Virus record (IMG/VR): IMGVR_UViG_3300032297_000372 | Location: 1 to 64,000 of that record | Source: a virus | Reading direction: 5' to 3' (one strand) | DNA length: 64,000 nucleotides | Shown here: positions 1-64,000 of the stretch, piece by piece | How positions within the stretch are numbered: the stretch's first letter is position 1 | Layout: each line of letters starts with the position of its first letter | Notes under the pieces: model-generated | Told to the model about the DNA's origin: nothing | The model's database searches: none | What the model saw: the letters and a program-made list of their open reading frames with translations, nothing else | Made by a program: the position numbers and the translations under genes

Positions 1-1
1 A

Positions 2-235
2 CAACTTGCCGAACAGGCTGGACTATTGGGTCCCAGTAGCCGAATAGGAAATTCACATGAAGCCACTGAAAAGTTCGCTGAGTTGATTGTTCGGGAATGT
101 GCCAAGATTTGTGACGATATTGGTCGGCAAGCACGTAAAGACTGGAAGGCAAAATATGATCCTGCTGATGATGGAAGATGTAATGGCGCATGGGAGTGTG
201 AAGAGGCCATCAAAGAATATTTCGGAGTTGAATGA
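2..235 (+). CDS. Small phage protein, 'EKFAELIVREC...HFGVE' family (5'-truncated at window edge)
   Basis: Frame is open from position 2 (QLAEQAGLLGP...); motif shared with paralogues at 479, 2027 and 3742. Confidence 0.75.
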   Translation, partial: QLAEQAGLLGPSSRIGNSHEATEKFAELIVRECAKICDDIGRQARKDWKAKYDPADDGRCNGAWECEEAIKEYFGVE

Positions 236-498
236 TGATAAACGCAAGGACGCATGAAACCTTGGTGATTACTCAAGAAGAGTGTGCCGAGGTTATACAG
301 GTAATTAGTAAGATATTTCGATTTGGATTAGATGAGAACGATCACCGTCTGGAAACAGAAATCGGTGATCTTTTGTGTATGGTTGACTTATTAATAGAAC
401 AGCGTATAATCGACCCATATAAGTTAGAAATTGCTAAACACGCCAAAAGAAATAAACTTAAAAAGTGGAGTAAAATCTTTGAACCCGATAATCAATAA
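232..498 (+). CDS. MazG-like nucleotide pyrophosphohydrolase
   Basis: QEECAEVIQ..SKIFRFG and ETEIGDLL, the ExxE/ExxD pair of the all-alpha NTP pyrophosphatase fold. Confidence 0.8.
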   Translation: MMINARTHETLVITQEECAEVIQVISKIFRFGLDENDHRLETEIGDLLCMVDLLIEQRIIDPYKLEIAKHAKRNKLKKWSKIFEPDNQ

Positions 499-658
499 AA
501 TCGCAGAAGATTGTCATTTTAACATCTATAACTCCCCTATCTGGAAAGGTACGGGAGAAAGATTCGTTGAGGCCATCATTCGTGAGTGTGCCAATATAGC
601 TCTACGTGAAGATCATGATCCGTATGAGTGTATTCTAAAACATTTTGGATTAGAATAA
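479..658 (+). CDS. Small phage protein, 'FAELIVREC' paralogue
   Basis: TTG start with GGAG 8 nt upstream; ERFVEAIIRECANIA...ILKHFGLE. Confidence 0.7.
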   Translation: MNPIINKIAEDCHFNIYNSPIWKGTGERFVEAIIRECANIALREDHDPYECILKHFGLE

Positions 659-861
659 TGACTTTTTCTAGACCTAGAAAAAACTATTGGGTTCGTACCA
701 AATGGATAGAAACAAGTGGTGGTGGTGGTAGAAACTTTGTTGCAACACCGTCATTGGCACGTGCAAAAAGATTAAACAAAAAACTTAAAGTAAAACACCG
801 TCAGATTGATGTGCGTGAACGTGGTAAAAGAGCCTACGTTTTAGATAGGAGTTGGATATAA
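658..861 (+). CDS. Hypothetical basic protein
   Basis: TAATG coupling to the upstream gene. Confidence 0.6.
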   Translation: MTFSRPRKNYWVRTKWIETSGGGGRNFVATPSLARAKRLNKKLKVKHRQIDVRERGKRAYVLDRSWI

Positions 862-862
862 T

Positions 863-1102
863 ATGACTAAAATGGCTGATCGTGAATTATTATTGCAAGC
901 TTTAGATGCGTTGGAAATATCTACAAATAATGAAGTGAGGAATCAAAATTCAGTATTTCATAGTCCACCAGAACCTAATGTCAAGATTACTTTTGGTGAT
1001 GTAAGTAATACGTACTTCCAATTCTATATCGAAAAACCACCGAATAAGTTTCAGATATGGATGTTGCGTAAGTTACTCGGTATTCGCATGGAGAAGATAT
1101 GA
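863..1102 (+). CDS. Hypothetical protein
   Basis: Tightly packed co-oriented ORF. Confidence 0.6.
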   Translation: MTKMADRELLLQALDALEISTNNEVRNQNSVFHSPPEPNVKITFGDVSNTYFQFYIEKPPNKFQIWMLRKLLGIRMEKI

Positions 1103-1422
1103 ACCTCGATGAATTAAATTTAAGATATAAGATAGAAAAAGAACAGAAATGGCTGGATGAAATCAAAGTAATTCCCTTTATCCAATTTCCTGCTGACTGG
1201 AAGATTCAAGTTATTCCTCCGTTCGGTGATGCGGTTGTTCGTTTTCGTGTCCAGTTACCATCTGGTAAAGAAAAGTCGGTTTACCTAGACCATCGTGAGT
1301 CATTAGGTATCTACGGTGATATTGAACCGTACTGGGAAGTTTATCCTTATGGCGATGATGTTGGAAGATGTGGTCGTGAAGAAATTGATAAACTGTTAGA
1401 GTATATCGGAGATGAAGAATGA
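1099..1422 (+). CDS. Hypothetical protein
   Basis: ATGA overlap, GGAG RBS. Confidence 0.7.
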   Translation: MNLDELNLRYKIEKEQKWLDEIKVIPFIQFPADWKIQVIPPFGDAVVRFRVQLPSGKEKSVYLDHRESLGIYGDIEPYWEVYPYGDDVGRCGREEIDKLLEYIGDEE

Positions 1423-1610
1423 GAATATTTGTGGTTAGTTCCTGCCATTTAGATATTAGTACTGGACATGTGAGTGCTTTAGTGCTGCGTGGGTTTACTG
1501 AGTCGGAAGCGGCCGATGCATGGATAAAACAACAAGAGGAACGTGACCCTAGTTTTAATCCGGAAGAAGATTGGTACGAAGTAGATGATATAACACTTGA
1601 TGGTATTTAA
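1419..1610 (+). CDS. Hypothetical protein
   Basis: ATGA overlap. Confidence 0.6.
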   Translation: MRIFVVSSCHLDISTGHVSALVLRGFTESEAADAWIKQQEERDPSFNPEEDWYEVDDITLDGI

Positions 1611-1620
1611 GGAGTAATAT

Positions 1621-1845
1621 ATGAAATGGTTGAGTAATAATATTTTTGAAATAGTTTTTGGTATCTTTGTTGTATTGGCTATTTTTATTTTGGTCAATGT
1701 GTTAATTAGTGTTGCTGAAAGAGATTTGGCCGCCAATGATTTTGCCGATAAAAACGGTTGTTATATCATTGGAAAATTGACAAATGATAATCATAAGTAT
1801 ATAATGGCATGTAAAGAACAATTGATTGTCCGTAGATTTCTATGA
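1621..1845 (+). CDS. Hypothetical membrane protein
   Basis: AAGGAG RBS; N-terminal hydrophobic helix. Confidence 0.65.
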   Translation: MKWLSNNIFEIVFGIFVVLAIFILVNVLISVAERDLAANDFADKNGCYIIGKLTNDNHKYIMACKEQLIVRRFL

Positions 1846-2030
1846 TAAGTAAACCAATTCTTAGGCAAATGTGTGATGTGTTGGTCGTTGCACTAGTTGG
1901 TAAAAAATACTCTAAGGATTGGTGGAACAGTCCCAATAAAGCATTAGACAATAAAACACCCGAAGAACTGTGGACTGTGGAACCTTATCGAGTTTATGAA
2001 TACTTAATGCACTATGCAGATTACCCATGA
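1842..2030 (+). CDS. Stand-alone Xre/MbcA/ParS antitoxin toxin-binding-domain-like (DUF2384-like) protein
   Basis: WWNSPNKALDNKTPEELW matches the WlxxPnxaLxgxxPxell signature. Confidence 0.6.
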   Translation: MISKPILRQMCDVLVVALVGKKYSKDWWNSPNKALDNKTPEELWTVEPYRVYEYLMHYADYP

Positions 2031-2224
2031 CGAATAAACTTATCGAAGAACTTGCTATAGAATCTGGAATTGCTCTAGGTAATAACTTTGCCGAAGGCAG
2101 CAGACGAGACTTACTTACTAAATTTGCTGAACTGATAATTCAAGAATGCGCTGAGGTTGCCGGATGCAATGCACATGTATCCGGTTTTGCACTTGGTAAT
2201 TTAATTAAAGAACATTTTAAATGA
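2027..2224 (+). CDS. Small phage protein, 'FAELIVREC' paralogue
   Basis: IEELAIESG...TKFAELIIQECAEVA...IKEHF. Confidence 0.7.
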   Translation: MTNKLIEELAIESGIALGNNFAEGSRRDLLTKFAELIIQECAEVAGCNAHVSGFALGNLIKEHFK

Positions 2225-2400
2225 GACCCCTATTCAAAGAAAAAGCACGTGAGTGTGGTATTGTCTTAGATGATGAATATAACGTGATGCATATTCGCAA
2301 AGAGAATTTTGAGAAATATACCGAGATGATATGGGAACTAGGCCGTTCGCAGGAAGCAGCAATGTGGAAATTACAACAATGGAATGAAGAGAACTTATAA
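2221..2400 (+). CDS. Hypothetical protein (59 aa, not in ORF track)
   Basis: MRPLFKEKARECG...; ATGA and TAATG coupling on the two sides. Confidence 0.6.
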   Translation: MRPLFKEKARECGIVLDDEYNVMHIRKENFEKYTEMIWELGRSQEAAMWKLQQWNEENL

Positions 2401-2630
2401 TGAAAAAATGGCAAGACTATGAAAGCACTAACAAATATTATTTCGATGATAAAGATGGAATGATTATAGGACAAGTACACAAATTCGGTACATCCGTTAG
2501 TGTCTATACTGCCACTGTGAAATTTGAAAATATTGATAGATTACTAGGACAATATATCAATTTAGATTATGCACAAAAAGCCGTAGAAAGATTTTGGGAA
2601 ATAGAAGATGGAACTTTGATAGGACAATAG
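2400..2630 (+). CDS. Hypothetical protein
   Basis: Coupled ORF. Confidence 0.65.
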   Translation: MKKWQDYESTNKYYFDDKDGMIIGQVHKFGTSVSVYTATVKFENIDRLLGQYINLDYAQKAVERFWEIEDGTLIGQ

Positions 2631-2638
2631 GAGAAAAA

Positions 2639-3202
2639 ATGAAATTACTAGCATCACTATTAACTGTCGGTGTAATTGGTATTGGTGGATATGCATTACT
2701 GTCAATCAATAGTCAAATTACAGATTCAGTAACACAACTACCGAATCCTAATATCGAACAGTCTGATAGAATTAATGGTAAACCTTTACCAAACAAAGCA
2801 TCTAAGACAATGTTTGAATCGAGATTGATTACAAAAGATATTACAGATGCTACCGGCAAACCTACAGGTTGGGTTATAGTAACATCACGTAGTGTTCGTG
2901 ACCAAGGTACTCGTAGTCCAATTCATGTACATCCACATGGCGGACAGACCTGTGTAGTATCAGGTGAAATGTCATTATACTTAGATGGTGAAAGTAAGAT
3001 ACAGACTGCCGGACCCGGTGATTGTTATTGGATGCCAGCAGGTCGTAGAATGAGTGGAGTTAATTCTGCCGATAGTCGTACTATTATGATTGATACATTT
3101 GTTGTACCTAAAGGTGAACAAGTGTGGATTGTGGTAGAACCTGGAATGACCGATGCACAAGATCAATTCGACAAATTATTCAATACGAAAGGACATCATT
3201 AA
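2639..3202 (+). CDS. Cupin-domain protein with N-terminal signal/anchor
   Basis: AGGAG RBS; hydrophobic N-terminus; PIHVHPHGGQTCVVSGE and GPGDCYWMPAG cupin motifs. Confidence 0.7.
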   Translation: MKLLASLLTVGVIGIGGYALLSINSQITDSVTQLPNPNIEQSDRINGKPLPNKASKTMFESRLITKDITDATGKPTGWVIVTSRSVRDQGTRSPIHVHPHGGQTCVVSGEMSLYLDGESKIQTAGPGDCYWMPAGRRMSGVNSADSRTIMIDTFVVPKGEQVWIVVEPGMTDAQDQFDKLFNTKGHH

Positions 3203-3203
3203 A

Positions 3204-3731
3204 ATGCGTGAAATAAGAGCTCAATTTGAATTAACACAAAAAGGTATAGCTGTAGATCGCCGATACACTATTCGTGTTGGTGATGGAATTCATAGTCAAA
3301 ACTTTACACTAGCACCACCAAAAGATCCATTCTCAGATGCTCAATGGAACATGTTGTTGGGTGAATCGAGAACAAAATGGGATTGGTGCTCTAATAATGG
3401 TGAAGGCATGTATGTTACTATTATTAGACAATACGTTAATCCTGAATTTGATTTTAGTCCAGAAGCATACATGAGACATGACTGGTTAATAGATATACCT
3501 GACGTATCTAAATTTAGATTATACAATCCTTTATTTGCTCGTGCGTGTTTAGATTGGCCAACTTCTAAAGGTTGGGGTAATAGTGTACCATTTAGTGAGG
3601 GTGATACTAAGCATTACGCTTGGAGTTATTCTAATTGGGATTCTAAAATTGAAGAGAAAGATGTACAATATACGGTTCAGAGATTAGATGATTCTGATAA
3701 CTTTAAAGAGTTTATTATTAAATTAGATTAA
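3204..3731 (+). CDS. Hypothetical protein
   Basis: 175-aa ORF starting just after the previous stop. Confidence 0.7.
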   Translation: MREIRAQFELTQKGIAVDRRYTIRVGDGIHSQNFTLAPPKDPFSDAQWNMLLGESRTKWDWCSNNGEGMYVTIIRQYVNPEFDFSPEAYMRHDWLIDIPDVSKFRLYNPLFARACLDWPTSKGWGNSVPFSEGDTKHYAWSYSNWDSKIEEKDVQYTVQRLDDSDNFKEFIIKLD

Positions 3732-3741
3732 GGATAAAATC

Positions 3742-3996
3742 ATGAGTAGTGAGATTAATCGATTAGCAGTAGATTATGGAATATTTAATTATGCAGGTAA
3801 TGATCCAAATGATCGTGAACATTTTTTAAATCCTAATGTTACTGAGATAAGCATACTTGCATTTGCCGAAGAGTTAGTCCGTAAATGCGCTTTCGTTGCT
3901 AGAAAACAGGTATTAGAATCTAATAATATTTCTGTGGATTTTCCTGGTACCACTGATATTGAATATGAAATTCTGGATCATTTTGGAATAAAATAA
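3742..3996 (+). CDS. Small phage protein, 'FAELIVREC' paralogue
   Basis: INRLAVDYG...LAFAEELVRKCAFVA...ILDHFGIK. Confidence 0.65.
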   Translation: MSSEINRLAVDYGIFNYAGNDPNDREHFLNPNVTEISILAFAEELVRKCAFVARKQVLESNNISVDFPGTTDIEYEILDHFGIK

Positions 3997-3997
3997 A

Positions 3998-4240
3998 ATG
4001 CAAAATCGATTAAAAGAACTCTACAATGATTTAGCATGGGCAATTAAATTAACCATTGGTGATAAAATTTATATTGCTGTTGCTATTTTATTTTGGCTGT
4101 GGTGTTTAGGGTTTGTACTTTGGAGTTTATGGAATAAACCTTTGCCTACTATATTCTGTTTATTATTTGTTTGGTTCGTTGTAACTGTATATGAACGTTA
4201 TAATGAAATACAAGAATGGAAAAAAGATTTGCCAAAATGA
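3998..4240 (+). CDS. Hypothetical two-TM membrane protein
   Basis: Two Trp/Phe-rich hydrophobic segments. Confidence 0.65.
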   Translation: MQNRLKELYNDLAWAIKLTIGDKIYIAVAILFWLWCLGFVLWSLWNKPLPTIFCLLFVWFVVTVYERYNEIQEWKKDLPK

Positions 4241-4815
4241 AAGTTTATGATGAACTAATATTTCCTGTAACTATTGCCTATAGTGACCATGAATTAAAAA
4301 ATTCTATAGAACTTGTTAAGTTATCTAAAAAGATTATTGACGGTAATGAGGAATTTCCTTTTATGTCTCCTTGCATTTCTACTGTACATAAAAAGAATGA
4401 CATACTTGAAATGGTAGAATTTGTAGATGTGAAAAAACAGGTACTAGAAACCATAAAACATTACACGGAAAAAAATCGTATTGATACCACCGATTTAATC
4501 ATATACAATTCTTGGTTAAATTATTATGATATCGGTGGTTATCAAGACTTACATCATCACCCAAAGAGTGTATTATCTGGAGTTTATTATATACAAAGTG
4601 GTGGTGAACGAGATTTTGCATTTCAGAATCCATCACATTTCTTTCAACCAGTACATCCAATTTTATATGAGTTGACTGGCCTGAATTCTGGTAATATGCT
4701 TTATCAATCTTTACCTGGAAGATGTATTGTTTTTCCATCTCATTTGATGCACAAAACTTTACCTGCCATAGCGCCAAGAATTAGTTTGAGTTTTAATGTT
4801 ACTTATAGGATATAA
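4237..4815 (+). CDS. Putative 2OG-Fe(II) oxygenase (TIGR02466-like)
   Basis: SWLN...HHHPKSVLSGVYYI...IVFPSHLMH...RISLSFN. Confidence 0.85.
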   Translation: MKVYDELIFPVTIAYSDHELKNSIELVKLSKKIIDGNEEFPFMSPCISTVHKKNDILEMVEFVDVKKQVLETIKHYTEKNRIDTTDLIIYNSWLNYYDIGGYQDLHHHPKSVLSGVYYIQSGGERDFAFQNPSHFFQPVHPILYELTGLNSGNMLYQSLPGRCIVFPSHLMHKTLPAIAPRISLSFNVTYRI

Positions 4816-4816
4816 T

Positions 4817-4969
4817 ATGGGTTGGTTAATTTTAAATATAGTTATGATACCGTTAATGTTGTTTGCTGCTAAAATGAGTTTCGAAGATGGCAATAAGAAA
4901 ATGGGTTATTTCGATTTATTCGCTGCAGCTTTGAATTTTATAGCAGCAGCTTCTTATTTGGCATCGTGA
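4817..4969 (+). CDS. Small membrane protein (50 aa, not in ORF track)
   Basis: AGGA RBS; two hydrophobic segments. Confidence 0.5.
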   Translation: MGWLILNIVMIPLMLFAAKMSFEDGNKKMGYFDLFAAALNFIAAASYLAS

Positions 4970-4981
4970 AATAGATGAGGT

Positions 4982-4989
4982 AATAAATA
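4982..4989 (+). promoter_or_regulatory. T4-type late promoter inside a 7-bp inverted repeat
   Basis: AATAAATA within TGAGGTA-ataaa-TACCTCA, 7 nt before ATG 4997. Confidence 0.5.
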
Positions 4990-4996
4990 CCTCACT

Positions 4997-5185
4997 ATGT
5001 CAGATGAAAACGAAAATCTACAAAAGAAGTTAAATTCTTTTAAGCCTAAAAAGAAACTATCGGTACCTAAAGAGTTTCTAGAAAGTGCAAATAGTTATGA
5101 TGAGAAGTTATCGGTGATTAGAGTAGTTACAGAAAAAGAAATGAAGAAGGTTATTTTATTAGTTAAAGATATGTTGAAGAAATAA
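4997..5185 (+). CDS. Hypothetical protein
   Basis: ORF following a late-promoter motif. Confidence 0.6.
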   Translation: MSDENENLQKKLNSFKPKKKLSVPKEFLESANSYDEKLSVIRVVTEKEMKKVILLVKDMLKK

Positions 5186-5394
5186 TGGATAAGTTAAAAG
5201 AAATTATTAATATCTTAAAATCTCTATCTGCACTGAATCTTGGTGGAGCTTTTTCTGGAATAAAAAGTCTTATCATGGCTATCGTGGGTGCAGTTATCAT
5301 TATGTTATGTGGCCTTGGTTCTTGGAAAGCATATGAACTTTACAATTTTGCAATGACCCACACCATCATTTTCCAAGAAGTTGCCGACCAATAA
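5185..5394 (+). CDS. Hypothetical membrane protein
   Basis: TAATG coupling; hydrophobic segment. Confidence 0.6.
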   Translation: MDKLKEIINILKSLSALNLGGAFSGIKSLIMAIVGAVIIMLCGLGSWKAYELYNFAMTHTIIFQEVADQ

Positions 5395-5482
5395 GTTGTC
5401 AAAAAGATAACACTTCCACCAGTTGTTGCAAAAAAACAACATTCTACGAACCGCTTGACTTATACCACAATTACTGTACAAT
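5395..5482 (+). promoter_or_regulatory. Sigma70-like early promoter with upstream palindromes
   Basis: TTGACT(5455)-16 nt-TACAAT(5477); GTTGTC-N5-GATAAC and TGTTG-N8-CAACA upstream. Confidence 0.7.
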
Positions 5483-5510
5483 GGTCTCTGTTGATTGATT
5501 AGGAGGCGAT

Positions 5511-5771
5511 ATGGTTGATTTAGATGAAGTAGTGACTTTATGGCGTAATAACTGGAACTTCACTTCCACGGCTTTATCGGTTGTTATCAAAAAAGAAACT
5601 GCAAAAGCATTTCAATTTGCTGTAGCAGAAAATCCTAAGATGACATTCTGGCTTCCCAAAAAAGCACTAAAATTCGATAGAGATAATCTGGCTGTTATGG
5701 CTAAATGGTGTACGCCTGATGAATGGTACTGGCGTGCTGAAAATCGTTATGCTCACTTCTACAAGAGATAA
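5511..5771 (+). CDS. Hypothetical early protein
   Basis: AGGAGG RBS after promoter. Confidence 0.7.
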   Translation: MVDLDEVVTLWRNNWNFTSTALSVVIKKETAKAFQFAVAENPKMTFWLPKKALKFDRDNLAVMAKWCTPDEWYWRAENRYAHFYKR

Positions 5772-5775
5772 TATT

Positions 5776-5943
5776 ATGAAAAACTTTACTTATGTTTGTT
5801 TTTATAAAAATCTTCAAACGACTGTTCAGGCAATAACTTCTTATGAAGCTCAGTTGGCCGCAGCGAAAAAATTCAAAGCAAAAAAATCGTATGATGTTAC
5901 CGTTGTTCTTGCTGATAAACCGGTAGATACGGCTTCCTTATGA
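5776..5943 (+). CDS. Hypothetical protein
   Basis: Packed ORF, SYEAQLAAAKKFKAKKSY. Confidence 0.6.
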   Translation: MKNFTYVCFYKNLQTTVQAITSYEAQLAAAKKFKAKKSYDVTVVLADKPVDTASL

Positions 5944-6317
5944 CACAAGTAAAAGGTTATTTAAGTAATCAATTTCAAGGGGACTATAAAAAAGTCCTCT
6001 GTGTTTGCACTGCCGGCATGTTGAGGTCTCCTACGATAGCTCATACATTATCGGCAGAACCTTACAATTTCAATACTAGATGTGCGGGTACGAATGATCG
6101 GTTAGCTATCGTTGAACTAACAGATAGGCTTTTGGTTTGGGCTGATGAAGTTGTTTGTGCTGATACAGAACATGCACAAGTTGTTACGAAGCTATTAGGT
6201 AAGTTAGAACTGGATACACGTGTAGTCAATCTTGGACTTCCTGATATATATGATTATAGAGATCCAGAATTGGTTGAATTAATTAAAGTGGGGTATGATA
6301 ATGCCAACAATTATTAA
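5940..6317 (+). CDS. Low-molecular-weight protein tyrosine phosphatase-like protein
   Basis: VLCVCTAGMLRSPT (CX5RS P-loop), LLVWAD, LPDIYDYRDPEL. Confidence 0.8.
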   Translation: MTQVKGYLSNQFQGDYKKVLCVCTAGMLRSPTIAHTLSAEPYNFNTRCAGTNDRLAIVELTDRLLVWADEVVCADTEHAQVVTKLLGKLELDTRVVNLGLPDIYDYRDPELVELIKVGYDNANNY

Positions 6318-6513
6318 AGATGTTGAAGTTGAAGTTAATGTTTCACTGGAAGATTTTGAAGATGAAGAATTATTGGATGAACTTGCCAGCCGTAATTTAC
6401 AACAAGGTAATGTACAAGAACTTATCGAGAAGATTTATCACAAGCGTAGATTGTCGCAAAATTTTGATGACGAACTTGATAAATTAATTTACGCAGTTTT
6501 AGGTAGAGTATAA
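6301..6513 (+). CDS. Hypothetical acidic protein
   Basis: Packed ORF; LEDFEDEELLDELASR. Confidence 0.65.
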   Translation: MPTIIKDVEVEVNVSLEDFEDEELLDELASRNLQQGNVQELIEKIYHKRRLSQNFDDELDKLIYAVLGRV

Positions 6514-6656
6514 TGAAAATAGCACCGAAAAAATTGAAAGAGAGAAATCAATTCGTTGTTGCGGCATTATTTCGCAAGGCCGGTGCTCATCGTAAAACTA
6601 ACAAGGCTATTCGTAAAAAGGAAAACCAAGATGTTAGAATGCTTAATCATTGGTGA
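6513..6656 (+). CDS. Small basic protein (47 aa, not in ORF track)
   Basis: TAATG coupling; RNQFVVAALFRKAGAHRKTNKAIR. Confidence 0.6.
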   Translation: MKIAPKKLKERNQFVVAALFRKAGAHRKTNKAIRKKENQDVRMLNHW

Positions 6657-7029
6657 TAGTATTGCGGTCGGAACTAAACATGTCCGACCAGAGTGTGTAT
6701 CATACGCCAAGAGTGGTTGGAATTCTTCACAATGGAATAATGAATATTCTAGTAAGCCTTTGGTTGCTAATACTGTTATCATTAGTTTAGGTTCGAACGA
6801 TCTTAAAAATATAGATACTAAAAAAGAACTCGAAATAATTCGAGATAGAGCAAAAGCACAAAGAGTGTTTTGGATTTTACCTGCAATTAAACCACGAGTG
6901 CAGGATATAGTTTATGAAATTGCAATTGAAAATGATGACGTTGTTATTCCAATAAGAAGCTTGCAAAAAGACAAGGTGCATCCGGATTTGAATGGGTATA
7001 AACAAATCGCAAAAAGGACGAGAGAATGA
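6631..7029 (+). CDS. SGNH/GDSL hydrolase-family protein
   Basis: IIGDSIAVG (block I), SLGSND (block III), DKVHP (block V). Confidence 0.8.
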   Translation: MLECLIIGDSIAVGTKHVRPECVSYAKSGWNSSQWNNEYSSKPLVANTVIISLGSNDLKNIDTKKELEIIRDRAKAQRVFWILPAIKPRVQDIVYEIAIENDDVVIPIRSLQKDKVHPDLNGYKQIAKRTRE

Positions 7030-7223
7030 ATAATAGTGAGAAGATAAGAGAACAATTCAAAGAGTGGTATTACGGAAAGTATGGGTATGGCAATGACGGC
7101 TATTATCCAGAAGAAGTACGTGAAATATGGATGGCTGGTTATAATGCTCGCAATACTTACATTCACTTTATTCGTGAACAAGTAAAAGAAATGCAAAAGA
7201 TAATTTCTACTCGATATGGATAA
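7026..7223 (+). CDS. Hypothetical protein
   Basis: ATGA overlap. Confidence 0.6.
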   Translation: MNNSEKIREQFKEWYYGKYGYGNDGYYPEEVREIWMAGYNARNTYIHFIREQVKEMQKIISTRYG

Positions 7224-7413
7224 TTACGAAGAAACTTTAGTGATGAACTTTATTTCTGGATTTATTTCAGGAATAATATTTTGCCTTATACTATATCTAG
7301 TGTTGACTAAAGATGTGGTTAAGATTTATTATTCATGTGATATATCAGAATTTTCACCTGATGTTCCTATTGAGGTTCGATCTGAATGCCGTAAACTCAG
7401 GAGTAAGATGTGA
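7216..7413 (+). CDS. Hypothetical membrane protein
   Basis: TM helix then YSCDISEFSPDVP..VRSECRKLR. Confidence 0.6.
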   Translation: MDNYEETLVMNFISGFISGIIFCLILYLVLTKDVVKIYYSCDISEFSPDVPIEVRSECRKLRSKM

Positions 7414-7531
7414 AACTTCCATGGCACGAACGCTGGACTAAGTATGAATTTTTTTATAAATTAAAGGTTAATTTCACCATGTTTGAACTTTTATTTTTAC
7501 TTGCAATTATTTTTTTAATATTCTCCTTTCT

Positions 7532-7894
7532 ATGACAAAAGAAAAAATCGATTTTGATGGATTTTATTTTACACCAGAAGTTAATGATGAGGGTGAATAT
7601 GGTATAATGTATTCCTATTTTTCACATGATAAAAAACACAAGAAACGAAAAGAACATTATGATAATTTGTATCATATTGTGATATTTAAAAATTTGGATG
7701 GTTTGCCAATTCTCGATGAAAACTTTGAGGCAGTATTGTTAGATCCACAATATTACACCAAAACTTTAGTTGAGAATGGATTTTTCGGTTGCATTGTTAA
7801 ATGTACCGCACAATCGAAAAAGTGGATTAAAGATTACTTGACAAATGTTGAAGAACGTGTTACAATTTTAAAACAAAATGAGATAGGAAATTAA
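7532..7894 (+). CDS. Hypothetical protein
   Basis: 120-aa ORF. Confidence 0.65.
   Translation: MTKEKIDFDGFYFTPEVNDEGEYGIMYSYFSHDKKHKKRKEHYDNLYHIVIFKNLDGLPILDENFEAVLLDPQYYTKTLVENGFFGCIVKCTAQSKKWIKDYLTNVEERVTILKQNEIGN
7838..7866 (+). promoter_or_regulatory. Sigma70-like promoter
   Basis: TTGACA-17 nt-TACAAT with TGn extension, upstream of 7897. Confidence 0.6.
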
Positions 7895-7896
7895 TT

Positions 7897-8199
7897 ATGA
7901 GTGATAGTTACAATGAAAGAATGGTAGAAGAAATAGATGCACTAGGTAAATGTGTATCTTTGTTGAAAGCGGTGAATCGTAGTTGTCAATGGCTTTCTTC
8001 TGGTGATGTGGCAAATTCTTTGGATGTATTGACTGATTCTATTGAAAATACATTTACTAATTTGCAAGAACTTTATATGGAAAATGAACGTAAGGAATTT
8101 TTCGAGGTTCTTAGGAAGAACGCAAAAGAAGATATCATTGAAGATGCTACAGTAGAACTAGATTCTGTAATTCAAGGATGGGTAAGAAATGCAAACTAA
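7897..8199 (+). CDS. Hypothetical protein
   Basis: AGGA RBS. Confidence 0.65.
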   Translation: MSDSYNERMVEEIDALGKCVSLLKAVNRSCQWLSSGDVANSLDVLTDSIENTFTNLQELYMENERKEFFEVLRKNAKEDIIEDATVELDSVIQGWVRNAN

Positions 8200-8461
8200 T
8201 TTTATATTAACTGAAGAAAACAAAGAACTTTTGACCGACTTAATCAAAGAAGGTTTAGTTAAAATTGTTTTTGAAAAGAAAGATGGTACTATTAGAGAGA
8301 TGTTATGTACCTTAAAACCTAGTATTATTTCAGAATACTGGATATCTGCTGAAAATAGAATGAAATTTAATGAAGCTGTTTTACCAGTATTCGATCTTGA
8401 TGTAAAAGGTTGGCGTTGTTTCAGATGGGATTCTTTAAAAACTTATGATACGGACTTTTAA
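8189..8461 (+). CDS. DUF2693/WYL_2 SH3-like beta-barrel protein
   Basis: VKIVFEKKDGTIREMLCTL...VFDLDVKGWRCFRWD. Confidence 0.75.
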   Translation: MQTNFILTEENKELLTDLIKEGLVKIVFEKKDGTIREMLCTLKPSIISEYWISAENRMKFNEAVLPVFDLDVKGWRCFRWDSLKTYDTDF

Positions 8462-8752
8462 ATGAAAAAATTTATTATTGAGCAGCTTTCAATTCATCGT
8501 ACTATGCATGTTGTTGAAGCTGAAAACGAAACAGATGCATTAAAAATTGCTGAAGCTGCCGATGATAATTGGCAAGAATGGTTAGGCACTGTTAAGGTTG
8601 ATGTTAATGATTACACCGATGAACGTATTGCTTATTTCAAAAATAAAGATTATTATTGGGCTGGTGTATCATACAAAGATTCAGATGGTATGTTAGCGTA
8701 TATACATCCATCAGGTGAAAGAATAGAAAGAAAAGAAGTACGTGTAGGTTAA
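8462..8752 (+). CDS. Hypothetical protein
   Basis: Adjacent ORF; VVEAENETDAL. Confidence 0.65.
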   Translation: MKKFIIEQLSIHRTMHVVEAENETDALKIAEAADDNWQEWLGTVKVDVNDYTDERIAYFKNKDYYWAGVSYKDSDGMLAYIHPSGERIERKEVRVG

Positions 8753-8753
8753 T

Positions 8754-8827
8754 GCGGGATTAGTTTAATGGTAAAACGAGAGATTTCCAATCTTTTGTTA
8801 TCAGTTCGATTCTGGTATCCCGCTCCA
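8754..8827 (+). tRNA. tRNA-Gly(TCC)
   Basis: GCGGGAT/ATCCCGC acceptor stem, AGAGA-TTTCCAA-TCTTT anticodon arm, GTTCGATT T-loop, encoded CCA. Confidence 0.95.
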
Positions 8828-8835
8828 AAATTAGT

Positions 8836-8909
8836 TGGGGATTGGTGAAGTGGTATCACAACGGGTTTTGATCCCGCTATTAGAAGTTCGATTCTTCTAT
8901 CCCCTGCCA
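8836..8909 (+). tRNA. tRNA-Gln(TTG)
   Basis: TGGGGAT/ATCCCCT acceptor stem, CGGG-TTTTGAT-CCCG anticodon arm, T-arm, GCCA end. Confidence 0.93.
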
Positions 8910-8921
8910 AAACATTAACAT

Positions 8922-8947
8922 AAGAGGAGAATTCTCCTCTTTTTTTT
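8922..8947 (+). terminator. Rho-independent terminator after the tRNAs
   Basis: Perfect palindrome AAGAGGAGAATTCTCCTCTT followed by a T-run. Confidence 0.8.
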
Positions 8948-8948
8948 G

Positions 8949-8956
8949 TATAAATA
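8949..8956 (+). promoter_or_regulatory. T4-type late promoter
   Basis: Exact TATAAATA, 9 nt before ATG 8966. Confidence 0.7.
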
Positions 8957-8965
8957 ACTTTCATC

Positions 8966-9256
8966 ATGAGTGGAATTTATATTCTAAAGACAAAAGATGG
9001 TTTTCGAGTTGCTTTTAACTCGGAATTATATAATTTTTTGTCTCACTATGATGATAAGAAGATGGACTGGACTTTAAATGGCTCGGAAATTGCAAAAATT
9101 TTTGATTCGGCGCCATTTTTTAATAATTTTTCAAGTGCAATGAACATGGCTATTCAAATTTCGAAGAAATATACAGAAACTACTGACGGTATTTTTGAAA
9201 TCCGACAAGGTGAGTCGCTAAATTATGAGGAAATCGTCAATGGTACGCATAACTGA
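8966..9256 (+). CDS. Hypothetical protein
   Basis: MSGIYILKTKDGFRVA...; follows a late promoter. Confidence 0.65.
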   Translation: MSGIYILKTKDGFRVAFNSELYNFLSHYDDKKMDWTLNGSEIAKIFDSAPFFNNFSSAMNMAIQISKKYTETTDGIFEIRQGESLNYEEIVNGTHN

Positions 9257-9950
9257 CGTTAATCAGAAGTTTGCCGGCGCCGAACCGAAGTTTTCCACTA
9301 CATTAGAAGCGTCGGAATTCACTCAAACGCTGAATTGGTACGCTCAAAATAAAGTTAAGAAAGATTCCCAAAAATACGCTCAGACTTTTTTCAAGAAAAA
9401 ACACAAAGTTGACATTTCCGGCGCTTTAAAAATGGAACCTTCTACTTTTGGGTTTCTTTGCCGAATAATTTCTAACGGAGGAACGTTACCGGCAGAACAT
9501 AAAACTTGGTTTGAAGAAAAAGAGAAGGAACTTTTACAAAAAGCGAAAAATGTTGTCGTTATAGTTGACGATACACCTTCTAATGTTATCAATATTCAAG
9601 AAAGAATCAAACAAAAAGCTTCCGAATGTGTCGGTGAACTAGAAGGTCAAATTGATGAGATGATTTTGAGTGATTTTCAGGTAATTCCAGAACCCTACGG
9701 TATAATGCATACTATGGGTATTAAATCTCCTCATGCCTCTAAAATAAATGCCTATTTTGAAAAAGAAAAAAAACGGTATTCTGAAGTTTTGACTACTACC
9801 GATAAATTATTGAAAGAGGGGTATTCCAATTTCAATAAAACAGAAATTAAAAAAATAATAACTTACTGTGATCGTGTAATTGCCGCAGGAAAGAAGATTC
9901 AAGGTGATTCTAGGAAAACAAGAAAACCTAGACGTAAAAAGGTTGACTAA
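9240..9950 (+). CDS. Conserved hypothetical protein of T4-like phages (upstream of rnh)
   Basis: GAGG RBS; GAEP...LNWY...IQERI...QIDE...LKEGYSN pattern. Confidence 0.7.
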   Translation: MVRITDVNQKFAGAEPKFSTTLEASEFTQTLNWYAQNKVKKDSQKYAQTFFKKKHKVDISGALKMEPSTFGFLCRIISNGGTLPAEHKTWFEEKEKELLQKAKNVVVIVDDTPSNVINIQERIKQKASECVGELEGQIDEMILSDFQVIPEPYGIMHTMGIKSPHASKINAYFEKEKKRYSEVLTTTDKLLKEGYSNFNKTEIKKIITYCDRVIAAGKKIQGDSRKTRKPRRKKVD

Positions 9951-9971
9951 TAACTTACATAATGTTATAAT
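9943..9971 (+). promoter_or_regulatory. Sigma70-like promoter for the rnh operon
   Basis: TTGACT-17 nt-TATAAT with TGn. Confidence 0.7.
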
Positions 9972-10001
9972 TACTACAGGTAAATAAAATAGGTTTATAA
10001 A

Positions 10002-10850
10002 ATGATTATTTTTGACTATAATCAGGTGGCAATATCAAACTTGATGCAACAGATCGGTTCTTCTAAATCACAAGTAGAAGAGGAATTGGTTCGACACATG
10101 ATTTTAAACACAATTCGAACCTATGTTAAGAAATTCAAGCAAACTTACGGACCGGAAGTAATTCTAGCATGTGATAACCGTAATTACTGGCGCCGTGGCA
10201 TATTTCCACATTATAAAGCAGGCCGTAAGAAATCACGTGAATCATCAGGTCACGATTGGAACAATATATTCGAATGCCTCAATAAAATACGTGATGAATT
10301 GAAACAATATTCTCCTTACAAGGTTATTGATGTTGACGGTGCAGAAGCCGATGACGTAATTGGTGTATTAGTTCAACGATATGCACACGAACAGAAGATT
10401 ATGATTTTATCGAGTGATAAAGACTTTGCACAATTACAGAAATATCCAAATGTTGAGCAATTTTCTCCTATTCTGAAGAAATTCATCAAAGAACCTTTTC
10501 CACAAATTCAATTAAAGCAATTAATTATTTCTGGTGATAAAAGTGACGGTGTTCCTAATATCTTAACTAAAGATGATGTGTTTGTAACTGGTGGCCGTCA
10601 AAAACCAATTACAGAAGTAAAAATGCTTCAATGGCTTAATACGCCACCTGAAGAATTTTGTAATGATGAAATGTTACGTAATTATAAACGTAATGAAACT
10701 ATGATTGACTTGACTCAGATTCCATCCTCAGTGTTTGAAAGTGTTATTCAGACTTACGAAGATTCTAAAATCAAACCGAGACAAGTTTTTATGACTTACA
10801 TGATTAATAACCGACTTAAAAACTTAATAGAGGTATTCGATGAGTTCTAG
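10002..10850 (+). CDS. rnh: T4-like RNase H (5'-3' exonuclease)
   Basis: DYNQ, NYWRR..FPHYKAGRK, EADDVIG, SSDKDFAQLQ, GDKSDGVPN. Confidence 0.95.
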   Translation: MIIFDYNQVAISNLMQQIGSSKSQVEEELVRHMILNTIRTYVKKFKQTYGPEVILACDNRNYWRRGIFPHYKAGRKKSRESSGHDWNNIFECLNKIRDELKQYSPYKVIDVDGAEADDVIGVLVQRYAHEQKIMILSSDKDFAQLQKYPNVEQFSPILKKFIKEPFPQIQLKQLIISGDKSDGVPNILTKDDVFVTGGRQKPITEVKMLQWLNTPPEEFCNDEMLRNYKRNETMIDLTQIPSSVFESVIQTYEDSKIKPRQVFMTYMINNRLKNLIEVFDEF

Positions 10851-11265
10851 CATGGTAAATGAGATATTCGCAGAGTTTGAAGCTGCAAAATCTCGAGCCG
10901 ATAAAATAAAAGTATTACGCAAACATGAAAGTAAAGCTTTAAAAGATTTACTGTTTTATACTTTCAGTCCGTATATTAAATTTGATGTTGAAGTGCCTGC
11001 CTATAGACCTTCTAAGGATCCTATGGGTTTAAATTACACTTATTTGTTAACTGAAGCACATAAGTTGTATTTGTACATTTCAGGTCATCCTACTAGACCT
11101 GATGGATTGACTCCGGCAAAACAAAAGCATTTGCTTGCTGTTTTATTGGAAACATTATATCATGAAGAAGCTGAAATTTTAGTAAAGATTATTAAAAAGG
11201 ATTTGGGTATAAAGTATCTGACTGACAAAATAGTTAAAGAAGCTTTCCCCGATATTAATCTATGA
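10840..11265 (+). CDS. Conserved T4-like phage protein (DUF6433-like)
   Basis: KIKVLRKH...LLETLY..EAEIL..I.KK...LT..IVKEAFP; follows rnh. Confidence 0.6.
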   Translation: MSSSMVNEIFAEFEAAKSRADKIKVLRKHESKALKDLLFYTFSPYIKFDVEVPAYRPSKDPMGLNYTYLLTEAHKLYLYISGHPTRPDGLTPAKQKHLLAVLLETLYHEEAEILVKIIKKDLGIKYLTDKIVKEAFPDINL

Positions 11266-11435
11266 GTAAAGGATCAAAACCAAGACCAATTGAAATTCCG
11301 ATGAAAGAGTTTGATAATAATTGGGATAATATTTTTAGGAAGAATAAAGATGAAAGTAGCCGTAGTAACACCGACAATCGGATCAGAAACTCTGAGCCAG
11401 TGCGTAGAGAGCGTACAGAATCAAACGTACAGTGA
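11262..11435 (+). CDS. Small phage protein (57 aa, not in ORF track)
   Basis: ATGA overlap; MSKGSKPRP...FDNNWDNIF motif. Confidence 0.55.
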   Translation: MSKGSKPRPIEIPMKEFDNNWDNIFRKNKDESSRSNTDNRIRNSEPVRRERTESNVQ

Positions 11436-12099
11436 TTTAACGCATTACATTTTCATGGATGGTAAAGAACATGAAAATAAAATTTGGCACCAACTTGAAG
11501 ATGCTACTAAAGTAAAATATGTTCGTTTAGAAGAAAATGTAGGTAAAGGTTGGTATGGTCATAGAGTATATGCTGCTTGCTCTTTCCTAGTTAATGCTGA
11601 TATTATTTGTTATCTAGATGAAGATAACTGGTATGAACCAGATCATGTTGAATCATTAGTTGAAGAAATTAAACAAGGTCGTCAATGGGCATACAGTCTA
11701 AGGAACATTTACAGTAAAGATGGTAAATTACTAGGTCAAGATAATTGTGAATCATTAGGTAAATGGCCTGTTTATTTCAATGGTCAGGTATTTCATATCG
11801 ACACTTCAAGTTTCGCTATACGCCGTGAAGTTGCAGTTGGTATTGGACAAGCATGGTACGCTCAATGGGGTGCAGATAGACAATTCTTTGGTGCATTGAA
11901 ACAACACTTTCCGAATTATAGTTGTAGTGCTAATCATTCATTAAACTATCGATTAGATGGAAATCCAAATTCAGTTAATTGGGAGTTTTTTGAAAAAGGT
12001 AACGAAGTTAATAAAGAAAAATATCAAGGTAATTATCCATGGAAACAAAAAGAACGGCTCTTATCACAGGTGGGTCCGGGTATCTCGGTAGTCATTTAG
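11350..12099 (+). CDS. Family 2 glycosyltransferase (GT-A)
   Basis: VAVVTPT..CVESVQNQTY; YLDEDNW (DxD); DTSSF; WGADR. Confidence 0.85.
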   Translation: MKVAVVTPTIGSETLSQCVESVQNQTYSDLTHYIFMDGKEHENKIWHQLEDATKVKYVRLEENVGKGWYGHRVYAACSFLVNADIICYLDEDNWYEPDHVESLVEEIKQGRQWAYSLRNIYSKDGKLLGQDNCESLGKWPVYFNGQVFHIDTSSFAIRREVAVGIGQAWYAQWGADRQFFGALKQHFPNYSCSANHSLNYRLDGNPNSVNWEFFEKGNEVNKEKYQGNYPWKQKERLLSQVGPGISVVI

Positions 12100-12998
12100 C
12101 AAAGTCTCTCAAGAAAGACGGATGGTACGTGATAGTGTTGGATTTAAAATCCACACTTAATAGATATGTCGATCTTTTTATAGCTGGAGATGTATGTGAC
12201 GGTGTGAAGTTAGATTCACTATTTTCACATGTGCCTATTGACGTTGTATTCCATTTAGCTGGAAGAATCGAAGTTGGTGAATCAGAAAAACATCCAACTA
12301 CCTTTTGGAAAAACAATGTCGCTGGAACTATCACATTATTAGATGAGATGAAGAAACATGGTATAGAGAATATCGTGTATTCTTCATCTGCCGCAGTTTA
12401 CTTTCCTGATAATGGTAAATTAAATGAAATGAGTATGATGACCATGAACAATTCAGTTTATGGTGCAACAAAACTGGTATCTGAACATGCCATAAAACAG
12501 TCTAGACTAAATCATATAATTTTTAGGTATTTCAATTTGGCTGGTGCTGATATGGAAGGTGAAATGGGTGAAGACCACGAACCAGAGACTCACCTGATTC
12601 CTCGGATATTACAAAACCTAAATAATTTCCAGATATACGGTGATAATTATAACACTGAGGATGGAACATGTATTCGGGATTATATTCATGTTGCTGATGT
12701 TGCCGATGCTCATGTCCTTGCTGGTAATCATTTACTAAAGACTAAATCATCCGATATCTTAAATTTAGGTACAGGTCAAGGTTATAGTGTCCTGCAAATT
12801 GTCAATCTTATAAAAGACTACCTAAAAAAAGATGTACATTTTTCAATTCAACCCCGAAGAACGGGCGATCCAGACCGCTTGGTAGCTGATGCTACTCTTG
12901 CCGGCAAAGTATTGACATTCACTCCAAAATACGATATAATAGATATTATTAAGAGCGCTAATATTTGGTATGAGAAAAAAGGAAAACAAAATGGCTGA
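12039..12998 (+). CDS. galE: UDP-glucose 4-epimerase
   Basis: TGGSGYLGSH, YSSSAAVY, YGATK, FRYFNLAGA, PETHLIP, DGTCIRDYIHV. Confidence 0.92.
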   Translation: METKRTALITGGSGYLGSHLAKSLKKDGWYVIVLDLKSTLNRYVDLFIAGDVCDGVKLDSLFSHVPIDVVFHLAGRIEVGESEKHPTTFWKNNVAGTITLLDEMKKHGIENIVYSSSAAVYFPDNGKLNEMSMMTMNNSVYGATKLVSEHAIKQSRLNHIIFRYFNLAGADMEGEMGEDHEPETHLIPRILQNLNNFQIYGDNYNTEDGTCIRDYIHVADVADAHVLAGNHLLKTKSSDILNLGTGQGYSVLQIVNLIKDYLKKDVHFSIQPRRTGDPDRLVADATLAGKVLTFTPKYDIIDIIKSANIWYEKKGKQNG

Positions 12999-13536
12999 GT
13001 TTAAGGTAACTGAAGAAACGAAAGAAACGGTGATTGAGAAGAATCCGGTGCATTTCCTTACTGGTGAAATAACAGAAGAAAATATCTCTAAGGCTATAGA
13101 GTGGATTGTTAGTGAAAATATTTCCAAGAATGCTGAGTGGTTAACATTGTATGTTAATAGTAATGGTGGCGATTTATGTCATTCATTTGCCTTAATTGAC
13201 ATCATGTATAATTCTGCAATACCAATTAAGACGATTGGTATCGGTCAAATTATGAGTGCTGCATTTTTAATCTTTATTGCAGGTACAGAAAGATTAATAG
13301 GTCAACATACCAGTATCATGATACATCAACATTCTGATGTTTATGAAGGTAGATATCATGATCTTAAAAGTAGAATGATCGAATCGAAGAATAATAACGA
13401 TAGAATGATTAGTGTTATTGAAGATTTTAGTGAACTCAAACCAGCGGAAATTAAATCTAAATTTTTATCTAAATCTGACTATTGGTTAACTGCTTCAGAT
13501 ATGATAAACTATAAGTTGGCTGACGGCATTTTTTAA
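12991..13536 (+). CDS. clpP: ClpP-like protease subunit
   Basis: LYVNSNGG, GQIMSAA (Ser), IMIHQ (His), SDYWLTA (Asp). Confidence 0.85.
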   Translation: MAEFKVTEETKETVIEKNPVHFLTGEITEENISKAIEWIVSENISKNAEWLTLYVNSNGGDLCHSFALIDIMYNSAIPIKTIGIGQIMSAAFLIFIAGTERLIGQHTSIMIHQHSDVYEGRYHDLKSRMIESKNNNDRMISVIEDFSELKPAEIKSKFLSKSDYWLTASDMINYKLADGIF

Positions 13537-13554
13537 AGGAGGAAAAGGCAGGAA

Positions 13555-13707
13555 ATGATTACGGGTGGTAATAAATTTGAAAAAATACAGAAGTCTAAAT
13601 CCAGAAATGGTAGGGAAGAAGAACTACCCAAACAAAAGATTAAACAAAAGAAACATGATAAATCCATGTATCGATTAAGGAAACGTGAGGAAGAGAATGT
13701 CATATAA
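13555..13707 (+). CDS. Small basic hypothetical protein (not in ORF track)
   Basis: AGGA RBS; 50 aa. Confidence 0.5.
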   Translation: MITGGNKFEKIQKSKSRNGREEELPKQKIKQKKHDKSMYRLRKREEENVI

Positions 13708-13855
13708 ACAAGGCACTATTGATTTGTTACAAAAGCGTTTGGCTGAATTAAACAAAGAAGCTGCACTTATTCAACAAGAAATTCAAAGGTTACAATATTC
13801 AGAATTTGAGGAAGATATCCGAGAATCTGAAAACCAGAAGCTACTAAAAGGATAA
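13697..13855 (+). CDS. Small coiled-coil hypothetical protein (not in ORF track)
   Basis: GAGG RBS; LQKRLAELNKEAALIQQEIQRL. Confidence 0.55.
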   Translation: MSYKQGTIDLLQKRLAELNKEAALIQQEIQRLQYSEFEEDIRESENQKLLKG

Positions 13856-13900
13856 TTGTCTTTTTGACAGGCTTGACATATTACATGGTTCTGATATCAT
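13856..13900 (+). promoter_or_regulatory. Sigma70-like early promoter with upstream palindrome
   Basis: TGTC-N5-GACA, then GC-TTGACA(13873)-16 nt-TATCAT with TGn. Confidence 0.65.
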
Positions 13901-13906
13901 GTGTAT

Positions 13907-14284
13907 ATGGTAAATATTCCGACAATTAATTCAGTAGTTGAACTTTCTTTCAAAGTTCGCAACTATTTCTATTTTGATAATTCAGATCATTCTGTTATCA
14001 AAGTGACAGGTGTTATCATCGCCAATGACAAGTGGAATGGTGCAGATAACGTTACTATTCAAACAACAGATAAAGAGTATCCGAAGAAGATTATTAATAT
14101 CAAAAATATAATTGACATTAATATAATATCTGGCGGTACAACCAATATAAGACGTTTCAAAATTGTTAACAATAACAAAGAATATATTGTTGTCAAAAAT
14201 GAATCGCATTTCTCCTGTAGTTGCATTGGTTTCAAGTACCATGCAAAATGTAAACATATTGAAGCTGTTAGGAAAAAGTTATGA
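13907..14284 (+). CDS. SWIM zinc-finger protein
   Basis: C-terminal CSCIGFKYHAKCKHI (CxC...CxH). Confidence 0.75.
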   Translation: MVNIPTINSVVELSFKVRNYFYFDNSDHSVIKVTGVIIANDKWNGADNVTIQTTDKEYPKKIINIKNIIDINIISGGTTNIRRFKIVNNNKEYIVVKNESHFSCSCIGFKYHAKCKHIEAVRKKL

Positions 14285-14673
14285 TAATTTACTCGAACAC
14301 TCGTTCTAAGAAGAAAAAGATTCCAAAAAAACAATTAGCAGATTATCAACAATTCTTGGACAATGTTAACAAAATGAAATTACCTAGTGGCAATAATGTT
14401 GTCAAAAAAACATTAGTGCGAAAAAGTAAACTTCCGGTGTTGTCAATACCAGAAGATCGTAATCCTAGGAAATACGCCTCAGTTGATTCCGGCGTAACTG
14501 GTGCGTGTGGTTACAAAGGTGTGATGAAAGATTATCAGACCATGTCGGAAAGCGACAGGAAGATCGTGGATCACGTTGCCTCCTGTGTTGCACCGTTGCA
14601 TAAAAGTAATCTTGTTTATGTGACATCAGGTATGAATCCTGCTGGCTTAGGTCGTAAAAATGAAGTGTTGTAA
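14281..14673 (+). CDS. Hypothetical basic protein
   Basis: ATGA overlap; APLHKSNLVYV. Confidence 0.65.
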   Translation: MIIYSNTRSKKKKIPKKQLADYQQFLDNVNKMKLPSGNNVVKKTLVRKSKLPVLSIPEDRNPRKYASVDSGVTGACGYKGVMKDYQTMSESDRKIVDHVASCVAPLHKSNLVYVTSGMNPAGLGRKNEVL

Positions 14674-14715
14674 AAATACAACAGTGCTTGACTTATGCCA
14701 CGGCAGTGATATAAT
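14666..14715 (+). promoter_or_regulatory. Strong sigma70-like early promoter with palindrome
   Basis: TGTTGTA-AAAA-TACAACA, then TTGACT(14688)-16 nt-TATAAT with TGn. Confidence 0.75.
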
Positions 14716-14771
14716 TGTACCTGCAAATGAGTTGTTGTATGTTATTAATTTATTATGATGAGGTGATTGAT

Positions 14772-15209
14772 ATGGCAAAAAATGCTAAAGCTCCTGCTGT
14801 AAAAAAGTTGCAACCTTTTGAGAAGTTGTTGACTCTGTTAGAATCTGGCGAAGTTGTTACTAAGCAAGAAATCGACCAGAAGTTAGGTAGTGAAATTTAT
14901 TTGTATCGTATTTCGACTTATATCTGGCACGTTAAGAAGTTTGCTGGCGGTGTCGTTAAATCGATCAAAGATGGTCGTGTCGTTGTTGGTTATCAGATAA
15001 CCAATCCTGAAACTGTACGCAAGTACATGGCTGCAAACAATGTCACTGCTGCTGGTGTTGGCGTTAAAGTACGCAAACCATCAACGGCTAAAGCGGCAAA
15101 AGTTTCTGCTTTGCCACCCGTTAAGAAGTTGCAAGACCTACAACCTGTGCAGGCTGTAGTTGAAGAAGTTGTTGCTGATGAAATTGAAGTTACAGAACTT
15201 GTTGATTAA
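14772..15209 (+). CDS. Hypothetical early protein, possibly DNA-binding, with Ala/Lys/Pro-rich linker and acidic tail
   Basis: GAGGTG RBS; own promoter and terminator. Confidence 0.7.
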   Translation: MAKNAKAPAVKKLQPFEKLLTLLESGEVVTKQEIDQKLGSEIYLYRISTYIWHVKKFAGGVVKSIKDGRVVVGYQITNPETVRKYMAANNVTAAGVGVKVRKPSTAKAAKVSALPPVKKLQDLQPVQAVVEEVVADEIEVTELVD

Positions 15210-15235
15210 TTTTCATTCGTTGTCTTTCCTCTTTT

Positions 15236-15262
15236 CCGGCGGCTAGTTCCGCCGGTTTTTTT
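15236..15262 (+). terminator. Rho-independent terminator
   Basis: CCGGCGG-ctagtt-CCGCCGG + T7. Confidence 0.85.
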
Positions 15263-15266
15263 ATAT

Positions 15267-15815
15267 ATGAATATATTTTACCTAGATAATGATGTTAATA
15301 GATGTGCCGAGATGCACAATGATAAACATTGCGTTAAGATGATTCTCGAATATGCTCAATTACTTTCTACTGCTCACCGTGTTATTGATGGTATACCCAT
15401 TGTTGGTGTTAGTAAAACAGGCCGAAAAAACACTCGATATATTATTGGTGATGATCGTGACAATATTCTATACAGTGCTACTCATATCAATCATCCTTCA
15501 TGTGTTTGGGTTAGGCAATCTTCCGCAAACTATGTTTGGTTACAAAATTTACTAGAAGCTTTGTGCCTTGAATATACCTATCGTTATGGCAGAGTACATA
15601 AAGTGCAAGGTAGTGGTTTAACTGGTGCATTGCAAAACATACCAACAAATATAAACAAGGATAAACCTTTCACTGAACCAACACCTGCAATGCCTGACGA
15701 TTGTAAAATTTCTGGCGATTCTATTGCTTCCTACAAAAATTACTATATAATGAATAAGACGCACTTAGCGAACTGGAAAAAAAGACCTGTTCCTACGTGG
15801 TACATTACTAAATAA
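15267..15815 (+). CDS. Pyrimidine-dimer DNA glycosylase-like (DenV/Pyr_excise family) protein
   Basis: MNIFYLD...HNDKHCVKMILEYAQLLSTAH...THINHP...EYTYRYGRVH...PAMPD. Confidence 0.75.
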   Translation: MNIFYLDNDVNRCAEMHNDKHCVKMILEYAQLLSTAHRVIDGIPIVGVSKTGRKNTRYIIGDDRDNILYSATHINHPSCVWVRQSSANYVWLQNLLEALCLEYTYRYGRVHKVQGSGLTGALQNIPTNINKDKPFTEPTPAMPDDCKISGDSIASYKNYYIMNKTHLANWKKRPVPTWYITK

Positions 15816-15819
15816 TATT

Positions 15820-16134
15820 ATGCCAACATATTCATTAAGAAATAAAGAAACAGGTGAAGTATTTGAACATGTGATGAAAATTGCAGAATATGACACCTAC
15901 ATGACAGAACATCCAAACATTGAACGATATCATGACGGTATTAATATCGTATCAATGAATGGTAGTCTCGATTCGAAAACTGATAACACTTGGAAAGAAG
16001 TTTTATCTAAAGTTGCAGAAGCCCATCCAACTAGTACCGTAGGTGAACGATACGGTAAAAAATCAATTAAACAGGTTAAAACACAAGAGATTGTGAAAAA
16101 GCATGTTGACAAAATTACAAAGAGAGTATCTTGA
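15820..16134 (+). CDS. FmdB-like conserved phage protein
   Basis: MPTY.L.N.ETGE.FE...WKEVLSKV; ACTAAATA 5 nt upstream. Confidence 0.6.
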   Translation: MPTYSLRNKETGEVFEHVMKIAEYDTYMTEHPNIERYHDGINIVSMNGSLDSKTDNTWKEVLSKVAEAHPTSTVGERYGKKSIKQVKTQEIVKKHVDKITKRVS

Positions 16135-16787
16135 CATTTGAATTTATAAAAATTCCTGAATTAGATTATGACCTTGAAGCAGTAACTACCGAAAGTGGTA
16201 GACTTTATACTACACCTAAAGGAAACAAATACAGGTCTATCACCACAGTTTTATCCGCATTTAGTAAGAAAGCTATACTAGAGTGGCGTAAACGAGTTGG
16301 TGATGAAGAAGCAAACAGAATATCATCTAAGGCCTCGACAAGAGGTACTAATCTCCATTTGGTTTGTGAGAAGTATTTACTTAATGAATACACACCATTA
16401 AAACTCAAATCATTAATGCCCAATATCAAGGCATTATTTCAACAATTAAAACCCGAATTAGATAAAAATATAGGTAAGATTTACGCATTAGAACAAGCAT
16501 TGTATTCAGATGAACTTGAAGTAGCAGGCCGTGTGGACTGTATCGCAGAATGGGATGGTGAATTATCCATTATTGACTTTAAAACTTCTAGTAAATTGAA
16601 AGAAGAAGGTCACATCCAAAATTACTTCATGCAATGCACTGCTTATGCCATTATGTTTGAAGAAAGAACAGGTAGGCCAATAGATAAAATTGTGGTTGCC
16701 ATTGCCGTAGAGAATGAACAGCCACAAATTTTCGTGAGAAGTAAACTTGATTATGTTACGGAGTTGATGAAATATGTAAAAACTTAG
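16131..16787 (+). CDS. PD-(D/E)xK exonuclease (RecB/Cas4-like)
   Basis: YRSITTVL, RGTNLH, AGRVDCIA, IIDFKTS, QCTAYA. Confidence 0.9.
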   Translation: MTFEFIKIPELDYDLEAVTTESGRLYTTPKGNKYRSITTVLSAFSKKAILEWRKRVGDEEANRISSKASTRGTNLHLVCEKYLLNEYTPLKLKSLMPNIKALFQQLKPELDKNIGKIYALEQALYSDELEVAGRVDCIAEWDGELSIIDFKTSSKLKEEGHIQNYFMQCTAYAIMFEERTGRPIDKIVVAIAVENEQPQIFVRSKLDYVTELMKYVKT

Positions 16788-16795
16788 GAGACCAC

Positions 16796-17542
16796 ATGTC
16801 AAGAAAAGCAGCATTAAAAACGGTTGATACGGAAGTTACAGAATTAAAAACAAGAAATAATACTCTGAGGGTGCGAATCGATGATTTAAGAACATTCCAA
16901 CCGTTAACGGAAAACCAAAAGAAGTTTTTTGATGCTTATAAGCAAGGTGATTATTTTGTTGCCTTACATGGAGTTGCAGGAACAGGTAAAACATTTTGTG
17001 CCTTATACAAAGCGTTAGAAGAAGTGCTTGACAAATCTAACACATTTGATAAAATAATAGTTGTTCGTTCAGCTGTACAATCTAGGGAGATAGGACATTT
17101 ACCTGGTGATGTCGGTGAAAAGATGGAAATCTATGAACAACCTTACAGACAAATTTGTGAAACCCTTTTTGGTCGTAAAGATGCTTGGAGTAGATTAGAG
17201 GAACAAGGTCATATTCAATTCATATCAACATCATTTATTCGTGGTATGAGTTTTGATGATGCTATCATTATTGTAGATGAAGTGCAGAATATGAATTTTG
17301 AAGAGATCGATACGGTAATGACTCGTGTTGGTTATCGTTCAAAGATTATTTGGTGTGGCGATTATCGTCAAACAGATTTACGCAAGAACAATGACAAATC
17401 AGGTCTATTAAAGTTTTTTGATATTGCACATCACATGGGTGCATTTACTCGTATAGAATTTACACCAGATGATATTGTTAGAAGTAGCTTAGTTAAAGAT
17501 TACATATTGGCAAAATTAAAATATGAGGACTTAAATGAGTGA
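16796..17542 (+). CDS. phoH: PhoH-family ATPase
   Basis: GVAGTGKT, RSAV, IGHLPG, FIRGMSF, DEVQN, TRVG, GDYRQTD, DIVRS. Confidence 0.93.
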   Translation: MSRKAALKTVDTEVTELKTRNNTLRVRIDDLRTFQPLTENQKKFFDAYKQGDYFVALHGVAGTGKTFCALYKALEEVLDKSNTFDKIIVVRSAVQSREIGHLPGDVGEKMEIYEQPYRQICETLFGRKDAWSRLEEQGHIQFISTSFIRGMSFDDAIIIVDEVQNMNFEEIDTVMTRVGYRSKIIWCGDYRQTDLRKNNDKSGLLKFFDIAHHMGAFTRIEFTPDDIVRSSLVKDYILAKLKYEDLNE

Positions 17543-17642
17543 TGTAATGGATTGGTTGATAGTAGGTTCTTTATTCGTTGTACTATTTGTCGGAATATAT
17601 TTGTATTGGTTATATGGTGAGAGTGGCGGTAGAGACGAATAA
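17535..17642 (+). CDS. Small single-TM protein (35 aa, not in ORF track)
   Basis: GAGG RBS; WLIVGSLFVVLFVGIYLYWLY. Confidence 0.5.
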   Translation: MSDVMDWLIVGSLFVVLFVGIYLYWLYGESGGRDE

Positions 17643-17650
17643 ATAAAGGT

Positions 17651-17940
17651 ATTGTTGTATGAAGTTGAATGAAAAGTATTCTGGACGGCGGTTCGATTCC
17701 GCCCAGCTCCACCAGAAGCACATAGTTGTCCTAGATGAAAGAAACCTCTTAGGGCTCTAGTGGGGATTGTGTGCTTCTGATGGGGCTGATCTGGTCTCGA
17801 CAGGGTAAAGAGTAAGGATATGGACAACACGGTAGGCGATGACCGTAAATCAAGCAAAACTAGTAACTGCAAACGATGAAAGTTACGCTTTAGCCGCTTA
17901 AGGCTAAGCCGGGGGTGGTAACCTTGTAAACCAATAACCA
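17651..17940 (+). ncRNA. ssrA: Circularly permuted two-piece tmRNA: acceptor piece ~17651-17714, intervening hairpin 17715-17781, coding piece from 17782
   Basis: T-arm + CAGCTCC-ACCA (ends 17714) precedes GGGGCTG (17782); the two pair as an acceptor stem with G3.U70; tag ORF 17869-17901 reads ANDESYALAA*. Outer ends are approximate. Confidence 0.93.
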
Positions 17941-17969
17941 AAATAGGACTTTCGGGTCCTATTTTTTTT
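17941..17969 (+). terminator. Rho-independent terminator after tmRNA
   Basis: AAATAGGACT-ttcg-GGTCCTATTT + T-run. Confidence 0.85.
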
Positions 17970-18018
17970 CTATTATCTCCATAAAAAAATACAATAGGAA
18001 AAATAGATCAAAAATGTA

Positions 18019-18047
18019 TTGACAATTGATACATATTATCGTAGTAT
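18019..18047 (+). promoter_or_regulatory. Sigma70-like promoter for rubrerythrin
   Basis: TTGACA-17 nt-TAGTAT. Confidence 0.6.
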
Positions 18048-18078
18048 GTGTTATTCATAATTTTATAGGAGAGATGTA

Positions 18079-18516
18079 ATGCAAGTTAAAGGAACAAAAA
18101 CTGAAGAATGTTTGAAAGAAGCTTTTGCTGGTGAATCTAAAGCAAATCGCCGTTATCTATATTTCGCAAACATGGCAGATATTGCCGGTGCGACTGATGT
18201 AGCTAATATTTTCCGTCATACAGCTGAAGGCGAAACAGGCCACGCACATGGTCATATGGAATACTTAGTTAATGGTGGTTCTGGTGATCCAGAGACAGGT
18301 CTTCCTGCAACAAATATTATTGAAGCATTAGAGAGTGCTATCAGTGGTGAAACTCACGAATATACTGATATGTACCCCGGTATGGCTAAGACTGCACGTG
18401 ATGAAGGCTTCGATGAGATTGCTGATTGGTTTGAAACACTAGCTAAGGCTGAACGTAGTCATGCTGGTAAATTTAAGAAAACTCTTGATGCATACAAAGC
18501 CGAACAAAACACCTAA
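18079..18516 (+). CDS. rbr: Rubrerythrin (short, di-iron domain only)
   Basis: [47 protein letters not shown]; no rubredoxin CxxC domain. Confidence 0.92.
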
Positions 18517-18757
18517 TCTACAATATGATACTATTGTAACTGACGGTGTTGTTACTCTCACAAATCCTAATACTACATTGGGGTTTGTGAGATTTAAAAA
18601 TAATGGAGCTATTGAGTATATTTTTGTACAACCAATGTATCGTAGAAATGGATTGGCAAAAAAACTGGTAGATAAGGTTAGAGAACTTACAGGTAAAGAA
18701 CCCGAACCAGAGCCACCTATTAGTCCTTTAGGTAGAAAACTTTTTAAGTTATTATAG
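18488..18757 (+). CDS. Minimal GNAT acetyltransferase-like protein
   Basis: IEYIFVQPMYRRNGLAKKLV (acetyl-CoA binding motif A); start uncertain. Confidence 0.65.
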   Translation: MHTKPNKTPNLQYDTIVTDGVVTLTNPNTTLGFVRFKNNGAIEYIFVQPMYRRNGLAKKLVDKVRELTGKEPEPEPPISPLGRKLFKLL

Positions 18758-18762
18758 GAGAT

Positions 18763-19335
18763 GTGATGAAGGTTTATTATAGTAATTATCGTAATCATTG
18801 GATATCACCTTACACAATATTAGAAAAAGTTTTCTTTTGGCGTGAAATTGAATATGATGAACCACTCATTGATCGATTGAGTAAAATCATATTACCATTC
18901 TCTACCGGATTGCAGAATGTTCTGAACTTCATTCATCCTCAAATTCAATATGTTAAAATAGACCGTTGGGATACTTGGAATATGGATGGCACATTAGCTG
19001 TCATCATTCTTCCAATGTTAAAACAATTACGTGCTGAAAAACATGGTTCAGGTTTAGTTGATCTAGAAGATGTTCCAGAATCAATGAGATACACAACTAC
19101 CGAGGATTACGAATCACAATATACATTTGATTTTTATCGTGAACCAGATTTACAAAAGGTTCAATGTGATATACATGATCGTTGGGACTGGGTATTAGAT
19201 GAAATGATTTTTGCATTCGAATATAAAATCGATGAAGATAATGGTGGTATAGATAAAGATTGGAAAAACAATTATAAACGTGTACAAAATGGTTTCCGTT
19301 TATTTGGTAAGTATTATCAAAATTTATGGGATTAA
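18763..19335 (+). CDS. Conserved hypothetical phage protein
   Basis: IDRWDTWNMD.TLA.II.PML, RWDWVLDEMIFAF, GFRLFGKYYQNLWD. Confidence 0.75.
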   Translation: MMKVYYSNYRNHWISPYTILEKVFFWREIEYDEPLIDRLSKIILPFSTGLQNVLNFIHPQIQYVKIDRWDTWNMDGTLAVIILPMLKQLRAEKHGSGLVDLEDVPESMRYTTTEDYESQYTFDFYREPDLQKVQCDIHDRWDWVLDEMIFAFEYKIDEDNGGIDKDWKNNYKRVQNGFRLFGKYYQNLWD

Positions 19336-19402
19336 AATGACTAAATAAAAGACTGGCAACACACACAAACCGCCAGTATTCACACACAACACAGGAGATA
19401 GT

Positions 19403-19672
19403 ATGAGTAATTTAACACCGTTCGAGATTCGCCTCGAACTTCTAAGAATGGCAAAAGAACTTTTGATGGAGAATTATTTCTCCGAGAAAGAACGCCTATC
19501 AAATGACTGGAACGTGAAAGTAGATGTGGCCAAATTAAACGGTCAACCTGTTCCAGAACATCCAGTATTTCCAACTTATCCATCAGAAGCAGATATCATT
19601 GCTAAAGCTCAAACGCTTAATGGTTTTGTTTCTAATACAACTGTAGATAAACCAAACAAAAAATCTACTTGA
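19403..19672 (+). CDS. Conserved hypothetical phage protein
   Basis: AGGAG RBS; PFEIRLELLRMAK...YPSEADII.KA..LNGFVS. Confidence 0.75.
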   Translation: MSNLTPFEIRLELLRMAKELLMENYFSEKERLSNDWNVKVDVAKLNGQPVPEHPVFPTYPSEADIIAKAQTLNGFVSNTTVDKPNKKST

Positions 19673-19714
19673 TGGAGGGGTGGCTTCGGCCATCCTACAC
19701 AACAGGAGAATCAA

Positions 19715-20263
19715 ATGAATTTAAGATTTACTTTACTTGCTATATTGTCGGCTTCGCTTATATCGGTATATTCACTGAGTTTTGGTAACGATACACCATT
19801 ACCTTTAAAACTGACTTATGACGATTTGGGAAAAACTTCTCAAGCTGAAATTAATTGTTTAGCACAAAACATGTATTTTGAATCAGCATCAGAACCAAAA
19901 GAAGGTCAAATTGCTGTAGCATTAGTCACATTCAATCGTATGAATAATGACAATTATCCAAACACCGTATGTGGTGTTGTTAACCAAAAGATCAATGGTG
20001 TATGCCAATTCTCATGGCGTTGTGACCCTAAGGCAATTGAGAAACAAAAGCGCTTGACAAGAGAGTCGAATTCGTTATATAATGAAATTCATGAACTCGC
20101 AACAAGAGTTTATATTAACCAAGATAGTATTGAAGATGTAACCAGAGGTGCATTATTCTATCACGCTGATTACATTAAGCCAACATGGAACAATATGAAA
20201 ACCACTCGAAAAATTGGAAGGCACATTTTTTATGTCAAGATATCTAGGACTAAACATGGATAA
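19715..20263 (+). CDS. SleB-family cell wall hydrolase (Hydrolase_2) with signal peptide
   Basis: CLAQNMYFES..E, VA.VT.NR, VCGVV.Q, CQFSW, GALFYHADY, IGRHIFY. Confidence 0.9.
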   Translation: MNLRFTLLAILSASLISVYSLSFGNDTPLPLKLTYDDLGKTSQAEINCLAQNMYFESASEPKEGQIAVALVTFNRMNNDNYPNTVCGVVNQKINGVCQFSWRCDPKAIEKQKRLTRESNSLYNEIHELATRVYINQDSIEDVTRGALFYHADYIKPTWNNMKTTRKIGRHIFYVKISRTKHG

Positions 20264-20489
20264 TAAACTTAAAGTAAATAACATTGTTTATATCTGTGTA
20301 ACAATCATTGTCTGTTTTGTTATTTTTTCTTTTACACATTACAAGATTAAAGACCGTGAATTGATGTCGCAGAATATTGAAAAGGCAATAACGAAAGACG
20401 TTGACCCTTTAGCTGTTCGTTGTTCTTATGCACCTAATGATGACATTATTTGTATAACACATTCATTTGCACCAACAGGTAAGAAATAA
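20256..20489 (+). CDS. Hypothetical membrane protein
   Basis: AGGA RBS; TM helix; DPLAVRCSY. Confidence 0.6.
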   Translation: MDNKLKVNNIVYICVTIIVCFVIFSFTHYKIKDRELMSQNIEKAITKDVDPLAVRCSYAPNDDIICITHSFAPTGKK

Positions 20490-20502
20490 TTAAGGAGATA
20501 TT

Positions 20503-20775
20503 ATGGCAGTACAACAGTTTAGTATTAATCAAATTTCAAATCCAGCAGACCGTGATAAACTGTTAGGAGTTTTAAAAGAGTGTTCTAATTCATTGGTACG
20601 TATGGAAGCGGAACGTGATCTAATTAAAGAAGCAGTAAAAGATATTTGTGATAAACTACAATTACCAAAACGTGTCGTGAACAAGATGGTAAAAGTATAT
20701 CATAAACAAAATTTCGATGAAGAGGTTGCAGTACAGGATCAATTCATGGAATTATACAATGCGGTGGTCAAGTAA
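20503..20775 (+). CDS. dsbA: dsDNA-binding protein DsbA (T4-like)
   Basis: LKECSNSL.RMEAERDLIKE...VNKMVKVYHKQNFDEE; adjacent to genes 33 and 59. Confidence 0.85.
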   Translation: MAVQQFSINQISNPADRDKLLGVLKECSNSLVRMEAERDLIKEAVKDICDKLQLPKRVVNKMVKVYHKQNFDEEVAVQDQFMELYNAVVK

Positions 20776-20999
20776 TGGCAACTAAAGAAGAGTCTAATAA
20801 GTTTTCTAAAGAGATAGAGATACTGGTGGCTGAAACAGATTACACGTATCTGGAAGCTATCGTAGAACATTGCAAGAAAACTGGACTTGAAATTGAAGTT
20901 GCTGCTAACTTGATTAATTCATCATTAAAAAGTAAAATAGAGTTTCAAGCACAAAACTTAAACTTACTGAAAGAGAAATCTGCAAGACTACCTATATGA
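20775..20999 (+). CDS. gp33: Late transcription co-activator gp33
   Basis: FS.EIE..V...TYLEAIVEHC...I..SLKSKIE.QAQNLNLL...ARLPI. Confidence 0.88.
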   Translation: MATKEESNKFSKEIEILVAETDYTYLEAIVEHCKKTGLEIEVAANLINSSLKSKIEFQAQNLNLLKEKSARLPI

Positions 21000-21586
21000 C
21001 TGGTTATGAAGCCTATTGTTTATACACTAGTTTAAAATTACATTTCACTCAAGAATCATACAACTATTTTAAGTACGGCGGGAAAACAAACGTATCGATT
21101 GAGTCTTTTGAAAATAGAAAAGACAAATATCATTACTATAAAATTTCCCGCCGGTATGAGAAGGATGAATATGTTAATTTTCTAGTTGCCAATTTTCTCA
21201 TTGATTCTAATGTTTGGATCGGCAAACTATTAGAAGATGAGGCACACCAAAACTATCTAAGTCGGCAAAAGATTCAACAGAGTTTGATGTATTCTTTTGA
21301 GAACGATTGCCGTAATCTATTTGAAGAGGTAAAGAACCCTAACGACCTATTGACAAATACTGATAACTATCCTATACTGTTAAGTAAGGTCTTTCGTAAA
21401 GAGACTAATATTGAGACTTTGATTATTCTATCAGATATATTAGGTTTCTTACCGATGTGGTGTAAGAAGATAAATGACACTATACAATGGCCAAACTTTT
21501 ACCATAAATTAACAAAATATAAACTATTTCTTAATTATGATAAGCCAAAATATCAACAGAAGTTGAAGTCTATTCTGGTAATATAA
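20996..21586 (+). CDS. gp59: Helicase loader gp59
   Basis: YCLYTSLKLHF...YNYFKYGGK...RKDKY; IETLIIL. Confidence 0.92.
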   Translation: MTGYEAYCLYTSLKLHFTQESYNYFKYGGKTNVSIESFENRKDKYHYYKISRRYEKDEYVNFLVANFLIDSNVWIGKLLEDEAHQNYLSRQKIQQSLMYSFENDCRNLFEEVKNPNDLLTNTDNYPILLSKVFRKETNIETLIILSDILGFLPMWCKKINDTIQWPNFYHKLTKYKLFLNYDKPKYQQKLKSILVI

Positions 21587-21589
21587 ATA
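21582..21589 (+). promoter_or_regulatory. T4-type late promoter
   Basis: Exact TATAAATA followed by AGGAGG and ATG 21608. Confidence 0.75.
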
Positions 21590-21607
21590 GACTTAGGAGG
21601 AAGTAAT

Positions 21608-22156
21608 ATGAAATCTTTTAAAACTTTATTCAACGAGTCTAGTCTCGCACGTGTACATCAACACACTCAAGGTAGAAATATTGGTATGATTACTGCTCAT
21701 CGTGGTGAGAATACTGCTGAAGAGAACAAATCACGTAATAAGGAATTAGAAGGTCATATTCGCAAGGCCGGTTATGGTTTTGTTAAAGTAAAAGGTCGTT
21801 ACGTTGAGAATCATGGAACTGAACATGCTAGACCAGTCGATGAACATTCTTATTTGGTAGTTGGTAAGAAAGGTGATGATAAAGGTCATTTGAAAAACTT
21901 TCTGAAAAAGCATGGCGAGAAATATGGACAAGATTCTATATTACATAAGCCTCACGATTCAGAACATGCAACATTACATGGAACTAAAGAAGGTGGATTT
22001 CCAGGTAAAGACAAAGAACATTCTGTTGGTAAGTTTCATCCGAATAAAACACCAGAGTTTCATACTGCAATGAAAGGTAAGAGAACATTTGCATTTGAAT
22101 CTGTGGAATTTTTAACTCCTGTTTCATTCTTTTCGAGGCAGGAATCTGAATTCTAG
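21608..22156 (+). CDS. His-rich late protein, putative internal head protein
   Basis: N-terminus MKSFKTLFNE resembles the T4 capsid-targeting sequence; late promoter. Confidence 0.65.
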   Translation: MKSFKTLFNESSLARVHQHTQGRNIGMITAHRGENTAEENKSRNKELEGHIRKAGYGFVKVKGRYVENHGTEHARPVDEHSYLVVGKKGDDKGHLKNFLKKHGEKYGQDSILHKPHDSEHATLHGTKEGGFPGKDKEHSVGKFHPNKTPEFHTAMKGKRTFAFESVEFLTPVSFFSRQESEF

Positions 22157-22185
22157 TTGACAACTAGAGTAAATTATATTATGAT
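22157..22185 (+). promoter_or_regulatory. Sigma70-like promoter for gene 32
   Basis: TTGACA-17 nt-TATGAT. Confidence 0.65.
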
Positions 22186-22228
22186 ATTGTGGACAATCCG
22201 TTTATACATTTAATATAGGAAAATACGT

Positions 22229-23119
22229 ATGACATCATTTGCAAATCTAAAACGCAATCGTGACAACATGGAAAAACTCACGAAAGCGCTCGAAACAACC
22301 ACACAAAACTCCGAAGGCGGTAAAGACGATGATCGCTTTTGGCAGCCATCAGTAGATAAAGTAGGTAACGGTATGGCCGTTATCCGTTTTCTTCCAGAAT
22401 CTCAAGTTGATGGTGATGATGCATTGCCATGGGTTCGTGTGTTCTCACATGGTTTCCAGGGACCTGGTGGTTGGTTCATCGATAATTGTTTAACTACAAT
22501 CAATCAAAAATGTCCTGTTTGTGACCATAATTCTGGTTTGTGGAATTCAGGCATCGAAGCGAACAAAGAAATCGTTCGTAAACAAAAACGTAAATTAAAT
22601 TATATTGCTAACGTTTATATTGTTTCTGATCCTTCAAATCCCGAAAATGAAGGCAAGGTTAAACTGTTTAAATTTGGTAAGAAGATTTTTGATAAACTTG
22701 ATGAGGCGATGAATCCAGAATTCGCTGATGAATCTCCAATCAACCCATTCGATATGTGGGAAGGTGCAAACTTTAAATTGAAGATTCGTAAAGTTGAAGG
22801 TTATCGTAACTATGACAAATCTGAGTTTGATAAATCAGGTGCTTTATTTGATGATGATGCTAAGTTAGAAGCAATCTGGAAATCTGAACATTCATTGAAA
22901 GAGTTCATTGATCCTAAGTTATTCAAATCTGCTGATAAACTAAAAGAACGTCTTGATAAAGTTTTGGGTGGAGTAACACAAGAATCTGTACCTACATCTG
23001 TTGAACGTAAGTTTGCAGCTGCTGAGGTAGAGGCTACAATACCAAAAGCTAAATCAACTCCTAGTTTAGATGAAGATGATGAATTAGATTACTTCAAATC
23101 TTTAGCTGATAGTGAGTAA
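22229..23119 (+). CDS. gp32: Single-stranded DNA-binding protein gp32
   Basis: DDRFW, GNG.AVIRFLP, HGFQGPGGW, CPVC, KFGKKIFDK, GANFKLK, acidic tail. Confidence 0.97.
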   Translation: MTSFANLKRNRDNMEKLTKALETTTQNSEGGKDDDRFWQPSVDKVGNGMAVIRFLPESQVDGDDALPWVRVFSHGFQGPGGWFIDNCLTTINQKCPVCDHNSGLWNSGIEANKEIVRKQKRKLNYIANVYIVSDPSNPENEGKVKLFKFGKKIFDKLDEAMNPEFADESPINPFDMWEGANFKLKIRKVEGYRNYDKSEFDKSGALFDDDAKLEAIWKSEHSLKEFIDPKLFKSADKLKERLDKVLGGVTQESVPTSVERKFAAAEVEATIPKAKSTPSLDEDDELDYFKSLADSE

Positions 23120-23123
23120 GATT

Positions 23124-23151
23124 AAAAGGAACCGAAAGGTTCCTTTTTTTT
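23124..23151. terminator. Bidirectional terminator between convergent genes
   Basis: AAAAGGAACC-gaaa-GGTTCCTTTT + T-run. Confidence 0.85.
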
Positions 23152-25291
23152 AGAAGTTGATACCTGAGAGTTTATAATTTGCTAGTTGTTCTTCACTGTA
23201 TGGTTCAGCAGGTACAGAATCAGAAGAAGTATTGACAACAACATTGGTATCTTTCGCCATGAATGCTGCAATCATTTCATCAAACTTCTTAACCAACGGA
23301 TCGATAAAATTCTTCTCAGCACTTTGAGTAACATCTGAAATTAAACTGTTTTTATTTCCCGCAGAACTTTCCATTGTAGGTCTTGCTGGAAGGCCTTTGA
23401 GGAATTCAGTTGGATCTAATCTAGTGCTCGTGAAAGCGTCACCACTGTATGCTTCGAAATGTAATTGAGGTTTTCCGCTAGCATTTCCAGTATCACCCAT
23501 TTTAGCAATTTGTTGGCCATATGTAACAGATTCTCCATTTTTAACTTGGAATTCACTTATATGACCATATACGGTTGATCCATTTGCACCTTTAATAACG
23601 ATGTATTTACCCATACCATTTTTTTGTTCTTTAAGTTGCACTATGCCATCTTGCATTGCAAAAATTGGATCGCCAATGCTTCCTAGATAATCTACTCCAC
23701 CGTGTTTATATGTTCCTGTTCCTTTAGCATTAGGTCTTTCAGCTCCGAATACATGTGTACCTGTTGGCATTACAGGATTATTTACAGGATGAACTCTTGT
23801 AGGATACTTTTCTTGCGGATACATCTGTTCAGCAGCTTTAAGATTTTCAGATTGTCTTTTAACAACATCAAACTTTTCTAATTCGTGAGTTCCGGATTTA
23901 GCTAAAGCTGCAATTGATAATAACCGGTTGGTATCACTATAAGCTTCATATTCTTTTCTGAAAAAACCAAGATTAAGTTGTCCACCATTTTCTAAAAGTT
24001 GAAAATATCTCAATTCCCTACCAGTCATCTTCGCATAATCAGCAAGCCAATTTCTATTTTCTTCAAAACTAACTGGCGCTGAATCTTTTAAATCTTTATT
24101 ATTTTTAGCATTCAATAATCCAGGTAAATGCGCTAAAGCTAATCCGGTTCTAGCCATTCCTGCCTCGGCACTTCCATATTCTTTAATGAGTCTATCTCGT
24201 TCATGATTATCCCATTCACCTTTAGTTTTTCCAAACAATGCTCCTGTGGTTCCACCTATTAACGTACCTACACCAGGTATTAATGTTCCCAAAACAGCAC
24301 CAATAACACCACCCATAACACTGTATAGTTCTACTCGATTAGAATCTAACCAAATGAGTAGGTAGTTTCTAACATCTTTACTCAAAGCATTCATAATATC
24401 ACCTGTAGTCATCATCGTTGCGGAGACATATTTCATTATAGAAGAATAAGCATTTTTTAAAAATATTACTGTATCTTCTGCAGCATTACGTATTAAATTT
24501 CCAGCTCTATTCAAATTATTACTAAAAAAAGTTGTTTTAAAAGTTTCGTCTAGTTTTCTTGCTATAGCATCTAAAAATCCCTCATCTTCTTTCATACCAA
24601 AAAATTTTCTTATTTTTTCTATAGTATCACCCAGAAAACCATCTAACCCAAAAAATTGTGCCATTCCAGTTAGAGCATCGTTAAATATTTTAGTAAAGTC
24701 TGAAGCTATTTTTCGAAAAGGTAATGCTCTATATAACACTGATGTTAGATAACCTGCACTAAGTAAACCAATAAGTGCTGGTAATAAAAGACGACCTTTA
24801 CTTAATAATCGAAGCACACCCATACCAGCGAACATAGAAGAATTGTTTTCTGAATTATCTTCTGAATCGGATGAACCTCCAAAAATGCTTCCTTTTTTAC
24901 CGGTTCTAGATGCTGAAGGTACAGTCGATGTTTGTCCTGTTGATGACAATGAAGAATCTGATTTATTCTTTGGTGTCAAACCTTGTTTCTTTACCAACAT
25001 CTGAATATTCTGACGCATTATATTCATTTCTTTAGCAATAACAGGCAAGAACATTGAATTTTTTGCAAATACCCGCACACTAGAAGATCCTATAGATTCA
25101 ACAGCGCTAGATTTTTTATCAGACTTTGAACCTATAACTTTATCAAAAAAACTGCCCTTAGAAATACCTAATGATTGTTTAACCGACTTAGCATAAGCCG
25201 AACTAAATCCTGAACGTACATCGTCCAGTGATTTTGCAGTATTAAATGTTTTTGATATATCTTTATAAAATGAATCGGGCAGTTTTGCCAT
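23150..25291 (-). CDS. Putative tape-measure/hub (gp29-position) protein with C-terminal M23 peptidase
   Basis: HGGVDY, YGHIS, QLHFE M23 motifs; helical and Gly-zipper TM-like segments; follows gp26/gp51. Confidence 0.7.
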   Translation of the reverse strand: MAKLPDSFYKDISKTFNTAKSLDDVRSGFSSAYAKSVKQSLGISKGSFFDKVIGSKSDKKSSAVESIGSSSVRVFAKNSMFLPVIAKEMNIMRQNIQMLVKKQGLTPKNKSDSSLSSTGQTSTVPSASRTGKKGSIFGGSSDSEDNSENNSSMFAGMGVLRLLSKGRLLLPALIGLLSAGYLTSVLYRALPFRKIASDFTKIFNDALTGMAQFFGLDGFLGDTIEKIRKFFGMKEDEGFLDAIARKLDETFKTTFFSNNLNRAGNLIRNAAEDTVIFLKNAYSSIMKYVSATMMTTGDIMNALSKDVRNYLLIWLDSNRVELYSVMGGVIGAVLGTLIPGVGTLIGGTTGALFGKTKGEWDNHERDRLIKEYGSAEAGMARTGLALAHLPGLLNAKNNKDLKDSAPVSFEENRNWLADYAKMTGRELRYFQLLENGGQLNLGFFRKEYEAYSDTNRLLSIAALAKSGTHELEKFDVVKRQSENLKAAEQMYPQEKYPTRVHPVNNPVMPTGTHVFGAERPNAKGTGTYKHGGVDYLGSIGDPIFAMQDGIVQLKEQKNGMGKYIVIKGANGSTVYGHISEFQVKNGESVTYGQQIAKMGDTGNASGKPQLHFEAYSGDAFTSTRLDPTEFLKGLPARPTMESSAGNKNSLISDVTQSAEKNFIDPLVKKFDEMIAAFMAKDTNVVVNTSSDSVPAEPYSEEQLANYKLSGINF

Positions 25292-25293
25292 GA

Positions 25294-25434
25294 TTATCTC
25301 TTTCTGTTATTTTTTTCTGCTTCTCGTTGTTGTTTTTCTTTTTCTAAGAAGTTTACCAGTAGCGCCATATATGTTTCTCTTTCCCAAGGTATCATATTCT
25401 CCAATTCAGTCAAACTATATTTGTGATGCTGCAT
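25294..25434 (-). CDS. gp51: Baseplate hub assembly protein gp51 (not in ORF track; probably also made as a gp26 frameshift fusion)
   Basis: MQHHKYSLTELENMIPWERETYMALL; reading frame stays open upstream (ALSHENLSNYFQTNFAL) with no ATG/GTG/TTG. Confidence 0.85.
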   Translation of the reverse strand: MQHHKYSLTELENMIPWERETYMALLVNFLEKEKQQREAEKNNRKR

Positions 25435-25484
25435 TAATGCAAAGTTTGTCTGAAAGTAGTTTGATAAATTTTCATGGGAAAGAG

Positions 25485-26216
25485 CTATACGAAAAAACTC
25501 TGTACTCCTTCGATAGTGATTTTATCTTCATGTCCGCATTTTGAACATTTAAAATCTAAATCTTTTTTTACTTTAGGCATTGAATCAAAAAATTCTTTAA
25601 TTAACTCTAAATGCTTTTGTTGTAGGTTATCGATGAACTCCACCAACTCTTCTTTAGGTACATCTTTACTATGATAAATCTGATCTTTATCAAAAATAAA
25701 ATCTACACAATTTAATAATAGTTCAAAAACCATTTCATTCTCATCCGTAGATTCGAGTTTTCTCATTATCTCAAATGTTGGATATTTTAATACCATACCC
25801 ATATTTTCAGAAATCATTATTTTGTTGGTATGATTCGGACCAAATTCAGGTTTAATATCTAAAACATTCAATTCATAATCTACATGACCTGAACATGTTT
25901 TAATTTCACCCTCACTATCCGTAATCTGATTATTACATTTGTACCGAATACTAACCATTTCGTTTACCGACCTAGCCCGTAGATTCAAGAAAAGAAATTC
26001 TAAATCAAATACAGGTAACGTATCGATATCAACTTCACTCAAAACGCAATTTCTTAAAATCTGTTTAATAGCATCAATCGTTTCTTTGACTTCAGTTCCT
26101 TGTGAAGCCATCAACAATAACTTTTGCTCTTTGACTAAGAACGGTCTAAACTTTACAGTCTTTTTATTAGAAGGTAATATTGCTTCATATACAGGCACAT
26201 CAATTTTTGGTAACAT
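25485..26216 (-). CDS. gp26: Baseplate hub protein/chaperone gp26
   Basis: LPKI..P.Y, FRPFLVKEQKLLL, FDLEFLFLNLRARSV.E, LKYP, CxxC, GVQSFF. Confidence 0.92.
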   Translation of the reverse strand: MLPKIDVPVYEAILPSNKKTVKFRPFLVKEQKLLLMASQGTEVKETIDAIKQILRNCVLSEVDIDTLPVFDLEFLFLNLRARSVNEMVSIRYKCNNQITDSEGEIKTCSGHVDYELNVLDIKPEFGPNHTNKIMISENMGMVLKYPTFEIMRKLESTDENEMVFELLLNCVDFIFDKDQIYHSKDVPKEELVEFIDNLQQKHLELIKEFFDSMPKVKKDLDFKCSKCGHEDKITIEGVQSFFV

Positions 26217-26228
26217 AGTATCTCCAGT

Positions 26229-26963
26229 TTAAAAAATATTTGCTATTGCGCTCTCCAATTGGCCACCTGCAAAAACACGGAATACTGTACCAATGTCATA
26301 CTCACCTGCATATATTGGTCTATATCTTTGATATGAGAATGTTACAGATAAACGATGAAAACCGTCATCAGCCCAACTCAGTGATTGTGCAGCAATAGCT
26401 GTAGGAAATGCGTCAATTAATTCTACGGCATAAACTTGTTTAATATAATCATCATATTGAATAACTTTTATATTTGTTGTGTATCTAGTATCCTCATCAC
26501 GAGGGAAACGTAAGTTGTTTGTATCTGGTGGCATGATTGCTTCCATCCAACGATCAAACAGTTTACGTTCATAGAAATCGTTAGTACATAAAAAACCTAA
26601 GGTTGATTCTGTGTAGTTTGTTTGATATGGAACTTTATATGTGGGACCATATATCTTAACATCACTTGTAGCTAATGACTTAGATGGCAATTCAGCTGTA
26701 TCACATTGTAAACCAAGATAACGTGATATTGAAGGATCACTATAATTTTTAGCATCTGAATTTCCATTAAATGTATTCGTCAAAGTCTCAGCAACAGAAG
26801 TTACAACAGCTCCTGGAATATTTAAGATTGAATCGAATACACTGGCTTCGACAAAGTTACCAATGTATTTTGGAATTGGCAATATCACCATGAAACGGTT
26901 AGGTCTGGCTAAACCACCTTTTCCTTTTACATGTGACAAGAATAAACCTGGTGCGAATGACAT
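26229..26963 (-). CDS. Tail tube-family protein (gp54/gp19-like)
   Basis: GGLARPNRF, CDTAELP, ERKLFDRW, L.DAFP, L.VTF.Y. Confidence 0.75.
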   Translation of the reverse strand: MSFAPGLFLSHVKGKGGLARPNRFMVILPIPKYIGNFVEASVFDSILNIPGAVVTSVAETLTNTFNGNSDAKNYSDPSISRYLGLQCDTAELPSKSLATSDVKIYGPTYKVPYQTNYTESTLGFLCTNDFYERKLFDRWMEAIMPPDTNNLRFPRDEDTRYTTNIKVIQYDDYIKQVYAVELIDAFPTAIAAQSLSWADDGFHRLSVTFSYQRYRPIYAGEYDIGTVFRVFAGGQLESAIANIF

Positions 26964-27541
26964 TAGAATTTTTTCCTTGATTCGTTGAATACGTGTTCTT
27001 TTGATTTTTTCTCAAAACTCTCTACAGGCAATATAGCAGCTATATCCCATTCATTCGCATTAATCTCTAAGAATCTAGATTTTACATGACTATACAAATA
27101 TCTTTTTATACATGGTGTTGCTTCAAATATACTTGATGCTGATTTAAGAGTTTGATAACTCAAACGCAATCTAGTAGTTTCATCGTACATTTTGTTATTG
27201 GTATATGTACTTAACTTATCCAATAAAATAAATCTTACCTTAGGTTCAACGTAATGTAAATTTAACCCCAGAAAACCATCACCGTATCTTTCGATGGGTA
27301 TAACTAATGGGAATTTATCGTAATACTTTAATTGATCTTTGGTCTTCGGGTCATAATAGTAAAAATACATTCTACCTATTATACTCTGGCTTCTAAGTCT
27401 CTCACGATCACTCATCAACGCACTAGGAGTCGCCTTGAGACTGTTTACCTTTGTTCTTAGCCATGTACGTGCATCTCTCGAACCGTTGATGTATCCAAGT
27501 CTGGAGAGTCTTTGATTTACGTTGTCTATTATAGTTGCCAT
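26963..27541 (-). CDS. gp2: DNA end protector gp2
   Basis: GRMYFYYYDPKTK..L.YYD.FPL, GFLGLNLHY, PCIKRYL, LPVE.F.K. Confidence 0.93.
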   Translation of the reverse strand: MATIIDNVNQRLSRLGYINGSRDARTWLRTKVNSLKATPSALMSDRERLRSQSIIGRMYFYYYDPKTKDQLKYYDKFPLVIPIERYGDGFLGLNLHYVEPKVRFILLDKLSTYTNNKMYDETTRLRLSYQTLKSASSIFEATPCIKRYLYSHVKSRFLEINANEWDIAAILPVESFEKKSKEHVFNESRKKF

Positions 27542-27545
27542 GATC

Positions 27546-27553
27546 TATTTATC
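27546..27553 (-). promoter_or_regulatory. T4-type late promoter
   Basis: GATAAATA 4 nt before the gp2 ATG. Confidence 0.6.
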
Positions 27554-27618
27554 TCAACCTCATTATTTACCTGCTTTTTTCGTACTTCGGAGCATAGATA
27601 TTGGTGTCCGGTTTGAAA

Positions 27619-28056
27619 TTAAATACCTAAATCCTTTTCCGTTATTACTTTAAACTTCCAACCTTTATCTATACAGTATTCATTAGCGTATTTCCACTTA
27701 GCCTGATTTACCGCATACGTCATGGCTTCTTTAATAAACTTCTGAGTTTTCTTTCTTTGGGTGGGCATTCTGGTCTGAACTTCTGGTTTTACCTCAAGTA
27801 CATATGTGGTAATCTTGTTATTTTTATCTCTTACCTTAATAATAAAGTCTGGAAAGTACCGATGAACTCTACCGTCAACGGGATTTAGATAAGGAATGAC
27901 CAACTCTTCAGAAGCAAAGTAAACGATGTCTGGATGGTCGTCCAACCACTTTAGGACTAGTAGCTCCCATGAGCTTCTGTAGATCACATTGTCAGGATCA
28001 CCAGCATACTTTTGCCTATTTTTTACTTTATATCTTCCTTGTTTATAATGTGCCAT
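27619..28056 (-). CDS. gp4: Head completion nuclease gp4
   Basis: KY.GDP..V.YRSSWE, SEE..IPY..P.DG..HRYFPDF, EVKP, NQAKW. Confidence 0.95.
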   Translation of the reverse strand: MAHYKQGRYKVKNRQKYAGDPDNVIYRSSWELLVLKWLDDHPDIVYFASEELVIPYLNPVDGRVHRYFPDFIIKVRDKNNKITTYVLEVKPEVQTRMPTQRKKTQKFIKEAMTYAVNQAKWKYANEYCIDKGWKFKVITEKDLGI

Positions 28057-28080
28057 TTGCGGTAATTTAGAAATTTGTAG

Positions 28081-28088
28081 TATAAATA
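28081..28088 (+). promoter_or_regulatory. T4-type late promoter for the baseplate operon
   Basis: Exact TATAAATA upstream of 28113. Confidence 0.75.
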
Positions 28089-28112
28089 TAGGTATTCAAC
28101 CTAGGATTATGT

Positions 28113-29372
28113 ATGCCAATTTTCAATCTTTTAGATGTTTCCGTTCAGGACAGTAAACGAAACCTGGAGGTAGCATCATCTTCAAATTTCGTTGGTGATT
28201 ATAGTACATCATCTAGAAGATATCCTATCGATGTTGGTACAAGTTCTGACAAAGGACATTATATGGTATTTCATATTAATGTTCAGAAAAAAACTAAGTA
28301 CAATCAAGATTATGAATATTCTTCTGACGAGCCAACTATATTTGCTTCAAGAGCGAGAACAGCAGCAGAAGCTGGAACCTCTACAAGCGTGGCGGATGCT
28401 GGTGGACAAGCATTAGAGACTGGTATTAAACTTGCTGAAGGTACCGGTAAAGCAATACAAAACTATACTTCCGGTTTAGTTAATAACGCAGAGTCATTAT
28501 CAGCTAAACAAAAAGCAATGGCTGGCGGAGCAATCGACACAGCTTCTTCATTTTCTTCAGGCGCTTCTAGTTTTCTAAAAGAATCACGTTCGAATTTAAA
28601 TCAAGCTGGTTTTATGAGAACGATTAGAAGAACTAAAGATACTATTGCATTGTACATGCCAGATACATTGGCATTTACACAAAATCAAAATTATGGTCAA
28701 GTTGGATTTGGTGGAGGACTTCTTGCTGCAGCTGCGGCAGGTGCATCAGCATTAAATAGATTTAAAGGAATGCCTGCTGATAAAATTGCCAATGAACTTG
28801 GACAAAACTTAACTCCATTTTTGGCAGCAGCATTACAAGACCCTCAATTAAAAGCATTAGCTACTGGAGCGTTTGGTACAGTTGTTAATCCTCAATTAGA
28901 AGCAGTTTATACTACACCCGATTTTAGAAGTTTTAGTTTTGAATTTATGTTTTACCCAAGATCGCAAAGAGAAGCTCTAGAAGTGCATGAAATTATTCGA
29001 TTGTTTAAATTTCACCAAGCACCAGAAGTTCTCTCATCTAAATTTGCAGGTGGTGTTGGTGGTTTCTTTTTAGTACCACCTTCTGAATTTGATATTCAAT
29101 TCTATTACAACGGTAGAGAAAATCCAAACATACCTAGAATATCTACATGTGCATTAACTAGCATGTCTGTAGATTATTCACCGAATGGTTTTGCTACATA
29201 TGAAACATTGTCATCGAAACCTACCGTAGGCGGTACAGGTACGCCAGTTGCTATGAGAATGAATTTGCAGTTTAAAGAACTCGAAATACTCACTAAGTCT
29301 AATTTTAGAAAATCTGAAAACCAACAGAATCAAGATGCTGGAATAACTCCTATTCCGAATAACTTTGCGTAG
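28113..29372 (+). CDS. gp48: Baseplate tail-tube cap gp48
   Basis: YP.D, IALYMP, NP.LE..Y..P.FRSF.F.F...PRS..EA, P..F.I.F, L.FKELE. Confidence 0.88.
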   Translation: MPIFNLLDVSVQDSKRNLEVASSSNFVGDYSTSSRRYPIDVGTSSDKGHYMVFHINVQKKTKYNQDYEYSSDEPTIFASRARTAAEAGTSTSVADAGGQALETGIKLAEGTGKAIQNYTSGLVNNAESLSAKQKAMAGGAIDTASSFSSGASSFLKESRSNLNQAGFMRTIRRTKDTIALYMPDTLAFTQNQNYGQVGFGGGLLAAAAAGASALNRFKGMPADKIANELGQNLTPFLAAALQDPQLKALATGAFGTVVNPQLEAVYTTPDFRSFSFEFMFYPRSQREALEVHEIIRLFKFHQAPEVLSSKFAGGVGGFFLVPPSEFDIQFYYNGRENPNIPRISTCALTSMSVDYSPNGFATYETLSSKPTVGGTGTPVAMRMNLQFKELEILTKSNFRKSENQQNQDAGITPIPNNFA

Positions 29373-29377
29373 AAAAA

Positions 29378-30025
29378 ATGGCAAAATTTTACAAATACTA
29401 TCCTAAAACACAATATTATATTGATGAAGAATCCACTTCGGTTGATACTTTAACCAATCTAACAACGTTTTTTAGTTTCGAACAGGATTTTAAAAATAAT
29501 TCAGTGGTGTTTGATACGTATTCAGTACAAGAGAATGAAACACCTGAAATATTAGCACATAAGTTTTATGGCTCATCCGAAAAACATTGGATTATTTTAT
29601 TGATGAACGATATAGTTAATCCATTATCAGATTGGCCTTTACCTTCTACTAGTTTAGAAAAGTATATTGATGTTAAGTATCGTGCAGCTTCTTATGCCAA
29701 TAATTCAAATGTTGGTACAGGCACAACTTGGGCAAGAACTAACACTTACGGTTATTTTGTAACCGAGTCAAAGAAAAACTCTAATAATCAAGTTGTCGAT
29801 TCAGTCACATATCAAGTGAATGCTGCAACTTATGCTAATACATCAACAAACACATCAACATATACATTACAGAGTGGTGATGTATATACATTCTTAGTAA
29901 GTAAAGAAACTAAAACTTATTATCAATATGAAGATGAATTGAACGAATCAAAACGAGAGATTAAAATATTGAAACCTGATTTTGTCGGTACTGTAGATCA
30001 AGAATTTCGTAATATAATGACATGA
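29378..30025 (+). CDS. gp53: Baseplate wedge gp53
   Basis: ETPEILAHKFYG...HWIILLMN.I..P..DWP; YQYE..LNE.KR.I..LKP. Confidence 0.92.
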   Translation: MAKFYKYYPKTQYYIDEESTSVDTLTNLTTFFSFEQDFKNNSVVFDTYSVQENETPEILAHKFYGSSEKHWIILLMNDIVNPLSDWPLPSTSLEKYIDVKYRAASYANNSNVGTGTTWARTNTYGYFVTESKKNSNNQVVDSVTYQVNAATYANTSTNTSTYTLQSGDVYTFLVSKETKTYYQYEDELNESKREIKILKPDFVGTVDQEFRNIMT

Positions 30026-31365
30026 GTGAAACTACAATAACACAACCTTCGCAGTTTGTTATAGAAGAACTTTCTATAATAACCAAACGAGAGCAAATAC
30101 TTGATATTACAGCAATGTATGTTGAGATAGATATTTTTGACAGCATCTATTCACCATGTATTACGGGTAGCATTCTTATACAAGATTCGGTTAACTTGTC
30201 TGAGAAATTGTTATTCGATGGTTCTGAAGTATTACGAATGAAGATTAGTAAATCTGAGAACTTTGTGTCGATAGAAAAATCATTTAGAATCTACAAACAA
30301 AGTGAGAGGAAAAACGTATCACAAACAAGTGAAAGTTATATTCTGTATTTCTGTTCAGAAGAGTTGGTCTTGTCTGAACAAATGAAACTATCAAAATCAT
30401 TCACTACAACATACTCTGAGGCTGCACTTAGAATAATGTCTCAGTATTTGGGAATAACGGCAAAGAATTTAGGTGCTTTTAAAGATTCACAAGGTATTAG
30501 AAAAATATCTATACCGACTTTGACCCCATTAGAATCGATACGTTGGTGTGCATCTAAAGCCTTAGATGAAAATCTTTCTCCGTGTTTTTTGTTTTTTGAA
30601 AATCGAGATGGGTATAATTTTACCTCATTGAATCAAATTTACAGCAGACCTAATATTGTCAATGTCAATCTTACAGTAAAAAATTTAAGTGATTCAACTC
30701 AATTTGAACATTTGCGTGGTGTTAAACATTTTGAAGTGAAAAAACAAAATAACTTTTTAGACAATGTTAGAAAAGGTGTATATGCTGGTACATTTATTGG
30801 GTTTGATCCATTAACAAAAACCATAACTGTGGAGAATTTAGATTATGCTGACCATTACAATACTATTCCTAATCATCTTAATAAGAGTCCTTTATTAACA
30901 GAAATAGAGAATCGTGTAGGTTTAAAAAATACAGAAATGTTTAATTCCAAAATTGTAATTCATCCTTTTCAAACATCGAGACGAGATAGTTCTTTTATTA
31001 AAACCGGTGATAGTGAGTCTATTACATTTTTAGAAATGACCGAAAAGATTAAGTTTCAAAGATCCGCAATATTCGACTCTTTGAATACAAGACAAATAAA
31101 AATGGTATTAAATGGTGATTTTGATATAACATGTGGTAGAAGTATTGGTGTATTTGTTCCCACTAGAGGTTATAAATCAGAAGATGAAGATTCTTATGAT
31201 AAATCTTTAACTGGAAACTATTTAATAACTGCAACTAGGCATATACTTAAAGCAAAAAATAACATGCATGAAGTGGTCGTTGAAGCTGTAACAGATTCGA
31301 CTAATTCTACTGAAAATAAAAATGCATATTATTCTAGCTCACGTATGCAAACTATATCAGGTTAA
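30022..31365 (+). CDS. Baseplate hub protein (gp27-like)
   Basis: Lies between gp53 and gp5; IFDSI.SP.ITG, FLFFENRDGYNF.S, LTGNYLIT..RH. Confidence 0.7.
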   Translation: MSETTITQPSQFVIEELSIITKREQILDITAMYVEIDIFDSIYSPCITGSILIQDSVNLSEKLLFDGSEVLRMKISKSENFVSIEKSFRIYKQSERKNVSQTSESYILYFCSEELVLSEQMKLSKSFTTTYSEAALRIMSQYLGITAKNLGAFKDSQGIRKISIPTLTPLESIRWCASKALDENLSPCFLFFENRDGYNFTSLNQIYSRPNIVNVNLTVKNLSDSTQFEHLRGVKHFEVKKQNNFLDNVRKGVYAGTFIGFDPLTKTITVENLDYADHYNTIPNHLNKSPLLTEIENRVGLKNTEMFNSKIVIHPFQTSRRDSSFIKTGDSESITFLEMTEKIKFQRSAIFDSLNTRQIKMVLNGDFDITCGRSIGVFVPTRGYKSEDEDSYDKSLTGNYLITATRHILKAKNNMHEVVVEAVTDSTNSTENKNAYYSSSRMQTISG

Positions 31366-31367
31366 AA

Positions 31368-32732
31368 ATGGCTCACGATTATAGACTTAATAATTTTTGG
31401 TACGGTGTTGTTGAAGATAATAAAGATCCTTCAGCTTTAGGAAGAGTTAGAGTTCGTAGATTAGATCAAACACCTGATCGACAACAACTTCCTACAGGTT
31501 CTTTGCCATGGTCTGTTGCTTTTGAAAATTGTTCATTACAATTAAATGATTTTGTTTATGGTAATTATCTTGATGACACAGGCACTTTAAACGTACAAGG
31601 TAAATATACCGGTGAATTGTCTTTGCCGGCTAATGACACATCAATTAATATTGTTAATAATTACTACAAAAAAGTTTGGCAACACTATCCAATCGCAATG
31701 CAAGAGTTGTATAAAGCTGGTGTTCCTAGAGATTTAAATTGGCTGAAACTTAGGGAAGATTTGCATAGAGATCCTGTTGGATTAGTTATCTTCGAAAAAA
31801 CGCTTAGAAAAGTTTATGAAGAAATTGATACAACTGAAGATAAGAAAAAGTCGAGATATGATTACATCAAAAATGTTTTAAATAATTATTCCACTTACAA
31901 ATTTAATGACATTCAAATAAAAATATTATTATCGAGAAATGAAAATCCTGGTTGGGGTGTAACTCCTTCTATTGCTGAAGCACTCATAGATCCAACATCA
32001 CCTTACGGAACAATTACAAGTGCATCTCAATTTCATGGTTGTGGTGCTATTGCTCCATTAGCTTCAGCTGCCAAAAGTATGTCTAGTACATCTGACCTAG
32101 ATAGAGGTAATGGAAATCCAAATAACAATCCTGCATATAAAGGTTCAACAGTTGAATTAGCAGATAAAAATAGAGTGCATGTTTGTAGTATATCACAATC
32201 AACAAAACAAGCAATCTATGAATTTGTTTTATTAGTTCGACAAGCTGTTGCAGCAATACGTGATAAATTAGAAGCTGCTTTTGCTAGTGAGTCTGCATCT
32301 CCATTATTGCAAACTATACGAAATAAAATACGAAAGTTTGCTAGAGAATTAAAACGAATTCTAAAACTTGTAAAGATAATTAAGAAGTTAGTTACGGCAA
32401 TACAAGAATTGATTAAACTTGCCGCAGAAATTTTAAAATGGATATTATCTTTACCTGCGATTCTTGCATCTATTGTGGCTCAGTGTGCATCTGAATTGAT
32501 TTCAGAACTCAAGTCGGCAATTGCTGGTGGTATTGTAAGTGGTATTGTGAGTGATACACAACCTCCAACAATTATAGATAGATTCTCCGATTCATTTCAA
32601 AACGTGCAAGATCAATTTGATGCTACAGCAAATGCAACACAAGATTTTTTCAATGGAATATCTTCACCAGATGTAGAATCGGATATATTATCTCAAAACA
32701 TGACTACTGATTTAACAACCTTTCAAGCTTAA
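31368..32732 (+). CDS. gp5: Central spike gp5, N-terminal (OB-fold) part with unknown extension
   Basis: WYGVVEDNKDP..LGRVRVR...LPWS; no lysozyme domain recognisable. Confidence 0.7.
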   Translation: MAHDYRLNNFWYGVVEDNKDPSALGRVRVRRLDQTPDRQQLPTGSLPWSVAFENCSLQLNDFVYGNYLDDTGTLNVQGKYTGELSLPANDTSINIVNNYYKKVWQHYPIAMQELYKAGVPRDLNWLKLREDLHRDPVGLVIFEKTLRKVYEEIDTTEDKKKSRYDYIKNVLNNYSTYKFNDIQIKILLSRNENPGWGVTPSIAEALIDPTSPYGTITSASQFHGCGAIAPLASAAKSMSSTSDLDRGNGNPNNNPAYKGSTVELADKNRVHVCSISQSTKQAIYEFVLLVRQAVAAIRDKLEAAFASESASPLLQTIRNKIRKFARELKRILKLVKIIKKLVTAIQELIKLAAEILKWILSLPAILASIVAQCASELISELKSAIAGGIVSGIVSDTQPPTIIDRFSDSFQNVQDQFDATANATQDFFNGISSPDVESDILSQNMTTDLTTFQA

Positions 32733-32741
32733 TATAAAATT

Positions 32742-33671
32742 ATGACAATTAATACCAATACATATCTTGACAATAGACCTGAAGGTATTGAAACGTGGAT
32801 TGAACCCGAATCTCAATTAAAATATTCTAAACATCCTCACAATAAAGTTATAGCACAAACACCATCAGGCAGTTCATTTCATATGGACTCAACACCTGAA
32901 TATGAACATCACCGAATACAACATCGATCAGGTTCTTATACAGAAGTGCAGAATGACGGTACTGAAGTACATAAAATTGTAGGTGATGGATATGAAATTA
33001 TATCTAAAAATAAAAATGTATTAATTAAAGGTTATTGTAACATTACCATTGAGGGTAATTGTACAATGCATGTTAAAGGTGATTATGTCCAACGTATTGA
33101 TGGAGATTTTTTCCAAGAAATTCGAGGAGATTCCACAACATATGTTGCTGGAGATTGTTCAGTAAGTTCTTCCGGTGATATGGATTTATCTGTAGGTGGT
33201 TTGTTAAGTGATATAACACTTTCATCATCTGAGGGAGTTCAAGTGCATGGTGACTTAGATGTAACAGGTAAAATTGCTACTAAAAGTGACATACACGCTG
33301 AAAAAAATATTACATCATCACAAAAAGTAACTTCGATTATGGGTCTTGCTACTATGGGAGGTTTAAGTATAGGAGGAATTCCGGCAGACTTAAATACTCC
33401 AGCCCCTGGTTTTATTGTTGGAGCAATTCAATTGGATGTTCCTACGATTAATGCAATTAACATTAAAACTGAGGCTTTAGAAACTAATTTTATGACATGC
33501 ACATCATCAATCGCAACTGGTTCTTTATTTTCTCCAGGAATTGTTGATGCTGCTATCATAGCTGATTTGGGCGGTACATTGGGTACTCTAAGAAGTAGAT
33601 ACAATTCTCACTTACATGGCGGTGTAGAACCAGGTGCTGGGTTTACAAGTGCCACCACAGCAGCGGCTTAA
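32742..33671 (+). CDS. Central spike gp5, C-terminal beta-helix part with HxH tip
   Basis: HNKV..TPSG..F..D.TP, HRSGSYTE...DG...KIVGD.YEI, I.G repeats, YNSHLHGGV. Confidence 0.8.
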   Translation: MTINTNTYLDNRPEGIETWIEPESQLKYSKHPHNKVIAQTPSGSSFHMDSTPEYEHHRIQHRSGSYTEVQNDGTEVHKIVGDGYEIISKNKNVLIKGYCNITIEGNCTMHVKGDYVQRIDGDFFQEIRGDSTTYVAGDCSVSSSGDMDLSVGGLLSDITLSSSEGVQVHGDLDVTGKIATKSDIHAEKNITSSQKVTSIMGLATMGGLSIGGIPADLNTPAPGFIVGAIQLDVPTINAINIKTEALETNFMTCTSSIATGSLFSPGIVDAAIIADLGGTLGTLRSRYNSHLHGGVEPGAGFTSATTAAA

Positions 33672-33680
33672 GGAAAATAA

Positions 33681-34496
33681 ATGAGTGTATCTAGTAGAGT
33701 ACCTGTTAATTTTGATACTGATAAATTTGGTGATATTATTACCATCAGTGAAGCAAATCGCAAGTATTTAAATCTAAACATAACTAGCGTTGCAACTTGG
33801 CAAAAAGATGATTTGGCCAATAATTCTGTTAGTAGAGATGATTATTTCTTTAATCCTGTAAGTGCAAACGTAGGATCCATGAGCGCAAATGTAATTTCTA
33901 TTATTGCAATTGTTAATAATGATCCTAGTAATGTTTTTCCCACAATACCTACAGAGATTGCAGGATTGTCTGCTGCTGCAAATGGATTGTTTAATGAGAT
34001 AACTTGTTTCACAGAACATACAAATAGAATGTCAGGTTTAACCGCAGCCAACTCTATATCAAATGTATTTTATCCAGATCAATCGATGGTAATATCGACA
34101 ACTACATCAGCATTCAATATTGTTGCTGGTTCTGATGGTGTTACTGATAAATCTATAGTTATGGGTGCTTTTACTAGTTTGTTTATAAATGATGAGATAT
34201 CATCAAATGCCAGAATCTTAGGTTCTGATTATGCAAATATAGTTTCTTCAATTGTAGGTATTGTGAGTACTATGAACGCAGGAGATATTACTGCAATTAA
34301 TGTACATATTAATACAGCAAATACTTTGTTAAATCAAAGAAGAACTGCCGATTACAATCATTATTTGGCTTGCAAGAGTTTACAATCTGATTATTCTTTC
34401 TTAAATAGCATAAAAAATACCGTTTCGGCAGGTCAAAGTTTAATGGTTAATTTGACAGGAACTCAAAAATTAAAGGATATTCTGGCAAATACCTGA
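33681..34496 (+). CDS. Putative virion protein
   Basis: Between gp5 and gp25; Asn/Ser/Ile-rich. Confidence 0.6.
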   Translation: MSVSSRVPVNFDTDKFGDIITISEANRKYLNLNITSVATWQKDDLANNSVSRDDYFFNPVSANVGSMSANVISIIAIVNNDPSNVFPTIPTEIAGLSAAANGLFNEITCFTEHTNRMSGLTAANSISNVFYPDQSMVISTTTSAFNIVAGSDGVTDKSIVMGAFTSLFINDEISSNARILGSDYANIVSSIVGIVSTMNAGDITAINVHINTANTLLNQRRTADYNHYLACKSLQSDYSFLNSIKNTVSAGQSLMVNLTGTQKLKDILANT

Positions 34497-34507
34497 ATAA
34501 ATAAGAC

Positions 34508-34912
34508 ATGGCACTCGTAACTACCCAAATACCGCAGAGATATAAAGACTTGGATTTGAGCTTTACTGCTCATCCAATCAAAAAGGACGTCAATACGTTT
34601 GTCGATGATACTGCTATTATCAATTCGATTAAGAACTTAATATTGACAAACCACTACGAAAGACCTTTCAATCCAGACCTAGGTTCAAATGTTCGTAAGT
34701 TGTTATTTGAAAATATAGATGCCGTGACTGCAATTATGATAGAACGTGAGATAACTCAGACTATCGCAAACTTTGAACCTAGAGTAAATGTAATTGGAAC
34801 GACTGTAATACCAGACTATACAAATAATGGTTTTACCGTACAATTATATTTCAGTATAATCAACCGAACAGAGCCAATAACAATTAATTTCTTCCTAGAA
34901 CGAGCACGATAA
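34508..34912 (+). CDS. gp25: Baseplate wedge gp25
   Basis: YKDLDLSF..HP, I.NSIKNLILT...ERPF.P..GS, FEPRV; AATAAATA 4 nt upstream. Confidence 0.95.
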   Translation: MALVTTQIPQRYKDLDLSFTAHPIKKDVNTFVDDTAIINSIKNLILTNHYERPFNPDLGSNVRKLLFENIDAVTAIMIEREITQTIANFEPRVNVIGTTVIPDYTNNGFTVQLYFSIINRTEPITINFFLERAR

Positions 34913-36987
34913 TGGCAAATAGATTAAAAGTAACGGAACTTGATTTTGACCAGATTAAGACCAACTTAAAAAACTTTTTAAAACAACAAAGTGAATTTAC
35001 AGATTACGATTTCGAAGGTGCTGGTCTAAATGTTCTTTTAGATATCTTAGCATATAATACTCACTACAATGCGTATTATTTAAACATGATTGCTAACGAA
35101 TCTTTCATGCACACCGCATTATTGAGAAATTCAGTTGTTGCTCATGCTAAAAAATTAGGTTATACTCCAAGATCAGTTGCAGCCGCAAAAGCAAATATCG
35201 ACTTCACCGTTGTTACTGCCTCATCTACTCCAGAATCTTTGACTTTACCTAGAGGTTATAAGTTTATTTCGAATGCCATCGATGGTGTTCCCTATACGTT
35301 TGTCACATTAGAAGATGTAGTTGTGCAAAAAACAGCAAACAATTTTGTGTTTGGTGATTTAGATATTTACGAAGGGCAATTAGTAACTTATGGGTTTACT
35401 CACAGCGAATCAAGTAATCCTAAACAATCATTCAATCTACCCGATGCAAACATTGATACCTCTACATTAACTGTAGTTGTACGTCAGTCTGTTTCAAATA
35501 CACAATCGTCAATCTATAGTTTAGCTACGGATATTTTATCAGTAACATCCACATCTGAAGTTTATTACTTACAAGAAAGTCAAAACCAAACTTATGACAT
35601 TTATTTTGGTGACGATATCTTAGGTAAAAAATTACCTGACGGTGCAGTTGTAACTGTAAACTATCTAAAAACAAGCGGCCAAAATGCAAACAAATCCTCA
35701 GACTTTGTTGCAACTCAAGCGTTAAATTCATATTCAAACTTTAATATCGTTGTCAATTCTGCCGCATCTGGTGGTAAAGAACGTGAGACTGTTGACGAGA
35801 TTAAATTTGCCGCACCATTACAGTTTACTTCACAGAATCGTGCAGTAACAAAGAACGATTATATTAAATTAATACAACAAAAATACCCTTACTTTGATGC
35901 CGTAAATATTTGGGGTGGTGAAGAGAACGAACCACCAGTTTATGGTAAAGTATTCATATCAGCAAAACCTGCAAATGGGTTTGAACTAACAACAACCGAA
36001 AAAGAACATGTTGTTGAGAATGTACTTAAACCAATCAGTATTTTAACTGTTCGTCCTGAAATTATCGATGTAGATTATAATTTTATTAAAGTATATTCTA
36101 CTATTTACTATGATCCAACAAAAACTCTATTGAATTTGAACATTTTAGAGAACACGGTAAGAACAAAGATACAAAACTTCTGTACATCGAACCTAAATAA
36201 ATTTAATTCATTGTTTAAATCTTCTGGATTAAGAACATCAATTGATTCTTCGGATAATTCTATTCTTTCTAACGAATTAGAGATATTCTTATCGAAAAGA
36301 TTTAATCCAACATTAAATGCTAGTAACGATTACATATTAGATTTTGGTGTAGAATTATCAAGAGGTACAACACTAGATAACTTCTACTCATCACCTAACT
36401 TCACAATGATGGATGAAAATGGTGTTCAGAGATCGTGTTTCTTTGAAGAAGTTCCATCATCATTTACTGGTGTTGAATCGATTACTATATTGAATCCAGG
36501 TATTAATTATACCTCAACACCTACAGTTGAAATTGTTGGTGATGGTACAGGTGCTACTGCTACAGCAGTGATTGTAAATTCAAAATTGCAATCGATTAAA
36601 GTTAATACTCCTGGTATTGGTTATACCACAGCTATTGTTAGAATTACTGGTGGCGGTGGTATTTTAGGAGAAGCTAAGGCTGTATTGGAGAATAGATATG
36701 GCCAAATTAGAATTTCTTATTTTAAACCAGATGAAGTTACTAATCAAAGTACAAAAAATGTTTTATTACCTTTAGCAAATGGTGGCGTTGTCGGTTCTAT
36801 AGATTATCTATTAGGTAAAATAACCATAAATGACTTTGCTCCTTTAGGCATAGATAATGCATTAGGTATAATGACTATTAACGTTAGACCTAAGTCGTCA
36901 GTATTTTATTCACAGAAAAATAAAATGTTGGCTTTTGACATAGAAGACCCGACAAGTGCAGTTGTTACATTAAAAGCTATAAAGTAA
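34912..36987 (+). CDS. gp6: Baseplate wedge gp6
   Basis: LDFDQIK.NL, DYDFEG.GL..LLD.LAYNTHY, AK.LGY.PRS, QNRAVT..DY, WGGE...PP.YGKV. Confidence 0.96.
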   Translation: MANRLKVTELDFDQIKTNLKNFLKQQSEFTDYDFEGAGLNVLLDILAYNTHYNAYYLNMIANESFMHTALLRNSVVAHAKKLGYTPRSVAAAKANIDFTVVTASSTPESLTLPRGYKFISNAIDGVPYTFVTLEDVVVQKTANNFVFGDLDIYEGQLVTYGFTHSESSNPKQSFNLPDANIDTSTLTVVVRQSVSNTQSSIYSLATDILSVTSTSEVYYLQESQNQTYDIYFGDDILGKKLPDGAVVTVNYLKTSGQNANKSSDFVATQALNSYSNFNIVVNSAASGGKERETVDEIKFAAPLQFTSQNRAVTKNDYIKLIQQKYPYFDAVNIWGGEENEPPVYGKVFISAKPANGFELTTTEKEHVVENVLKPISILTVRPEIIDVDYNFIKVYSTIYYDPTKTLLNLNILENTVRTKIQNFCTSNLNKFNSLFKSSGLRTSIDSSDNSILSNELEIFLSKRFNPTLNASNDYILDFGVELSRGTTLDNFYSSPNFTMMDENGVQRSCFFEEVPSSFTGVESITILNPGINYTSTPTVEIVGDGTGATATAVIVNSKLQSIKVNTPGIGYTTAIVRITGGGGILGEAKAVLENRYGQIRISYFKPDEVTNQSTKNVLLPLANGGVVGSIDYLLGKITINDFAPLGIDNALGIMTINVRPKSSVFYSQKNKMLAFDIEDPTSAVVTLKAIK

Positions 36988-39900
36988 ATGTCTATCAATT
37001 ATCTATCACCTCTAGTAGAAAAACAATTACCTGGATTTGTCCGTGAGGAGAATCCAAACTTCGTCACATTTTTGGAGAAATATTATGAGTGGATGGAGAC
37101 TAGTGGTAAACCAATATACGAAAACTATAATTTATTAAACGCTAAAGATATTGATTTAGCTAATGATTATTTTATAAAACAAATTAAAGAAGAATTATTG
37201 CCTTCTTTTCCGGAAGAGATTCTATTAGACGATGTTAAGTTTCTAAAGACAATTAATCAATTCTACAGGTCAAAAGGTACACCAGATTCTATTAAATTTT
37301 TGTTTAAAGTTCTTTATAATGAAAACATAGACATTTATTTCCCTTCTAATGACATTCTAAAATTATCTGATGGTAAATGGGTATTGCCATTAGCATTACG
37401 AGTTGAAACTGCCGATCCTAATATATTCAACTTAGTAAAAACTCAAATACGTGGTACAACTTCAGATGCTACGGCTATAGTTGAGAAAGTAGTAAGCTCT
37501 GTAGATAGAGCATTGGGTATTCAATACATCGAATTATTTGTTTCCAATATTAATCGTTTATTCGCAACTGGTGAAACATTAACTGCATCTTATTTTGACG
37601 GTGAAGATACTATCACCGTTAATTCAAAACTCATCGGTTCTTTATCCGAAATCAAAATTGATCCTAAGAATCGTGGATTGTTTTACAAAGATAATGATCC
37701 ACGTGGACTGTTTTATTATCCAGAAGATATTGAAATACAATACGGCGGTGATCCGGTAACTTTTGTTGGTGGTTTAAATGAAGAAGAAGGATCGAAAGCT
37801 CAACCTGCTGAGGCGGTTGTTGGTGAAGTTCTAAAAGGACAAATTAACGAGATCATCACCGTAGATGGTGGTTTTGGTTTCCGTAGATCGATATACCCCA
37901 ATACATCTATCATTGATTTTAAAGGTGGATTTGCTTCTGGTAGATTGGGTCAAGAATCTAAAGCAGAAATTATTTTGGTTGATGAGAAGAATTATCGTAC
38001 ACTCAATGTTAGTAATATTGAGATACAATCATTTTTTTCCAATACAATCAACTCGATTGATAATGTTGCTAATAACAAAACTATCAATGAGATCACTACA
38101 AAACAATCTTTAAACTTATATTCAATCGCATTCTTATCTGCGGTTTCTTCTGGTGGTGGATATAGCTCTAGACCAGATATTGAAACATATAGTTTATATA
38201 ATGAATCCATAGATGATGAATTAGTTATATCTTCTGCATTTGTTACTCGCAAAACTAACATCATACGTGACAGCACACAAGATTTAACTCAATCGTTAGA
38301 AAAAGGCGATTTAATTCGTTTGTTTGTTAAGAATAGATTTGAACAAGTAGAGACTGTACAAGAAGTAACATCGAATACCTTGACGATTGGTAGTTCATTT
38401 GAAACCAACATCAACAATCTTCAAGTTTATAAAGTACATAGAAGAAACTTAACTCAATTAGGTTCTTTAGGTAGAATTCGAGTTGTCAATGGTGGTAGTA
38501 ACTATAACGTTGGTGACTATTTAATATTCACTTCAAATGGCCGAGGTTATGGCGCAAATGCACAAGTAACTCAAGTCTTTGCTGGTAATAACGGTATTAA
38601 AGCTGCCGAATTCAATGAATCTTCTGCCTATGTTAGAGGTGGTGAAGGTTATACACTTGCAGATTTACCAACAATAACTATCAATAGTGTAACAGGATCA
38701 AATGCTCAGTTGGTTATTCCTGAGATATTAGGTGATGGTGAGAAAGTAGAATTATCTACAAGTAGAATTGGTGCAGTCTCGAAGATCAAGGTTATTAGTT
38801 ATGGTTACGATTACACTTCAGCACCTATAGTATCTTTAAGAAATGCAGATTTATATCTCAGTAATGTAACTGAAGGACTTTTATTTACATCTAATTCAAG
38901 AGTATATCAAGGTACATCAAATACGAATACAACATTCGAAGCTTATTTTGATAAGTATGTTACAGGTAATTCACATGTACGTATTTTCAATTACATTGGT
39001 ACTTTTGATGATACAAAACAATTAAAGTCATTTGATAATACGATTAGTGCAGACATTTATGATTATGTTTTCTTCGGAAACGGTAAAGCGAAGGCCACTG
39101 CTAAATTTGAAAACGGTTTGATTCGTTATCCAGGTATTTACTTGAATGAAGACGGTCAACCAAGTTCAGAGAAAAGATTCCAAGATGCCAATAAGTATCA
39201 TAATTTTTCATATGTTATTAACACTGAAAACGACTATAAGAAATTCTCAAAAACATTATCGGATGTTTTACATCCAGCAGGAACAAAATCTTTTGTAACT
39301 CGTATAAAGAAATTCGATAATGATGTTGCTAGCTTAATAATCACAAGTAATAATTATATAACTACTCCCTTGTCTAATACATTTAACGTTTTTGTCGGAA
39401 CAGGCATTGCTGTGGTCACAGGCAGTTCAGCCAATGTCAACTTAGCATCTTCAATTTCTGTTGGCGACACTATTGTTTTCCGTAATCTTTTAAAGACTTT
39501 AAACGGTACAGTATCATATGTTTCTGGTTCAAATACCATAACAGGTAATGGTACAAACTTTATCAATGACATTTATGATGGTCAAGTAATTAGATTAGTT
39601 TCTGGAAATAGTGAAGTTGTGGCTTATGTCACCAATGCTAATTCAATAATAACACAGAATACTTTAACGTCAACTGTATCAAACGGAACTATTTCTCTAT
39701 ACTATGATGAAGTTGATACTGTAACTTTTGTAAACTCGAATACTATTTTCGTATCTACAATATTCCCATCTAGTGGTTCTTTTGTTTCTGCTAATCTGAA
39801 GATAGACCTTGGTGCAGCATCATCGTTACGTGATATAAGAATTAGTACTGATATTCCTTCTATAAATCTTTATGCTGGTGAAGCAAATAACTTCACACCT

Positions 39901-42900
39901 GTTACTGCATCTGGTGGTATTGGTGGTATTGCCGGATATTTAATAAGTCCTATATTGCCTGATGGATTAGTATTGATTTCTTCTAATGGTAATATTCGTG
40001 GAACACCTACAGTAATCAGAACTCCAACAACATATACTATTACTGCTTATGATAGAAGAAGTCGTGGCGCAAATGCAACATTTACTTTAGGGGTTACACC
40101 ACAACCATTAGTAGCTTTACGGTCAATTGCATCTCGAACAATAAGTGCTAATACATTAGCCACAACATTTAGACCAGTAATACCATCTGGCGGTTATGGT
40201 AGTGTCAGATATACCGTTACTCCATCATTACCATCTGGAGTAACTTTTGATACGTTTACAGGTAATCTTGGCGGTATACCTTCAGTATTAAGAGCTGCTA
40301 ATACATACACTATAAGTTTAGTTGATGATGTAGGTCAAACTTCAAGTAATACATTCTCACTAACTGTAAACGCATTACCAGTAATAACATCAACAATAAT
40401 ATCATCTAGAACATTAACTGCAAATATTAGCAACGCATTTACACCTATAACTGCCACCGGTGGTTATGGTGGATTAACTTATAACATTGCGCCAAGTTTA
40501 CCAACAGGATTGACATTTGATACTGCTAATGGATACATCTTTGGAAATACTGAGACAACTCTAATTGCCAATACATTTACTATAACTGCAAATGACGGAA
40601 CTGGTCAATCAACAAGTAATACATTTAATTTAACTGTAAGTTTACCAACACCAATAACAGCAAGTCTGATTATTGATACTAGAACATTAACAGCTAACAT
40701 TGCTAATTCGTTCACACCTGTAACTGCAACTGGTGGATATGGAAACTTGACCTATAGTATTTCGCCAAGTTTACCAACAGGATTAACATTTAATACCTCG
40801 AACGGTTATATTACTGGTGTTACTTCAGTATTGTCATCTAACACATCATACACTATAAGTTTGGTTGATGAATACATACCAGTTCAAACAGCTTCTAACA
40901 CATTCTTCATGAATGTAGCTCCACCTGCGTTAACAAGTACTATGGCATTAGTAACTCGAAACTTGATAACAAATAGTGCGAACAGTTTTGAAACATTAAC
41001 AGCTTCTGGTGGTTATGGTCAAATAACTTATAGTATTAATCCTGCTCTGCCGTCAGGACTTTCACTGAATACATCTAACGGTTTCATATCAGGAACTCCA
41101 TCGGCGAATACAAATTTAACAACTTACACCGTAACTGCTAATGATGGAGTTGGTCAAACAACAAGTAATACATTCACAATGAAAGTATATACTCAGTTAT
41201 TGACTAGATCATTGATCGCATCTAGAATTTTAAATACTAATGTTGCTAATAGTTTCTTACCAGTTATTGCCGTAGGTCCATCTACATCAGGCGGTAGCGC
41301 AAATGCCTATTATTTTGATGGTGCCAATAGTGGTTTTGTAATAAGAGACTGGTATAATGCTTATCAAATATTTGAAACTGATAACAGTCGTGTTGATGAT
41401 TTTACAGTTGAATTCTGGATTAAAGCAAATGCTGCAAGTCAAACCGCCAACGCTACTATAATACAAACTGATTTTAATTATAAAACTCAACTAGAAATTG
41501 CAGTTGGTTCTGATATTACTGGTGGTGCAGGTAGAATATCATTCTCACCTCTAGCCATAGTAGAAACTGCTAATAGTGGTTACTATGGTGAACCTACTGG
41601 TTTGAAGATAAGTACACCTGGTAATTACTTAGATGATATATGGCATCATGTTGCTTGTGTGAGATATAACGATACAGGTTACATATATGTTGACGGTGTG
41701 TTAGTTGCTAATAGTGCTGCTGGTGCTTGGGATGCGGCCGCACTATATCCTGACGATTATTATTTTGTAGGTTCTGATTTTTATATTGGCCGAGCAGGTC
41801 GTTCTGGAGTCTATCCAGAATTTGAATTACAGGCCGATAATACTTTTGCTGGTTATTTAAGTAATTTTAGAATTTCAAATACAGCAGTATATACAACTAC
41901 ATTTACTCCTTCAACAACTCAATTAACCAGAACAGTAAATACTGCAATATTATTGAATCAAACAACAATTGTCAATAACGGCAGCGCCAGCTTTGGTAGC
42001 ATTGCTGCTAAAACCGTATTACCAACAGTTACTACAGATACGACTGTATTCAGCGCACCTAGCGTTAATTTAACTACAGGTGTAACTTATAGCATTGCAC
42101 CAAGTTTACCAACAGGTTTGACATTTGATACTGCTAATGGATTCATTACGGGTAATTCAGCTCAAACTGTAATTGCTAATACTTACACAGTTTCAGTTAG
42201 TGATGAAAGCGGACAGGTAAATAGCAATACATTTATAATGAGTGTTGTACCTACTTTAGTTCTGAATACAGGTATACCATTTAAGTCATTGGCAGCAAAT
42301 AGTGCAGATGCATTTACACCAGCAAATGTTTCTGGTGGTGCAACACCATACACATATAGCATTACACCAAGTGTACCTACAGGTTTATCGTTCAACACAT
42401 CTAATGGTTATATTAATGGAGCTGCTTCGGTATTATCAGTTAATACCAGTTACACAATAAATGTAACAGATTATCTCTCACAGACAGTTTCAAATACATT
42501 CACCATGAATGTTGCAGCTTCAGCCTTAACAAGTACTATGGCATTATCGTCTAAGAACTTAACAATAGGCATTGCTAATAGTTTCAACACATTAACAGCT
42601 TCTGGTGGTTACGGAACAATAACTTATAACATTGCACCTTCATTACCAGCAGGTTTAACATTCAATATTTCAACTGGTCTAATATCTGGAACAGCATCAG
42701 CTAATACAAACTTAACAACATACACCGTAACTGCTAATGATGGAGTTGGTCAAACAACAAGTAATACCTTCACAATGCAAGTGTATTATCCTTTAGCGAC
42801 TAGAACATTGGTTGCAACTAAAACTTTAAATACTAATGTTGCTAATAGTTTCTTGCCGATCATTGCAGTGTCGGGTTCAACATCCGAAACTTCAAACGTA

Positions 42901-45900
42901 TATTATTTCAACGGCACATCACAAGGTCTCAGATTACCAACTACAAGTAATTTAGATTTTGGTTCTGGTGATTTTACAGTTGAATTCTGGATGAAGGCTG
43001 GAAGCAGTCAAAAAACTTATGCAATGATTACTGATGCACTTGGTAGTAACGATAAAGTTGGTATTGGTGTTGGTATAAACGATGGTAATACAGCAGGTTA
43101 CTTACGATTTAGAGCACAATCTTCGGCCGTTAAGATTTCAAGTACAACATACGTTTTAGATAACCAATGGCATCACATTGCTTGCGTTAAGTCTGGTAAC
43201 AATGGTTATGTATTTGTTGATGGTGTATTAGAGACAAGTACTTCTTCATGGTCTGGTGTAACTAACGCATCATTAAGTGATGGCCAGATTGGTCGTTCAC
43301 GTTTTAGTTCTGGTACCTCTAATGATAACCAATATACTGGTTATATTTCTAACTTTAGAATTATTAAAGGAACTGCTTTATATACCAGTTCATTCTCGGT
43401 ACCGACAACCGTACCAAGTGCAATTGCTAATACCCAATTATTACTCACCAGTGCCAATGGAGCAATCGATAGTAGTAATAACGGATTTACATTAACGGCA
43501 AAAACAGTATTACCAACAGTTTCTACAGACTCAGAAGTATTATCTGGAGCGAGTTTAAATTTAACTACAGGTGTAACTTATAGCATTTCTCCAAGTTTAC
43601 CAACAGGATTAACATTCGATACTGCTAATGGATTTATCACTGGTAATACGGCACAAACAATAATTGCCAATACTTACACAGTTTCAGTTAGTGATACTTC
43701 CGGCCAAACGGCAAGTAATACATTTATAATGAATGTTGTTCCAACACTAACTGTGACTACAGGTATTTTATTCAATTCACTAATAGCAAATTCTGAATAT
43801 GCGTTTACACCTGCAAATGGAGTTTCTGGTATAACTCCATACACTTATAGCATTTCTCCAAGTTTACCAACAGCATTAACATTTGATACGGCTAATGGTT
43901 ATATTAGTGGAACTGCTACCGTATTGTCATCTAATACCAATTACACAATAACAGTAATTGATGATGTTTCACAGATAGCTTCAAATACATTTACTATGAA
44001 TGTTGTTAGTCCGGCATTAACAAGTACTATGGCATTATCTTCTAGGAATTTAAGAACAGGTGTTGCTAATAGTTTCGAAACATTAACAGCTTCTGGTGGT
44101 TACGGAACAATAACATACAGTATCAGTCCAAGTTTACCATCAGGACTTTCACTGAATACATCTAATGGTTTCATATCAGGAACAGCTACATCGAATACAA
44201 GTTTAACAACATACACCGTAACTGCAACTGACGAAGGAAGTCGAACGACAAGCAATACATTTACAATGCAAGTGTTTGCAGAGTTATCCACTGTAACATT
44301 AGTTTCTTCTAAACTGTTTACAAATGTTTCTAATAGTTTCGTACCAGTTATTGCAGTATCTAACTATACGATATCAAATACAACAAATTCAACTGCAAAT
44401 GTTTATAGCTTTGATGGCACATCACAAGGTCTCAGGTTACCAACCACAAGTAATTTACAATTTGGTTCTGACGACTTTACTATTGAATTCTGGATGAAGG
44501 CTGATAGTATTCAGGAACCATATGCTACCATTATGGATGCTACCAACGATAACACAGGAACTGGTATTGGTGTTGGTTATAATGGTACTGGTACTCCTAG
44601 TAAGTTAAATTTCTTTGGTCAAGGTTATGTTGCACCCACATTATCTAGTACAACTACTGTTACAAATAACGTATGGTACCATATTGCCTGCGTCAAATCT
44701 GGTAGCAATGCATATTTGTTTGTTAACGGTGTACTCGAAGCAAACTCAATCGGTGGATGGTCTGGCGTAAATGCTGCAACAATGAGTGATGGCCAGATTG
44801 GTCGTTCACGTTACGGTTCTGGTGATTCGAATGATAACACATACACTGGTTTACTATCCAATATTAGAATTATTAAAGGAACTGCTTTATATACCAGTTC
44901 ATTCTCGGTACCGACAACCGTACCAACTACAATTGCTAATACTCAATTACTATTAACTGGCGCTAACGCAGCAATCGATAGTAGTAATAACGGATTTACA
45001 TTAACGGCAAAATATATATTACCTACAGGCATCACAGATTCATCATTCTTAGTTGTTGCTGGTGAATCACAAAATGCAACCGTGAATTTAACTACAGGTG
45101 TAACTTACAGTATCAGTCCAAGTTTACCTGAAGGAATAATATTGAATACATCCAATGGTTATATTAGTGGATACGCATCAACAGAAATAATTGCTAATAC
45201 TTACACCATAACTGTTAATGACGTTACTGGACAAACAGCAAGTAATACATTTGTGATGAGTGTTATTTTACCAATAAGTACCACGACCATAGTCTCTAAA
45301 ACATTAACAACTAATATCGCTAACTCATTTACACCTGTAACAGCTGAAGGTTATGGCAATGTAACATATAGTATTTCACCAACTTTACCAACAGGATTAA
45401 CATTTGATACTGCTAACGGTTTTGTAACAGGATCAACAGAATTTAATACGAACTTAACAACATACACTGTAACTGCAAGTGATGAATTAAGTCAAACCGC
45501 AAGTAATACATTTATTATGAAAGTTTATCAAACTTTGACAGCTTACACATTGATACCTTTTAGAAGTTTTGCTCCAAATACAGCTAATAGCTTCTTACCG
45601 GTTAGTGTATTGTCGGGAACATCAGAAGGTTCTGCATCAGTAAATGTGTATTACTTTGACGGTGTAAACAAAGCCTTTAAATTACCAGCCACAAGTGATT
45701 TAGCATTTGGTTCTAGTGATTTTACCATTGAATTCTGGATGAAGGGTTCACCTATTCAAGACTACTATGCTATTATTATGGATGCAGGTTATTGGGGTAG
45801 TGTACTCAAAATACAATTTAATGAATCCACTCAAGACGGTTCTATAATATTTAATCCAGATCAAAACTCAGTAGGTCCTTTAGCATCAACAACACTATTA

Positions 45901-48900
45901 AACGATGAAACTTGGCACCATATTGCTTGTGTTAAATCTGGAAATAATGGTTATTTGTTTGTTGATGGTGTACTAGAAGATAGTGCAACTGGTTGGAGTA
46001 GTATAAATTCCACAATGAGTGAAGGTATAATTGGTAGATCAAATTATGCAAATGCTACTCTTAGTGATAATGCATATACAGGTTATCTCAAAAATATTAG
46101 AATATTAAAAGGTACAGCATTATACACAAGTACATTTACACCTCCATCAACAGTAAGCGCAATCGCAAATACAGTTTTATTAGTAAACGGATCAACAATT
46201 ACTGATAGTAGTAATCTAGCTTTATCATTCACTGCAATTACTGTACTGCCTAGTATATCTACAGAAACAATAGGAGCAACATATGAAACGGGCAATTTAA
46301 CTTACAGTATCGCACCAAGTTTACCAACAGGATTAACACTCAATACTGCTAATGGATTTATCACCGGTAATACAGCACAAACAATAATTGCCAATACTTA
46401 CACAGTTTCAATTGGTGATGAAATTGGACAATCATCAAGCAACACTTTCGTAATGAGTATTGTAACTCCATTAAGCATGAGTACAAGTGATACTGAATTA
46501 TCTGTTGGTATTGGATCTAGTTTTAGTTCTACACCTGCAACAGCAACAGGTGGTGTTGGAACAATAACTTATAGTATAGACGGATTAGGTGGCAATACTT
46601 TACCTTACGGATCTACGATAAATTCATCTAATGGTAGAATTTCGGGATTAGTCGCTGTCGAACCTGGAAGAGCAGCTAATGCATATCCATTATTAAGTAC
46701 GATTAAAGTAGTTGCTAATGATAGTTCTAGCCAGCAAGCTTCAAGTGCTAATATACAATTTACTGTTCGTGGTCCATCAGTACCAACATCAATTACAAGT
46801 AGAGCTGTTCGAAGTGTTATAGCAAATACAACATATGCATCAATCAATATTGGTGTAGTGACTGGTGGTTTAGGAGACCTGAAGGGATACATTGTACCTG
46901 TATCTCTTGGAGAATCAAATGCTGCTCTGCATCCATTAGCGTTCTCAAATGCTGTTCCGGGTATGACATGGACATTTGATCCTGCATCTAACACAGTATT
47001 CGTTTCAGGCACACCAACAAAAGCAATTGGTTTCCAATATGGTGTAACAAATAATTTCTTAGGTATACTCATCGAGCCATCAACAACTAGAAGTTTTTAT
47101 ATTCAAGGATTCGATGGAACTAGAAATAGTGGTAAAGGATTTAATAGTAGTTTCGAGTTCAACGTTCAAGCATCACAATTCTATGCTAATACAACAACAT
47201 CAGTTGTAGTGTTTAATACGAAAACCTCGAATACATTTACACCTATAACCGTATCTGGTGGTTATGGAGTAAATGGAAAAATAACATTCGCATTATCTGG
47301 AAATACATTGCCTGCTGGATTATCATTCAGTAATTCTAATGGTGCAATTACAGGTACAGTTTCAAATGTTTATGTTTCGAATACATTTACAATAACTGCT
47401 AATGACGATTCCTTCCAATCAGCATCGAATACATTTACATTACGAGTTGATGCTAGCCCATTAGGAACCATATTATCCGAATCAACAAAAACTCTTGCGT
47501 TAAATACTGCAACGAATTTCACAGTGGTAACAGCAACAGGTGGTGCTGGAATAATAAGCTTTGCTTTAAGTGGTAATACTTTACCTAGCGGTTTAACATT
47601 TGAAACTTCTAACGGTGCAATTATAGGTACACCAACAGTTCTATTAACTGGAAATACCTATACAATTACAGCGAGTGATTCTGTAAGTAATACATCTGCA
47701 CAAACTTTTGTGTTGATTGTTGAAGAGCCAGTATTTAAATATCAGTTAGCTGATGGTGGTTGGATTGCTGATGCTTCTCCTTTAGCTTCTCCAATTTCTT
47801 TAGCTACAGTAAGTCAAACTGGATCACCAACTACAACCAATTCTCCGACAATCAGTACAGATACACCAGCGACTGCGAATGCTTATAGTTTAAATACAGT
47901 GTTTACTAAGTTATTCTACTCAGGAACTAATACTGGATACTTCTTAAATACCGCACCAAATCCAGCATACACATTAGGAAATAGTGATTTTACTGTTGAA
48001 GCTTGGGTTAAATTAACAAACTCCACTTTTGGTCGAGAACAGTTATTGGTAAGAAAAGGTACATTATGGGATTATAGTATGGAAGGTGGTGATCCTGCTA
48101 CCGCTACCGAATTTACAACATCAAATTCAACAGCAATAGTGAGACTGTCTGAGTATGGTTCTAGGAACGCACAATTCGATCCGTTCTTTAATGTAGATGC
48201 ATATGATAATTATGATATAGCAACTTATAGTGGAAAATGGACGCATTTTGCTTTAGTATTTAAGGCTAACACATCAGGCACTACTATTTCAGGAACTAAT
48301 GATGTGGATGCGGGTACAGTAACAATCTTCCTCAATGGTCGACCATATTATACTGAACTTGTACCTTACGCATATGGTGACAATACCATACAAGTTACGG
48401 ATCCTAGTTTATATAATATTGATTTTGGTGGAAATACAGGATTTAATTTTGCACAAACATTAGGTAAAATTTATAAACTGAAAATAAGTGATAAAGTTGT
48501 TTATCCTGTTAATGAATATTTCACACCTACGCCTGATTATGGTGTAGATTCTAATACATTATTCTTCCTAGATGTTGCAGATTCAAGTAATAATTACTAC
48601 ACAAATGCTAATAATTATACTTCGCAGATTAAACTTGTTGATTTTGTGGCTAATACTATGGTAAATCTCGAAAATAATAATGAAGATTCTTTAGCTAATA
48701 CTATTACTTTAAGTGCAGATATACCTTCTGGAGGAAATATCAGTAGTAATAGTTCTCAGACTACAGCTAATGGAAGTGGGTTTGGTTGGTTTATCCAAAA
48801 CTATTATTATAGTTATCTTAATAAAGCTGTTTATAATGTGTATAGTCAGAATTGGACAGTAGAATCATGGTTTAAGTGGTCAACATCAAATTTTGCCAAT

Positions 48901-49428
48901 ACACAACAACAGGGAACTTTATCTCAAAGTTTTAGTCAATTCGACTTAGCAACATCCTCCGCCACAGGAGCAAATGCTAACGGTGTAATGTCTTTATCAA
49001 TATATGATGTGACAACTGAAGCAGGTTCAAATAAAGGTAAAACTTACACGATGGAAGGTATATCATATAACTACGAAACCGCTGATAATACTTGGCATCA
49101 TTTGGCTTTTGTTTATGAATATCCTAATCTTTGGGTTTATATTGACGGTCAACCTAGATCAAATGTTATAACAAACAAACAAGATATTAATCTAAGTACT
49201 GGAGTAAGAACAACAAACAACAGTATCAATCAAGAAAATACGAGAATGAATACGGATGGCTCCGCACTCAACATTGGTATGTTCCCAGGCAAAATCTATA
49301 AGTATCGATTCAGTAATACTGCGGTATATACTGGAAATACATCATTTACACCTTCAGCATCATATGGTGTAACTCCAAATACAGTATTCATGTTAGGAAC
49401 TAGAGAATATCGTGATTACAATGTATAA
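36988..49428 (+). CDS. Giant gp7-like baseplate wedge protein (4146 aa) with about 17-18 putative-Ig (He_PIG) repeats and six LamG/ConA-like domains
   Basis: QLP.FVREE.P.F..FLE.YYEW, FYRSKGT..S..FLF..LY, HNFSYVI, HPAGT; between gp6 and gp8; repeated TYSISPSLPTGLTFDTANG and DFTVEFW...WHHIACV. Confidence 0.85.
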   Translation: MSINYLSPLVEKQLPGFVREENPNFVTFLEKYYEWMETSGKPIYENYNLLNAKDIDLANDYFIKQIKEELLPSFPEEILLDDVKFLKTINQFYRSKGTPDSIKFLFKVLYNENIDIYFPSNDILKLSDGKWVLPLALRVETADPNIFNLVKTQIRGTTSDATAIVEKVVSSVDRALGIQYIELFVSNINRLFATGETLTASYFDGEDTITVNSKLIGSLSEIKIDPKNRGLFYKDNDPRGLFYYPEDIEIQYGGDPVTFVGGLNEEEGSKAQPAEAVVGEVLKGQINEIITVDGGFGFRRSIYPNTSIIDFKGGFASGRLGQESKAEIILVDEKNYRTLNVSNIEIQSFFSNTINSIDNVANNKTINEITTKQSLNLYSIAFLSAVSSGGGYSSRPDIETYSLYNESIDDELVISSAFVTRKTNIIRDSTQDLTQSLEKGDLIRLFVKNRFEQVETVQEVTSNTLTIGSSFETNINNLQVYKVHRRNLTQLGSLGRIRVVNGGSNYNVGDYLIFTSNGRGYGANAQVTQVFAGNNGIKAAEFNESSAYVRGGEGYTLADLPTITINSVTGSNAQLVIPEILGDGEKVELSTSRIGAVSKIKVISYGYDYTSAPIVSLRNADLYLSNVTEGLLFTSNSRVYQGTSNTNTTFEAYFDKYVTGNSHVRIFNYIGTFDDTKQLKSFDNTISADIYDYVFFGNGKAKATAKFENGLIRYPGIYLNEDGQPSSEKRFQDANKYHNFSYVINTENDYKKFSKTLSDVLHPAGTKSFVTRIKKFDNDVASLIITSNNYITTPLSNTFNVFVGTGIAVVTGSSANVNLASSISVGDTIVFRNLLKTLNGTVSYVSGSNTITGNGTNFINDIYDGQVIRLVSGNSEVVAYVTNANSIITQNTLTSTVSNGTISLYYDEVDTVTFVNSNTIFVSTIFPSSGSFVSANLKIDLGAASSLRDIRISTDIPSINLYAGEANNFTPVTASGGIGGIAGYLISPILPDGLVLISSNGNIRGTPTVIRTPTTYTITAYDRRSRGANATFTLGVTPQPLVALRSIASRTISANTLATTFRPVIPSGGYGSVRYTVTPSLPSGVTFDTFTGNLGGIPSVLRAANTYTISLVDDVGQTSSNTFSLTVNALPVITSTIISSRTLTANISNAFTPITATGGYGGLTYNIAPSLPTGLTFDTANGYIFGNTETTLIANTFTITANDGTGQSTSNTFNLTVSLPTPITASLIIDTRTLTANIANSFTPVTATGGYGNLTYSISPSLPTGLTFNTSNGYITGVTSVLSSNTSYTISLVDEYIPVQTASNTFFMNVAPPALTSTMALVTRNLITNSANSFETLTASGGYGQITYSINPALPSGLSLNTSNGFISGTPSANTNLTTYTVTANDGVGQTTSNTFTMKVYTQLLTRSLIASRILNTNVANSFLPVIAVGPSTSGGSANAYYFDGANSGFVIRDWYNAYQIFETDNSRVDDFTVEFWIKANAASQTANATIIQTDFNYKTQLEIAVGSDITGGAGRISFSPLAIVETANSGYYGEPTGLKISTPGNYLDDIWHHVACVRYNDTGYIYVDGVLVANSAAGAWDAAALYPDDYYFVGSDFYIGRAGRSGVYPEFELQADNTFAGYLSNFRISNTAVYTTTFTPSTTQLTRTVNTAILLNQTTIVNNGSASFGSIAAKTVLPTVTTDTTVFSAPSVNLTTGVTYSIAPSLPTGLTFDTANGFITGNSAQTVIANTYTVSVSDESGQVNSNTFIMSVVPTLVLNTGIPFKSLAANSADAFTPANVSGGATPYTYSITPSVPTGLSFNTSNGYINGAASVLSVNTSYTINVTDYLSQTVSNTFTMNVAASALTSTMALSSKNLTIGIANSFNTLTASGGYGTITYNIAPSLPAGLTFNISTGLISGTASANTNLTTYTVTANDGVGQTTSNTFTMQVYYPLATRTLVATKTLNTNVANSFLPIIAVSGSTSETSNVYYFNGTSQGLRLPTTSNLDFGSGDFTVEFWMKAGSSQKTYAMITDALGSNDKVGIGVGINDGNTAGYLRFRAQSSAVKISSTTYVLDNQWHHIACVKSGNNGYVFVDGVLETSTSSWSGVTNASLSDGQIGRSRFSSGTSNDNQYTGYISNFRIIKGTALYTSSFSVPTTVPSAIANTQLLLTSANGAIDSSNNGFTLTAKTVLPTVSTDSEVLSGASLNLTTGVTYSISPSLPTGLTFDTANGFITGNTAQTIIANTYTVSVSDTSGQTASNTFIMNVVPTLTVTTGILFNSLIANSEYAFTPANGVSGITPYTYSISPSLPTALTFDTANGYISGTATVLSSNTNYTITVIDDVSQIASNTFTMNVVSPALTSTMALSSRNLRTGVANSFETLTASGGYGTITYSISPSLPSGLSLNTSNGFISGTATSNTSLTTYTVTATDEGSRTTSNTFTMQVFAELSTVTLVSSKLFTNVSNSFVPVIAVSNYTISNTTNSTANVYSFDGTSQGLRLPTTSNLQFGSDDFTIEFWMKADSIQEPYATIMDATNDNTGTGIGVGYNGTGTPSKLNFFGQGYVAPTLSSTTTVTNNVWYHIACVKSGSNAYLFVNGVLEANSIGGWSGVNAATMSDGQIGRSRYGSGDSNDNTYTGLLSNIRIIKGTALYTSSFSVPTTVPTTIANTQLLLTGANAAIDSSNNGFTLTAKYILPTGITDSSFLVVAGESQNATVNLTTGVTYSISPSLPEGIILNTSNGYISGYASTEIIANTYTITVNDVTGQTASNTFVMSVILPISTTTIVSKTLTTNIANSFTPVTAEGYGNVTYSISPTLPTGLTFDTANGFVTGSTEFNTNLTTYTVTASDELSQTASNTFIMKVYQTLTAYTLIPFRSFAPNTANSFLPVSVLSGTSEGSASVNVYYFDGVNKAFKLPATSDLAFGSSDFTIEFWMKGSPIQDYYAIIMDAGYWGSVLKIQFNESTQDGSIIFNPDQNSVGPLASTTLLNDETWHHIACVKSGNNGYLFVDGVLEDSATGWSSINSTMSEGIIGRSNYANATLSDNAYTGYLKNIRILKGTALYTSTFTPPSTVSAIANTVLLVNGSTITDSSNLALSFTAITVLPSISTETIGATYETGNLTYSIAPSLPTGLTLNTANGFITGNTAQTIIANTYTVSIGDEIGQSSSNTFVMSIVTPLSMSTSDTELSVGIGSSFSSTPATATGGVGTITYSIDGLGGNTLPYGSTINSSNGRISGLVAVEPGRAANAYPLLSTIKVVANDSSSQQASSANIQFTVRGPSVPTSITSRAVRSVIANTTYASINIGVVTGGLGDLKGYIVPVSLGESNAALHPLAFSNAVPGMTWTFDPASNTVFVSGTPTKAIGFQYGVTNNFLGILIEPSTTRSFYIQGFDGTRNSGKGFNSSFEFNVQASQFYANTTTSVVVFNTKTSNTFTPITVSGGYGVNGKITFALSGNTLPAGLSFSNSNGAITGTVSNVYVSNTFTITANDDSFQSASNTFTLRVDASPLGTILSESTKTLALNTATNFTVVTATGGAGIISFALSGNTLPSGLTFETSNGAIIGTPTVLLTGNTYTITASDSVSNTSAQTFVLIVEEPVFKYQLADGGWIADASPLASPISLATVSQTGSPTTTNSPTISTDTPATANAYSLNTVFTKLFYSGTNTGYFLNTAPNPAYTLGNSDFTVEAWVKLTNSTFGREQLLVRKGTLWDYSMEGGDPATATEFTTSNSTAIVRLSEYGSRNAQFDPFFNVDAYDNYDIATYSGKWTHFALVFKANTSGTTISGTNDVDAGTVTIFLNGRPYYTELVPYAYGDNTIQVTDPSLYNIDFGGNTGFNFAQTLGKIYKLKISDKVVYPVNEYFTPTPDYGVDSNTLFFLDVADSSNNYYTNANNYTSQIKLVDFVANTMVNLENNNEDSLANTITLSADIPSGGNISSNSSQTTANGSGFGWFIQNYYYSYLNKAVYNVYSQNWTVESWFKWSTSNFANTQQQGTLSQSFSQFDLATSSATGANANGVMSLSIYDVTTEAGSNKGKTYTMEGISYNYETADNTWHHLAFVYEYPNLWVYIDGQPRSNVITNKQDINLSTGVRTTNNSINQENTRMNTDGSALNIGMFPGKIYKYRFSNTAVYTGNTSFTPSASYGVTPNTVFMLGTREYRDYNV
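39870..47730 (+). repeat. Intragenic Ig/LamG repeat array with a ~1.5-kb super-repeat
   Basis: TTAACAAGTACTATGGCATTA at ~40930, ~42526 and ~44018; ~60-nt exact match at ~43355 and ~44864. Confidence 0.85.
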
Positions 49429-49453
49429 TATTAAAATACCTTTGAAAAAATTA

Positions 49454-49461
49454 AATAAATA
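49454..49461 (+). promoter_or_regulatory. T4-type late promoter
   Basis: AATAAATA 5 nt before the gp8 ATG. Confidence 0.6.
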
Positions 49462-49466
49462 GAACT

Positions 49467-50807
49467 ATGTCAACTATAATAACCACAAATTTTTCAACTG
49501 AAATCGCACAACAATTCTATAATCTTATGGATGTTAGTGCTAACGATTATCTTCCTGATGATAGAAAATCATACCTCTATTGTGCTGTGGGTAGAGAATT
49601 GCCATGGAATGAAGGACAAGAAATTGAGCCAACACCAGGTCAATCGACAAGAGATTTAATTGAATACTATGATGAAGGTATTGTCGCTAAGCGAATGACA
49701 TTAAACGATGTAAGTTTTGTTATTCCTAGAATTGACTGGACTTCCAATACAGCATATGCACAATATGGATGTACTGTATGTCCTATTAACACCAATTTTT
49801 ATGTATTGAATTCTAAACGACAAGTTTTTAAATGTTTAGACAACAATGGTGGTATAAATTCTACGTATGAACCTGAGATTACTTTATCAACCACTTCATT
49901 AGAAGAACCTTATTTTGTTACAGGTGATGGTTATAAATGGAAATACCTATACACATTAACCACATCACAACAAGAAAAATACTTAACCGAACGTTGGATG
50001 CCGGTTACATACAATAGATTCGTCAGAAATGCTGCTATTAATAGGAGCATAGATATTGTAAGAATTACAAATGCTGGTAATAACTATGTCGATGGTTCTT
50101 TACAATCAATTATAAGTATCGATGGTGATGGTGGCGGCGCTGTTCTAAGAGCAAATGTAATCAACGGACATGTCTCAGAAATAATTATACAAGACAGAGG
50201 TTTAGGTTATACTAAGGCAAATTTAATATTTACTGATGTTGCCGGCGGTATAGGTTCAAATGCTGCAGCTAGCGTAGTGTTATCACCACAAAACGGTCAT
50301 GGATATAATCCAGCACAAGAATTATATGCAAACACCATCATGTTTAATGTTGATTTTGATGGATCGGAGTCTGGAGTTTATCCAGTAGAAAATGATTTTC
50401 GTTTAGTTTATATAATTAAAAATCCTTATAAAGCCGGAACATTAGAACTTGCAGATTCAAACATATACACTTTGTACACAAAAGTAGATGTTTCACCAGG
50501 TATTGGTGATTACAATGATGACGAATATGTTTTCCAAGGTGATTCTTTTGATGAAGCAACTTTTAGAGGAACTGTAATTTCATTTGATGAAGCTGCAAAT
50601 CAATTATATCTAAATGATATAAGAGGCACATACAATAACAACATACCACTTAAAGGCAATCTAAGTGGTGCGATTAGAATTGCTTTAGCAAAAACAGATC
50701 CGACATTAGCATTATATACTGGTGATATACTGCATGTTTCAGAGATAATACCGATTTCTAGAAGTGAAAACCAAAAAGACAGAATAAAATTCATACTAAG
50801 TTTTTAG
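49467..50807 (+). CDS. gp8: Baseplate wedge gp8
   Basis: VIPRIDW, FYVLNS...VFKCLDN, DGYKWKYLYT, WMPV, GHG, R...Q.D.IK.IL.F. Confidence 0.9.
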   Translation: MSTIITTNFSTEIAQQFYNLMDVSANDYLPDDRKSYLYCAVGRELPWNEGQEIEPTPGQSTRDLIEYYDEGIVAKRMTLNDVSFVIPRIDWTSNTAYAQYGCTVCPINTNFYVLNSKRQVFKCLDNNGGINSTYEPEITLSTTSLEEPYFVTGDGYKWKYLYTLTTSQQEKYLTERWMPVTYNRFVRNAAINRSIDIVRITNAGNNYVDGSLQSIISIDGDGGGAVLRANVINGHVSEIIIQDRGLGYTKANLIFTDVAGGIGSNAAASVVLSPQNGHGYNPAQELYANTIMFNVDFDGSESGVYPVENDFRLVYIIKNPYKAGTLELADSNIYTLYTKVDVSPGIGDYNDDEYVFQGDSFDEATFRGTVISFDEAANQLYLNDIRGTYNNNIPLKGNLSGAIRIALAKTDPTLALYTGDILHVSEIIPISRSENQKDRIKFILSF

Positions 50808-50820
50808 TAACGAGGAATAA

Positions 50821-53800
50821 ATGACAAAACTTTTCAATTTTGACCCATATAACGATGATTTTGATGAAGATAAAAACTTCATGCGTCTATTGTTTAGACC
50901 GGGTTATGCATTACAAGCAAGAGAACTAACACAATTACAAACCATTTTATCGAGTCAGATTGAAAAGTTTGGTAACCATATCTTTCAGAACGGTAGTCCA
51001 ATTACTGGCGGTAAAATCTCTCTTGATGATAGAGCTAACTATGTTATTTTAGAAACTCAATATTCAGGTGCAGATATTTCTTTAGATTTGTTCCTGAACA
51101 CAACTGTTGTCAGTTATAACTCAACTAAAAATGTTCGTGCTAAAGTTATTGCTATTGATAATAATACCAATACAACACCTGTGATGATTGTTAAGTATTT
51201 GAGTGGTGATAGATTTGCTGAGACTGATGAGATAAAAGTTGTAGGTCAAAATTTATTTGCTCAAGTTAGAGCCAATGATGCTGTTGGTCGTTCTTACGTT
51301 GCCAGCATTCAAGAAGGTGTTTATTTCTTCAAAGGACAATTTGTCAAAGTTGTTCCAGAATTTCTAGTATTAGAACCATTCTATCGTGTAGGTAATAACT
51401 CTACTGTTATCAACAAACAACCATCATACAAAATTGGTATTGAATTCGATGAATTGGTTATCGATGAAGTTGATGATGCTTCTTTATTGGATCCTGCACA
51501 AGGATCATTTAACTATCAAGCACCAGGTGCTACTAGATTTAAAGTCGATACTCGTTTGTCTAAGAGAACATTAGATTCTGCTGACGAATCTTCATTCTTT
51601 GAAGTTATTCGTTTAGTTAACGGTGTAAAAACTAAAGAGATTGATTATCCAATTTACAGTGAATTGGAAAAGACATTGGCTCGCAGAACATTTGAAGAAT
51701 CTGGTAACTATACTGTTGATCCTTTTGTTCTTTCAATGCAAGAAGATTGGCAAGATCCAGCAAATAACAATGTTGTTAATGCTGATTATTTTTCTGCTAT
51801 TCTCGATCCAGGTAAAGCATATGTTGGTGGTTATGAATTTCAAACAATTGCACCAACAGTATTAGGTATTCCAAGAGCAAGAGCTACATCTAACGTTTCT
51901 GATTACGATGTGCCTACTTCATATGGTAGTTATGTTTTTGTTAAGAACGTTTCTAAAACATTAGATGTTACTTCTTTCCCACAATTAGATATACATTGCG
52001 TTTCAGCTGAAAAAATCGATACATCATCTACAGCAAAATATGATTCTACTAAAATAGGAACATTACGTGCTAACATGTTGAAATATGATGATGCAACATC
52101 TAGAGCTGATGGGCTAACTCATATTCACAGAATGCATGTGTTTCAAGTTAACACATCTTCAATCATAGGTACTACTGCGGCATCAGCATCTACAAATACT
52201 GTAGTTAAGTTGCCAACTTCATTTACTGCTAATGGTGGTATTAACGCATATGCAAATATGTACTTTAGAATCACTGATGGTGCTGGTCTTGCAGTTGCAC
52301 CTATTCTGATTGAATCTTCTAACAATGCTAATTTGACAATTACATTGCAATCTGCATTACCTTTTATTCCTGCATCAAATGCTTTCTCTATTGATGCTGA
52401 CTTTTATAGAGCAGAAGGTTTTTCGGTTAAGAGTGGTACATCATTAACATTCTCAGCAAACGTTGATAGTTCATCAAAAGATACAGATGGTTTCTCTTTA
52501 ATTACTGAAAAGAGTAGAGAGAATGCTGTATTTGATTTGCCATTTGAAGCTATCAAACAAGGCACTATTGATAATTTCGATTTCTATGCCACAAAATTAT
52601 ATTCAAATAAAGTTTCTAATTTAGGCGGAACAATTTCTTTCGCACCTAACGGTACAGATACTTTTGCTTTTGCTGGTTCAGCTGGTGTTTTAGGTCAAAC
52701 AACAATTTTGAATAACATTATTTGTTTTGTTCGACCAGAAACAAATGCGAACGTTCAATTTGGTATCTACCCAAATACAATTTTAAGTTTAGCAAATTCA
52801 AACTTCACCGTTACTGCTGTTGGTGATGGTTCGTTGACATTTGACATTAGAGTTCCTGCAACTTATGTTGATTTCTTAATTAAGACTAAAGTTAATAATG
52901 CAGAAGCTGGTGCAACTGGTGCTATTCGTTCTAAGACACTGCGACCATCATTAAGTGCTGCTGAAGATTTGCATGTTAAAGTTCCTTACAATTTAAAACC
53001 TGCTGGTACAGATTTAGAAAGATTAACATCATCAAATACAGGAACAGTAACAACATTTACTGGTGGTTATGTTTTTGAAACTGTTGGTGCTACATTCTTT
53101 GACACAACTAGTGCGATGGCAGATTTGAAAACACCAGGTAAAGCAGTAAGTTTACAAGTACCTGATATTTTCGAAATCGTTAGAATTACCGACTCACGTA
53201 CCAACACCACAAATGTTACAACTGCAATGTTGACGAGTGACGACCATGATGTCACATCACACTATGAATTTGATAATGGCCAAAGAAGAACACATTACGA
53301 TCACGCTACTATACGTCTAAAACGTGGTTATAGTTCGCCTATCGGATCAACTTTATTGGTGCAATACAAATACTACGCACATGGGTTATCACCACAAAAT
53401 AGTGGATTGTTTACTGTAGATTCTTATCCAGGTGATTATGCTGATATTCCATTATTTAATGACAAAGAGGGTAATCGATTAATTTCAGCACGAGGATTTT
53501 TAGACTTTAGACCTACGAGAGCTATTGCAGGAACAACAATTGCAAACGGTGTTAATGCTGATCCGGATGAAGTTGCGGAATTATCTTTTGAACATTATCT
53601 ATCACGTATCGATCAAATCGTTGTTAAACCTTCAAAAGAAATTGGTGTAATACAGGGGCAACCAGGTGTTAAGCCTGTACAACCTACCGTATCTGGTGAT
53701 GATATGTTGATATACACACTGTATATCCCACCATATACTGATGATGTAAAAGTAATTCGTGCAGATTTCAAAAATAACCGTAGATTCACCATGAGTGATA

Positions 53801-56800
53801 TCGGTGCGTTTGAAAATCGTATTAAAGGTTTAGAATATTATGTTGCTCTGAACGCACTTGAGAAAAATGCAAATGATTCAAAAGTTCTAGATGCCAATGG
53901 TTTAGAAAGATCGAAATATGGTATTCTAGTAGATAACTTTACTTCAACAGATGTACAAGCATCTTACAGTGATGTTAGTTTTGACAATCGTTGCTTAGTA
54001 GAAAACGGTGAGTTGAAACCAGCCTCATTAATGCGTACATTTAAATTAGATTTTGATGAAGATGCTTCTTCTGGTAATTATGCTGCTGTTGGTGTAGCCG
54101 ATAAGAAAACATTAATGTTGGCATATTCAACAACAGAAATGGTTAAACAACCTTACGCTACTAAAACTGTTCCTGTTGCTGGTGCCATTTATGGTAACTT
54201 TAACGGAAAGATGAAACTTTTCCCAGAATTTACCATGGAAAGTGACATCGATAAAACAGCAAGAGTTACATTGAATTCTGTTCAAGGATTAGAAAATGCA
54301 TTTAATTTCGTTAATGAGGCATTTCAATTTATAAGTGATGCAAATCCTACATGGGTAAATGATGCTAACAATCCTTTCGCAAAAGTTGTAGATTCTAAAT
54401 GGTTCGAAACAGTATCAACTGTTACTAATCAAACCGTAGGCCTTGGTGGTAATGTTTTTGGTAATCAACAAATTACTACAGACCGTGTTTACATTTCAAA
54501 AGGCGCCACACTAAGTCAAGAACAATTTGGTGTTTCAACCAGCGAAACTAAAATTGGCGATTTCGTTACTGATGTTTCTATCAACCCATATTTGAAGCCT
54601 AGAGCTATTACATTTATCTCTAATGCTCTTCGCCCATTCACAAGATTCTATTCATTCTTTGATGGTACAGCTGTAGATAACTTTATCGTTATTCCTAATA
54701 AAGTATATTTGGGTGCGAACACAGAATTCTCTGATGGTGAGGTAGCACTTTTAGCAAATAATACTGGTGAATTAGCTACTCAATTGAATAGTTGGTTGGC
54801 TGGTGGAACAGCTTTCAATTTAGTTCGTGTAGTTAATTCAATACCGGGAACAAATACAGTTTCAATTGTTAATGAAACTGGTTTAGCATTAACTGGTAAA
54901 TATCTAAAAGGATTGACATCACTAAAAGAAGGTTACATATCTACTTTAGTTGAACATAAGTCTGGTATAACACGAACCTTAACATCAAATACTATTACAT
55001 TAGCTTCAGATGCTCCTTCTGTTAATATTGCTGGTAACACAATATACTTCATACACGAAGCCTCAACTGAAGAGGGTAGAGGTTCTTCTTATACAATTAC
55101 AAACTATAATACAACAACTAAAGTTGCTAATATTTCAGGTACACTCAGTACCACAGATGCAGCTTCAAATAGTTGGATATATTCTATAGGTACAAACATA
55201 ACAAATAAACATGGAGATATTGCTGGTGTATTCTACCCACCAGCAGCAACATTCCGTACAGGCGAAAGAAAACTACGATTAACAGAATCATTCAACAACA
55301 CTTATGATTTAGATTCTATTTCATTTACTGAAAAGACTTTTGTATCTTCAGGTGTAACTGTTAACAAAACAACTTTAGTTGATACAGTTTACAATGTGGA
55401 TGTTGGTGTTAAAGTTGTAGGTACAGCTACTTCAGCAATCTTACAATCTACCGCTTCTGAAAGTAGAATTACAAGTACATGGCGAGTTGACCCATTAGCA
55501 CAAACTTTCTTTGTTGATCCTTCAGTATATCCAAATGGATTAACAATGTCTAGTGTTAATGTATTCTTTAGTTCTAAAGATGATGATTTGCCCGTATCAG
55601 TACAAATCCGACCTACAATTAATGGATTACCTTCTTCCGATTTCTGGTATCCTGAATCTGTTGTTGTTAAAAATCCTAATGATGTTACTATTACTTCAGC
55701 TCCTGATGCGGATGATTTAACAACATCAACTGAGTTTACTTTCCCTTCTCCTGTTTTCTTAAAACCAGGTCTGTACGCACTAGTTGTATTGTGTGATAGT
55801 CCTGATTACATAGTATGGACAGCAGAAAAAGGACAAACAACCACAGGCGGTCAGTACGTTTCAATTAATCCTTATGTTGGTACATTGTACAAATCTCAAA
55901 ACTCTATGGAATATGTTCCATATATTAATGAAGATTTGATGTTTGTTTTGAATAGATGTGTGTTTACAACAGATCCAGCAAACTTCGTATTAAGAACTCC
56001 AAACTTTGATAGAAAGTATAACATCGATAAGTTTAGATTGCTTGATCGAGGAATATCATTACTTTCAAATGAAGCTTTCTCTGCAAGTTATTCTTTCATT
56101 TCTAAACCTGTAGATGGTGTTAAAGAAACGGTATATAGAACTATTGAGCCAAGAGTAACTTACTATATGGGTGACGATACAAAATATGCTATTGGGTATA
56201 GAAGAAAAGAAGTTCAGAATTCTGGCGATTTCATGATTAAATATCAAATTTCTACCAATGATCCTGCCGTTTCACCGATGGTATCTTTAGAAGCTATGCA
56301 CTTAAATGCATGGGAAAACTTCATCGACAATGCTGAAATTAATGAAGAAGATTTTAATATCATATCACCAGGTTCTGGTTATGCAAATTCGAATACAGTT
56401 ACAATCTCATCAACTACAGGTTCGGGTGCTTTAGTTTATCTGAATGTTGATCCTAGTGGTAACGTTTTAAGTTTGAATGTTGCTGCAAGCGGTACAGGTT
56501 ATTTGGATGACTTTAGTATTTCAGTTCCAGTAACTGCTTCAAATGCTTCTATTGTATTGAATAGTGAATATGATAGTTCTGGCGGTCCATGTTTAGCAAG
56601 ATACATTACAAAACCAATTACTCTTGCTGATGGTTTTGATGCTGGCGATATAAGAATATTCTTATCAGCAAATAAACCGACTGGTACAGAAGTTACTGTT
56701 TTTGCTAAAATTCTATCTTCATCTGATAGCACTCCATTTAAAGATAGAGGTTATCAGAAATTAGAATGCTTCAATCCAACAAACTTTGCTACAACTAAAG

Positions 56801-56988
56801 AAAATGAATTTATAGAATATGAATTCAGACCTTCTTTGACAGAAGATAATATAACTTACACAGCCGATAACGGAATTATTTACGATAATTTTAAAACATT
56901 CTCAATTAAAATTGTCATGACTTCCCTCGATCCTTCAGTTATTCCGAGAGTCAAAGATTTAAGGATAATTGCTTTACCGGCAGGTTAA
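50821..56988 (+). CDS. Large virion structural protein (VrlC/DUF4815-like)
   Basis: PYNDDFD..KNF.R.LFRPG.A.QARELTQLQ, APGA.R, LARRT..ESG.Y, DPLAQTF, P.VKDLR.IAL. Confidence 0.85.
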   Translation: MTKLFNFDPYNDDFDEDKNFMRLLFRPGYALQARELTQLQTILSSQIEKFGNHIFQNGSPITGGKISLDDRANYVILETQYSGADISLDLFLNTTVVSYNSTKNVRAKVIAIDNNTNTTPVMIVKYLSGDRFAETDEIKVVGQNLFAQVRANDAVGRSYVASIQEGVYFFKGQFVKVVPEFLVLEPFYRVGNNSTVINKQPSYKIGIEFDELVIDEVDDASLLDPAQGSFNYQAPGATRFKVDTRLSKRTLDSADESSFFEVIRLVNGVKTKEIDYPIYSELEKTLARRTFEESGNYTVDPFVLSMQEDWQDPANNNVVNADYFSAILDPGKAYVGGYEFQTIAPTVLGIPRARATSNVSDYDVPTSYGSYVFVKNVSKTLDVTSFPQLDIHCVSAEKIDTSSTAKYDSTKIGTLRANMLKYDDATSRADGLTHIHRMHVFQVNTSSIIGTTAASASTNTVVKLPTSFTANGGINAYANMYFRITDGAGLAVAPILIESSNNANLTITLQSALPFIPASNAFSIDADFYRAEGFSVKSGTSLTFSANVDSSSKDTDGFSLITEKSRENAVFDLPFEAIKQGTIDNFDFYATKLYSNKVSNLGGTISFAPNGTDTFAFAGSAGVLGQTTILNNIICFVRPETNANVQFGIYPNTILSLANSNFTVTAVGDGSLTFDIRVPATYVDFLIKTKVNNAEAGATGAIRSKTLRPSLSAAEDLHVKVPYNLKPAGTDLERLTSSNTGTVTTFTGGYVFETVGATFFDTTSAMADLKTPGKAVSLQVPDIFEIVRITDSRTNTTNVTTAMLTSDDHDVTSHYEFDNGQRRTHYDHATIRLKRGYSSPIGSTLLVQYKYYAHGLSPQNSGLFTVDSYPGDYADIPLFNDKEGNRLISARGFLDFRPTRAIAGTTIANGVNADPDEVAELSFEHYLSRIDQIVVKPSKEIGVIQGQPGVKPVQPTVSGDDMLIYTLYIPPYTDDVKVIRADFKNNRRFTMSDIGAFENRIKGLEYYVALNALEKNANDSKVLDANGLERSKYGILVDNFTSTDVQASYSDVSFDNRCLVENGELKPASLMRTFKLDFDEDASSGNYAAVGVADKKTLMLAYSTTEMVKQPYATKTVPVAGAIYGNFNGKMKLFPEFTMESDIDKTARVTLNSVQGLENAFNFVNEAFQFISDANPTWVNDANNPFAKVVDSKWFETVSTVTNQTVGLGGNVFGNQQITTDRVYISKGATLSQEQFGVSTSETKIGDFVTDVSINPYLKPRAITFISNALRPFTRFYSFFDGTAVDNFIVIPNKVYLGANTEFSDGEVALLANNTGELATQLNSWLAGGTAFNLVRVVNSIPGTNTVSIVNETGLALTGKYLKGLTSLKEGYISTLVEHKSGITRTLTSNTITLASDAPSVNIAGNTIYFIHEASTEEGRGSSYTITNYNTTTKVANISGTLSTTDAASNSWIYSIGTNITNKHGDIAGVFYPPAATFRTGERKLRLTESFNNTYDLDSISFTEKTFVSSGVTVNKTTLVDTVYNVDVGVKVVGTATSAILQSTASESRITSTWRVDPLAQTFFVDPSVYPNGLTMSSVNVFFSSKDDDLPVSVQIRPTINGLPSSDFWYPESVVVKNPNDVTITSAPDADDLTTSTEFTFPSPVFLKPGLYALVVLCDSPDYIVWTAEKGQTTTGGQYVSINPYVGTLYKSQNSMEYVPYINEDLMFVLNRCVFTTDPANFVLRTPNFDRKYNIDKFRLLDRGISLLSNEAFSASYSFISKPVDGVKETVYRTIEPRVTYYMGDDTKYAIGYRRKEVQNSGDFMIKYQISTNDPAVSPMVSLEAMHLNAWENFIDNAEINEEDFNIISPGSGYANSNTVTISSTTGSGALVYLNVDPSGNVLSLNVAASGTGYLDDFSISVPVTASNASIVLNSEYDSSGGPCLARYITKPITLADGFDAGDIRIFLSANKPTGTEVTVFAKILSSSDSTPFKDRGYQKLECFNPTNFATTKENEFIEYEFRPSLTEDNITYTADNGIIYDNFKTFSIKIVMTSLDPSVIPRVKDLRIIALPAG

Positions 56989-56989
56989 T

Positions 56990-57220
56990 ATGAGAGTTAG
57001 AGTAGAAGGTACACACTTCGTTAAAGACACCAAGACAACCGCACTGTTAGCTACTAACCGTGCGGTTTTGGCCGAGAATGAAGCTAGAAAAAAATTAGGT
57101 GAGAGAATAACTGGTAAAAATGAAGAGATAAATAGTTTAAAATCTCAAGTTAATACCTTAACTGAAGATATGTCCGAAATAAAAAAGATGTTACAGATTC
57201 TCTTAGAAAAGAACAATTAA
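56990..57220 (+). CDS. Small coiled-coil conserved protein
   Basis: VEG...VKD..T.A; heptad C-terminus EINSLKSQV..L..DMSEIK.ML. Confidence 0.7.
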   Translation: MRVRVEGTHFVKDTKTTALLATNRAVLAENEARKKLGERITGKNEEINSLKSQVNTLTEDMSEIKKMLQILLEKNN

Positions 57221-57229
57221 AGGTTTAAG

Positions 57230-60200
57230 ATGCCAATTTCACAAATCGAAAATATAACAAGAACTAATACCATTGATGAATGGAGAATACAGACTAATAA
57301 ATCTGCCTCTGATTTAAATGATCTTGGTTTTTCATCATATGATAAAACGCAAGGTACTTTGATTATATCAAATACTGCGTCATTACGAATTACTGCATCA
57401 GGAACTCCTTTTGAGGTTGTTAATAGTGTTCTCTTTCAGAATAATCTATCGTTAGCAAATAACTTTTATCTAGGTACTGTAGGCACTCCAACAGGTAATG
57501 CTATTATTGGTGGTACAGTAAGTATTGGTGGTTCAGGTGCAACTTCATTAAATGTCGCTAATGGTGTAACTGTTGGTACAGATTTAGCGGTAACTAGAAA
57601 TATTTCTGCATCAAACGCTGCTTTTAGTAATCACATAACAGTAGCAAACAACATAACAGCCTCAGGCATTCTTCGTTTACCTGGAACGGTTGCAGAAAAA
57701 GGAAATGTAATATATGCAAATTCTGGTTCAGCTTATATTAATACAGTTTTTGCATCAACAATTAATTCAGCAAACGTAGCTTCAGATAACGTAAGAGCAT
57801 TGCAAGCAACCTTTGACGTTCTGAACCTTATTGGTTTAGGCACAATGTTAAATTTGCAGGTTTTCAATGATGCGTTCTTAGTTGATATTATTGCTACAGG
57901 TAACAGTTATTTTGATGTTGCTAATGTTCGTTCATTAACAGTTAACTCTTCAGCAAACATAGTAACATTATCTTCGAATACTTCTACGATTAATAACGCA
58001 ATCTTAGGAAATGCCACTGTAACACGAGCTAACGTCACAAACATGACGGTAGACCAAACAGGTAATGTTGTAACTTTAATTTCGAATCTATCATTAATCA
58101 ATACTGCAAATATTTTAATAACAAATGCAAACGTTGGTAATATTCGTAACTTTAGTTTAGGTACTGGTAGTATTACAACAGCTGCAATAGAAAATCAAAC
58201 TTTCAATGTTGCCGTTGGTAACACAAGCACAATACAATCAGCAAACATTGTTACATTACAATCTAATCAAGCGACAATCAATACTGGTAATGTAACAAGA
58301 ATCTTTGCTTCTAATGCAAATGTAAGTACAGTAAACGTTTCCTCATTAGTAGATGTTACTACTGGTGGTTTAGTTAGAGTTGCTGCTGGTGCTTCTCCAG
58401 AAACAACTGTATTGCAAGTTGCAGGTAAAACTAACTTAGCTAACGTAGTTATTGACGGCAATTTAACTGTATCGGGTGCGTTCACACAAACCGGAACTGT
58501 AAACTTCCAGATTCAGTCTTTCTTATTGAATGCAAATACGGCTACAAATCTTGATGCTTCGATTATTAATAAGAGAGCTCTAGGTGATAATGCTATTATT
58601 AATTGGGACGAATCTGTAGATCAGTGGAAGATTTCTACAGGTAATACATACTCACAATTAAACAGAATACTCGATGCTGGTCAATTATCATCACAAGTAA
58701 CTAATACAAGTATTACTGATGTCGCAACTCCTGCTGCGGTTAACACAGTACATACGATTTCTATTACTGCAAGTCATTATGCCAATGCAGCATTCTTACA
58801 AGCAAATACTCCTAGTCACGTATCGAATAGTGCGTCTAGTTATGCTAACTCTGCATTCTTGCAAGCGAATACTCCGAGTCATGTATCTAACTCTGCGGCA
58901 CTCTATGCTAACGCAGCCTTTATAGTTGCAAACACACCAACTCATGTGGCAAATTCTGCTGCTTTATATGCTAATGCGGCATTTATCGTTGCGAATACAC
59001 CAAGTCATGTTGCCAATAGTGCAGGTTTCTATGCTAACGGTGCATTTGTAAAGGCTAATACCGCAGATATCAATGCTAATGCAGCTTCATCATACGCTAA
59101 TGCGGCATTCACTCAAGCTAACTCTGCATTCGTATCAGCAACTAACGCTCAACTTGCCGCAGATGCCGCACAAGGAACAGGTTCAGCATCTTACGTTTTA
59201 GCAAATACAACTACCAATACCGCTTTAGCAGGATTTGCAGTTGCCAACTCCGCAGCACTTTATGCTAATTCAGCTTTCTTGAGAGCTAATAATTCATTGT
59301 TAAGTTCTGGCGGAACAATGACTGGTGATTTAACCATGTCAGGTAGTAACTCGATCAATGCATCAAGAGCTAACATTGCTTTTGATTTATTAGGTGTTAG
59401 AACAGGTGCATCTGGTGCTAGAATTGTGATGAACTATGACATCATTCAATCTGCTGATCCATTGTTCAGAGCATCACTTGTTGTGGATAGAGGTGTAAGT
59501 CCTAACGTTGAGATTCGTTGGAATGAACCTACAGCAAAATGGCAGTTCACGAATGATGGTTCTACTTACACCGACTTTGGTGGTAGTACCGCACCTGCCG
59601 TTGCCGGAGGTACAAATAGACAGATTCTAGTACAGACTGGTGTAGGTGCAACAGGTTTCATTGATGCTCCTTCAACTGCTAATAGATACTTACAATGGAC
59701 AGGATCAGCATTTACTTGGGCTGAGGTACCTAGTGCAGACTTAACTGAACTGAGTGCAAGTAATCTAACATCTGGTACTATACCTGCGGCTAGAATGCCG
59801 GCAACTGGTTCTTTTGGATTTAATATTACAGGTAGCGCAGGTTCAGCATTGACTGCTGCAACAGCAACAACTGCTACAACAGCAGTCAATGCCACAAATG
59901 CAGTAAACATTTCTGGTGGTAATGTACAAAATGCTTTAGCCTTTACAGTGTTAGGTACTCCAAGTATCGGTGACGGAACATCAACATTCTATAATAGACT
60001 TTATATTAGAGATGGCGGCACAACAACAAGTAAAACTGATCCTTCAGATACAGCAGCATTAAAAGTTTTAGGTGATATAGCTGTCTCTACTGATGTTTGG
60101 GCAACTTTGTTTAATGGTACCGCAACATCAGCTCGATATGCTGACTTAGCAGAAAAATATTTACCTGATGCGGATTATCCTGAAGGTACTGTAATGGCCA

Positions 60201-60490
60201 TAGGTGGTGAAAAAGAAGTTACTGCCGCTTCTGATGTTGACTTCAGAGCTATAGGTGTGATATCATTGAAACCTGCATTTAGAATGAATGAAAATCTAGA
60301 GAACGGTGTTTATGTTGCACTGAAAGGTCGAGTGCCTGTACGAGTAAAAGGTGAAATCAAAAAAGGTCAACCTATTGGCACAAGTGATACTTTAGGTGTA
60401 GGTAAACTTAATGCACGTAATCATTTTGCTATTGCATTAGAAACAAAAACAACTGAAGAAGAAGGTGTAATAGAAGCATTAATTCTTTAA
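57230..60490 (+). CDS. Tail fibre / structural protein with C-terminal chaperone-like ('YADLAE') domain
   Basis: TNT.DEWR..TN N-terminus, AN-rich beta and coiled-coil repeats, ATSARYADLAEKY...GV.S..P...MN...VALKGRVP.RV. Confidence 0.8.
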   Translation: MPISQIENITRTNTIDEWRIQTNKSASDLNDLGFSSYDKTQGTLIISNTASLRITASGTPFEVVNSVLFQNNLSLANNFYLGTVGTPTGNAIIGGTVSIGGSGATSLNVANGVTVGTDLAVTRNISASNAAFSNHITVANNITASGILRLPGTVAEKGNVIYANSGSAYINTVFASTINSANVASDNVRALQATFDVLNLIGLGTMLNLQVFNDAFLVDIIATGNSYFDVANVRSLTVNSSANIVTLSSNTSTINNAILGNATVTRANVTNMTVDQTGNVVTLISNLSLINTANILITNANVGNIRNFSLGTGSITTAAIENQTFNVAVGNTSTIQSANIVTLQSNQATINTGNVTRIFASNANVSTVNVSSLVDVTTGGLVRVAAGASPETTVLQVAGKTNLANVVIDGNLTVSGAFTQTGTVNFQIQSFLLNANTATNLDASIINKRALGDNAIINWDESVDQWKISTGNTYSQLNRILDAGQLSSQVTNTSITDVATPAAVNTVHTISITASHYANAAFLQANTPSHVSNSASSYANSAFLQANTPSHVSNSAALYANAAFIVANTPTHVANSAALYANAAFIVANTPSHVANSAGFYANGAFVKANTADINANAASSYANAAFTQANSAFVSATNAQLAADAAQGTGSASYVLANTTTNTALAGFAVANSAALYANSAFLRANNSLLSSGGTMTGDLTMSGSNSINASRANIAFDLLGVRTGASGARIVMNYDIIQSADPLFRASLVVDRGVSPNVEIRWNEPTAKWQFTNDGSTYTDFGGSTAPAVAGGTNRQILVQTGVGATGFIDAPSTANRYLQWTGSAFTWAEVPSADLTELSASNLTSGTIPAARMPATGSFGFNITGSAGSALTAATATTATTAVNATNAVNISGGNVQNALAFTVLGTPSIGDGTSTFYNRLYIRDGGTTTSKTDPSDTAALKVLGDIAVSTDVWATLFNGTATSARYADLAEKYLPDADYPEGTVMAIGGEKEVTAASDVDFRAIGVISLKPAFRMNENLENGVYVALKGRVPVRVKGEIKKGQPIGTSDTLGVGKLNARNHFAIALETKTTEEEGVIEALIL
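58778..59130 (+). repeat. 63-nt (21-aa) tandem repeat, about 5.5 copies
   Basis: YANAAF..ANTPSHV.NSA.. units start at 58778, 58841, 58904, 58967, 59030, 59093. Confidence 0.85.
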
Positions 60491-60491
60491 T

Positions 60492-60965
60492 ATGATAACT
60501 ATTGATGAGTTTGAGAATTTTATACAACATGATTTGGTATATGAACAAAAGTTAATTTCTATACTGGATGACCTAGGTCGACAAATTTATATTGATGATC
60601 TAGGTCAACTTCATTCCAACTACGGTAAAACCGTAAAAGTTGAGGGTATGGAAAAATATAATGCACAAATATATGACACATGTTGTGAATTGCAATACGT
60701 ATATAATCATAATGGTGTCGTGACTTGTCATGCTTTCAGAGCTTATGAAAATTCTGCAAGTTTTGGAACTCATACTGATCCTGATGATGTTTATATACAC
60801 GTTATTTGGGGAGAAAAAACTCTTCAAATAAAAGATGAAATTCACATATATCGTTCTGGTGAAAGTGTATTCATACCTTCTAATACCCCACACAAAGCTA
60901 TAAACGAAAAAGAATCTTTAATATTAAGCTTTGGTCTTGAAAAATTTCTAGTAGATAAATTATGA
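60492..60965 (+). CDS. JmjC/cupin (Cupin_4/ROXA-like) Fe(II)-2OG oxygenase
   Basis: SFGTHTDPDDVYIHVIWGEK (HxD) and GESVFIPSNTPHKA (distal His). Confidence 0.75.
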   Translation: MITIDEFENFIQHDLVYEQKLISILDDLGRQIYIDDLGQLHSNYGKTVKVEGMEKYNAQIYDTCCELQYVYNHNGVVTCHAFRAYENSASFGTHTDPDDVYIHVIWGEKTLQIKDEIHIYRSGESVFIPSNTPHKAINEKESLILSFGLEKFLVDKL

Positions 60966-62020
60966 ATTGGATGTTTTATTTAAAGACCACTGAAACATGT
61001 AATTTAAATTGTAAACATTGTTTCACTAATGGCATTAATGGTCCTAAAATTTTCTGGAATGCCATAAAGATTACTGATTGGATTAAACGTTTCAGAGCAT
61101 ATTACCCATCTAATTCTGATTCTATACATTGTGAATTTCACGGTGGTGAGCCGTTTTTAGTTCCTGTTCATGAAATGCGTCATGTGTGGGAAAATTGTAA
61201 AGACTTGTGGCCTGCCATGACTTGGGGAGCAACAACGAATTTAGTATTTAAGATGGATCAAGAACATTATGATTTTATAGAAGAAGCTTTCGATAATAGA
61301 ATAGGAACTTCTTGGGATCCTAAAATTAGATTTGCCAATAATAAACAATATAAACTTTGGCATAGTAATGTTAAAAGCCTATTGAATCGTGGCGTAACTG
61401 TAAAACTTTTTATAAGTGTAACACAAGATACATTAAATATAGAACCCATAGTATTGTTACGTTGGATTCGTAGGTTAGGTGTACAAGAAGTTTCGTTTGA
61501 GAGATTAACTCAGAATGGTAACGCTAAAAAATATCCTGAAATATTTCCTAACAATATTGAACAAGATAACTGGTTTCTAAAATTATACGAACAATCTGAG
61601 AAATATGGTGCCAGAGAATGGTTCGATAATGAATTTTTAGAAGTAATTTATTCAAAATTTGATACCGGATTCTTGAAAGGTGGAACTTTCTGTAGAGATT
61701 GTGAAGAAAAGATATTCACTGTAAATGCTGACGGTACATTATCAGGATGCCCAAATTCTGCTCCAGAATTTCAATTTGGACATATAAATGATAATCTGGA
61801 AGATGTTATAAATAGTGAAAGAAGAATAGAAAATATATCATGTGAACGTAGTAGAGATCCTAGATGTTTTTCATGTGATGTGTTTGAATATTGTGGTGGA
61901 GACTGTCATCAATTAGAATGGCAAAATGATGTTTGTGGAGCTCCAAAAAGTTTAATGAGATATTTAAAAAATAAACAAAAAAATAAAGTTTGGATATTAA
62001 AAAATGGCAACCTTAACTAA
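60962..62020 (+). CDS. Radical SAM protein with C-terminal SPASM domain
   Basis: CNLNCKHC, FHGGEP, C..C...GTLSGCP, CFSC....YCGGDC....C (CxxCx5Cx3C). Confidence 0.93.
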   Translation: MNWMFYLKTTETCNLNCKHCFTNGINGPKIFWNAIKITDWIKRFRAYYPSNSDSIHCEFHGGEPFLVPVHEMRHVWENCKDLWPAMTWGATTNLVFKMDQEHYDFIEEAFDNRIGTSWDPKIRFANNKQYKLWHSNVKSLLNRGVTVKLFISVTQDTLNIEPIVLLRWIRRLGVQEVSFERLTQNGNAKKYPEIFPNNIEQDNWFLKLYEQSEKYGAREWFDNEFLEVIYSKFDTGFLKGGTFCRDCEEKIFTVNADGTLSGCPNSAPEFQFGHINDNLEDVINSERRIENISCERSRDPRCFSCDVFEYCGGDCHQLEWQNDVCGAPKSLMRYLKNKQKNKVWILKNGNLN

Positions 62021-62549
62021 TAATATTAACCCTCAAAATATCGTTGATAGATTTGCTGATTATGTGACAGCCACAGCTAGTGCAGGAATTACATGGGGAA
62101 CTAATGCTAAACCCTTTAGTCAATTTGATGCGGGTTATCTTGGAGGAACAACCGCAGGTAGACCTATTGGTATATCAGGTGGAAATATTTCTGCTGTTGG
62201 TGGAACAATCACAGCTTCAGCAATTTACAACACTCTAGTTAATGAAACCGCACAATATACTTCTATTAGAAGTTTAAGAGCTATTCTACATTTAACCGGA
62301 TCAGGCAACCAGTTCGATCAAACAGCTATTGCTTATATGAGTTATGGATCGTATGGGCAGAGTATTGGTTCACCAGCAAATGCTGGCGTCTCAGCAGGAT
62401 CGACAATAACTAGTAGTGGTTTAGAATCGCTTTTTAATAATTTAAGATCATCGTATAATACTGCAAGAGCAGCCACAACTACGATAACTGTTACTGTTTG
62501 TCACACATCGTGTCATTCATCCTGCCACGGTTCTAGAGGAAGAAGATAA
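62004..62549 (+). CDS. Ser/Thr/Gly/Ala-rich virion-like protein with C-terminal (CHxS)3-RGRR motif; putative radical SAM substrate
   Basis: All three Cys lie in the terminal CHTSCHSSCHGSRGRR; overlaps the rSAM gene end. Confidence 0.75.
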   Translation: MATLTNNINPQNIVDRFADYVTATASAGITWGTNAKPFSQFDAGYLGGTTAGRPIGISGGNISAVGGTITASAIYNTLVNETAQYTSIRSLRAILHLTGSGNQFDQTAIAYMSYGSYGQSIGSPANAGVSAGSTITSSGLESLFNNLRSSYNTARAATTTITVTVCHTSCHSSCHGSRGRR

Positions 62550-63265
62550 TGAATATTGTTGAAACTACTGCACCCATCTCGATTGAAAATTTAAAAAAAT
62601 ATTTTAATGACCAGACTACTTTTTTTGTTATTGATTATAAAGACAGTAGTTTAAAAGGAACAAAACTATTAACATATCTTTCGAATTTAGATATACCTTC
62701 TGACATAAACTTTACAGGTTGTTCTAGTGATGAATGTTTTGATATGATTAAAGAATACCTACATTCTACAATGATTGTTAATATTCCTGCACTTGAGTCG
62801 GCAGTTATCAATATATTACATCAAACTAAAAATTTAGTTCCAGTAACAGATAAAAAATTTATTGACGATAATAAAGAAATTTTAGATAAGTGGATTTCAA
62901 AACTAGAAAGTTTATCCCTATTCAATATGCATATTATTGGAAACGGAATGTTCAAAGAATTTGTTTCTGAGTTTGAAGTCGATGCATCAACTGAATTGAT
63001 CGGTGTTAATTTTATTAGTTTATTAAAGAATGAACATTTTTATTCTTTCTATAATAATACCGATAAAAAATCATTAAAGTTTTATACACATTATTTTAAT
63101 GATTACATGTTCAAAGGTAAAAATATGTATTCATATTGGGCTAATGAGAATAATCCTTTATTTTTATTGACATACGGTATTTCAGAAGGCCTTGTAGAAG
63201 GAAATTCTTATAACTCATACAAACAAAAAACAATCGAGGAATTAGAAAATGTTACACCTGTTTAA
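62549..63265 (+). CDS. Hypothetical protein in the rSAM operon
   Basis: TAATG coupling; YKDS.LKG..LL.YLSNLD.P.D. Confidence 0.75.
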   Translation: MNIVETTAPISIENLKKYFNDQTTFFVIDYKDSSLKGTKLLTYLSNLDIPSDINFTGCSSDECFDMIKEYLHSTMIVNIPALESAVINILHQTKNLVPVTDKKFIDDNKEILDKWISKLESLSLFNMHIIGNGMFKEFVSEFEVDASTELIGVNFISLLKNEHFYSFYNNTDKKSLKFYTHYFNDYMFKGKNMYSYWANENNPLFLLTYGISEGLVEGNSYNSYKQKTIEELENVTPV

Positions 63266-64000
63266 TAAAGTTTACTTAGAGTTCGATGATAGAATAGAAA
63301 ATCATCTAGATCGAGTTGTTATTTCAGAACAATACGGAGATCAAATGTATGATCTTTTGGAAAAAGCTGTTCTTGGAAAATTAATACTATATGGTAAAAG
63401 TTTCGAAGAAGTTGTTGGTGACGACTTTTTAGGATTCATAAAATCAATAAAAGAATATGGTGATAACTCTGGTAAAAAAATCATTATTTTCTGTGATAGA
63501 ACTTCATACAAAAAATTTATGGCTCATTGGTTTAGATCAACATTACCTAATTTAGATTATGACGGATTTAAAACTATTGTAGATCATACGATTTATAATC
63601 AACGAATAATTTCGAATACCCAACTATCTTCAATGTTCAGTGTTAATCTAAATTCACTATGGGAAGATTTGGATGATATCGAATCTGCGTGGGCAAACGC
63701 ACAATCTGTAAATAGAACCTCGTTGAAATCTTTGAATTTAAATCATACATATGAATTTTTATTATCAACTTATTTGTCTGGTGATAATTCACATAAAGAA
63801 GCCTTGAAAAAAACATTGCACATGTTTTTACGCCGTTGGTTTATAGAAATGTTTGTTGACAATCGACAAATGGTTTTATTGAATCTTAATAACCATAAAT
63901 TCTTAAGCACATTTAATATTGATCCTAAATTGATAGATTTAACTCGTTTAGATCCTTTAGATGTAATAGAACAATTTGAATCTTACTCCGATGATGAAAT
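63249..64000 (+). CDS. Hypothetical protein in the rSAM operon (3'-truncated; not in ORF track)
   Basis: GAGG RBS; MLHLFNKVYLEFDD... frame appears open to the window end; overlaps the upstream gene. Confidence 0.75.
   Translation, partial: MLHLFNKVYLEFDDRIENHLDRVVISEQYGDQMYDLLEKAVLGKLILYGKSFEEVVGDDFLGFIKSIKEYGDNSGKKIIIFCDRTSYKKFMAHWFRSTLPNLDYDGFKTIVDHTIYNQRIISNTQLSSMFSVNLNSLWEDLDDIESAWANAQSVNRTSLKSLNLNHTYEFLLSTYLSGDNSHKEALKKTLHMFLRRWFIEMFVDNRQMVLLNLNNHKFLSTFNIDPKLIDLTRLDPLDVIEQFESYSDDE

Follow-up and report, generated by a model that had tools for sequence, protein, structure and literature searches.

A conserved phage cassette of radical SAM enzymes and Fe(II) oxygenases around a protein with a Cys-His-x-Ser tail

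Introduction

What do a cupin-type oxygenase and a radical SAM (rSAM)-SPASM enzyme act on when their genes lie directly behind the tail fibre gene of a marine T4-like phage? We addressed this question in a window of 64,000 nucleotides (positions 1 to 64,000 of IMG/VR record IMGVR_UViG_3300032297_000372), which belongs to a 91.6-kb contig. The first-pass annotation of this window had proposed a RiPP-like operon that modifies a structural-looking protein with a C-terminal CHxS tail. Genome papers list the same genes as radical SAM, Fe-S oxidoreductase, cupin and 2OG oxygenase, and the radical SAM cassettes of pelagimyophages have been located in the host recognition cluster after VrlC (PMC7029224, PMC5332604, PMC8066314, PMC11898562, PMC2853527). 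These papers on marine T4-like and jumbo phages treat the cassette genes as auxiliary metabolic or unknown; no searchable genome paper names the CHxS protein as a likely target or mentions its tail, promoter or virion presence, and we found no description of this maturation system in the searchable literature.

Results

A cassette of rSAM and oxygenase genes lies among tail genes

Five plus-strand ORFs with overlapping ends directly follow the tail fibre gene in the order cupin, rSAM1, CHxS protein, p238 and p364, with successive overlaps of 4, 17, 1 and 17 nt (Table 1). This confirms the gene run first described, and the module proved larger than claimed, since it continues past base 64000, where three further rSAM paralogues and as many 2OG oxygenases are encoded. 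The absence of an evident terminator was also borne out: the scan gave no convincing terminator between the five genes and a single weak hairpin, inside the 181-aa gene. The whole module is flanked by tail-fibre genes and contains all four rSAM genes of the contig. The C-terminal 130 aa of the tail fibre gene product match phrog_19602 (tail fiber protein, 7.4e-7) and phrog_22593, and its positional counterpart at the related locus L042 encodes a Peptidase_G2 intramolecular-chaperone domain. Comparisons with Pfam, NCBIfam, PHROG and PADLOC revealed no peptidase, transporter or ligase among the module genes, and PADLOC yielded generic viperin-like rSAM matches only.

Table 1 Features of the cassette and its surroundings; positions above 64000 refer to the full contig.
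Feature	Position	Strand	Length	Remark
VrlC	50821-56988			Shortly before the tail fibre gene
Tail fibre gene	57230-60490	+	1086 aa	Structural-module context
Cupin/JmjC-like Fe(II) oxygenase	60492-60965	+	157 aa	Pfam Cupin_2 and JmjC_2; candidate tail hydroxylase
rSAM1	60962-62020	+	352 aa	Radical SAM with full SPASM domain, no RRE domain
TATAAATA	61807-61814	+		T4-type late promoter consensus (putative), within the 3' part of rSAM1
CHxS protein	62004-62549	+	181 aa	Candidate substrate and virion component
C-terminal core	62499-62546	+		CHTS-CHSS-CHGS-RGRR, residues 166-181
p238	62549-63265	+	238 aa	Conserved; candidate adaptor or chaperone
p364	63249-64000 in the window, up to 64343 on the full contig	+	364 aa	
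rSAM2	64345-65397			Downstream of p364
2OG oxygenase	65872-66330			
rSAM3	66331-67356			
2OG oxygenase	67331-67849			
rSAM4	67830-68759			
p138				Between rSAM4 and the third 2OG oxygenase
2OG oxygenase	69134-69709			
LtfC-like tail fibre assembly protein	69751-70083			

The gene linkage is strict. Of the related viral loci, 75 have enough flank to be judged; rSAM1 is found upstream of the CHxS gene in all of them, abutting it in 74, and the p238 gene directly abuts the CHxS gene downstream in all 75; rSAM2 follows in 68 of 68 loci, p364 is found in 73 of 73 marine loci, and tblastn located the cupin upstream of rSAM1 in 58 of 74, with a divergent cupin ORF at the same place in L042. The order cupin, rSAM, CHxS protein and p238 is found again in jumbo phages of unrelated lineages, namely Agrobacterium phage Atu_ph07, Phosso, Ralstonia phage RSL2 with RSF1, and Pseudomonas phage DT01, and in most of 11 MAG contigs. 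Two divergent loci, L092 and L096, have a CHxS gene with no rSAM within the short flank available. CHxS proteins commonly lacking the rSAM had been named as an observation that would refute the operon; this is not what was observed, as the two genes are linked in 75 of 75 viral loci, in four lineages of cultured phages and in most of the MAG contigs. For each of rSAM1-4, Atu_ph07 and DT01 encode a separate orthologue (57-62% identity for rSAM3), so the set of four enzymes is ancient and coherent. The fixed gene set around the CHxS protein is carried by this marine T4-like phage, by its uncultured relatives in the hundreds and by several jumbo phages.

The CHxS protein combines a predicted compact body with an invariant tail

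The CHxS protein terminates in VCHTSCHSSCHGSRGRR. Its family comprises 655 clusters at 90% identity and 591 at 50% identity, and the C-terminus is nearly always (C-H-x-S/N)3-R-x-R-R-COOH. Among 150 representatives with at most 50% mutual identity, 136 carry (CHxx)3RxRR at the extreme C-terminus, far above chance. Residues C166, H167, C170, H171, C174, H175, R178, R180 and R181 are invariant, also in the jumbo-phage orthologues, and position 4 of each unit is Ser, less often Asn, in 109-127 of the 136; in one natural variant, P0268, Tyr replaces His in all three units (Y-x-D/N/S). The last unit, C-H-[G/S/N]-S-R, has no Pro or Ala at +2 in these 136 representatives. The tail is kept invariant although the identity of the body drops to 27-33%. 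The three CHxx units are encoded by different codons, i.e., they are not a DNA repeat, and the tail is the sole CxxxCxxxCxxx stretch in all frames of the contig.

The AlphaFold model of the protein (pLDDT 87, pTM 0.81) predicts that the conserved body of ~165 aa is a compact α/β domain and that the tail is flexible, residues 167–181 being of low confidence. No PDB fold matches the body model, and neither the CHxS protein nor p238 or p364 has an NCBIfam match at E ≤ 0.1. In a natural fusion, a Gly_rich_2 domain (PF21722, 7e-11) is joined to the CHxS domain and tail. The earlier idea of a structural-looking precursor therefore stands in that the candidate substrate is a folded protein rather than a short peptide, with an orthologue in virions (see below), and falls in that the body is not fibre-like but predicted to be compact.

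The motif TATAAATA lies 190 nt ahead of the CHxS gene. The window holds 4 copies of it versus 11.9 expected, and in 68 of 74 related loci a copy is found no more than 400 nt upstream of the CHxS start, with several distinct offsets and a ~35-fold enrichment over the rest of the loci. Across all loci, 77 of ~110 copies fall in a single 250-nt bin upstream of the CHxS gene. This conserved motif is a putative T4-type late promoter, which would give late expression of the CHxS gene.

rSAM1 resembles peptide and protein maturases

rSAM1 is a radical SAM enzyme with a SPASM domain. Its cluster motif CX3CX2C reads CNLNCKHC (residues 13-20), with C13, C17 and C20 invariant in 47 homologues, and its seven-Cys SPASM pattern is complete (C247-x10-G-x4-C263; C302xxC305x5C311x3C315; C325), all of these cysteines plus C244 being invariant in the same homologues. 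The eight conserved SPASM-region cysteines would presumably allow both auxiliary clusters to be fully ligated, as they are in anSME. The protein passes TIGR04085 (SPASM) with 36.1 bits (cut-off 27), scores 21.5 bits against Pfam Radical_SAM, below the 29.5 cut-off, and matches phrog_1802 at 1.1e-66. The best named families are PapB (9.5e-14), DynA (1e-11) and, third, anSME (1.7e-10; also a PDB-profile match), all far below their cut-offs, and weak matches include YhhB, FxsB and AmcB. The best family and structure-profile matches, PapB, DynA, anSME and CteB, all mature peptides or proteins and none acts on DNA or a small molecule, as the operon hypothesis had anticipated.

Several specific assignments were rejected. 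rSAM1 scores 51.4 bits over its full length as a PapB-type ranthipeptide maturase (NF047865, cut-off 340), 27.6 bits as HxsB (TIGR03978, cut-off 370), 23.7 bits over its first 66 residues only as a CXXX-repeat maturase (TIGR04115, cut-off 350), and 40.5 bits as an anaerobic sulfatase maturase (TIGR03942, cut-off 349), whose target motif C/S-x-P/A-x-R is absent; rSAM3 scores 31.2 bits as HxsC (TIGR03977, cut-off 267.9). By NCBIfam cut-offs, rSAM1 thus falls into no curated maturase family, Hxs included, and with no HxsA or HxsD match either, the Hxs-type pairing mentioned in the first-pass annotation is not retained. With neither an RRE nor a curated family, the substrate class of rSAM1 rests on context. 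The CHxS protein has three tandem CXXX units, and PF27846, the target family of the CXXX-repeat system, is carried by 19% of the members of a half-viral Atlas cluster (feature score 0.81), which serves as a lead only.

The 157-aa protein matches Pfam Cupin_2 at 6.3e-10 and JmjC_2 (PF08007) at 1.8e-6, with 27.9 bits against a cut-off of 22 over 41 of 127 profile positions. Residues K49, H80, H94, D96 and H134, including the HxD...H triad, are invariant in 28 homologues, jumbo phages included, and the profile matches the histidyl hydroxylase MINA53 at 2.9e-5, generic cupins matching better. Judged by score and triad, the protein is of the JmjC/ribosomal-oxygenase type and a putative 2OG hydroxylase.

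p238 matches phrog_20767 at 8.8e-70, and orthologues with 28-32% identity occur in all 15 cultured-phage records having rSAM1. Its model (pLDDT 84) has no PDB fold match, the best Z being 5.0 over 55 residues. p364 has no Pfam, PHROG or NCBIfam match; undetectable in Atu_ph07, RSL2 and DT01, it is conserved in the marine lineage only.

An orthologue of the CHxS protein is present in virions

The CHxS orthologue of Atu_ph07 (P0001) corresponds by its mass of 31.89 kDa to gp170, which was detected in purified virions with 8 unique peptides and 35% coverage, while gp168, gp169, gp171 and gp172, i.e., the enzymes and p238, are missing from the virion list (PMC6102473 Table S5). As a virion protein, the family is thus represented by this 27%-identical orthologue only. 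gp170 peaks in gel band 1, the top slice, far above its 31.9 kDa (PMC6102473), and is the only well-supported protein below 40 kDa to do so (PMC6102473 Table S5). The loading buffer lists no reducing agent (PMC6102473), so disulfides via the three cysteines could explain the high-mass species.

Discussion

The gene linkage, the invariance of the motif, the conserved promoter motif, the enzyme class and the virion presence of an orthologue are shown directly; from them we infer that the tail is the substrate, by which chemistry it is modified, and where and how the protein serves in the virion. The reading that we favour, and consider reasonably probable, is a virion protein with a RiPP-like C-terminal tail matured by rSAM enzymes, with thioethers or His cyclophanes as candidate chemistries. 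The window would then hold the first half of a conserved cassette by which phages mature one of their structural proteins. The CHxS protein would be produced late from its own T4-type promoter as a compact body bearing a flexible 16-residue tail, (Cys-His-x-Ser/Asn)3-Arg-x-Arg-Arg. In the infected cell, the tail would probably be modified by the adjacent rSAM1, and most likely by its three paralogues too, the expected radical cross-links being Cys-to-carbon thioethers per C-x-x-S/N unit and/or His-to-Cβ cyclophanes per H-x-S unit; the cupin/JmjC-like and 2OG oxygenases would probably hydroxylate His, Arg or another residue. Once modified, the protein would enter the tail or baseplate region, leaving the enzymes behind. 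Since eight enzymes are many for a 16-residue tail, some of them may have their targets at other residues or in other proteins.

The term RiPP, used in the first-pass annotation, does not apply in its strict sense: with no peptidase or transporter in the module, a conserved 165-aa fold as the body and an orthologue in virions, the process would be protein maturation. That rSAM-SPASM enzymes can act on whole proteins has precedents, among them HxsB/C (see below) and CrpA/CrpC of Methanococcus voltae, where the rSAM-SPASM enzyme CrpC makes thioethers in C-x-x-Q/D units of the whole protein CrpA (PMC13692751). In both systems, a two-cluster SPASM rSAM is encoded beside a whole protein (~29 kDa for CrpA) whose C-terminal region has repeated C-x-x-acceptor units, and modified CrpA is not cut out. 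However, rSAM1 has neither RRE nor family, whereas CrpC carries an RRE and is a member of TIGR04463; CrpA has ten 17-residue repeats, whereas the CHxS tail has three 4-residue units with an invariant His and terminal RxRR; and only the phage cassette sits in a virion context with four rSAM paralogues and four oxygenases. Among rSAM1's best NCBIfam and PDB-profile relatives, ranthipeptide or sactipeptide maturases such as PapB (freyrasin) and CteB (PDB 5WGG) act on repeated Cys-x3-acceptor motifs, but of short exported leader-core peptides. The H-x-S/N of the tail, and the Y-x-D/N/S of P0268, fit the aromatic-x-X3 pattern of the triceptide (three-residue cyclophane) maturases XyeB, FxsB and YhhB, whose motifs lack the invariant Cys before the aromatic residue and whose scores are far below cut-offs. 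QhpD/QhpC of quinohemoprotein amine dehydrogenase and anSME also offer a likeness, in which an rSAM-SPASM enzyme modifies a Cys of a protein subunit retained in the final assembly; in contrast to sulfatases, the CHxS tail has no C/S-x-P/A-x-R motif.

Alternatively, the tail may be an unmodified metal site, its Cys-His pairs binding Zn, Fe, Cu or an Fe-S cluster in the virion; this we regard as unlikely, and equally so its corollary that the rSAMs and oxygenases act elsewhere, for instance on a nucleotide, on an analogue of a sugar or lipid receptor, or on tail proteins other than this one. It is established that T4 fibres contain metal ions, and the tip of the T4 long tail fibre binds iron via His-x-His. 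Cys and His are classic ligands, the i/i+4 spacing would put them on one helix face, the model predicts a tail that is flexible by itself, and the rSAMs belong to no curated family. However, the coupled, abutting order rSAM1-CHxS-p238 is kept across phage lineages that share little else, which is hard to explain if the enzymes never touch the CHxS protein. Moreover, a simple metal site needs neither the position-4 Ser/Asn nor the terminal RxRR, which are conserved like Cys and His, and the Tyr of P0268 keeps an aromatic ring and is not a typical soft-metal ligand.

Quite improbable is a carrier scaffold, in which the four rSAMs and four oxygenases build the C-terminus into a cofactor, chelator or toxin that is then cut off, as in PQQ, mycofactocin and pearlin-type pathways, the virion presence being incidental. 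Cys-derived chelators made from peptides exist, the core sits at the extreme C-terminus as in mycofactocin precursors, and eight redox enzymes for 16 residues are unusual; yet no peptidase, transporter or ligase was found in the module by the above comparisons, the body is a well-conserved fold and not a leader, the module always lies among tail genes, and the late promoter motif and the robust virion signal of Atu_ph07 also argue against this reading.

In the HXS anti-phage system, HxsB/C, with HxsD, mature the HxS-repeat protein HxsA, which blocks phage DNA entry and requires basic residues (PMC13128918), and the likeness extends to a folded protein whose H-x-S units have basic residues next to them, several operon rSAMs, a small accessory protein of unknown fold and a tie to phage infection. 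HXS is host-encoded, whereas the CHxS cassette is phage-encoded, with a 4-residue period, an invariant Cys and no signal peptide. A counter-defence or host-takeover device, whose matured basic tail with three H-x-S units and invariant RxRR is carried to the host by the virion and acts periplasmically at DNA entry, mirroring or antagonising HXS, is very doubtful, given the low HxsB and HxsC scores, the lack of HxsA/HxsD family matches and of a peptidoglycan-binding domain, the merely generic PADLOC matches, and marine phage hosts not known to carry HXS.

Returning to a virion protein with an rSAM-matured tail, a receptor-binding or metal-binding tip is a speculative role for it. A more far-reaching version, which we offer tentatively and think rather unlikely, is a phage-made, covalently cross-linked, non-proteinogenic 'warhead' on a baseplate- or tail-fibre-associated protein, built by four rSAM/SPASM enzymes and four Fe(II) oxygenases in several unrelated myovirus lineages, and serving either as a tightly metal-chelating, siderophore-like tip that engages host receptors or as an intermolecular covalent staple that locks tail assembly; a staple would explain the Atu_ph07 orthologue at the top of the SDS gel. 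Overall, the CHxS protein probably undergoes chemical modification before it joins the virion, which is undescribed for phage structural proteins, and, if true, either form of the warhead would be the first known case of a virus particle with a radical cross-link put in by an enzyme.

A conserved gene module behind the tail fibre gene

The window covers the first 64 kb of a 91.6-kb IMG/VR viral contig that is about 52% complete by estimate, and the source phage is a marine T4-like myovirus. Five genes follow the tail fibre gene on the + strand, encoding a cupin, a radical SAM/SPASM enzyme (rSAM1), the protein with a Cys-His tail (CHxS protein), and two further proteins (p238 and p364). Adjacent genes overlap by 4, 17, 1, and 17 nt, and together with the ORF coordinates these overlaps confirm the gene run that the first-pass annotation had noticed from 60492 onward. 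The operon that it saw in the window is thus real, but the module is larger and extends along the rest of the contig. Specifically, p364 is followed by rSAM2, an unknown protein, a 2OG oxygenase, rSAM3, a 2OG oxygenase, rSAM4, a 138-aa protein (phrog_20737), a 2OG oxygenase, an LtfC-like tail fibre assembly protein, and a 2121-aa protein. The contig carries exactly four Radical_SAM genes, every one within the module, and no gene for an Fe-S A-type carrier.

Features of the tail region and the module, with the copies of the late promoter motif
Feature	Position	Strand	Remarks
TATAAATA	8949-8956	+	
TATAAATA	21582-21589	+	
TATAAATA	28081-28088	+	
VrlC homologue, 2055 aa	50821-56988		Top cultured match Pelagibacter phage HTVC008M, 34% identity
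Coiled-coil ORF, 83 aa	56969-57220		Between VrlC and tail fibre genes; weak prefoldin/DUF16-like matches at most
Tail fibre gene, 1086 aa	57230-60490		3' of VrlC and the small coiled-coil ORF
Tail fibre repeats	58700-59250		About six tandem copies of a ~20-residue unit, …S-A-x-Y-A-N-A-A-F-x-x-A-N-T-P-S-H-V-x-N…; G+C maximum of the window (0.398)
Cupin, 157 aa	60492-60965	+	
rSAM1, radical SAM protein, 352 aa	60962-62020	+	
TATAAATA	61807-61814	+	Within rSAM1, 190 nt ahead of the CHxS start
CHxS protein, 181 aa	62004-62549	+	C-terminal end VCHTSCHSSCHGSRGRR
p238, 238 aa	62549-63265	+	
p364, 364 aa on the contig	63249 onward, past the window end	+	

The module proteins were mapped on 80 related viral loci, and the linkage was counted over those with enough flank. 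The CHxS gene has rSAM1 on its upstream side in 75/75 loci, abutting in 74, and p238 directly abutting downstream in 75/75; p364 comes next in 73/73 and rSAM2 in 68/68. The cupin was detected by tblastn in 58 of 74 loci, and in one locus missed by this search (L042) a divergent Cupin_2 ORF occupies its place.

Neither blastn with the region nor tblastn with the CHxS protein gave a match among cultured phages, and the orthologues there were located via rSAM1 and p238. Only 15 cultured records contain the module, namely the Ralstonia/Burkholderia RSL2-like phiKZ relatives, Agrobacterium Atu_ph07, Sinorhizobium Phosso, and Pseudomonas DT01; it is missing from cultured cyanophages and pelagiphages. 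Each carrier shows the order cupin, rSAM, a protein ending in CH..CH..CH..R.RR, and then genes including a p238 homologue and more rSAMs. All four enzymes rSAM1-4 have their own orthologues in these phages, with rSAM3 at 57-62% identity. The module borders look prone to recombination, as the neighbours in two of these phages suggest: in RSL2 (L003, 12042-12578) a dihydrofolate reductase gene lies directly 3' of the last rSAM shown, and in RSF1 (L087, 3498-4415) a GIY-YIG nuclease gene is inserted immediately ahead of the cupin.

Across 185,579 prokaryote species, one genome each, only 11 loci were found, all on MAG contigs and most with the rSAM set, and there was no sign of a cellular version of the module. 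Five loci in Bdellovibrionaceae/Bacteriovoracia bins (L091, L093, L094, L095, and L099) show an altered gene order, with an extra rSAM1-like paralogue 3' of the CHxS gene and inverted blocks in some; these contigs of 77-110 kb may belong to phages of predatory bacteria or be mis-binned phage contigs. In another locus (L096:5887-6722), a 1960-aa ORF is directly followed by a tandem pair of short CHxS paralogues of 137 and 140 aa, the first with the C-terminal end PCHTSCHSSCHTSRGRR, and the short flank contains no rSAM; this bin includes a second contig (L098), which has a further CHxS copy along with cupin, rSAM1, and rSAM3. The first-pass annotation had reckoned that such tail proteins occurring commonly without an rSAM would speak against its reading. 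The linkage in viral loci (75/75), cultured phages, and most MAG loci therefore removes this objection.

The CHxS protein and its invariant tail

The CHxS protein belongs to no Pfam or NCBIfam family, and its own family comprises 655 clusters at 90% identity, or 591 at 50%. The motif (C-H-x-x)3-R-x-R-R occupies the extreme C-terminus in all 123 close members and in 136 of the 150 best divergent representatives. The fourth position of each unit is Ser, more rarely Asn. The Cys, His, and three Arg residues are invariant even when the jumbo-phage orthologues, whose bodies are 27-33% identical, are included, and rare variants have one extra Gly ahead of RxRR. One family member (P0268, 193 aa) ends in C-Y-S-D-C-Y-V-N-P-C-Y-R-S-R-G-R-R, with Tyr for all three His and with the Cys residues and RxRR kept. 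Codon choice differs among the three units, and the contig has no further CxxxCxxxCxxx stretch in any reading frame. Attachment of c-type haem (CX3CH) by the tail was considered and dropped, as a haem lyase is absent and conservation is just as high at Ser/Asn and RxRR.

The AlphaFold model, built from a 50-sequence alignment, predicts a confident compact α/β body (pLDDT 87, pTM 0.81) and a tail of low confidence from residue 167. Since this body has no relative in the PDB (Foldseek best E 0.26; VIA-align wide best Z 3.8), a fibre-like body is not borne out. In BFVD, the body matched its own homologues and three larger uncharacterised myovirus proteins, with TM by query of 0.51-0.54 and Foldseek probability of 0.99-1.0. 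The three proteins (A0A8S5USJ7, A0A8S5USJ8, and A0A8S5USV2; 504-660 aa) all come from one uncultured myovirus, Myoviridae sp. ctijX18. The modelled fold may thus also be present as a domain within larger phage proteins. A natural fusion was found as well, P0167 (453 aa), which combines a Gly_rich_2 domain (PF21722, 7e-11) with the CHxS body and the canonical tail. The protein Atlas returned viral 'hypothetical' clusters for the CHxS protein, plus a weak lead to PF27846 (Pfam 38.1), a family of CXXX-repeat rSAM targets. For p238 the Atlas returned nothing, and its fold has no relative (Foldseek best E 0.36; VIA best Z 5.0 over a 55-residue β-α-β piece).

Enzymes of the module

rSAM1 contains the complete SPASM cysteine pattern, invariant across 47 homologues, and scores above the cut-off of TIGR04085 (SPASM). 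Its CX3CX2C motif sits at residue 13, which leaves no space for an N-terminal RRE domain. Similarity to the named maturase families is distant: PapB scores 51 bits (cut-off 340), HxsB 27.6 (370), and the CXXX-repeat maturase 23.7 (350), with DynA, anSME, and YhhB likewise far off. The family profile matches 8VPO, anSME, and CteB in the PDB, and phmmer with the single sequence found nothing among PDB sequences. No curated family fits rSAM2-4. The cupin scores above the JmjC_2 cut-off, with the alignment confined to a short stretch of the profile, and keeps an invariant HxD...H triad, K49, and H80; its profile matches the histidyl hydroxylase MINA53 at 2.9e-5, with generic cupins scoring higher. 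The predicted complex of rSAM1, the CHxS protein, three 4Fe-4S clusters, and SAM scored 0.17 against a mark of 0.32 and was counted neither way. DNA modification as the main reading was rejected on account of the SPASM domain, the best matches to peptide maturases, and the strict coupling to a Cys-His tail protein.

Presence in the virion

The virion proteome of Atu_ph07 lists gp170 at 31.89 kDa (PMC6102473, Supplementary Table S5), exactly the mass of its CHxS orthologue (P0001), which for this phage supports the structural protein proposed in the first-pass annotation. gp170 was identified by 8 unique peptides (35% coverage) in bands 1-9, with its abundance maximum in band 1, and is the sole well-supported protein below 40 kDa with a top-slice peak, whereas for other proteins of 30-35 kDa the maximum lies in bands 7-8 or lower (PMC6102473). 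None of the products of the adjacent genes, the homologues of rSAM, cupin, and p238 (gp171, gp172, gp169, and gp168), appears in the list (PMC6102473). Because the gel loading buffer as described is without reducing agent, the high-mass form may be due to disulfides.

A putative late promoter ahead of the CHxS gene

The motif TATAAATA is depleted in the window, with 4 copies against 11.9 expected and none on the - strand. For the copy within rSAM1, to which the comparison is confined, 68 of 74 related loci have the motif no more than 400 nt ahead of the CHxS start. The offsets differ among loci, so it is not one conserved codon string, and a single 250-nt bin upstream of the CHxS gene holds 77 of the ~110 copies counted over all loci. 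This pattern fits a putative T4-type late promoter that would raise the tail protein above the upstream enzymes, and the scarcity elsewhere in the window fits avoidance outside such use.

Discussion

The phage module is real and strongly conserved, and it appears to be undescribed; in kind it is a variation on known systems in which rSAM-SPASM enzymes mature a protein, with the modification itself putative. RiPP-like maturation of a virion protein is the best-supported reading. The flexible C-terminal tail would be the substrate of rSAM1 and probably also of the rSAM paralogues and oxygenases, and the matured product would be assembled into the tail region. The module contains no protease and is therefore protein maturation rather than a RiPP in the strict sense; it works like known maturation systems and is not a member of them, because no curated family was matched. 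The interpretation given in the first-pass annotation is thus supported in part.

Radical SAM enzymes acting on whole proteins include QhpD and anSME. Likewise, the whole protein CrpA receives thioethers from CrpC within its C-x-x-Q/D units (PMC13692751), and the HxS-repeat protein HxsA, the effector of a bacterial system that defends against entry of phage DNA, is matured by HxsB/C (PMC13128918). The C-H-x-S/N unit may be read as C-x-x-acceptor, giving a thioether, or as aromatic-x-X3, giving a three-residue cyclophane. The invariant Cys favours sulfur chemistry, and the variant with Tyr in place of His speaks for a role of the aromatic ring. As a rough split, we rate a thioether as the leading candidate, some other chemistry close behind, and a cyclophane third.

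It is rather unlikely that the Cys-His tail binds metal in unmodified form while the enzymes have other targets. Still less probable is a carrier scaffold for a small molecule that is later released. A device for counter-defence or entry whose logic is related to that of HXS seems very improbable; a known defence or anti-defence family was rejected, as PADLOC gave generic viperin-like rSAM N-terminal matches alone.

Genome papers annotate the module genes as radical SAM, Fe-S oxidoreductase, cupin, or 2OG oxygenase (PMC7029224, PMC5332604, PMC8066314, PMC11898562, PMC2853527), and the pelagimyophage paper places radical SAM cassettes within a host recognition cluster. Full-text literature searches turned up no publication in which the CHxS protein is named or suggested as the target. 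Since three cultured phages (Atu_ph07, RSL2/RSF1, and DT01) carry the module, maturation is directly testable. For RiPP enzymology, the module would offer a new family of maturases lacking an RRE, with a short, clean, and invariant core. Phage structural proteins are usually regarded as unmodified polypeptides, save for proteolysis, occasional glycosylation, and autocatalytic isopeptide bonds. The cassette ranges from marine T4-like phages, with hundreds of sequence clusters, to jumbo phages from soil and from plant pathogens. If our reading is true, it would account for the long-noted, unexplained 'radical SAM cassettes' of jumbo phages and of pelagimyophage host-recognition regions, and an enzyme cassette that matures a virion protein would be a new layer in phage assembly and host recognition.

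What the first reader, a model, noticed from the sequence alone, without database searches (positions are those of the whole stretch)
62499..62549. C-terminal CHTS-CHSS-CHGS-RGRR core on a fibre-like body
Seen: three perfect four-residue C-H-x-S units hold every Cys of the protein and end in a basic RGRR tail. The N-terminal ~165 aa is S/T/G/A-rich with two similar segments (GGTITASAIYNTL and GSTITSSGLESLFNNL) resembling short phage fibre motifs. The spacing differs from contiguous HxSHxS Hxs precursors. It offers both H-x-S triads (cyclophane-type) and Cys (thioether-type) as possible targets. Alternative: an unmodified Cys/His metal-binding trimer tip.
Basis: partly seen in the sequence, partly recalled or inferred. 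Interest (0 to 1): 0.8.

Follow-up and report, generated by a model that had tools for sequence, protein, structure and literature searches.

The report
Cys-His tail matured by radical-SAM enzymes
A small late protein of an uncultured marine T4-like phage ends in a nearly invariant (Cys-His-x-Ser)x3-Arg-Gly-Arg-Arg tail that always lies beside radical-SAM enzymes, in phages and in bacteria, so the tail is probably modified chemically, a kind of virus-protein maturation that I found in no paper I could search.

Summary
The motif is real: residues 166-181 of a 181-aa ORF (62004-62549, +). It holds all three Cys of the protein. It is the most conserved part of a large family: 135 of the 150 best clusters at 50% identity or less keep C-H-x-x-C-H-x-x-C-H-x-S-R-x-R-R.

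The body is not fibre-like. AlphaFold2 gives a compact alpha/beta domain of no known fold with a floppy tail.

In 77 of 78 related phage loci a SPASM radical-SAM gene abuts the gene upstream. The same pairing occurs in jumbo phages (Atu_ph07, RSL2) and in all 22 bacterial or MAG loci found. Some of those carry the tail on unrelated small proteins with a signal-peptide-like N-terminus.

Published proteomics found the Atu_ph07 homologue (gp170) in a phage-particle preparation, but not its neighbouring enzymes.

Best reading (0.62): the tail of a late, probably virion, protein is a substrate of radical-SAM enzymes and oxygenases. The chemistry is undetermined; I lean to Cys thioethers. An unmodified metal- or disulfide-forming tail remains possible.

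The scan found this cassette before on other DNA (at least ten genomes). A check of the same claim elsewhere was marked 'part of it fell', without details. It is a new variant of radical-SAM protein maturation.

The parts
62004..62549 (+). Gene of the 181-aa Cys-His-tailed protein: a compact alpha/beta body of unknown fold plus a flexible 16-residue tail
   Evidence: ORF. 656 homologues at E<=0.01. AF2 model with pLDDT 85. No PDB fold match. phrog_35144, function unknown.
62499..62546 (+). Tail (C-H-x-S)x3-R-G-R-R, the putative modification site
   Evidence: Family logo [VI]-C-H-[SA]-S-C-H-S-[SN]-C-H-[GSN]-S-R-[GS]-R-R over 135 clusters at <=50% identity. Only copy in the genome record. Synonymous codon variety at conserved positions.
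60962..62020 (+). rSAM1: radical-SAM/SPASM enzyme of 352 aa. It overlaps the start of the tail-protein gene by 17 nt and has no N-terminal recognition domain.
   Evidence: Pfam Radical_SAM; NCBIfam SPASM domain 36.1 bits (cut-off 27); best equivalog matches PapB, DynA and anSME, all far below cut-off. Invariant C13/C17/C20 plus eight SPASM Cys. Directly upstream in 77 of 78 loci.
60492..60965 (+). Cupin/JmjC-type oxygenase of 157 aa, first gene of the cassette
   Evidence: Pfam Cupin_2 39.1 bits (cut-off 27.2) and JmjC_2 27.9 bits (cut-off 22). Same position in Atu_ph07 (gp172) and RSL2 (ORF066).
61807..61814 (+). TATAAATA, a T4-type late-promoter octamer inside rSAM1, 197 nt before the start of the tail-protein gene
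   Evidence: One of only 4 copies in the window, against 11.9 expected. An octamer lies within 225 nt upstream of the gene in 71 of 77 related loci, against about 0.05 expected per locus.
62549..63265 (+). p238: conserved unknown protein whose start overlaps the stop of the tail-protein gene by 1 nt
   Evidence: phrog_20767. Present in nearly all loci. Confident AF2 model (pLDDT 88) without a recognisable fold. Its Atu_ph07 homologue gp169 is absent from the virion list.
63249..64000 (+). p364: conserved unknown protein. It runs off the window and ends at 64343 of the record. The cassette then continues with rSAM2, a 2OG oxygenase, rSAM3, a 2OG oxygenase, rSAM4, p138 and a 2OG oxygenase, to about 69.7 kb.
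57230..60490 (+). Fibre-like protein of 1086 aa, directly upstream of the cassette
   Evidence: C-terminal matches to phrog_19602 (tail fiber protein) and phrog_22593. Conserved upstream neighbour in most loci.

Best explanation
The 181-aa protein is a late, probably virion-associated, phage protein. Its flexible C-terminal tail, (Cys-His-x-Ser)x3-Arg-Gly-Arg-Arg, is the substrate of the enzyme cassette around it.

Shown:
- the tail and its near-invariance;
- its strict genetic linkage to SPASM radical-SAM genes in phages and in bacteria;
- the globular body and the disordered tail (in a predicted model);
- detection of a syntenic homologue in a phage-particle preparation.

Inferred mechanism: rSAM1 has the radical-SAM cluster and all eight SPASM cysteines but no recognition domain. 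It docks on the invariant S-R-x-R-R carboxyl end and works along the four-residue units. In each unit it abstracts a hydrogen atom and closes a small ring.

My leaning is Cys-S-to-carbon thioethers of the ranthipeptide/sactipeptide kind (about 0.3). His-to-C-beta cyclophanes on H-x-S are next (about 0.2). An anSME-like oxidation of the last Cys, in C-H-G-S-R, or other chemistry takes the rest.

The JmjC-type cupin may hydroxylate a His or Arg of the tail. The further radical-SAM enzymes and 2OG oxygenases may add steps. The finished protein then joins the particle near the fibres. There the modified tail would serve as a cross-linking, metal-binding or receptor-contact element.
For: 1. Conservation. 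C, H and R of the tail are invariant in 135 of the 150 best representative clusters, down to about 30% body identity. Ser at the fourth position of each unit is kept in 109-128 of the 135. Codons vary synonymously, including between the two Ser codon families.
2. Linkage in phages. rSAM1 abuts the gene in 77 of the 78 IMG/VR loci that hold upstream DNA. The core order is rSAM1, tail protein, p238, p364, rSAM2.
3. Same trio in distant jumbo phages. In Atu_ph07 and RSL2 the order is cupin, rSAM1 orthologue (47-48% identity), then a protein ending CHSSCHASCHNSRSRR or CHSSCHTSCHGSRGRR.
4. Independent association in cells. All 22 bacterial or MAG loci with the tail have radical-SAM/SPASM genes beside it. 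In Pseudomonas oleovorans, Pseudomonas sp. HS-2, Cysteiniphilum, Loktanella and two MAGs the tail ends unrelated proteins of 119-146 aa. These start with a signal-peptide-like segment and are flanked by 3-5 radical-SAM genes. What these loci share is the tail and the enzymes, not the body.
5. The number of units varies from 2 to 4 while the last unit and the S-R-G-x-R end stay fixed. This is what an iteratively processed core looks like.
6. The tail is the only such motif in the 91.6-kb record. In 81% of family members it holds all the Cys.
7. The tail is low-confidence and exposed in the model.
8. Atu_ph07 gp170 (calculated 31.894 kDa; table value 31,89) was detected in the particle preparation with 8 unique peptides and 35% coverage. 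gp169, gp171 (rSAM) and gp172 (cupin) are not listed (PMC6102473 Table S5).
9. A conserved T4-type late-promoter octamer lies upstream of the gene.
10. Precedents for radical-SAM enzymes that mature whole proteins: HxsA (PMC13128918) and CrpA (PMC13692751).
Against: No modification has been observed; everything rests on linkage and conservation.

Cys and His are classic metal ligands, so their invariance is also what a metal site would show.

rSAM1 matches no curated maturase family above its cut-off, so the chemistry cannot be read from homology.

The cassette holds four radical-SAM enzymes and four oxygenases. These could act on other substrates, such as the fibres.

The Atu_ph07 gel buffer as described contained no reductant. 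gp170, whose only Cys are in the tail, was found in slices 1-9 with its peak in the top slice. A disulfide ladder would explain this and would imply free thiols. That argues against all three Cys being consumed in internal thioethers.

That preparation was PEG-purified and also contained replication proteins, so presence in the virion is likely but not proven.

An earlier check of the same claim on other DNA was marked 'part of it fell', without details.
Confidence: 0.62

Rival explanations
1. The tail is not modified. Its Cys/His pairs bind a metal (Zn, Fe or Cu) or form intermolecular disulfides that tie copies of the protein, or the protein and a fibre, together. The neighbouring radical-SAM enzymes and oxygenases act on something else, such as the fibre proteins or a small molecule.
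For: Cys and His are invariant and spaced i, i+4, i+8. The model gives a short helix at 168-175, which would put the three Cys on one face. In the Atu_ph07 gel, run without a listed reductant, gp170 spread over slices 1-9 and peaked in the top slice. Its only Cys are in the tail. No docking evidence links the tail to rSAM1.
Against: This reading does not explain why the tail co-occurs with radical-SAM/SPASM genes on unrelated bodies in bacteria. It does not explain the conservation of Ser at the fourth position or of the S-R-x-R-R end. It does not explain the natural His-to-Tyr and His-to-Phe variants. All characterised SPASM enzymes named among the matches act on peptides or proteins encoded nearby (established knowledge of the SPASM subfamily), and no other candidate substrate motif is in the record.
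Confidence: 0.18
2. The protein is a precursor or scaffold rather than a structural part. The tail is modified and then cut off as a small peptide or cofactor-like molecule, as with PQQ, mycofactocin or classical RiPPs. The product acts in the infected cell or outside it.
For: The core is C-terminal with repeated units, beside several tailoring enzymes. The bacterial relatives look like exported small precursors with signal-peptide-like starts. One neighbouring Atlas cluster carries the Pfam family for CXXX-repeat radical-SAM targets in 19% of its members (a lead only).
Against: The 165-residue body is a well-conserved folded domain, not a leader. No protease or transporter was identified in the cassette, though p238, p364 and p138 remain unidentified. 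The gene follows the fibre genes, behind a conserved late-promoter octamer. Forms exist that are fused behind a Gly_rich_2 domain. gp170 was detected with 35% coverage in the particle preparation.
Confidence: 0.08
3. The chemistry is a three-residue cyclophane on each His-x-Ser triad (triceptide-like). The Cys serve only to bind the enzyme's auxiliary cluster or a metal.
For: H-x-[S/N/A] fits the aromatic-X-X pattern. The His position is occasionally Tyr or Phe: C-Y in two bacterial tails and in P0244, C-F in P0213. Several cyclophane-forming maturase models (YhhB, FxsB, AmcB, XyeB) appear among the weak matches. In HxsA a radical-SAM-dependent +8 Da change maps to S-H-R-S-S.
Against: All these models score far below their cut-offs, and PapB (thioether) scores best. 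Cys is as invariant as His, which known triceptide cores do not need. The Tyr and Phe variants are single clusters and could be errors.
Confidence: 0.2

Closest known systems
HXS antiphage system (HxsA matured by radical-SAM enzymes HxsB/HxsC with HxsD; Li et al., Nat Commun 2026, PMC13128918)
   Same: A folded protein of about 200 aa, not a short peptide, carries His-x-Ser repeats rich in basic residues. It is matured by more than one radical-SAM enzyme encoded beside it.
   Different: The Hxs repeats are contiguous tripeptides without Cys; here the period is four residues, each unit starts with Cys, and the repeats lie at the extreme C-terminus. The HxsB model scores 27.6 bits against a cut-off of 370. 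Hxs is a bacterial defence effector, whereas this is a phage late protein.
Ranthipeptide and sactipeptide maturation (PapB with freyrasin CX3D repeats; CteB with SCIFF, PDB 5WGG)
   Same: A SPASM radical-SAM enzyme sits next to a core with regularly spaced Cys. PapB is the best-scoring curated model and CteB is among the best PDB matches.
   Different: The scores are far below cut-off (51 bits against 340). The tail has no Asp or Glu acceptor. The substrate is a 181-aa folded protein with no leader, and the enzyme has no recognition domain.
Anaerobic sulfatase-maturating enzyme (anSME, TIGR03942, PDB 4K36-4K39)
   Same: It acts on a full-length protein and has no recognition domain. Its radical-SAM motif starts near residue 13-15, it is about 350-370 aa long, and both auxiliary clusters can be fully Cys-ligated. 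The last unit of the tail, C-H-G-S-R, resembles C-x-P/A-x-R.
   Different: The score is 40.5 bits against a cut-off of 349. Pro or Ala at the third position is rare here. The two upstream units lack the Arg. Nothing here suggests a sulfatase.
Protein thioether systems QhpD/QhpC (quinohemoprotein amine dehydrogenase gamma subunit) and CrpC/CrpA (PMC13692751)
   Same: SPASM enzymes install several cross-links in a Cys-rich protein that stays part of a larger assembly (established knowledge for QhpD). One bacterial relative of the cassette, in Cysteiniphilum, also carries a flavoprotein that matches QhpG, LodB and Trp halogenase weakly.
   Different: There is no sequence membership (QhpD model at E 9e-5, 21 bits against 453). 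The motif and the biological setting both differ.
CXXX-repeat radical-SAM target family (maturase TIGR04115; target Pfam PF27846)
   Same: Cys at every fourth residue in a C-terminal repeat next to a SPASM maturase. An Atlas neighbour cluster carries PF27846 in 19% of its members.
   Different: The maturase model scores 23.7 bits against a cut-off of 350. The target model could not be tested with the Pfam copy at hand.

Membership tests
Hxs (His-Xaa-Ser) system | Contiguous His-Xaa-Ser tripeptide repeats in the target protein | tested here: not met
   The period is four residues, (C-H-x-S)x3. No H-x-S-H-x-S occurs anywhere in the record.
Hxs (His-Xaa-Ser) system | Paired maturases HxsB and HxsC above the curated scores | tested here: not met
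   HxsB model: 27.6 bits against a cut-off of 370. No HxsC match for rSAM1.
PapB-type ranthipeptide maturation | Maturase reaches the PapB equivalog cut-off (340 bits) | tested here: not met
   51.4 bits for the window's enzyme. All 22 family members match, but only weakly, with best E 3e-16.
PapB-type ranthipeptide maturation | Repeated Cys-X3-Asp/Glu acceptor motif in the core | tested here: not met
   No Asp or Glu in the consensus tail; D occurs at x positions in a few clusters only.
SPASM subfamily of radical-SAM enzymes | CxxxCxxC cluster plus a C-terminal SPASM domain with the Cys for two auxiliary clusters | tested here: met
   C13/C17/C20 are invariant, as are C244, C247, C263, C302, C305, C311, C315 and C325. 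TIGR04085: 36.1 bits against a cut-off of 27.
Anaerobic sulfatase-maturating enzyme | Maturase reaches the TIGR03942 cut-off (349 bits) | tested here: not met
   40.5 bits.
Anaerobic sulfatase-maturating enzyme | Target motif Cys/Ser-x-Pro/Ala-x-Arg | tested here: inconclusive
   The last unit is C-H-[G62/S41/N15]-S-R. The Cys, the Ser at the fourth position and the Arg at the fifth fit. Pro and Ala are not among the common residues at the third position.
Triceptides (three-residue cyclophane RiPPs) | Aromatic-X-X motif in the core | tested here: met
   Three H-x-[S/N/A] triads, with rare Tyr or Phe in place of His. This is a sequence pattern only.
Triceptides (three-residue cyclophane RiPPs) | Maturase belongs to XyeB, FxsB, GrrM, YhhB or AmcB | tested here: not met
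   18-36 bits against cut-offs of 370-450.
CXXX-repeat radical-SAM target system | Target matches the CXXX-repeat target model (PF27846) | not testable with these tools
   The Pfam scan at E<=10 gave nothing, and the model seems absent from this copy. The only lead is an Atlas neighbour cluster at score 0.81.
CXXX-repeat radical-SAM target system | Maturase reaches the TIGR04115 cut-off (350 bits) | tested here: not met
   23.7 bits. Only 7 of 22 family members match at E<=1e-5.
Classical RiPP precursor | Short precursor with a leader, released core, and a protease or exporter in the cluster | tested here: inconclusive
   The body is a conserved folded domain of 165 aa. No protease or transporter family was found in the cassette, but three of its genes are unknown.
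Phage tail fibre / fibre-like protein | Elongated repetitive fibre architecture, or a match to a fibre family | tested here: not met
   The AF2 model is compact alpha/beta. The only PHROG hit is a family of unknown function. Best PDB match is Z 3.9.
Virion structural protein | Detected in purified particles | tested here: inconclusive
   The syntenic homologue Atu_ph07 gp170 was detected with 8 peptides and 35% coverage. The preparation was PEG-purified and also held replication proteins. There are no data for this phage.

The most novel reading that the evidence does not exclude
Large phages, and also predatory and other bacteria, use a dedicated kit of radical-SAM enzymes and oxygenases to turn a genetically encoded Cys-His repeat tail into a non-proteinogenic 'warhead' on an extracellular appendage. 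For example, the product could be a thioether- or heterocycle-based metal chelator, or a covalent cross-linker at the fibre or baseplate, and adsorption or particle stability would depend on it. That would be the first radical-SAM-made post-translational modification of a virus particle, and a new class of protein modification shared by viruses and cells.
Probability: 0.2. Interest if true: 0.9.

Novelty: new variant of a known kind. Interest (0 to 1): 0.7.

Why it matters
Radical-SAM/SPASM enzymes are known as makers of peptide natural products and of a few protein cofactors. The many radical-SAM genes of marine T4-like and jumbo phages are usually listed as 'auxiliary metabolic' or even 'antibiotic' genes.

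This locus suggests that at least some of them finish a phage late protein that probably enters the particle. If so, phage particles carry enzyme-made, non-ribosomal chemistry that structure prediction and standard proteomics miss. Host recognition or particle stability in abundant ocean phages may depend on it.

The family is large: 345 clusters at 50% identity. It is present in cultured phages of laboratory-tractable hosts, and it offers a compact 16-residue substrate. The question is therefore directly testable.

Tried and rejected
1. Complex prediction of rSAM1 with the tail protein, plus three 4Fe-4S clusters and SAM, gave no verdict (ipSAE 0.09 and 0.00). It counts neither for nor against binding.
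2. blastn and tblastn of the locus and of the tail protein against 50,697 phage records found nothing. The jumbo-phage homologues were reached only through rSAM1 and profile comparison.
3. Pfam and NCBIfam give no family for the tail protein, even at E<=10.
4. Fold searches of the tail-protein model found no known fold: Foldseek against PDB gave nothing at E<=0.001, and VIA-align gave a best Z of 3.9.
5. p238 gave a confident model but no recognisable fold (best Z 5.0, over 55 residues), and the Atlas gave no useful lead. Its suggested role as a recognition factor remains a guess.
6. phmmer of rSAM1 against PDB sequences found nothing. A family profile found only weak matches to 8VPO, CteB and anSME.
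IMG/VR and GTDB loci were used for synteny instead.
8. Literature searches found no description of the motif or of a radical-SAM-modified virion protein. The terms covered radical SAM with cyanophage, tail fibre, SPASM, CXXX repeat, virion and cross-link.
9. The sigma-70 promoter and terminator scan was uninformative.
10. A heme c site (the tail contains C-X3-C-H) was considered and set aside as unlikely. The phage protein has no signal peptide, and I saw no heme-attachment genes. This was not tested further.
Full report
**The observation.** The window carries a 181-aa ORF at 62004-62549 (+). It ends in C-H-T-S-C-H-S-S-C-H-G-S-R-G-R-R, encoded at 62499-62546 with the stop codon at 62547-62549.
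- These residues hold all three Cys and three of the four His of the protein.
- S, T, G and A make up 50% of the first 165 residues.
- From six-frame residue frequencies, about 1e-7 copies of (C-H-x-S)x3 are expected in the 91.6-kb record. This is the only copy, and also the only C-H-x-x-C-H and the only R-x-R-R-stop in an ORF of 60 residues or more.

**The body is not a fibre.** An AlphaFold2 model built on 37 homologues has mean pLDDT 85 and pTM 0.78.
- It shows a compact alpha/beta domain: helices 10-25, 71-87 and 137-156, and strands 29-32, 88-98, 103-112 and 158-166.
Each helix is followed by a strand, so they form an internal helix-strand repeat.
- Only residues 167-181 are of low confidence (pLDDT about 50), which fits an exposed, flexible tail.
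- No solved structure resembles the body. Foldseek against PDB gave nothing at E<=0.001, and VIA-align against 48,161 chains gave a best Z of 3.9.
- In the library of predicted viral structures the only clear relatives are uncharacterised phage proteins, among them one of Agrobacterium phage Atu_ph07.
- Pfam and NCBIfam have no family for the protein. PHROGs has only an unknown one.

**Conservation.** The word-indexed search found 656 homologues at E<=0.01. The exhaustive search found 345 clusters at 50% identity with E<=0.001.
- Among the 150 best clusters, 135 end in C-H-x-x-C-H-x-x-C-H-x-[SAN]-R-x-R-R, down to about 30% identity in the body.
- In these, C, H and the three R are invariant. 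The residue before the first Cys is V or I.
- The fourth position of each unit is Ser in 128, 109 and 123 of the 135; otherwise it is mostly Asn.
- In 65 distinct tail DNA sequences the conserved residues use varied synonymous codons. Ser switches between the AGY and TCN codon families. This shows selection on the protein, not DNA repetition.
- Rare variants lose the middle Cys, add a unit, or put Tyr, Phe, Asn or Pro in place of one His.
- In 81% of members the tail holds every Cys of the protein.

**Genomic context.** The record is an uncultured T4-like myophage with 34.8% G+C.
- Its gp6-like baseplate protein is about 42% identical to those of Methylophilales phage Melnitz and the pelagimyophages.
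- The tail-protein gene follows a 1086-aa fibre-like gene.
- Next upstream are a JmjC/cupin oxygenase (Cupin_2 39.1 bits; JmjC_2 27.9 bits against a cut-off of 22) and a 352-aa radical-SAM/SPASM enzyme, rSAM1. The end of rSAM1 overlaps the start of the tail-protein gene by 17 nt.
- Downstream come p238 (a 1-nt overlap), p364, rSAM2, a 2OG oxygenase, rSAM3, a 2OG oxygenase, rSAM4, p138 and a 2OG oxygenase, reaching about 69.7 kb of the record.
- In 80 IMG/VR loci the order rSAM1, tail protein, p238, p364, rSAM2 is nearly universal, usually with the fibre gene and the cupin in front.
- rSAM1 ends within about 40 nt of the tail-protein start in 77 of the 78 loci that hold upstream DNA. In the 78th it lies 2.2 kb upstream.

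**The enzyme.** rSAM1 keeps C13/C17/C20 and eight SPASM cysteines: C244, C247, C263, C302, C305, C311, C315 and C325.
- Its radical-SAM motif starts at residue 13, so it has no N-terminal recognition domain. In this it resembles anSME.
- The best curated matches are PapB (51 bits), DynA, TIGR04083, anSME (40.5 bits) and YhhB. All lie far below their cut-offs.
- The best solved relatives by profile are 8VPO, CteB and anSME.
- It is therefore a SPASM peptide- or protein-modifying enzyme of no described family. Its chemistry cannot be inferred by homology.

**The same module elsewhere in phages.** rSAM1 has orthologues of 41-49% identity in jumbo phages of Sinorhizobium, Agrobacterium, Ralstonia, Burkholderia and Pseudomonas.
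- In Atu_ph07 and RSL2 the order is again cupin, rSAM1, then a protein ending CHSSCHASCHNSRSRR (gp170, 296 aa) or CHSSCHTSCHGSRGRR (ORF068, 186 aa).
- Profile comparison supports homology of the last 47-73 residues (98-99% probability).
- A few metagenomic proteins (P0152, P0271) carry the whole domain and tail fused behind a Pfam Gly_rich_2 domain.

**Particle proteomics.** For Atu_ph07, Table S5 of Attai et al. 2018 (PMC6102473) lists gp170 among the proteins of the particle preparation.
- It reports 31,89 kDa, 8 unique peptides and 35% coverage, in gel slices 1-9 with the most in slice 1.
- I calculated 31.894 kDa for the tail-bearing protein. I also matched gp176 and gp177 to the table, so the gene numbering agrees.
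- gp169 (the p238 homologue), gp171 (rSAM1) and gp172 (cupin) are absent from the list.
- Other proteins of 30-34 kDa in that table mostly peak in slices 7-8.
- Caveat 1: the preparation was PEG-purified and also contained SSB, terminase and ribonucleotide reductase.
- Caveat 2: the loading buffer as described held no reductant. gp170's only Cys are the three of the tail. The upward ladder may therefore be disulfide-linked oligomers, not enzyme-made cross-links.

**Bacteria.** A scan of one genome per prokaryote species found 22 loci with the tail. All 22 have radical-SAM/SPASM genes next to it.
- Two are probably mis-binned phage contigs, because they carry fibre genes.
- Eleven are from Bdellovibrionota. 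In one 247-kb Bacteriovoracaceae contig the cassette lies beside nusB, nrdR and a yceI-like gene, so it is chromosomal.
- Pseudomonas oleovorans DSM 1045, Pseudomonas sp. HS-2, Cysteiniphilum litorale, Loktanella sp. and two gammaproteobacterial MAGs carry the tail on unrelated proteins of 119-146 aa.
- There the tail has 3-4 units and ends C-H-G-S-R-G-W-R, and the first His is sometimes Tyr. These proteins start with a signal-peptide-like hydrophobic segment and are flanked by three to five radical-SAM/SPASM genes.
- In Pseudomonas a gene with a prepilin N-terminal motif lies nearby. In Cysteiniphilum a Trp-halogenase/QhpG-like flavoprotein does.
- What all these loci share is the tail and the enzymes, not the body. 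This is the strongest argument that the tail is the enzymes' substrate.

**Expression signal.** The T4-type late-promoter octamer TATAAATA occurs only four times in the window, against 11.9 expected.
- One copy lies 32 nt before a baseplate gene. Another lies at 61807, inside rSAM1 and 197 nt before the tail-protein start.
- In 71 of 77 related loci an octamer lies within 225 nt upstream of that start, against about 0.05 expected per locus.
- At the commonest position it overlaps conserved codons of rSAM1, so part of this conservation is at the protein level.
- It suggests the tail protein has its own late promoter and is made in larger amounts than the upstream enzyme, as expected for a structural protein.

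**Interpretation.** I read the tail as the substrate of a multi-enzyme maturation cassette acting on a late, probably particle-associated, protein (0.62).
- Shown: the linkage, the conservation and the detection of a homologue in a particle preparation. The globular body and exposed tail are predictions of the model.
- Inferred: any covalent change.
- On chemistry I lean to Cys thioethers. Regularly spaced Cys are the hallmark of ranthipeptide and sactipeptide cores, and PapB and CteB are the nearest models.
- Two things keep a His cyclophane plausible: the conserved H-x-S/N triads with rare His-to-Tyr/Phe variants, and the +8 Da change at S-H-R-S-S in HxsA.
- The last unit, C-H-G-S-R, also partly resembles the anSME target.
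- The possible disulfide ladder of gp170 argues, if anything, against all three Cys being locked in internal thioethers.
- The main rival is an unmodified metal-binding or disulfide-forming tail (0.18). It fits the Cys/His invariance and the gel behaviour but not the bacterial co-occurrence.
- A released RiPP or cofactor (0.08) fits poorly with the folded conserved body and the particle data.

**Comparison and novelty.** The nearest described systems are HxsA/B/C/D, PapB and CteB, anSME, QhpD/QhpC, CrpC/CrpA and the CXXX-repeat target family. Each shares the logic: a SPASM enzyme next to a repetitive Cys or His core, in some cases on a whole protein. Every membership test that could be run failed on curated scores or on the motif.
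- I found no paper describing this tail or any radical-SAM-modified virion protein.
- Papers mention these phage genes only as cupin, Fe-S oxidoreductase or radical-SAM 'accessory' genes.
- This scan has noted the same cassette on at least ten other genomes, with the same reading.
- Those notes also report tails of 13-14 units, which I did not test.
- One note says that a check of the same claim on other DNA ended 'part of it fell', without details.
- I classify the finding as a new variant of a known kind: radical-SAM maturation of a protein, here of a phage late or virion protein.

Noticed in passing
window 61807-61814; also 8949, 21582, 28081: The T4-type late-promoter octamer TATAAATA is depleted in the window (4 copies against 11.9 expected). 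One copy lies inside rSAM1, 197 nt before the tail-protein gene. An octamer lies within 225 nt upstream of that gene in 71 of 77 related loci.
   Followed up: partly
L108 4665-5057 (Pseudomonas oleovorans DSM 1045), L109, L107 4692-5051 (Cysteiniphilum litorale), L106, L105, L102: Bacterial proteins of 119-146 aa start with a signal-peptide-like segment, have bodies unrelated to the phage protein, and end in (C-[H/Y]-x-x)x3-4 with C-H-G-S-R-G-W-R. They are flanked by three to five radical-SAM/SPASM genes. Pseudomonas also has a prepilin-motif gene nearby, and Cysteiniphilum a Trp-halogenase/QhpG-like flavoprotein. No NCBIfam or Pfam family names them.
   Followed up: partly
L093 (Bacteriovoracaceae MAG contig of 247 kb) 209-10018: The cassette (rSAM1-like gene, tail protein, p364-like, radical-SAM gene, p238-like, radical-SAM gene) lies directly beside nusB, nrdR and a yceI-like gene. 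It is therefore chromosomal in a predatory bacterium. Eleven of the 22 genome hits are from Bdellovibrionota.
   Followed up: partly
P0152 (453 aa), P0271 (461 aa): Fused forms: an N-terminal Pfam Gly_rich_2 domain followed by the whole tail-protein domain and the Cys-His tail.
   Followed up: partly
L101 4366-5183 (contig binned as Rhodobacteraceae): Two tandem small proteins (137 and 134 aa) each end in the Cys-His tail. They come right after a fibre-like ORF of about 1390 aa, and a cupin gene lies 4 kb downstream.
   Followed up: no
window 36988-49428 and 50821-56988: Two giant ORFs (4146 aa and 2055 aa) lie between the baseplate-wedge genes and the 1086-aa fibre gene. They were not analysed.
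   Followed up: no
record 64345-69709 (beyond the window end): Three further radical-SAM paralogues (rSAM2-4), three 2OG-Fe(II) oxygenases and the unknown proteins p364 and p138 complete the cassette. Only rSAM2 and p364 are as widely conserved as rSAM1.
   Followed up: partly
PMC6102473 Table S5 (Atu_ph07): Besides gp170, two other small proteins peak in the top gel slice: gp321 (36 kDa) and gp616 (32 kDa), each with few peptides. The gel buffer as described contained no reducing agent.
   Followed up: no
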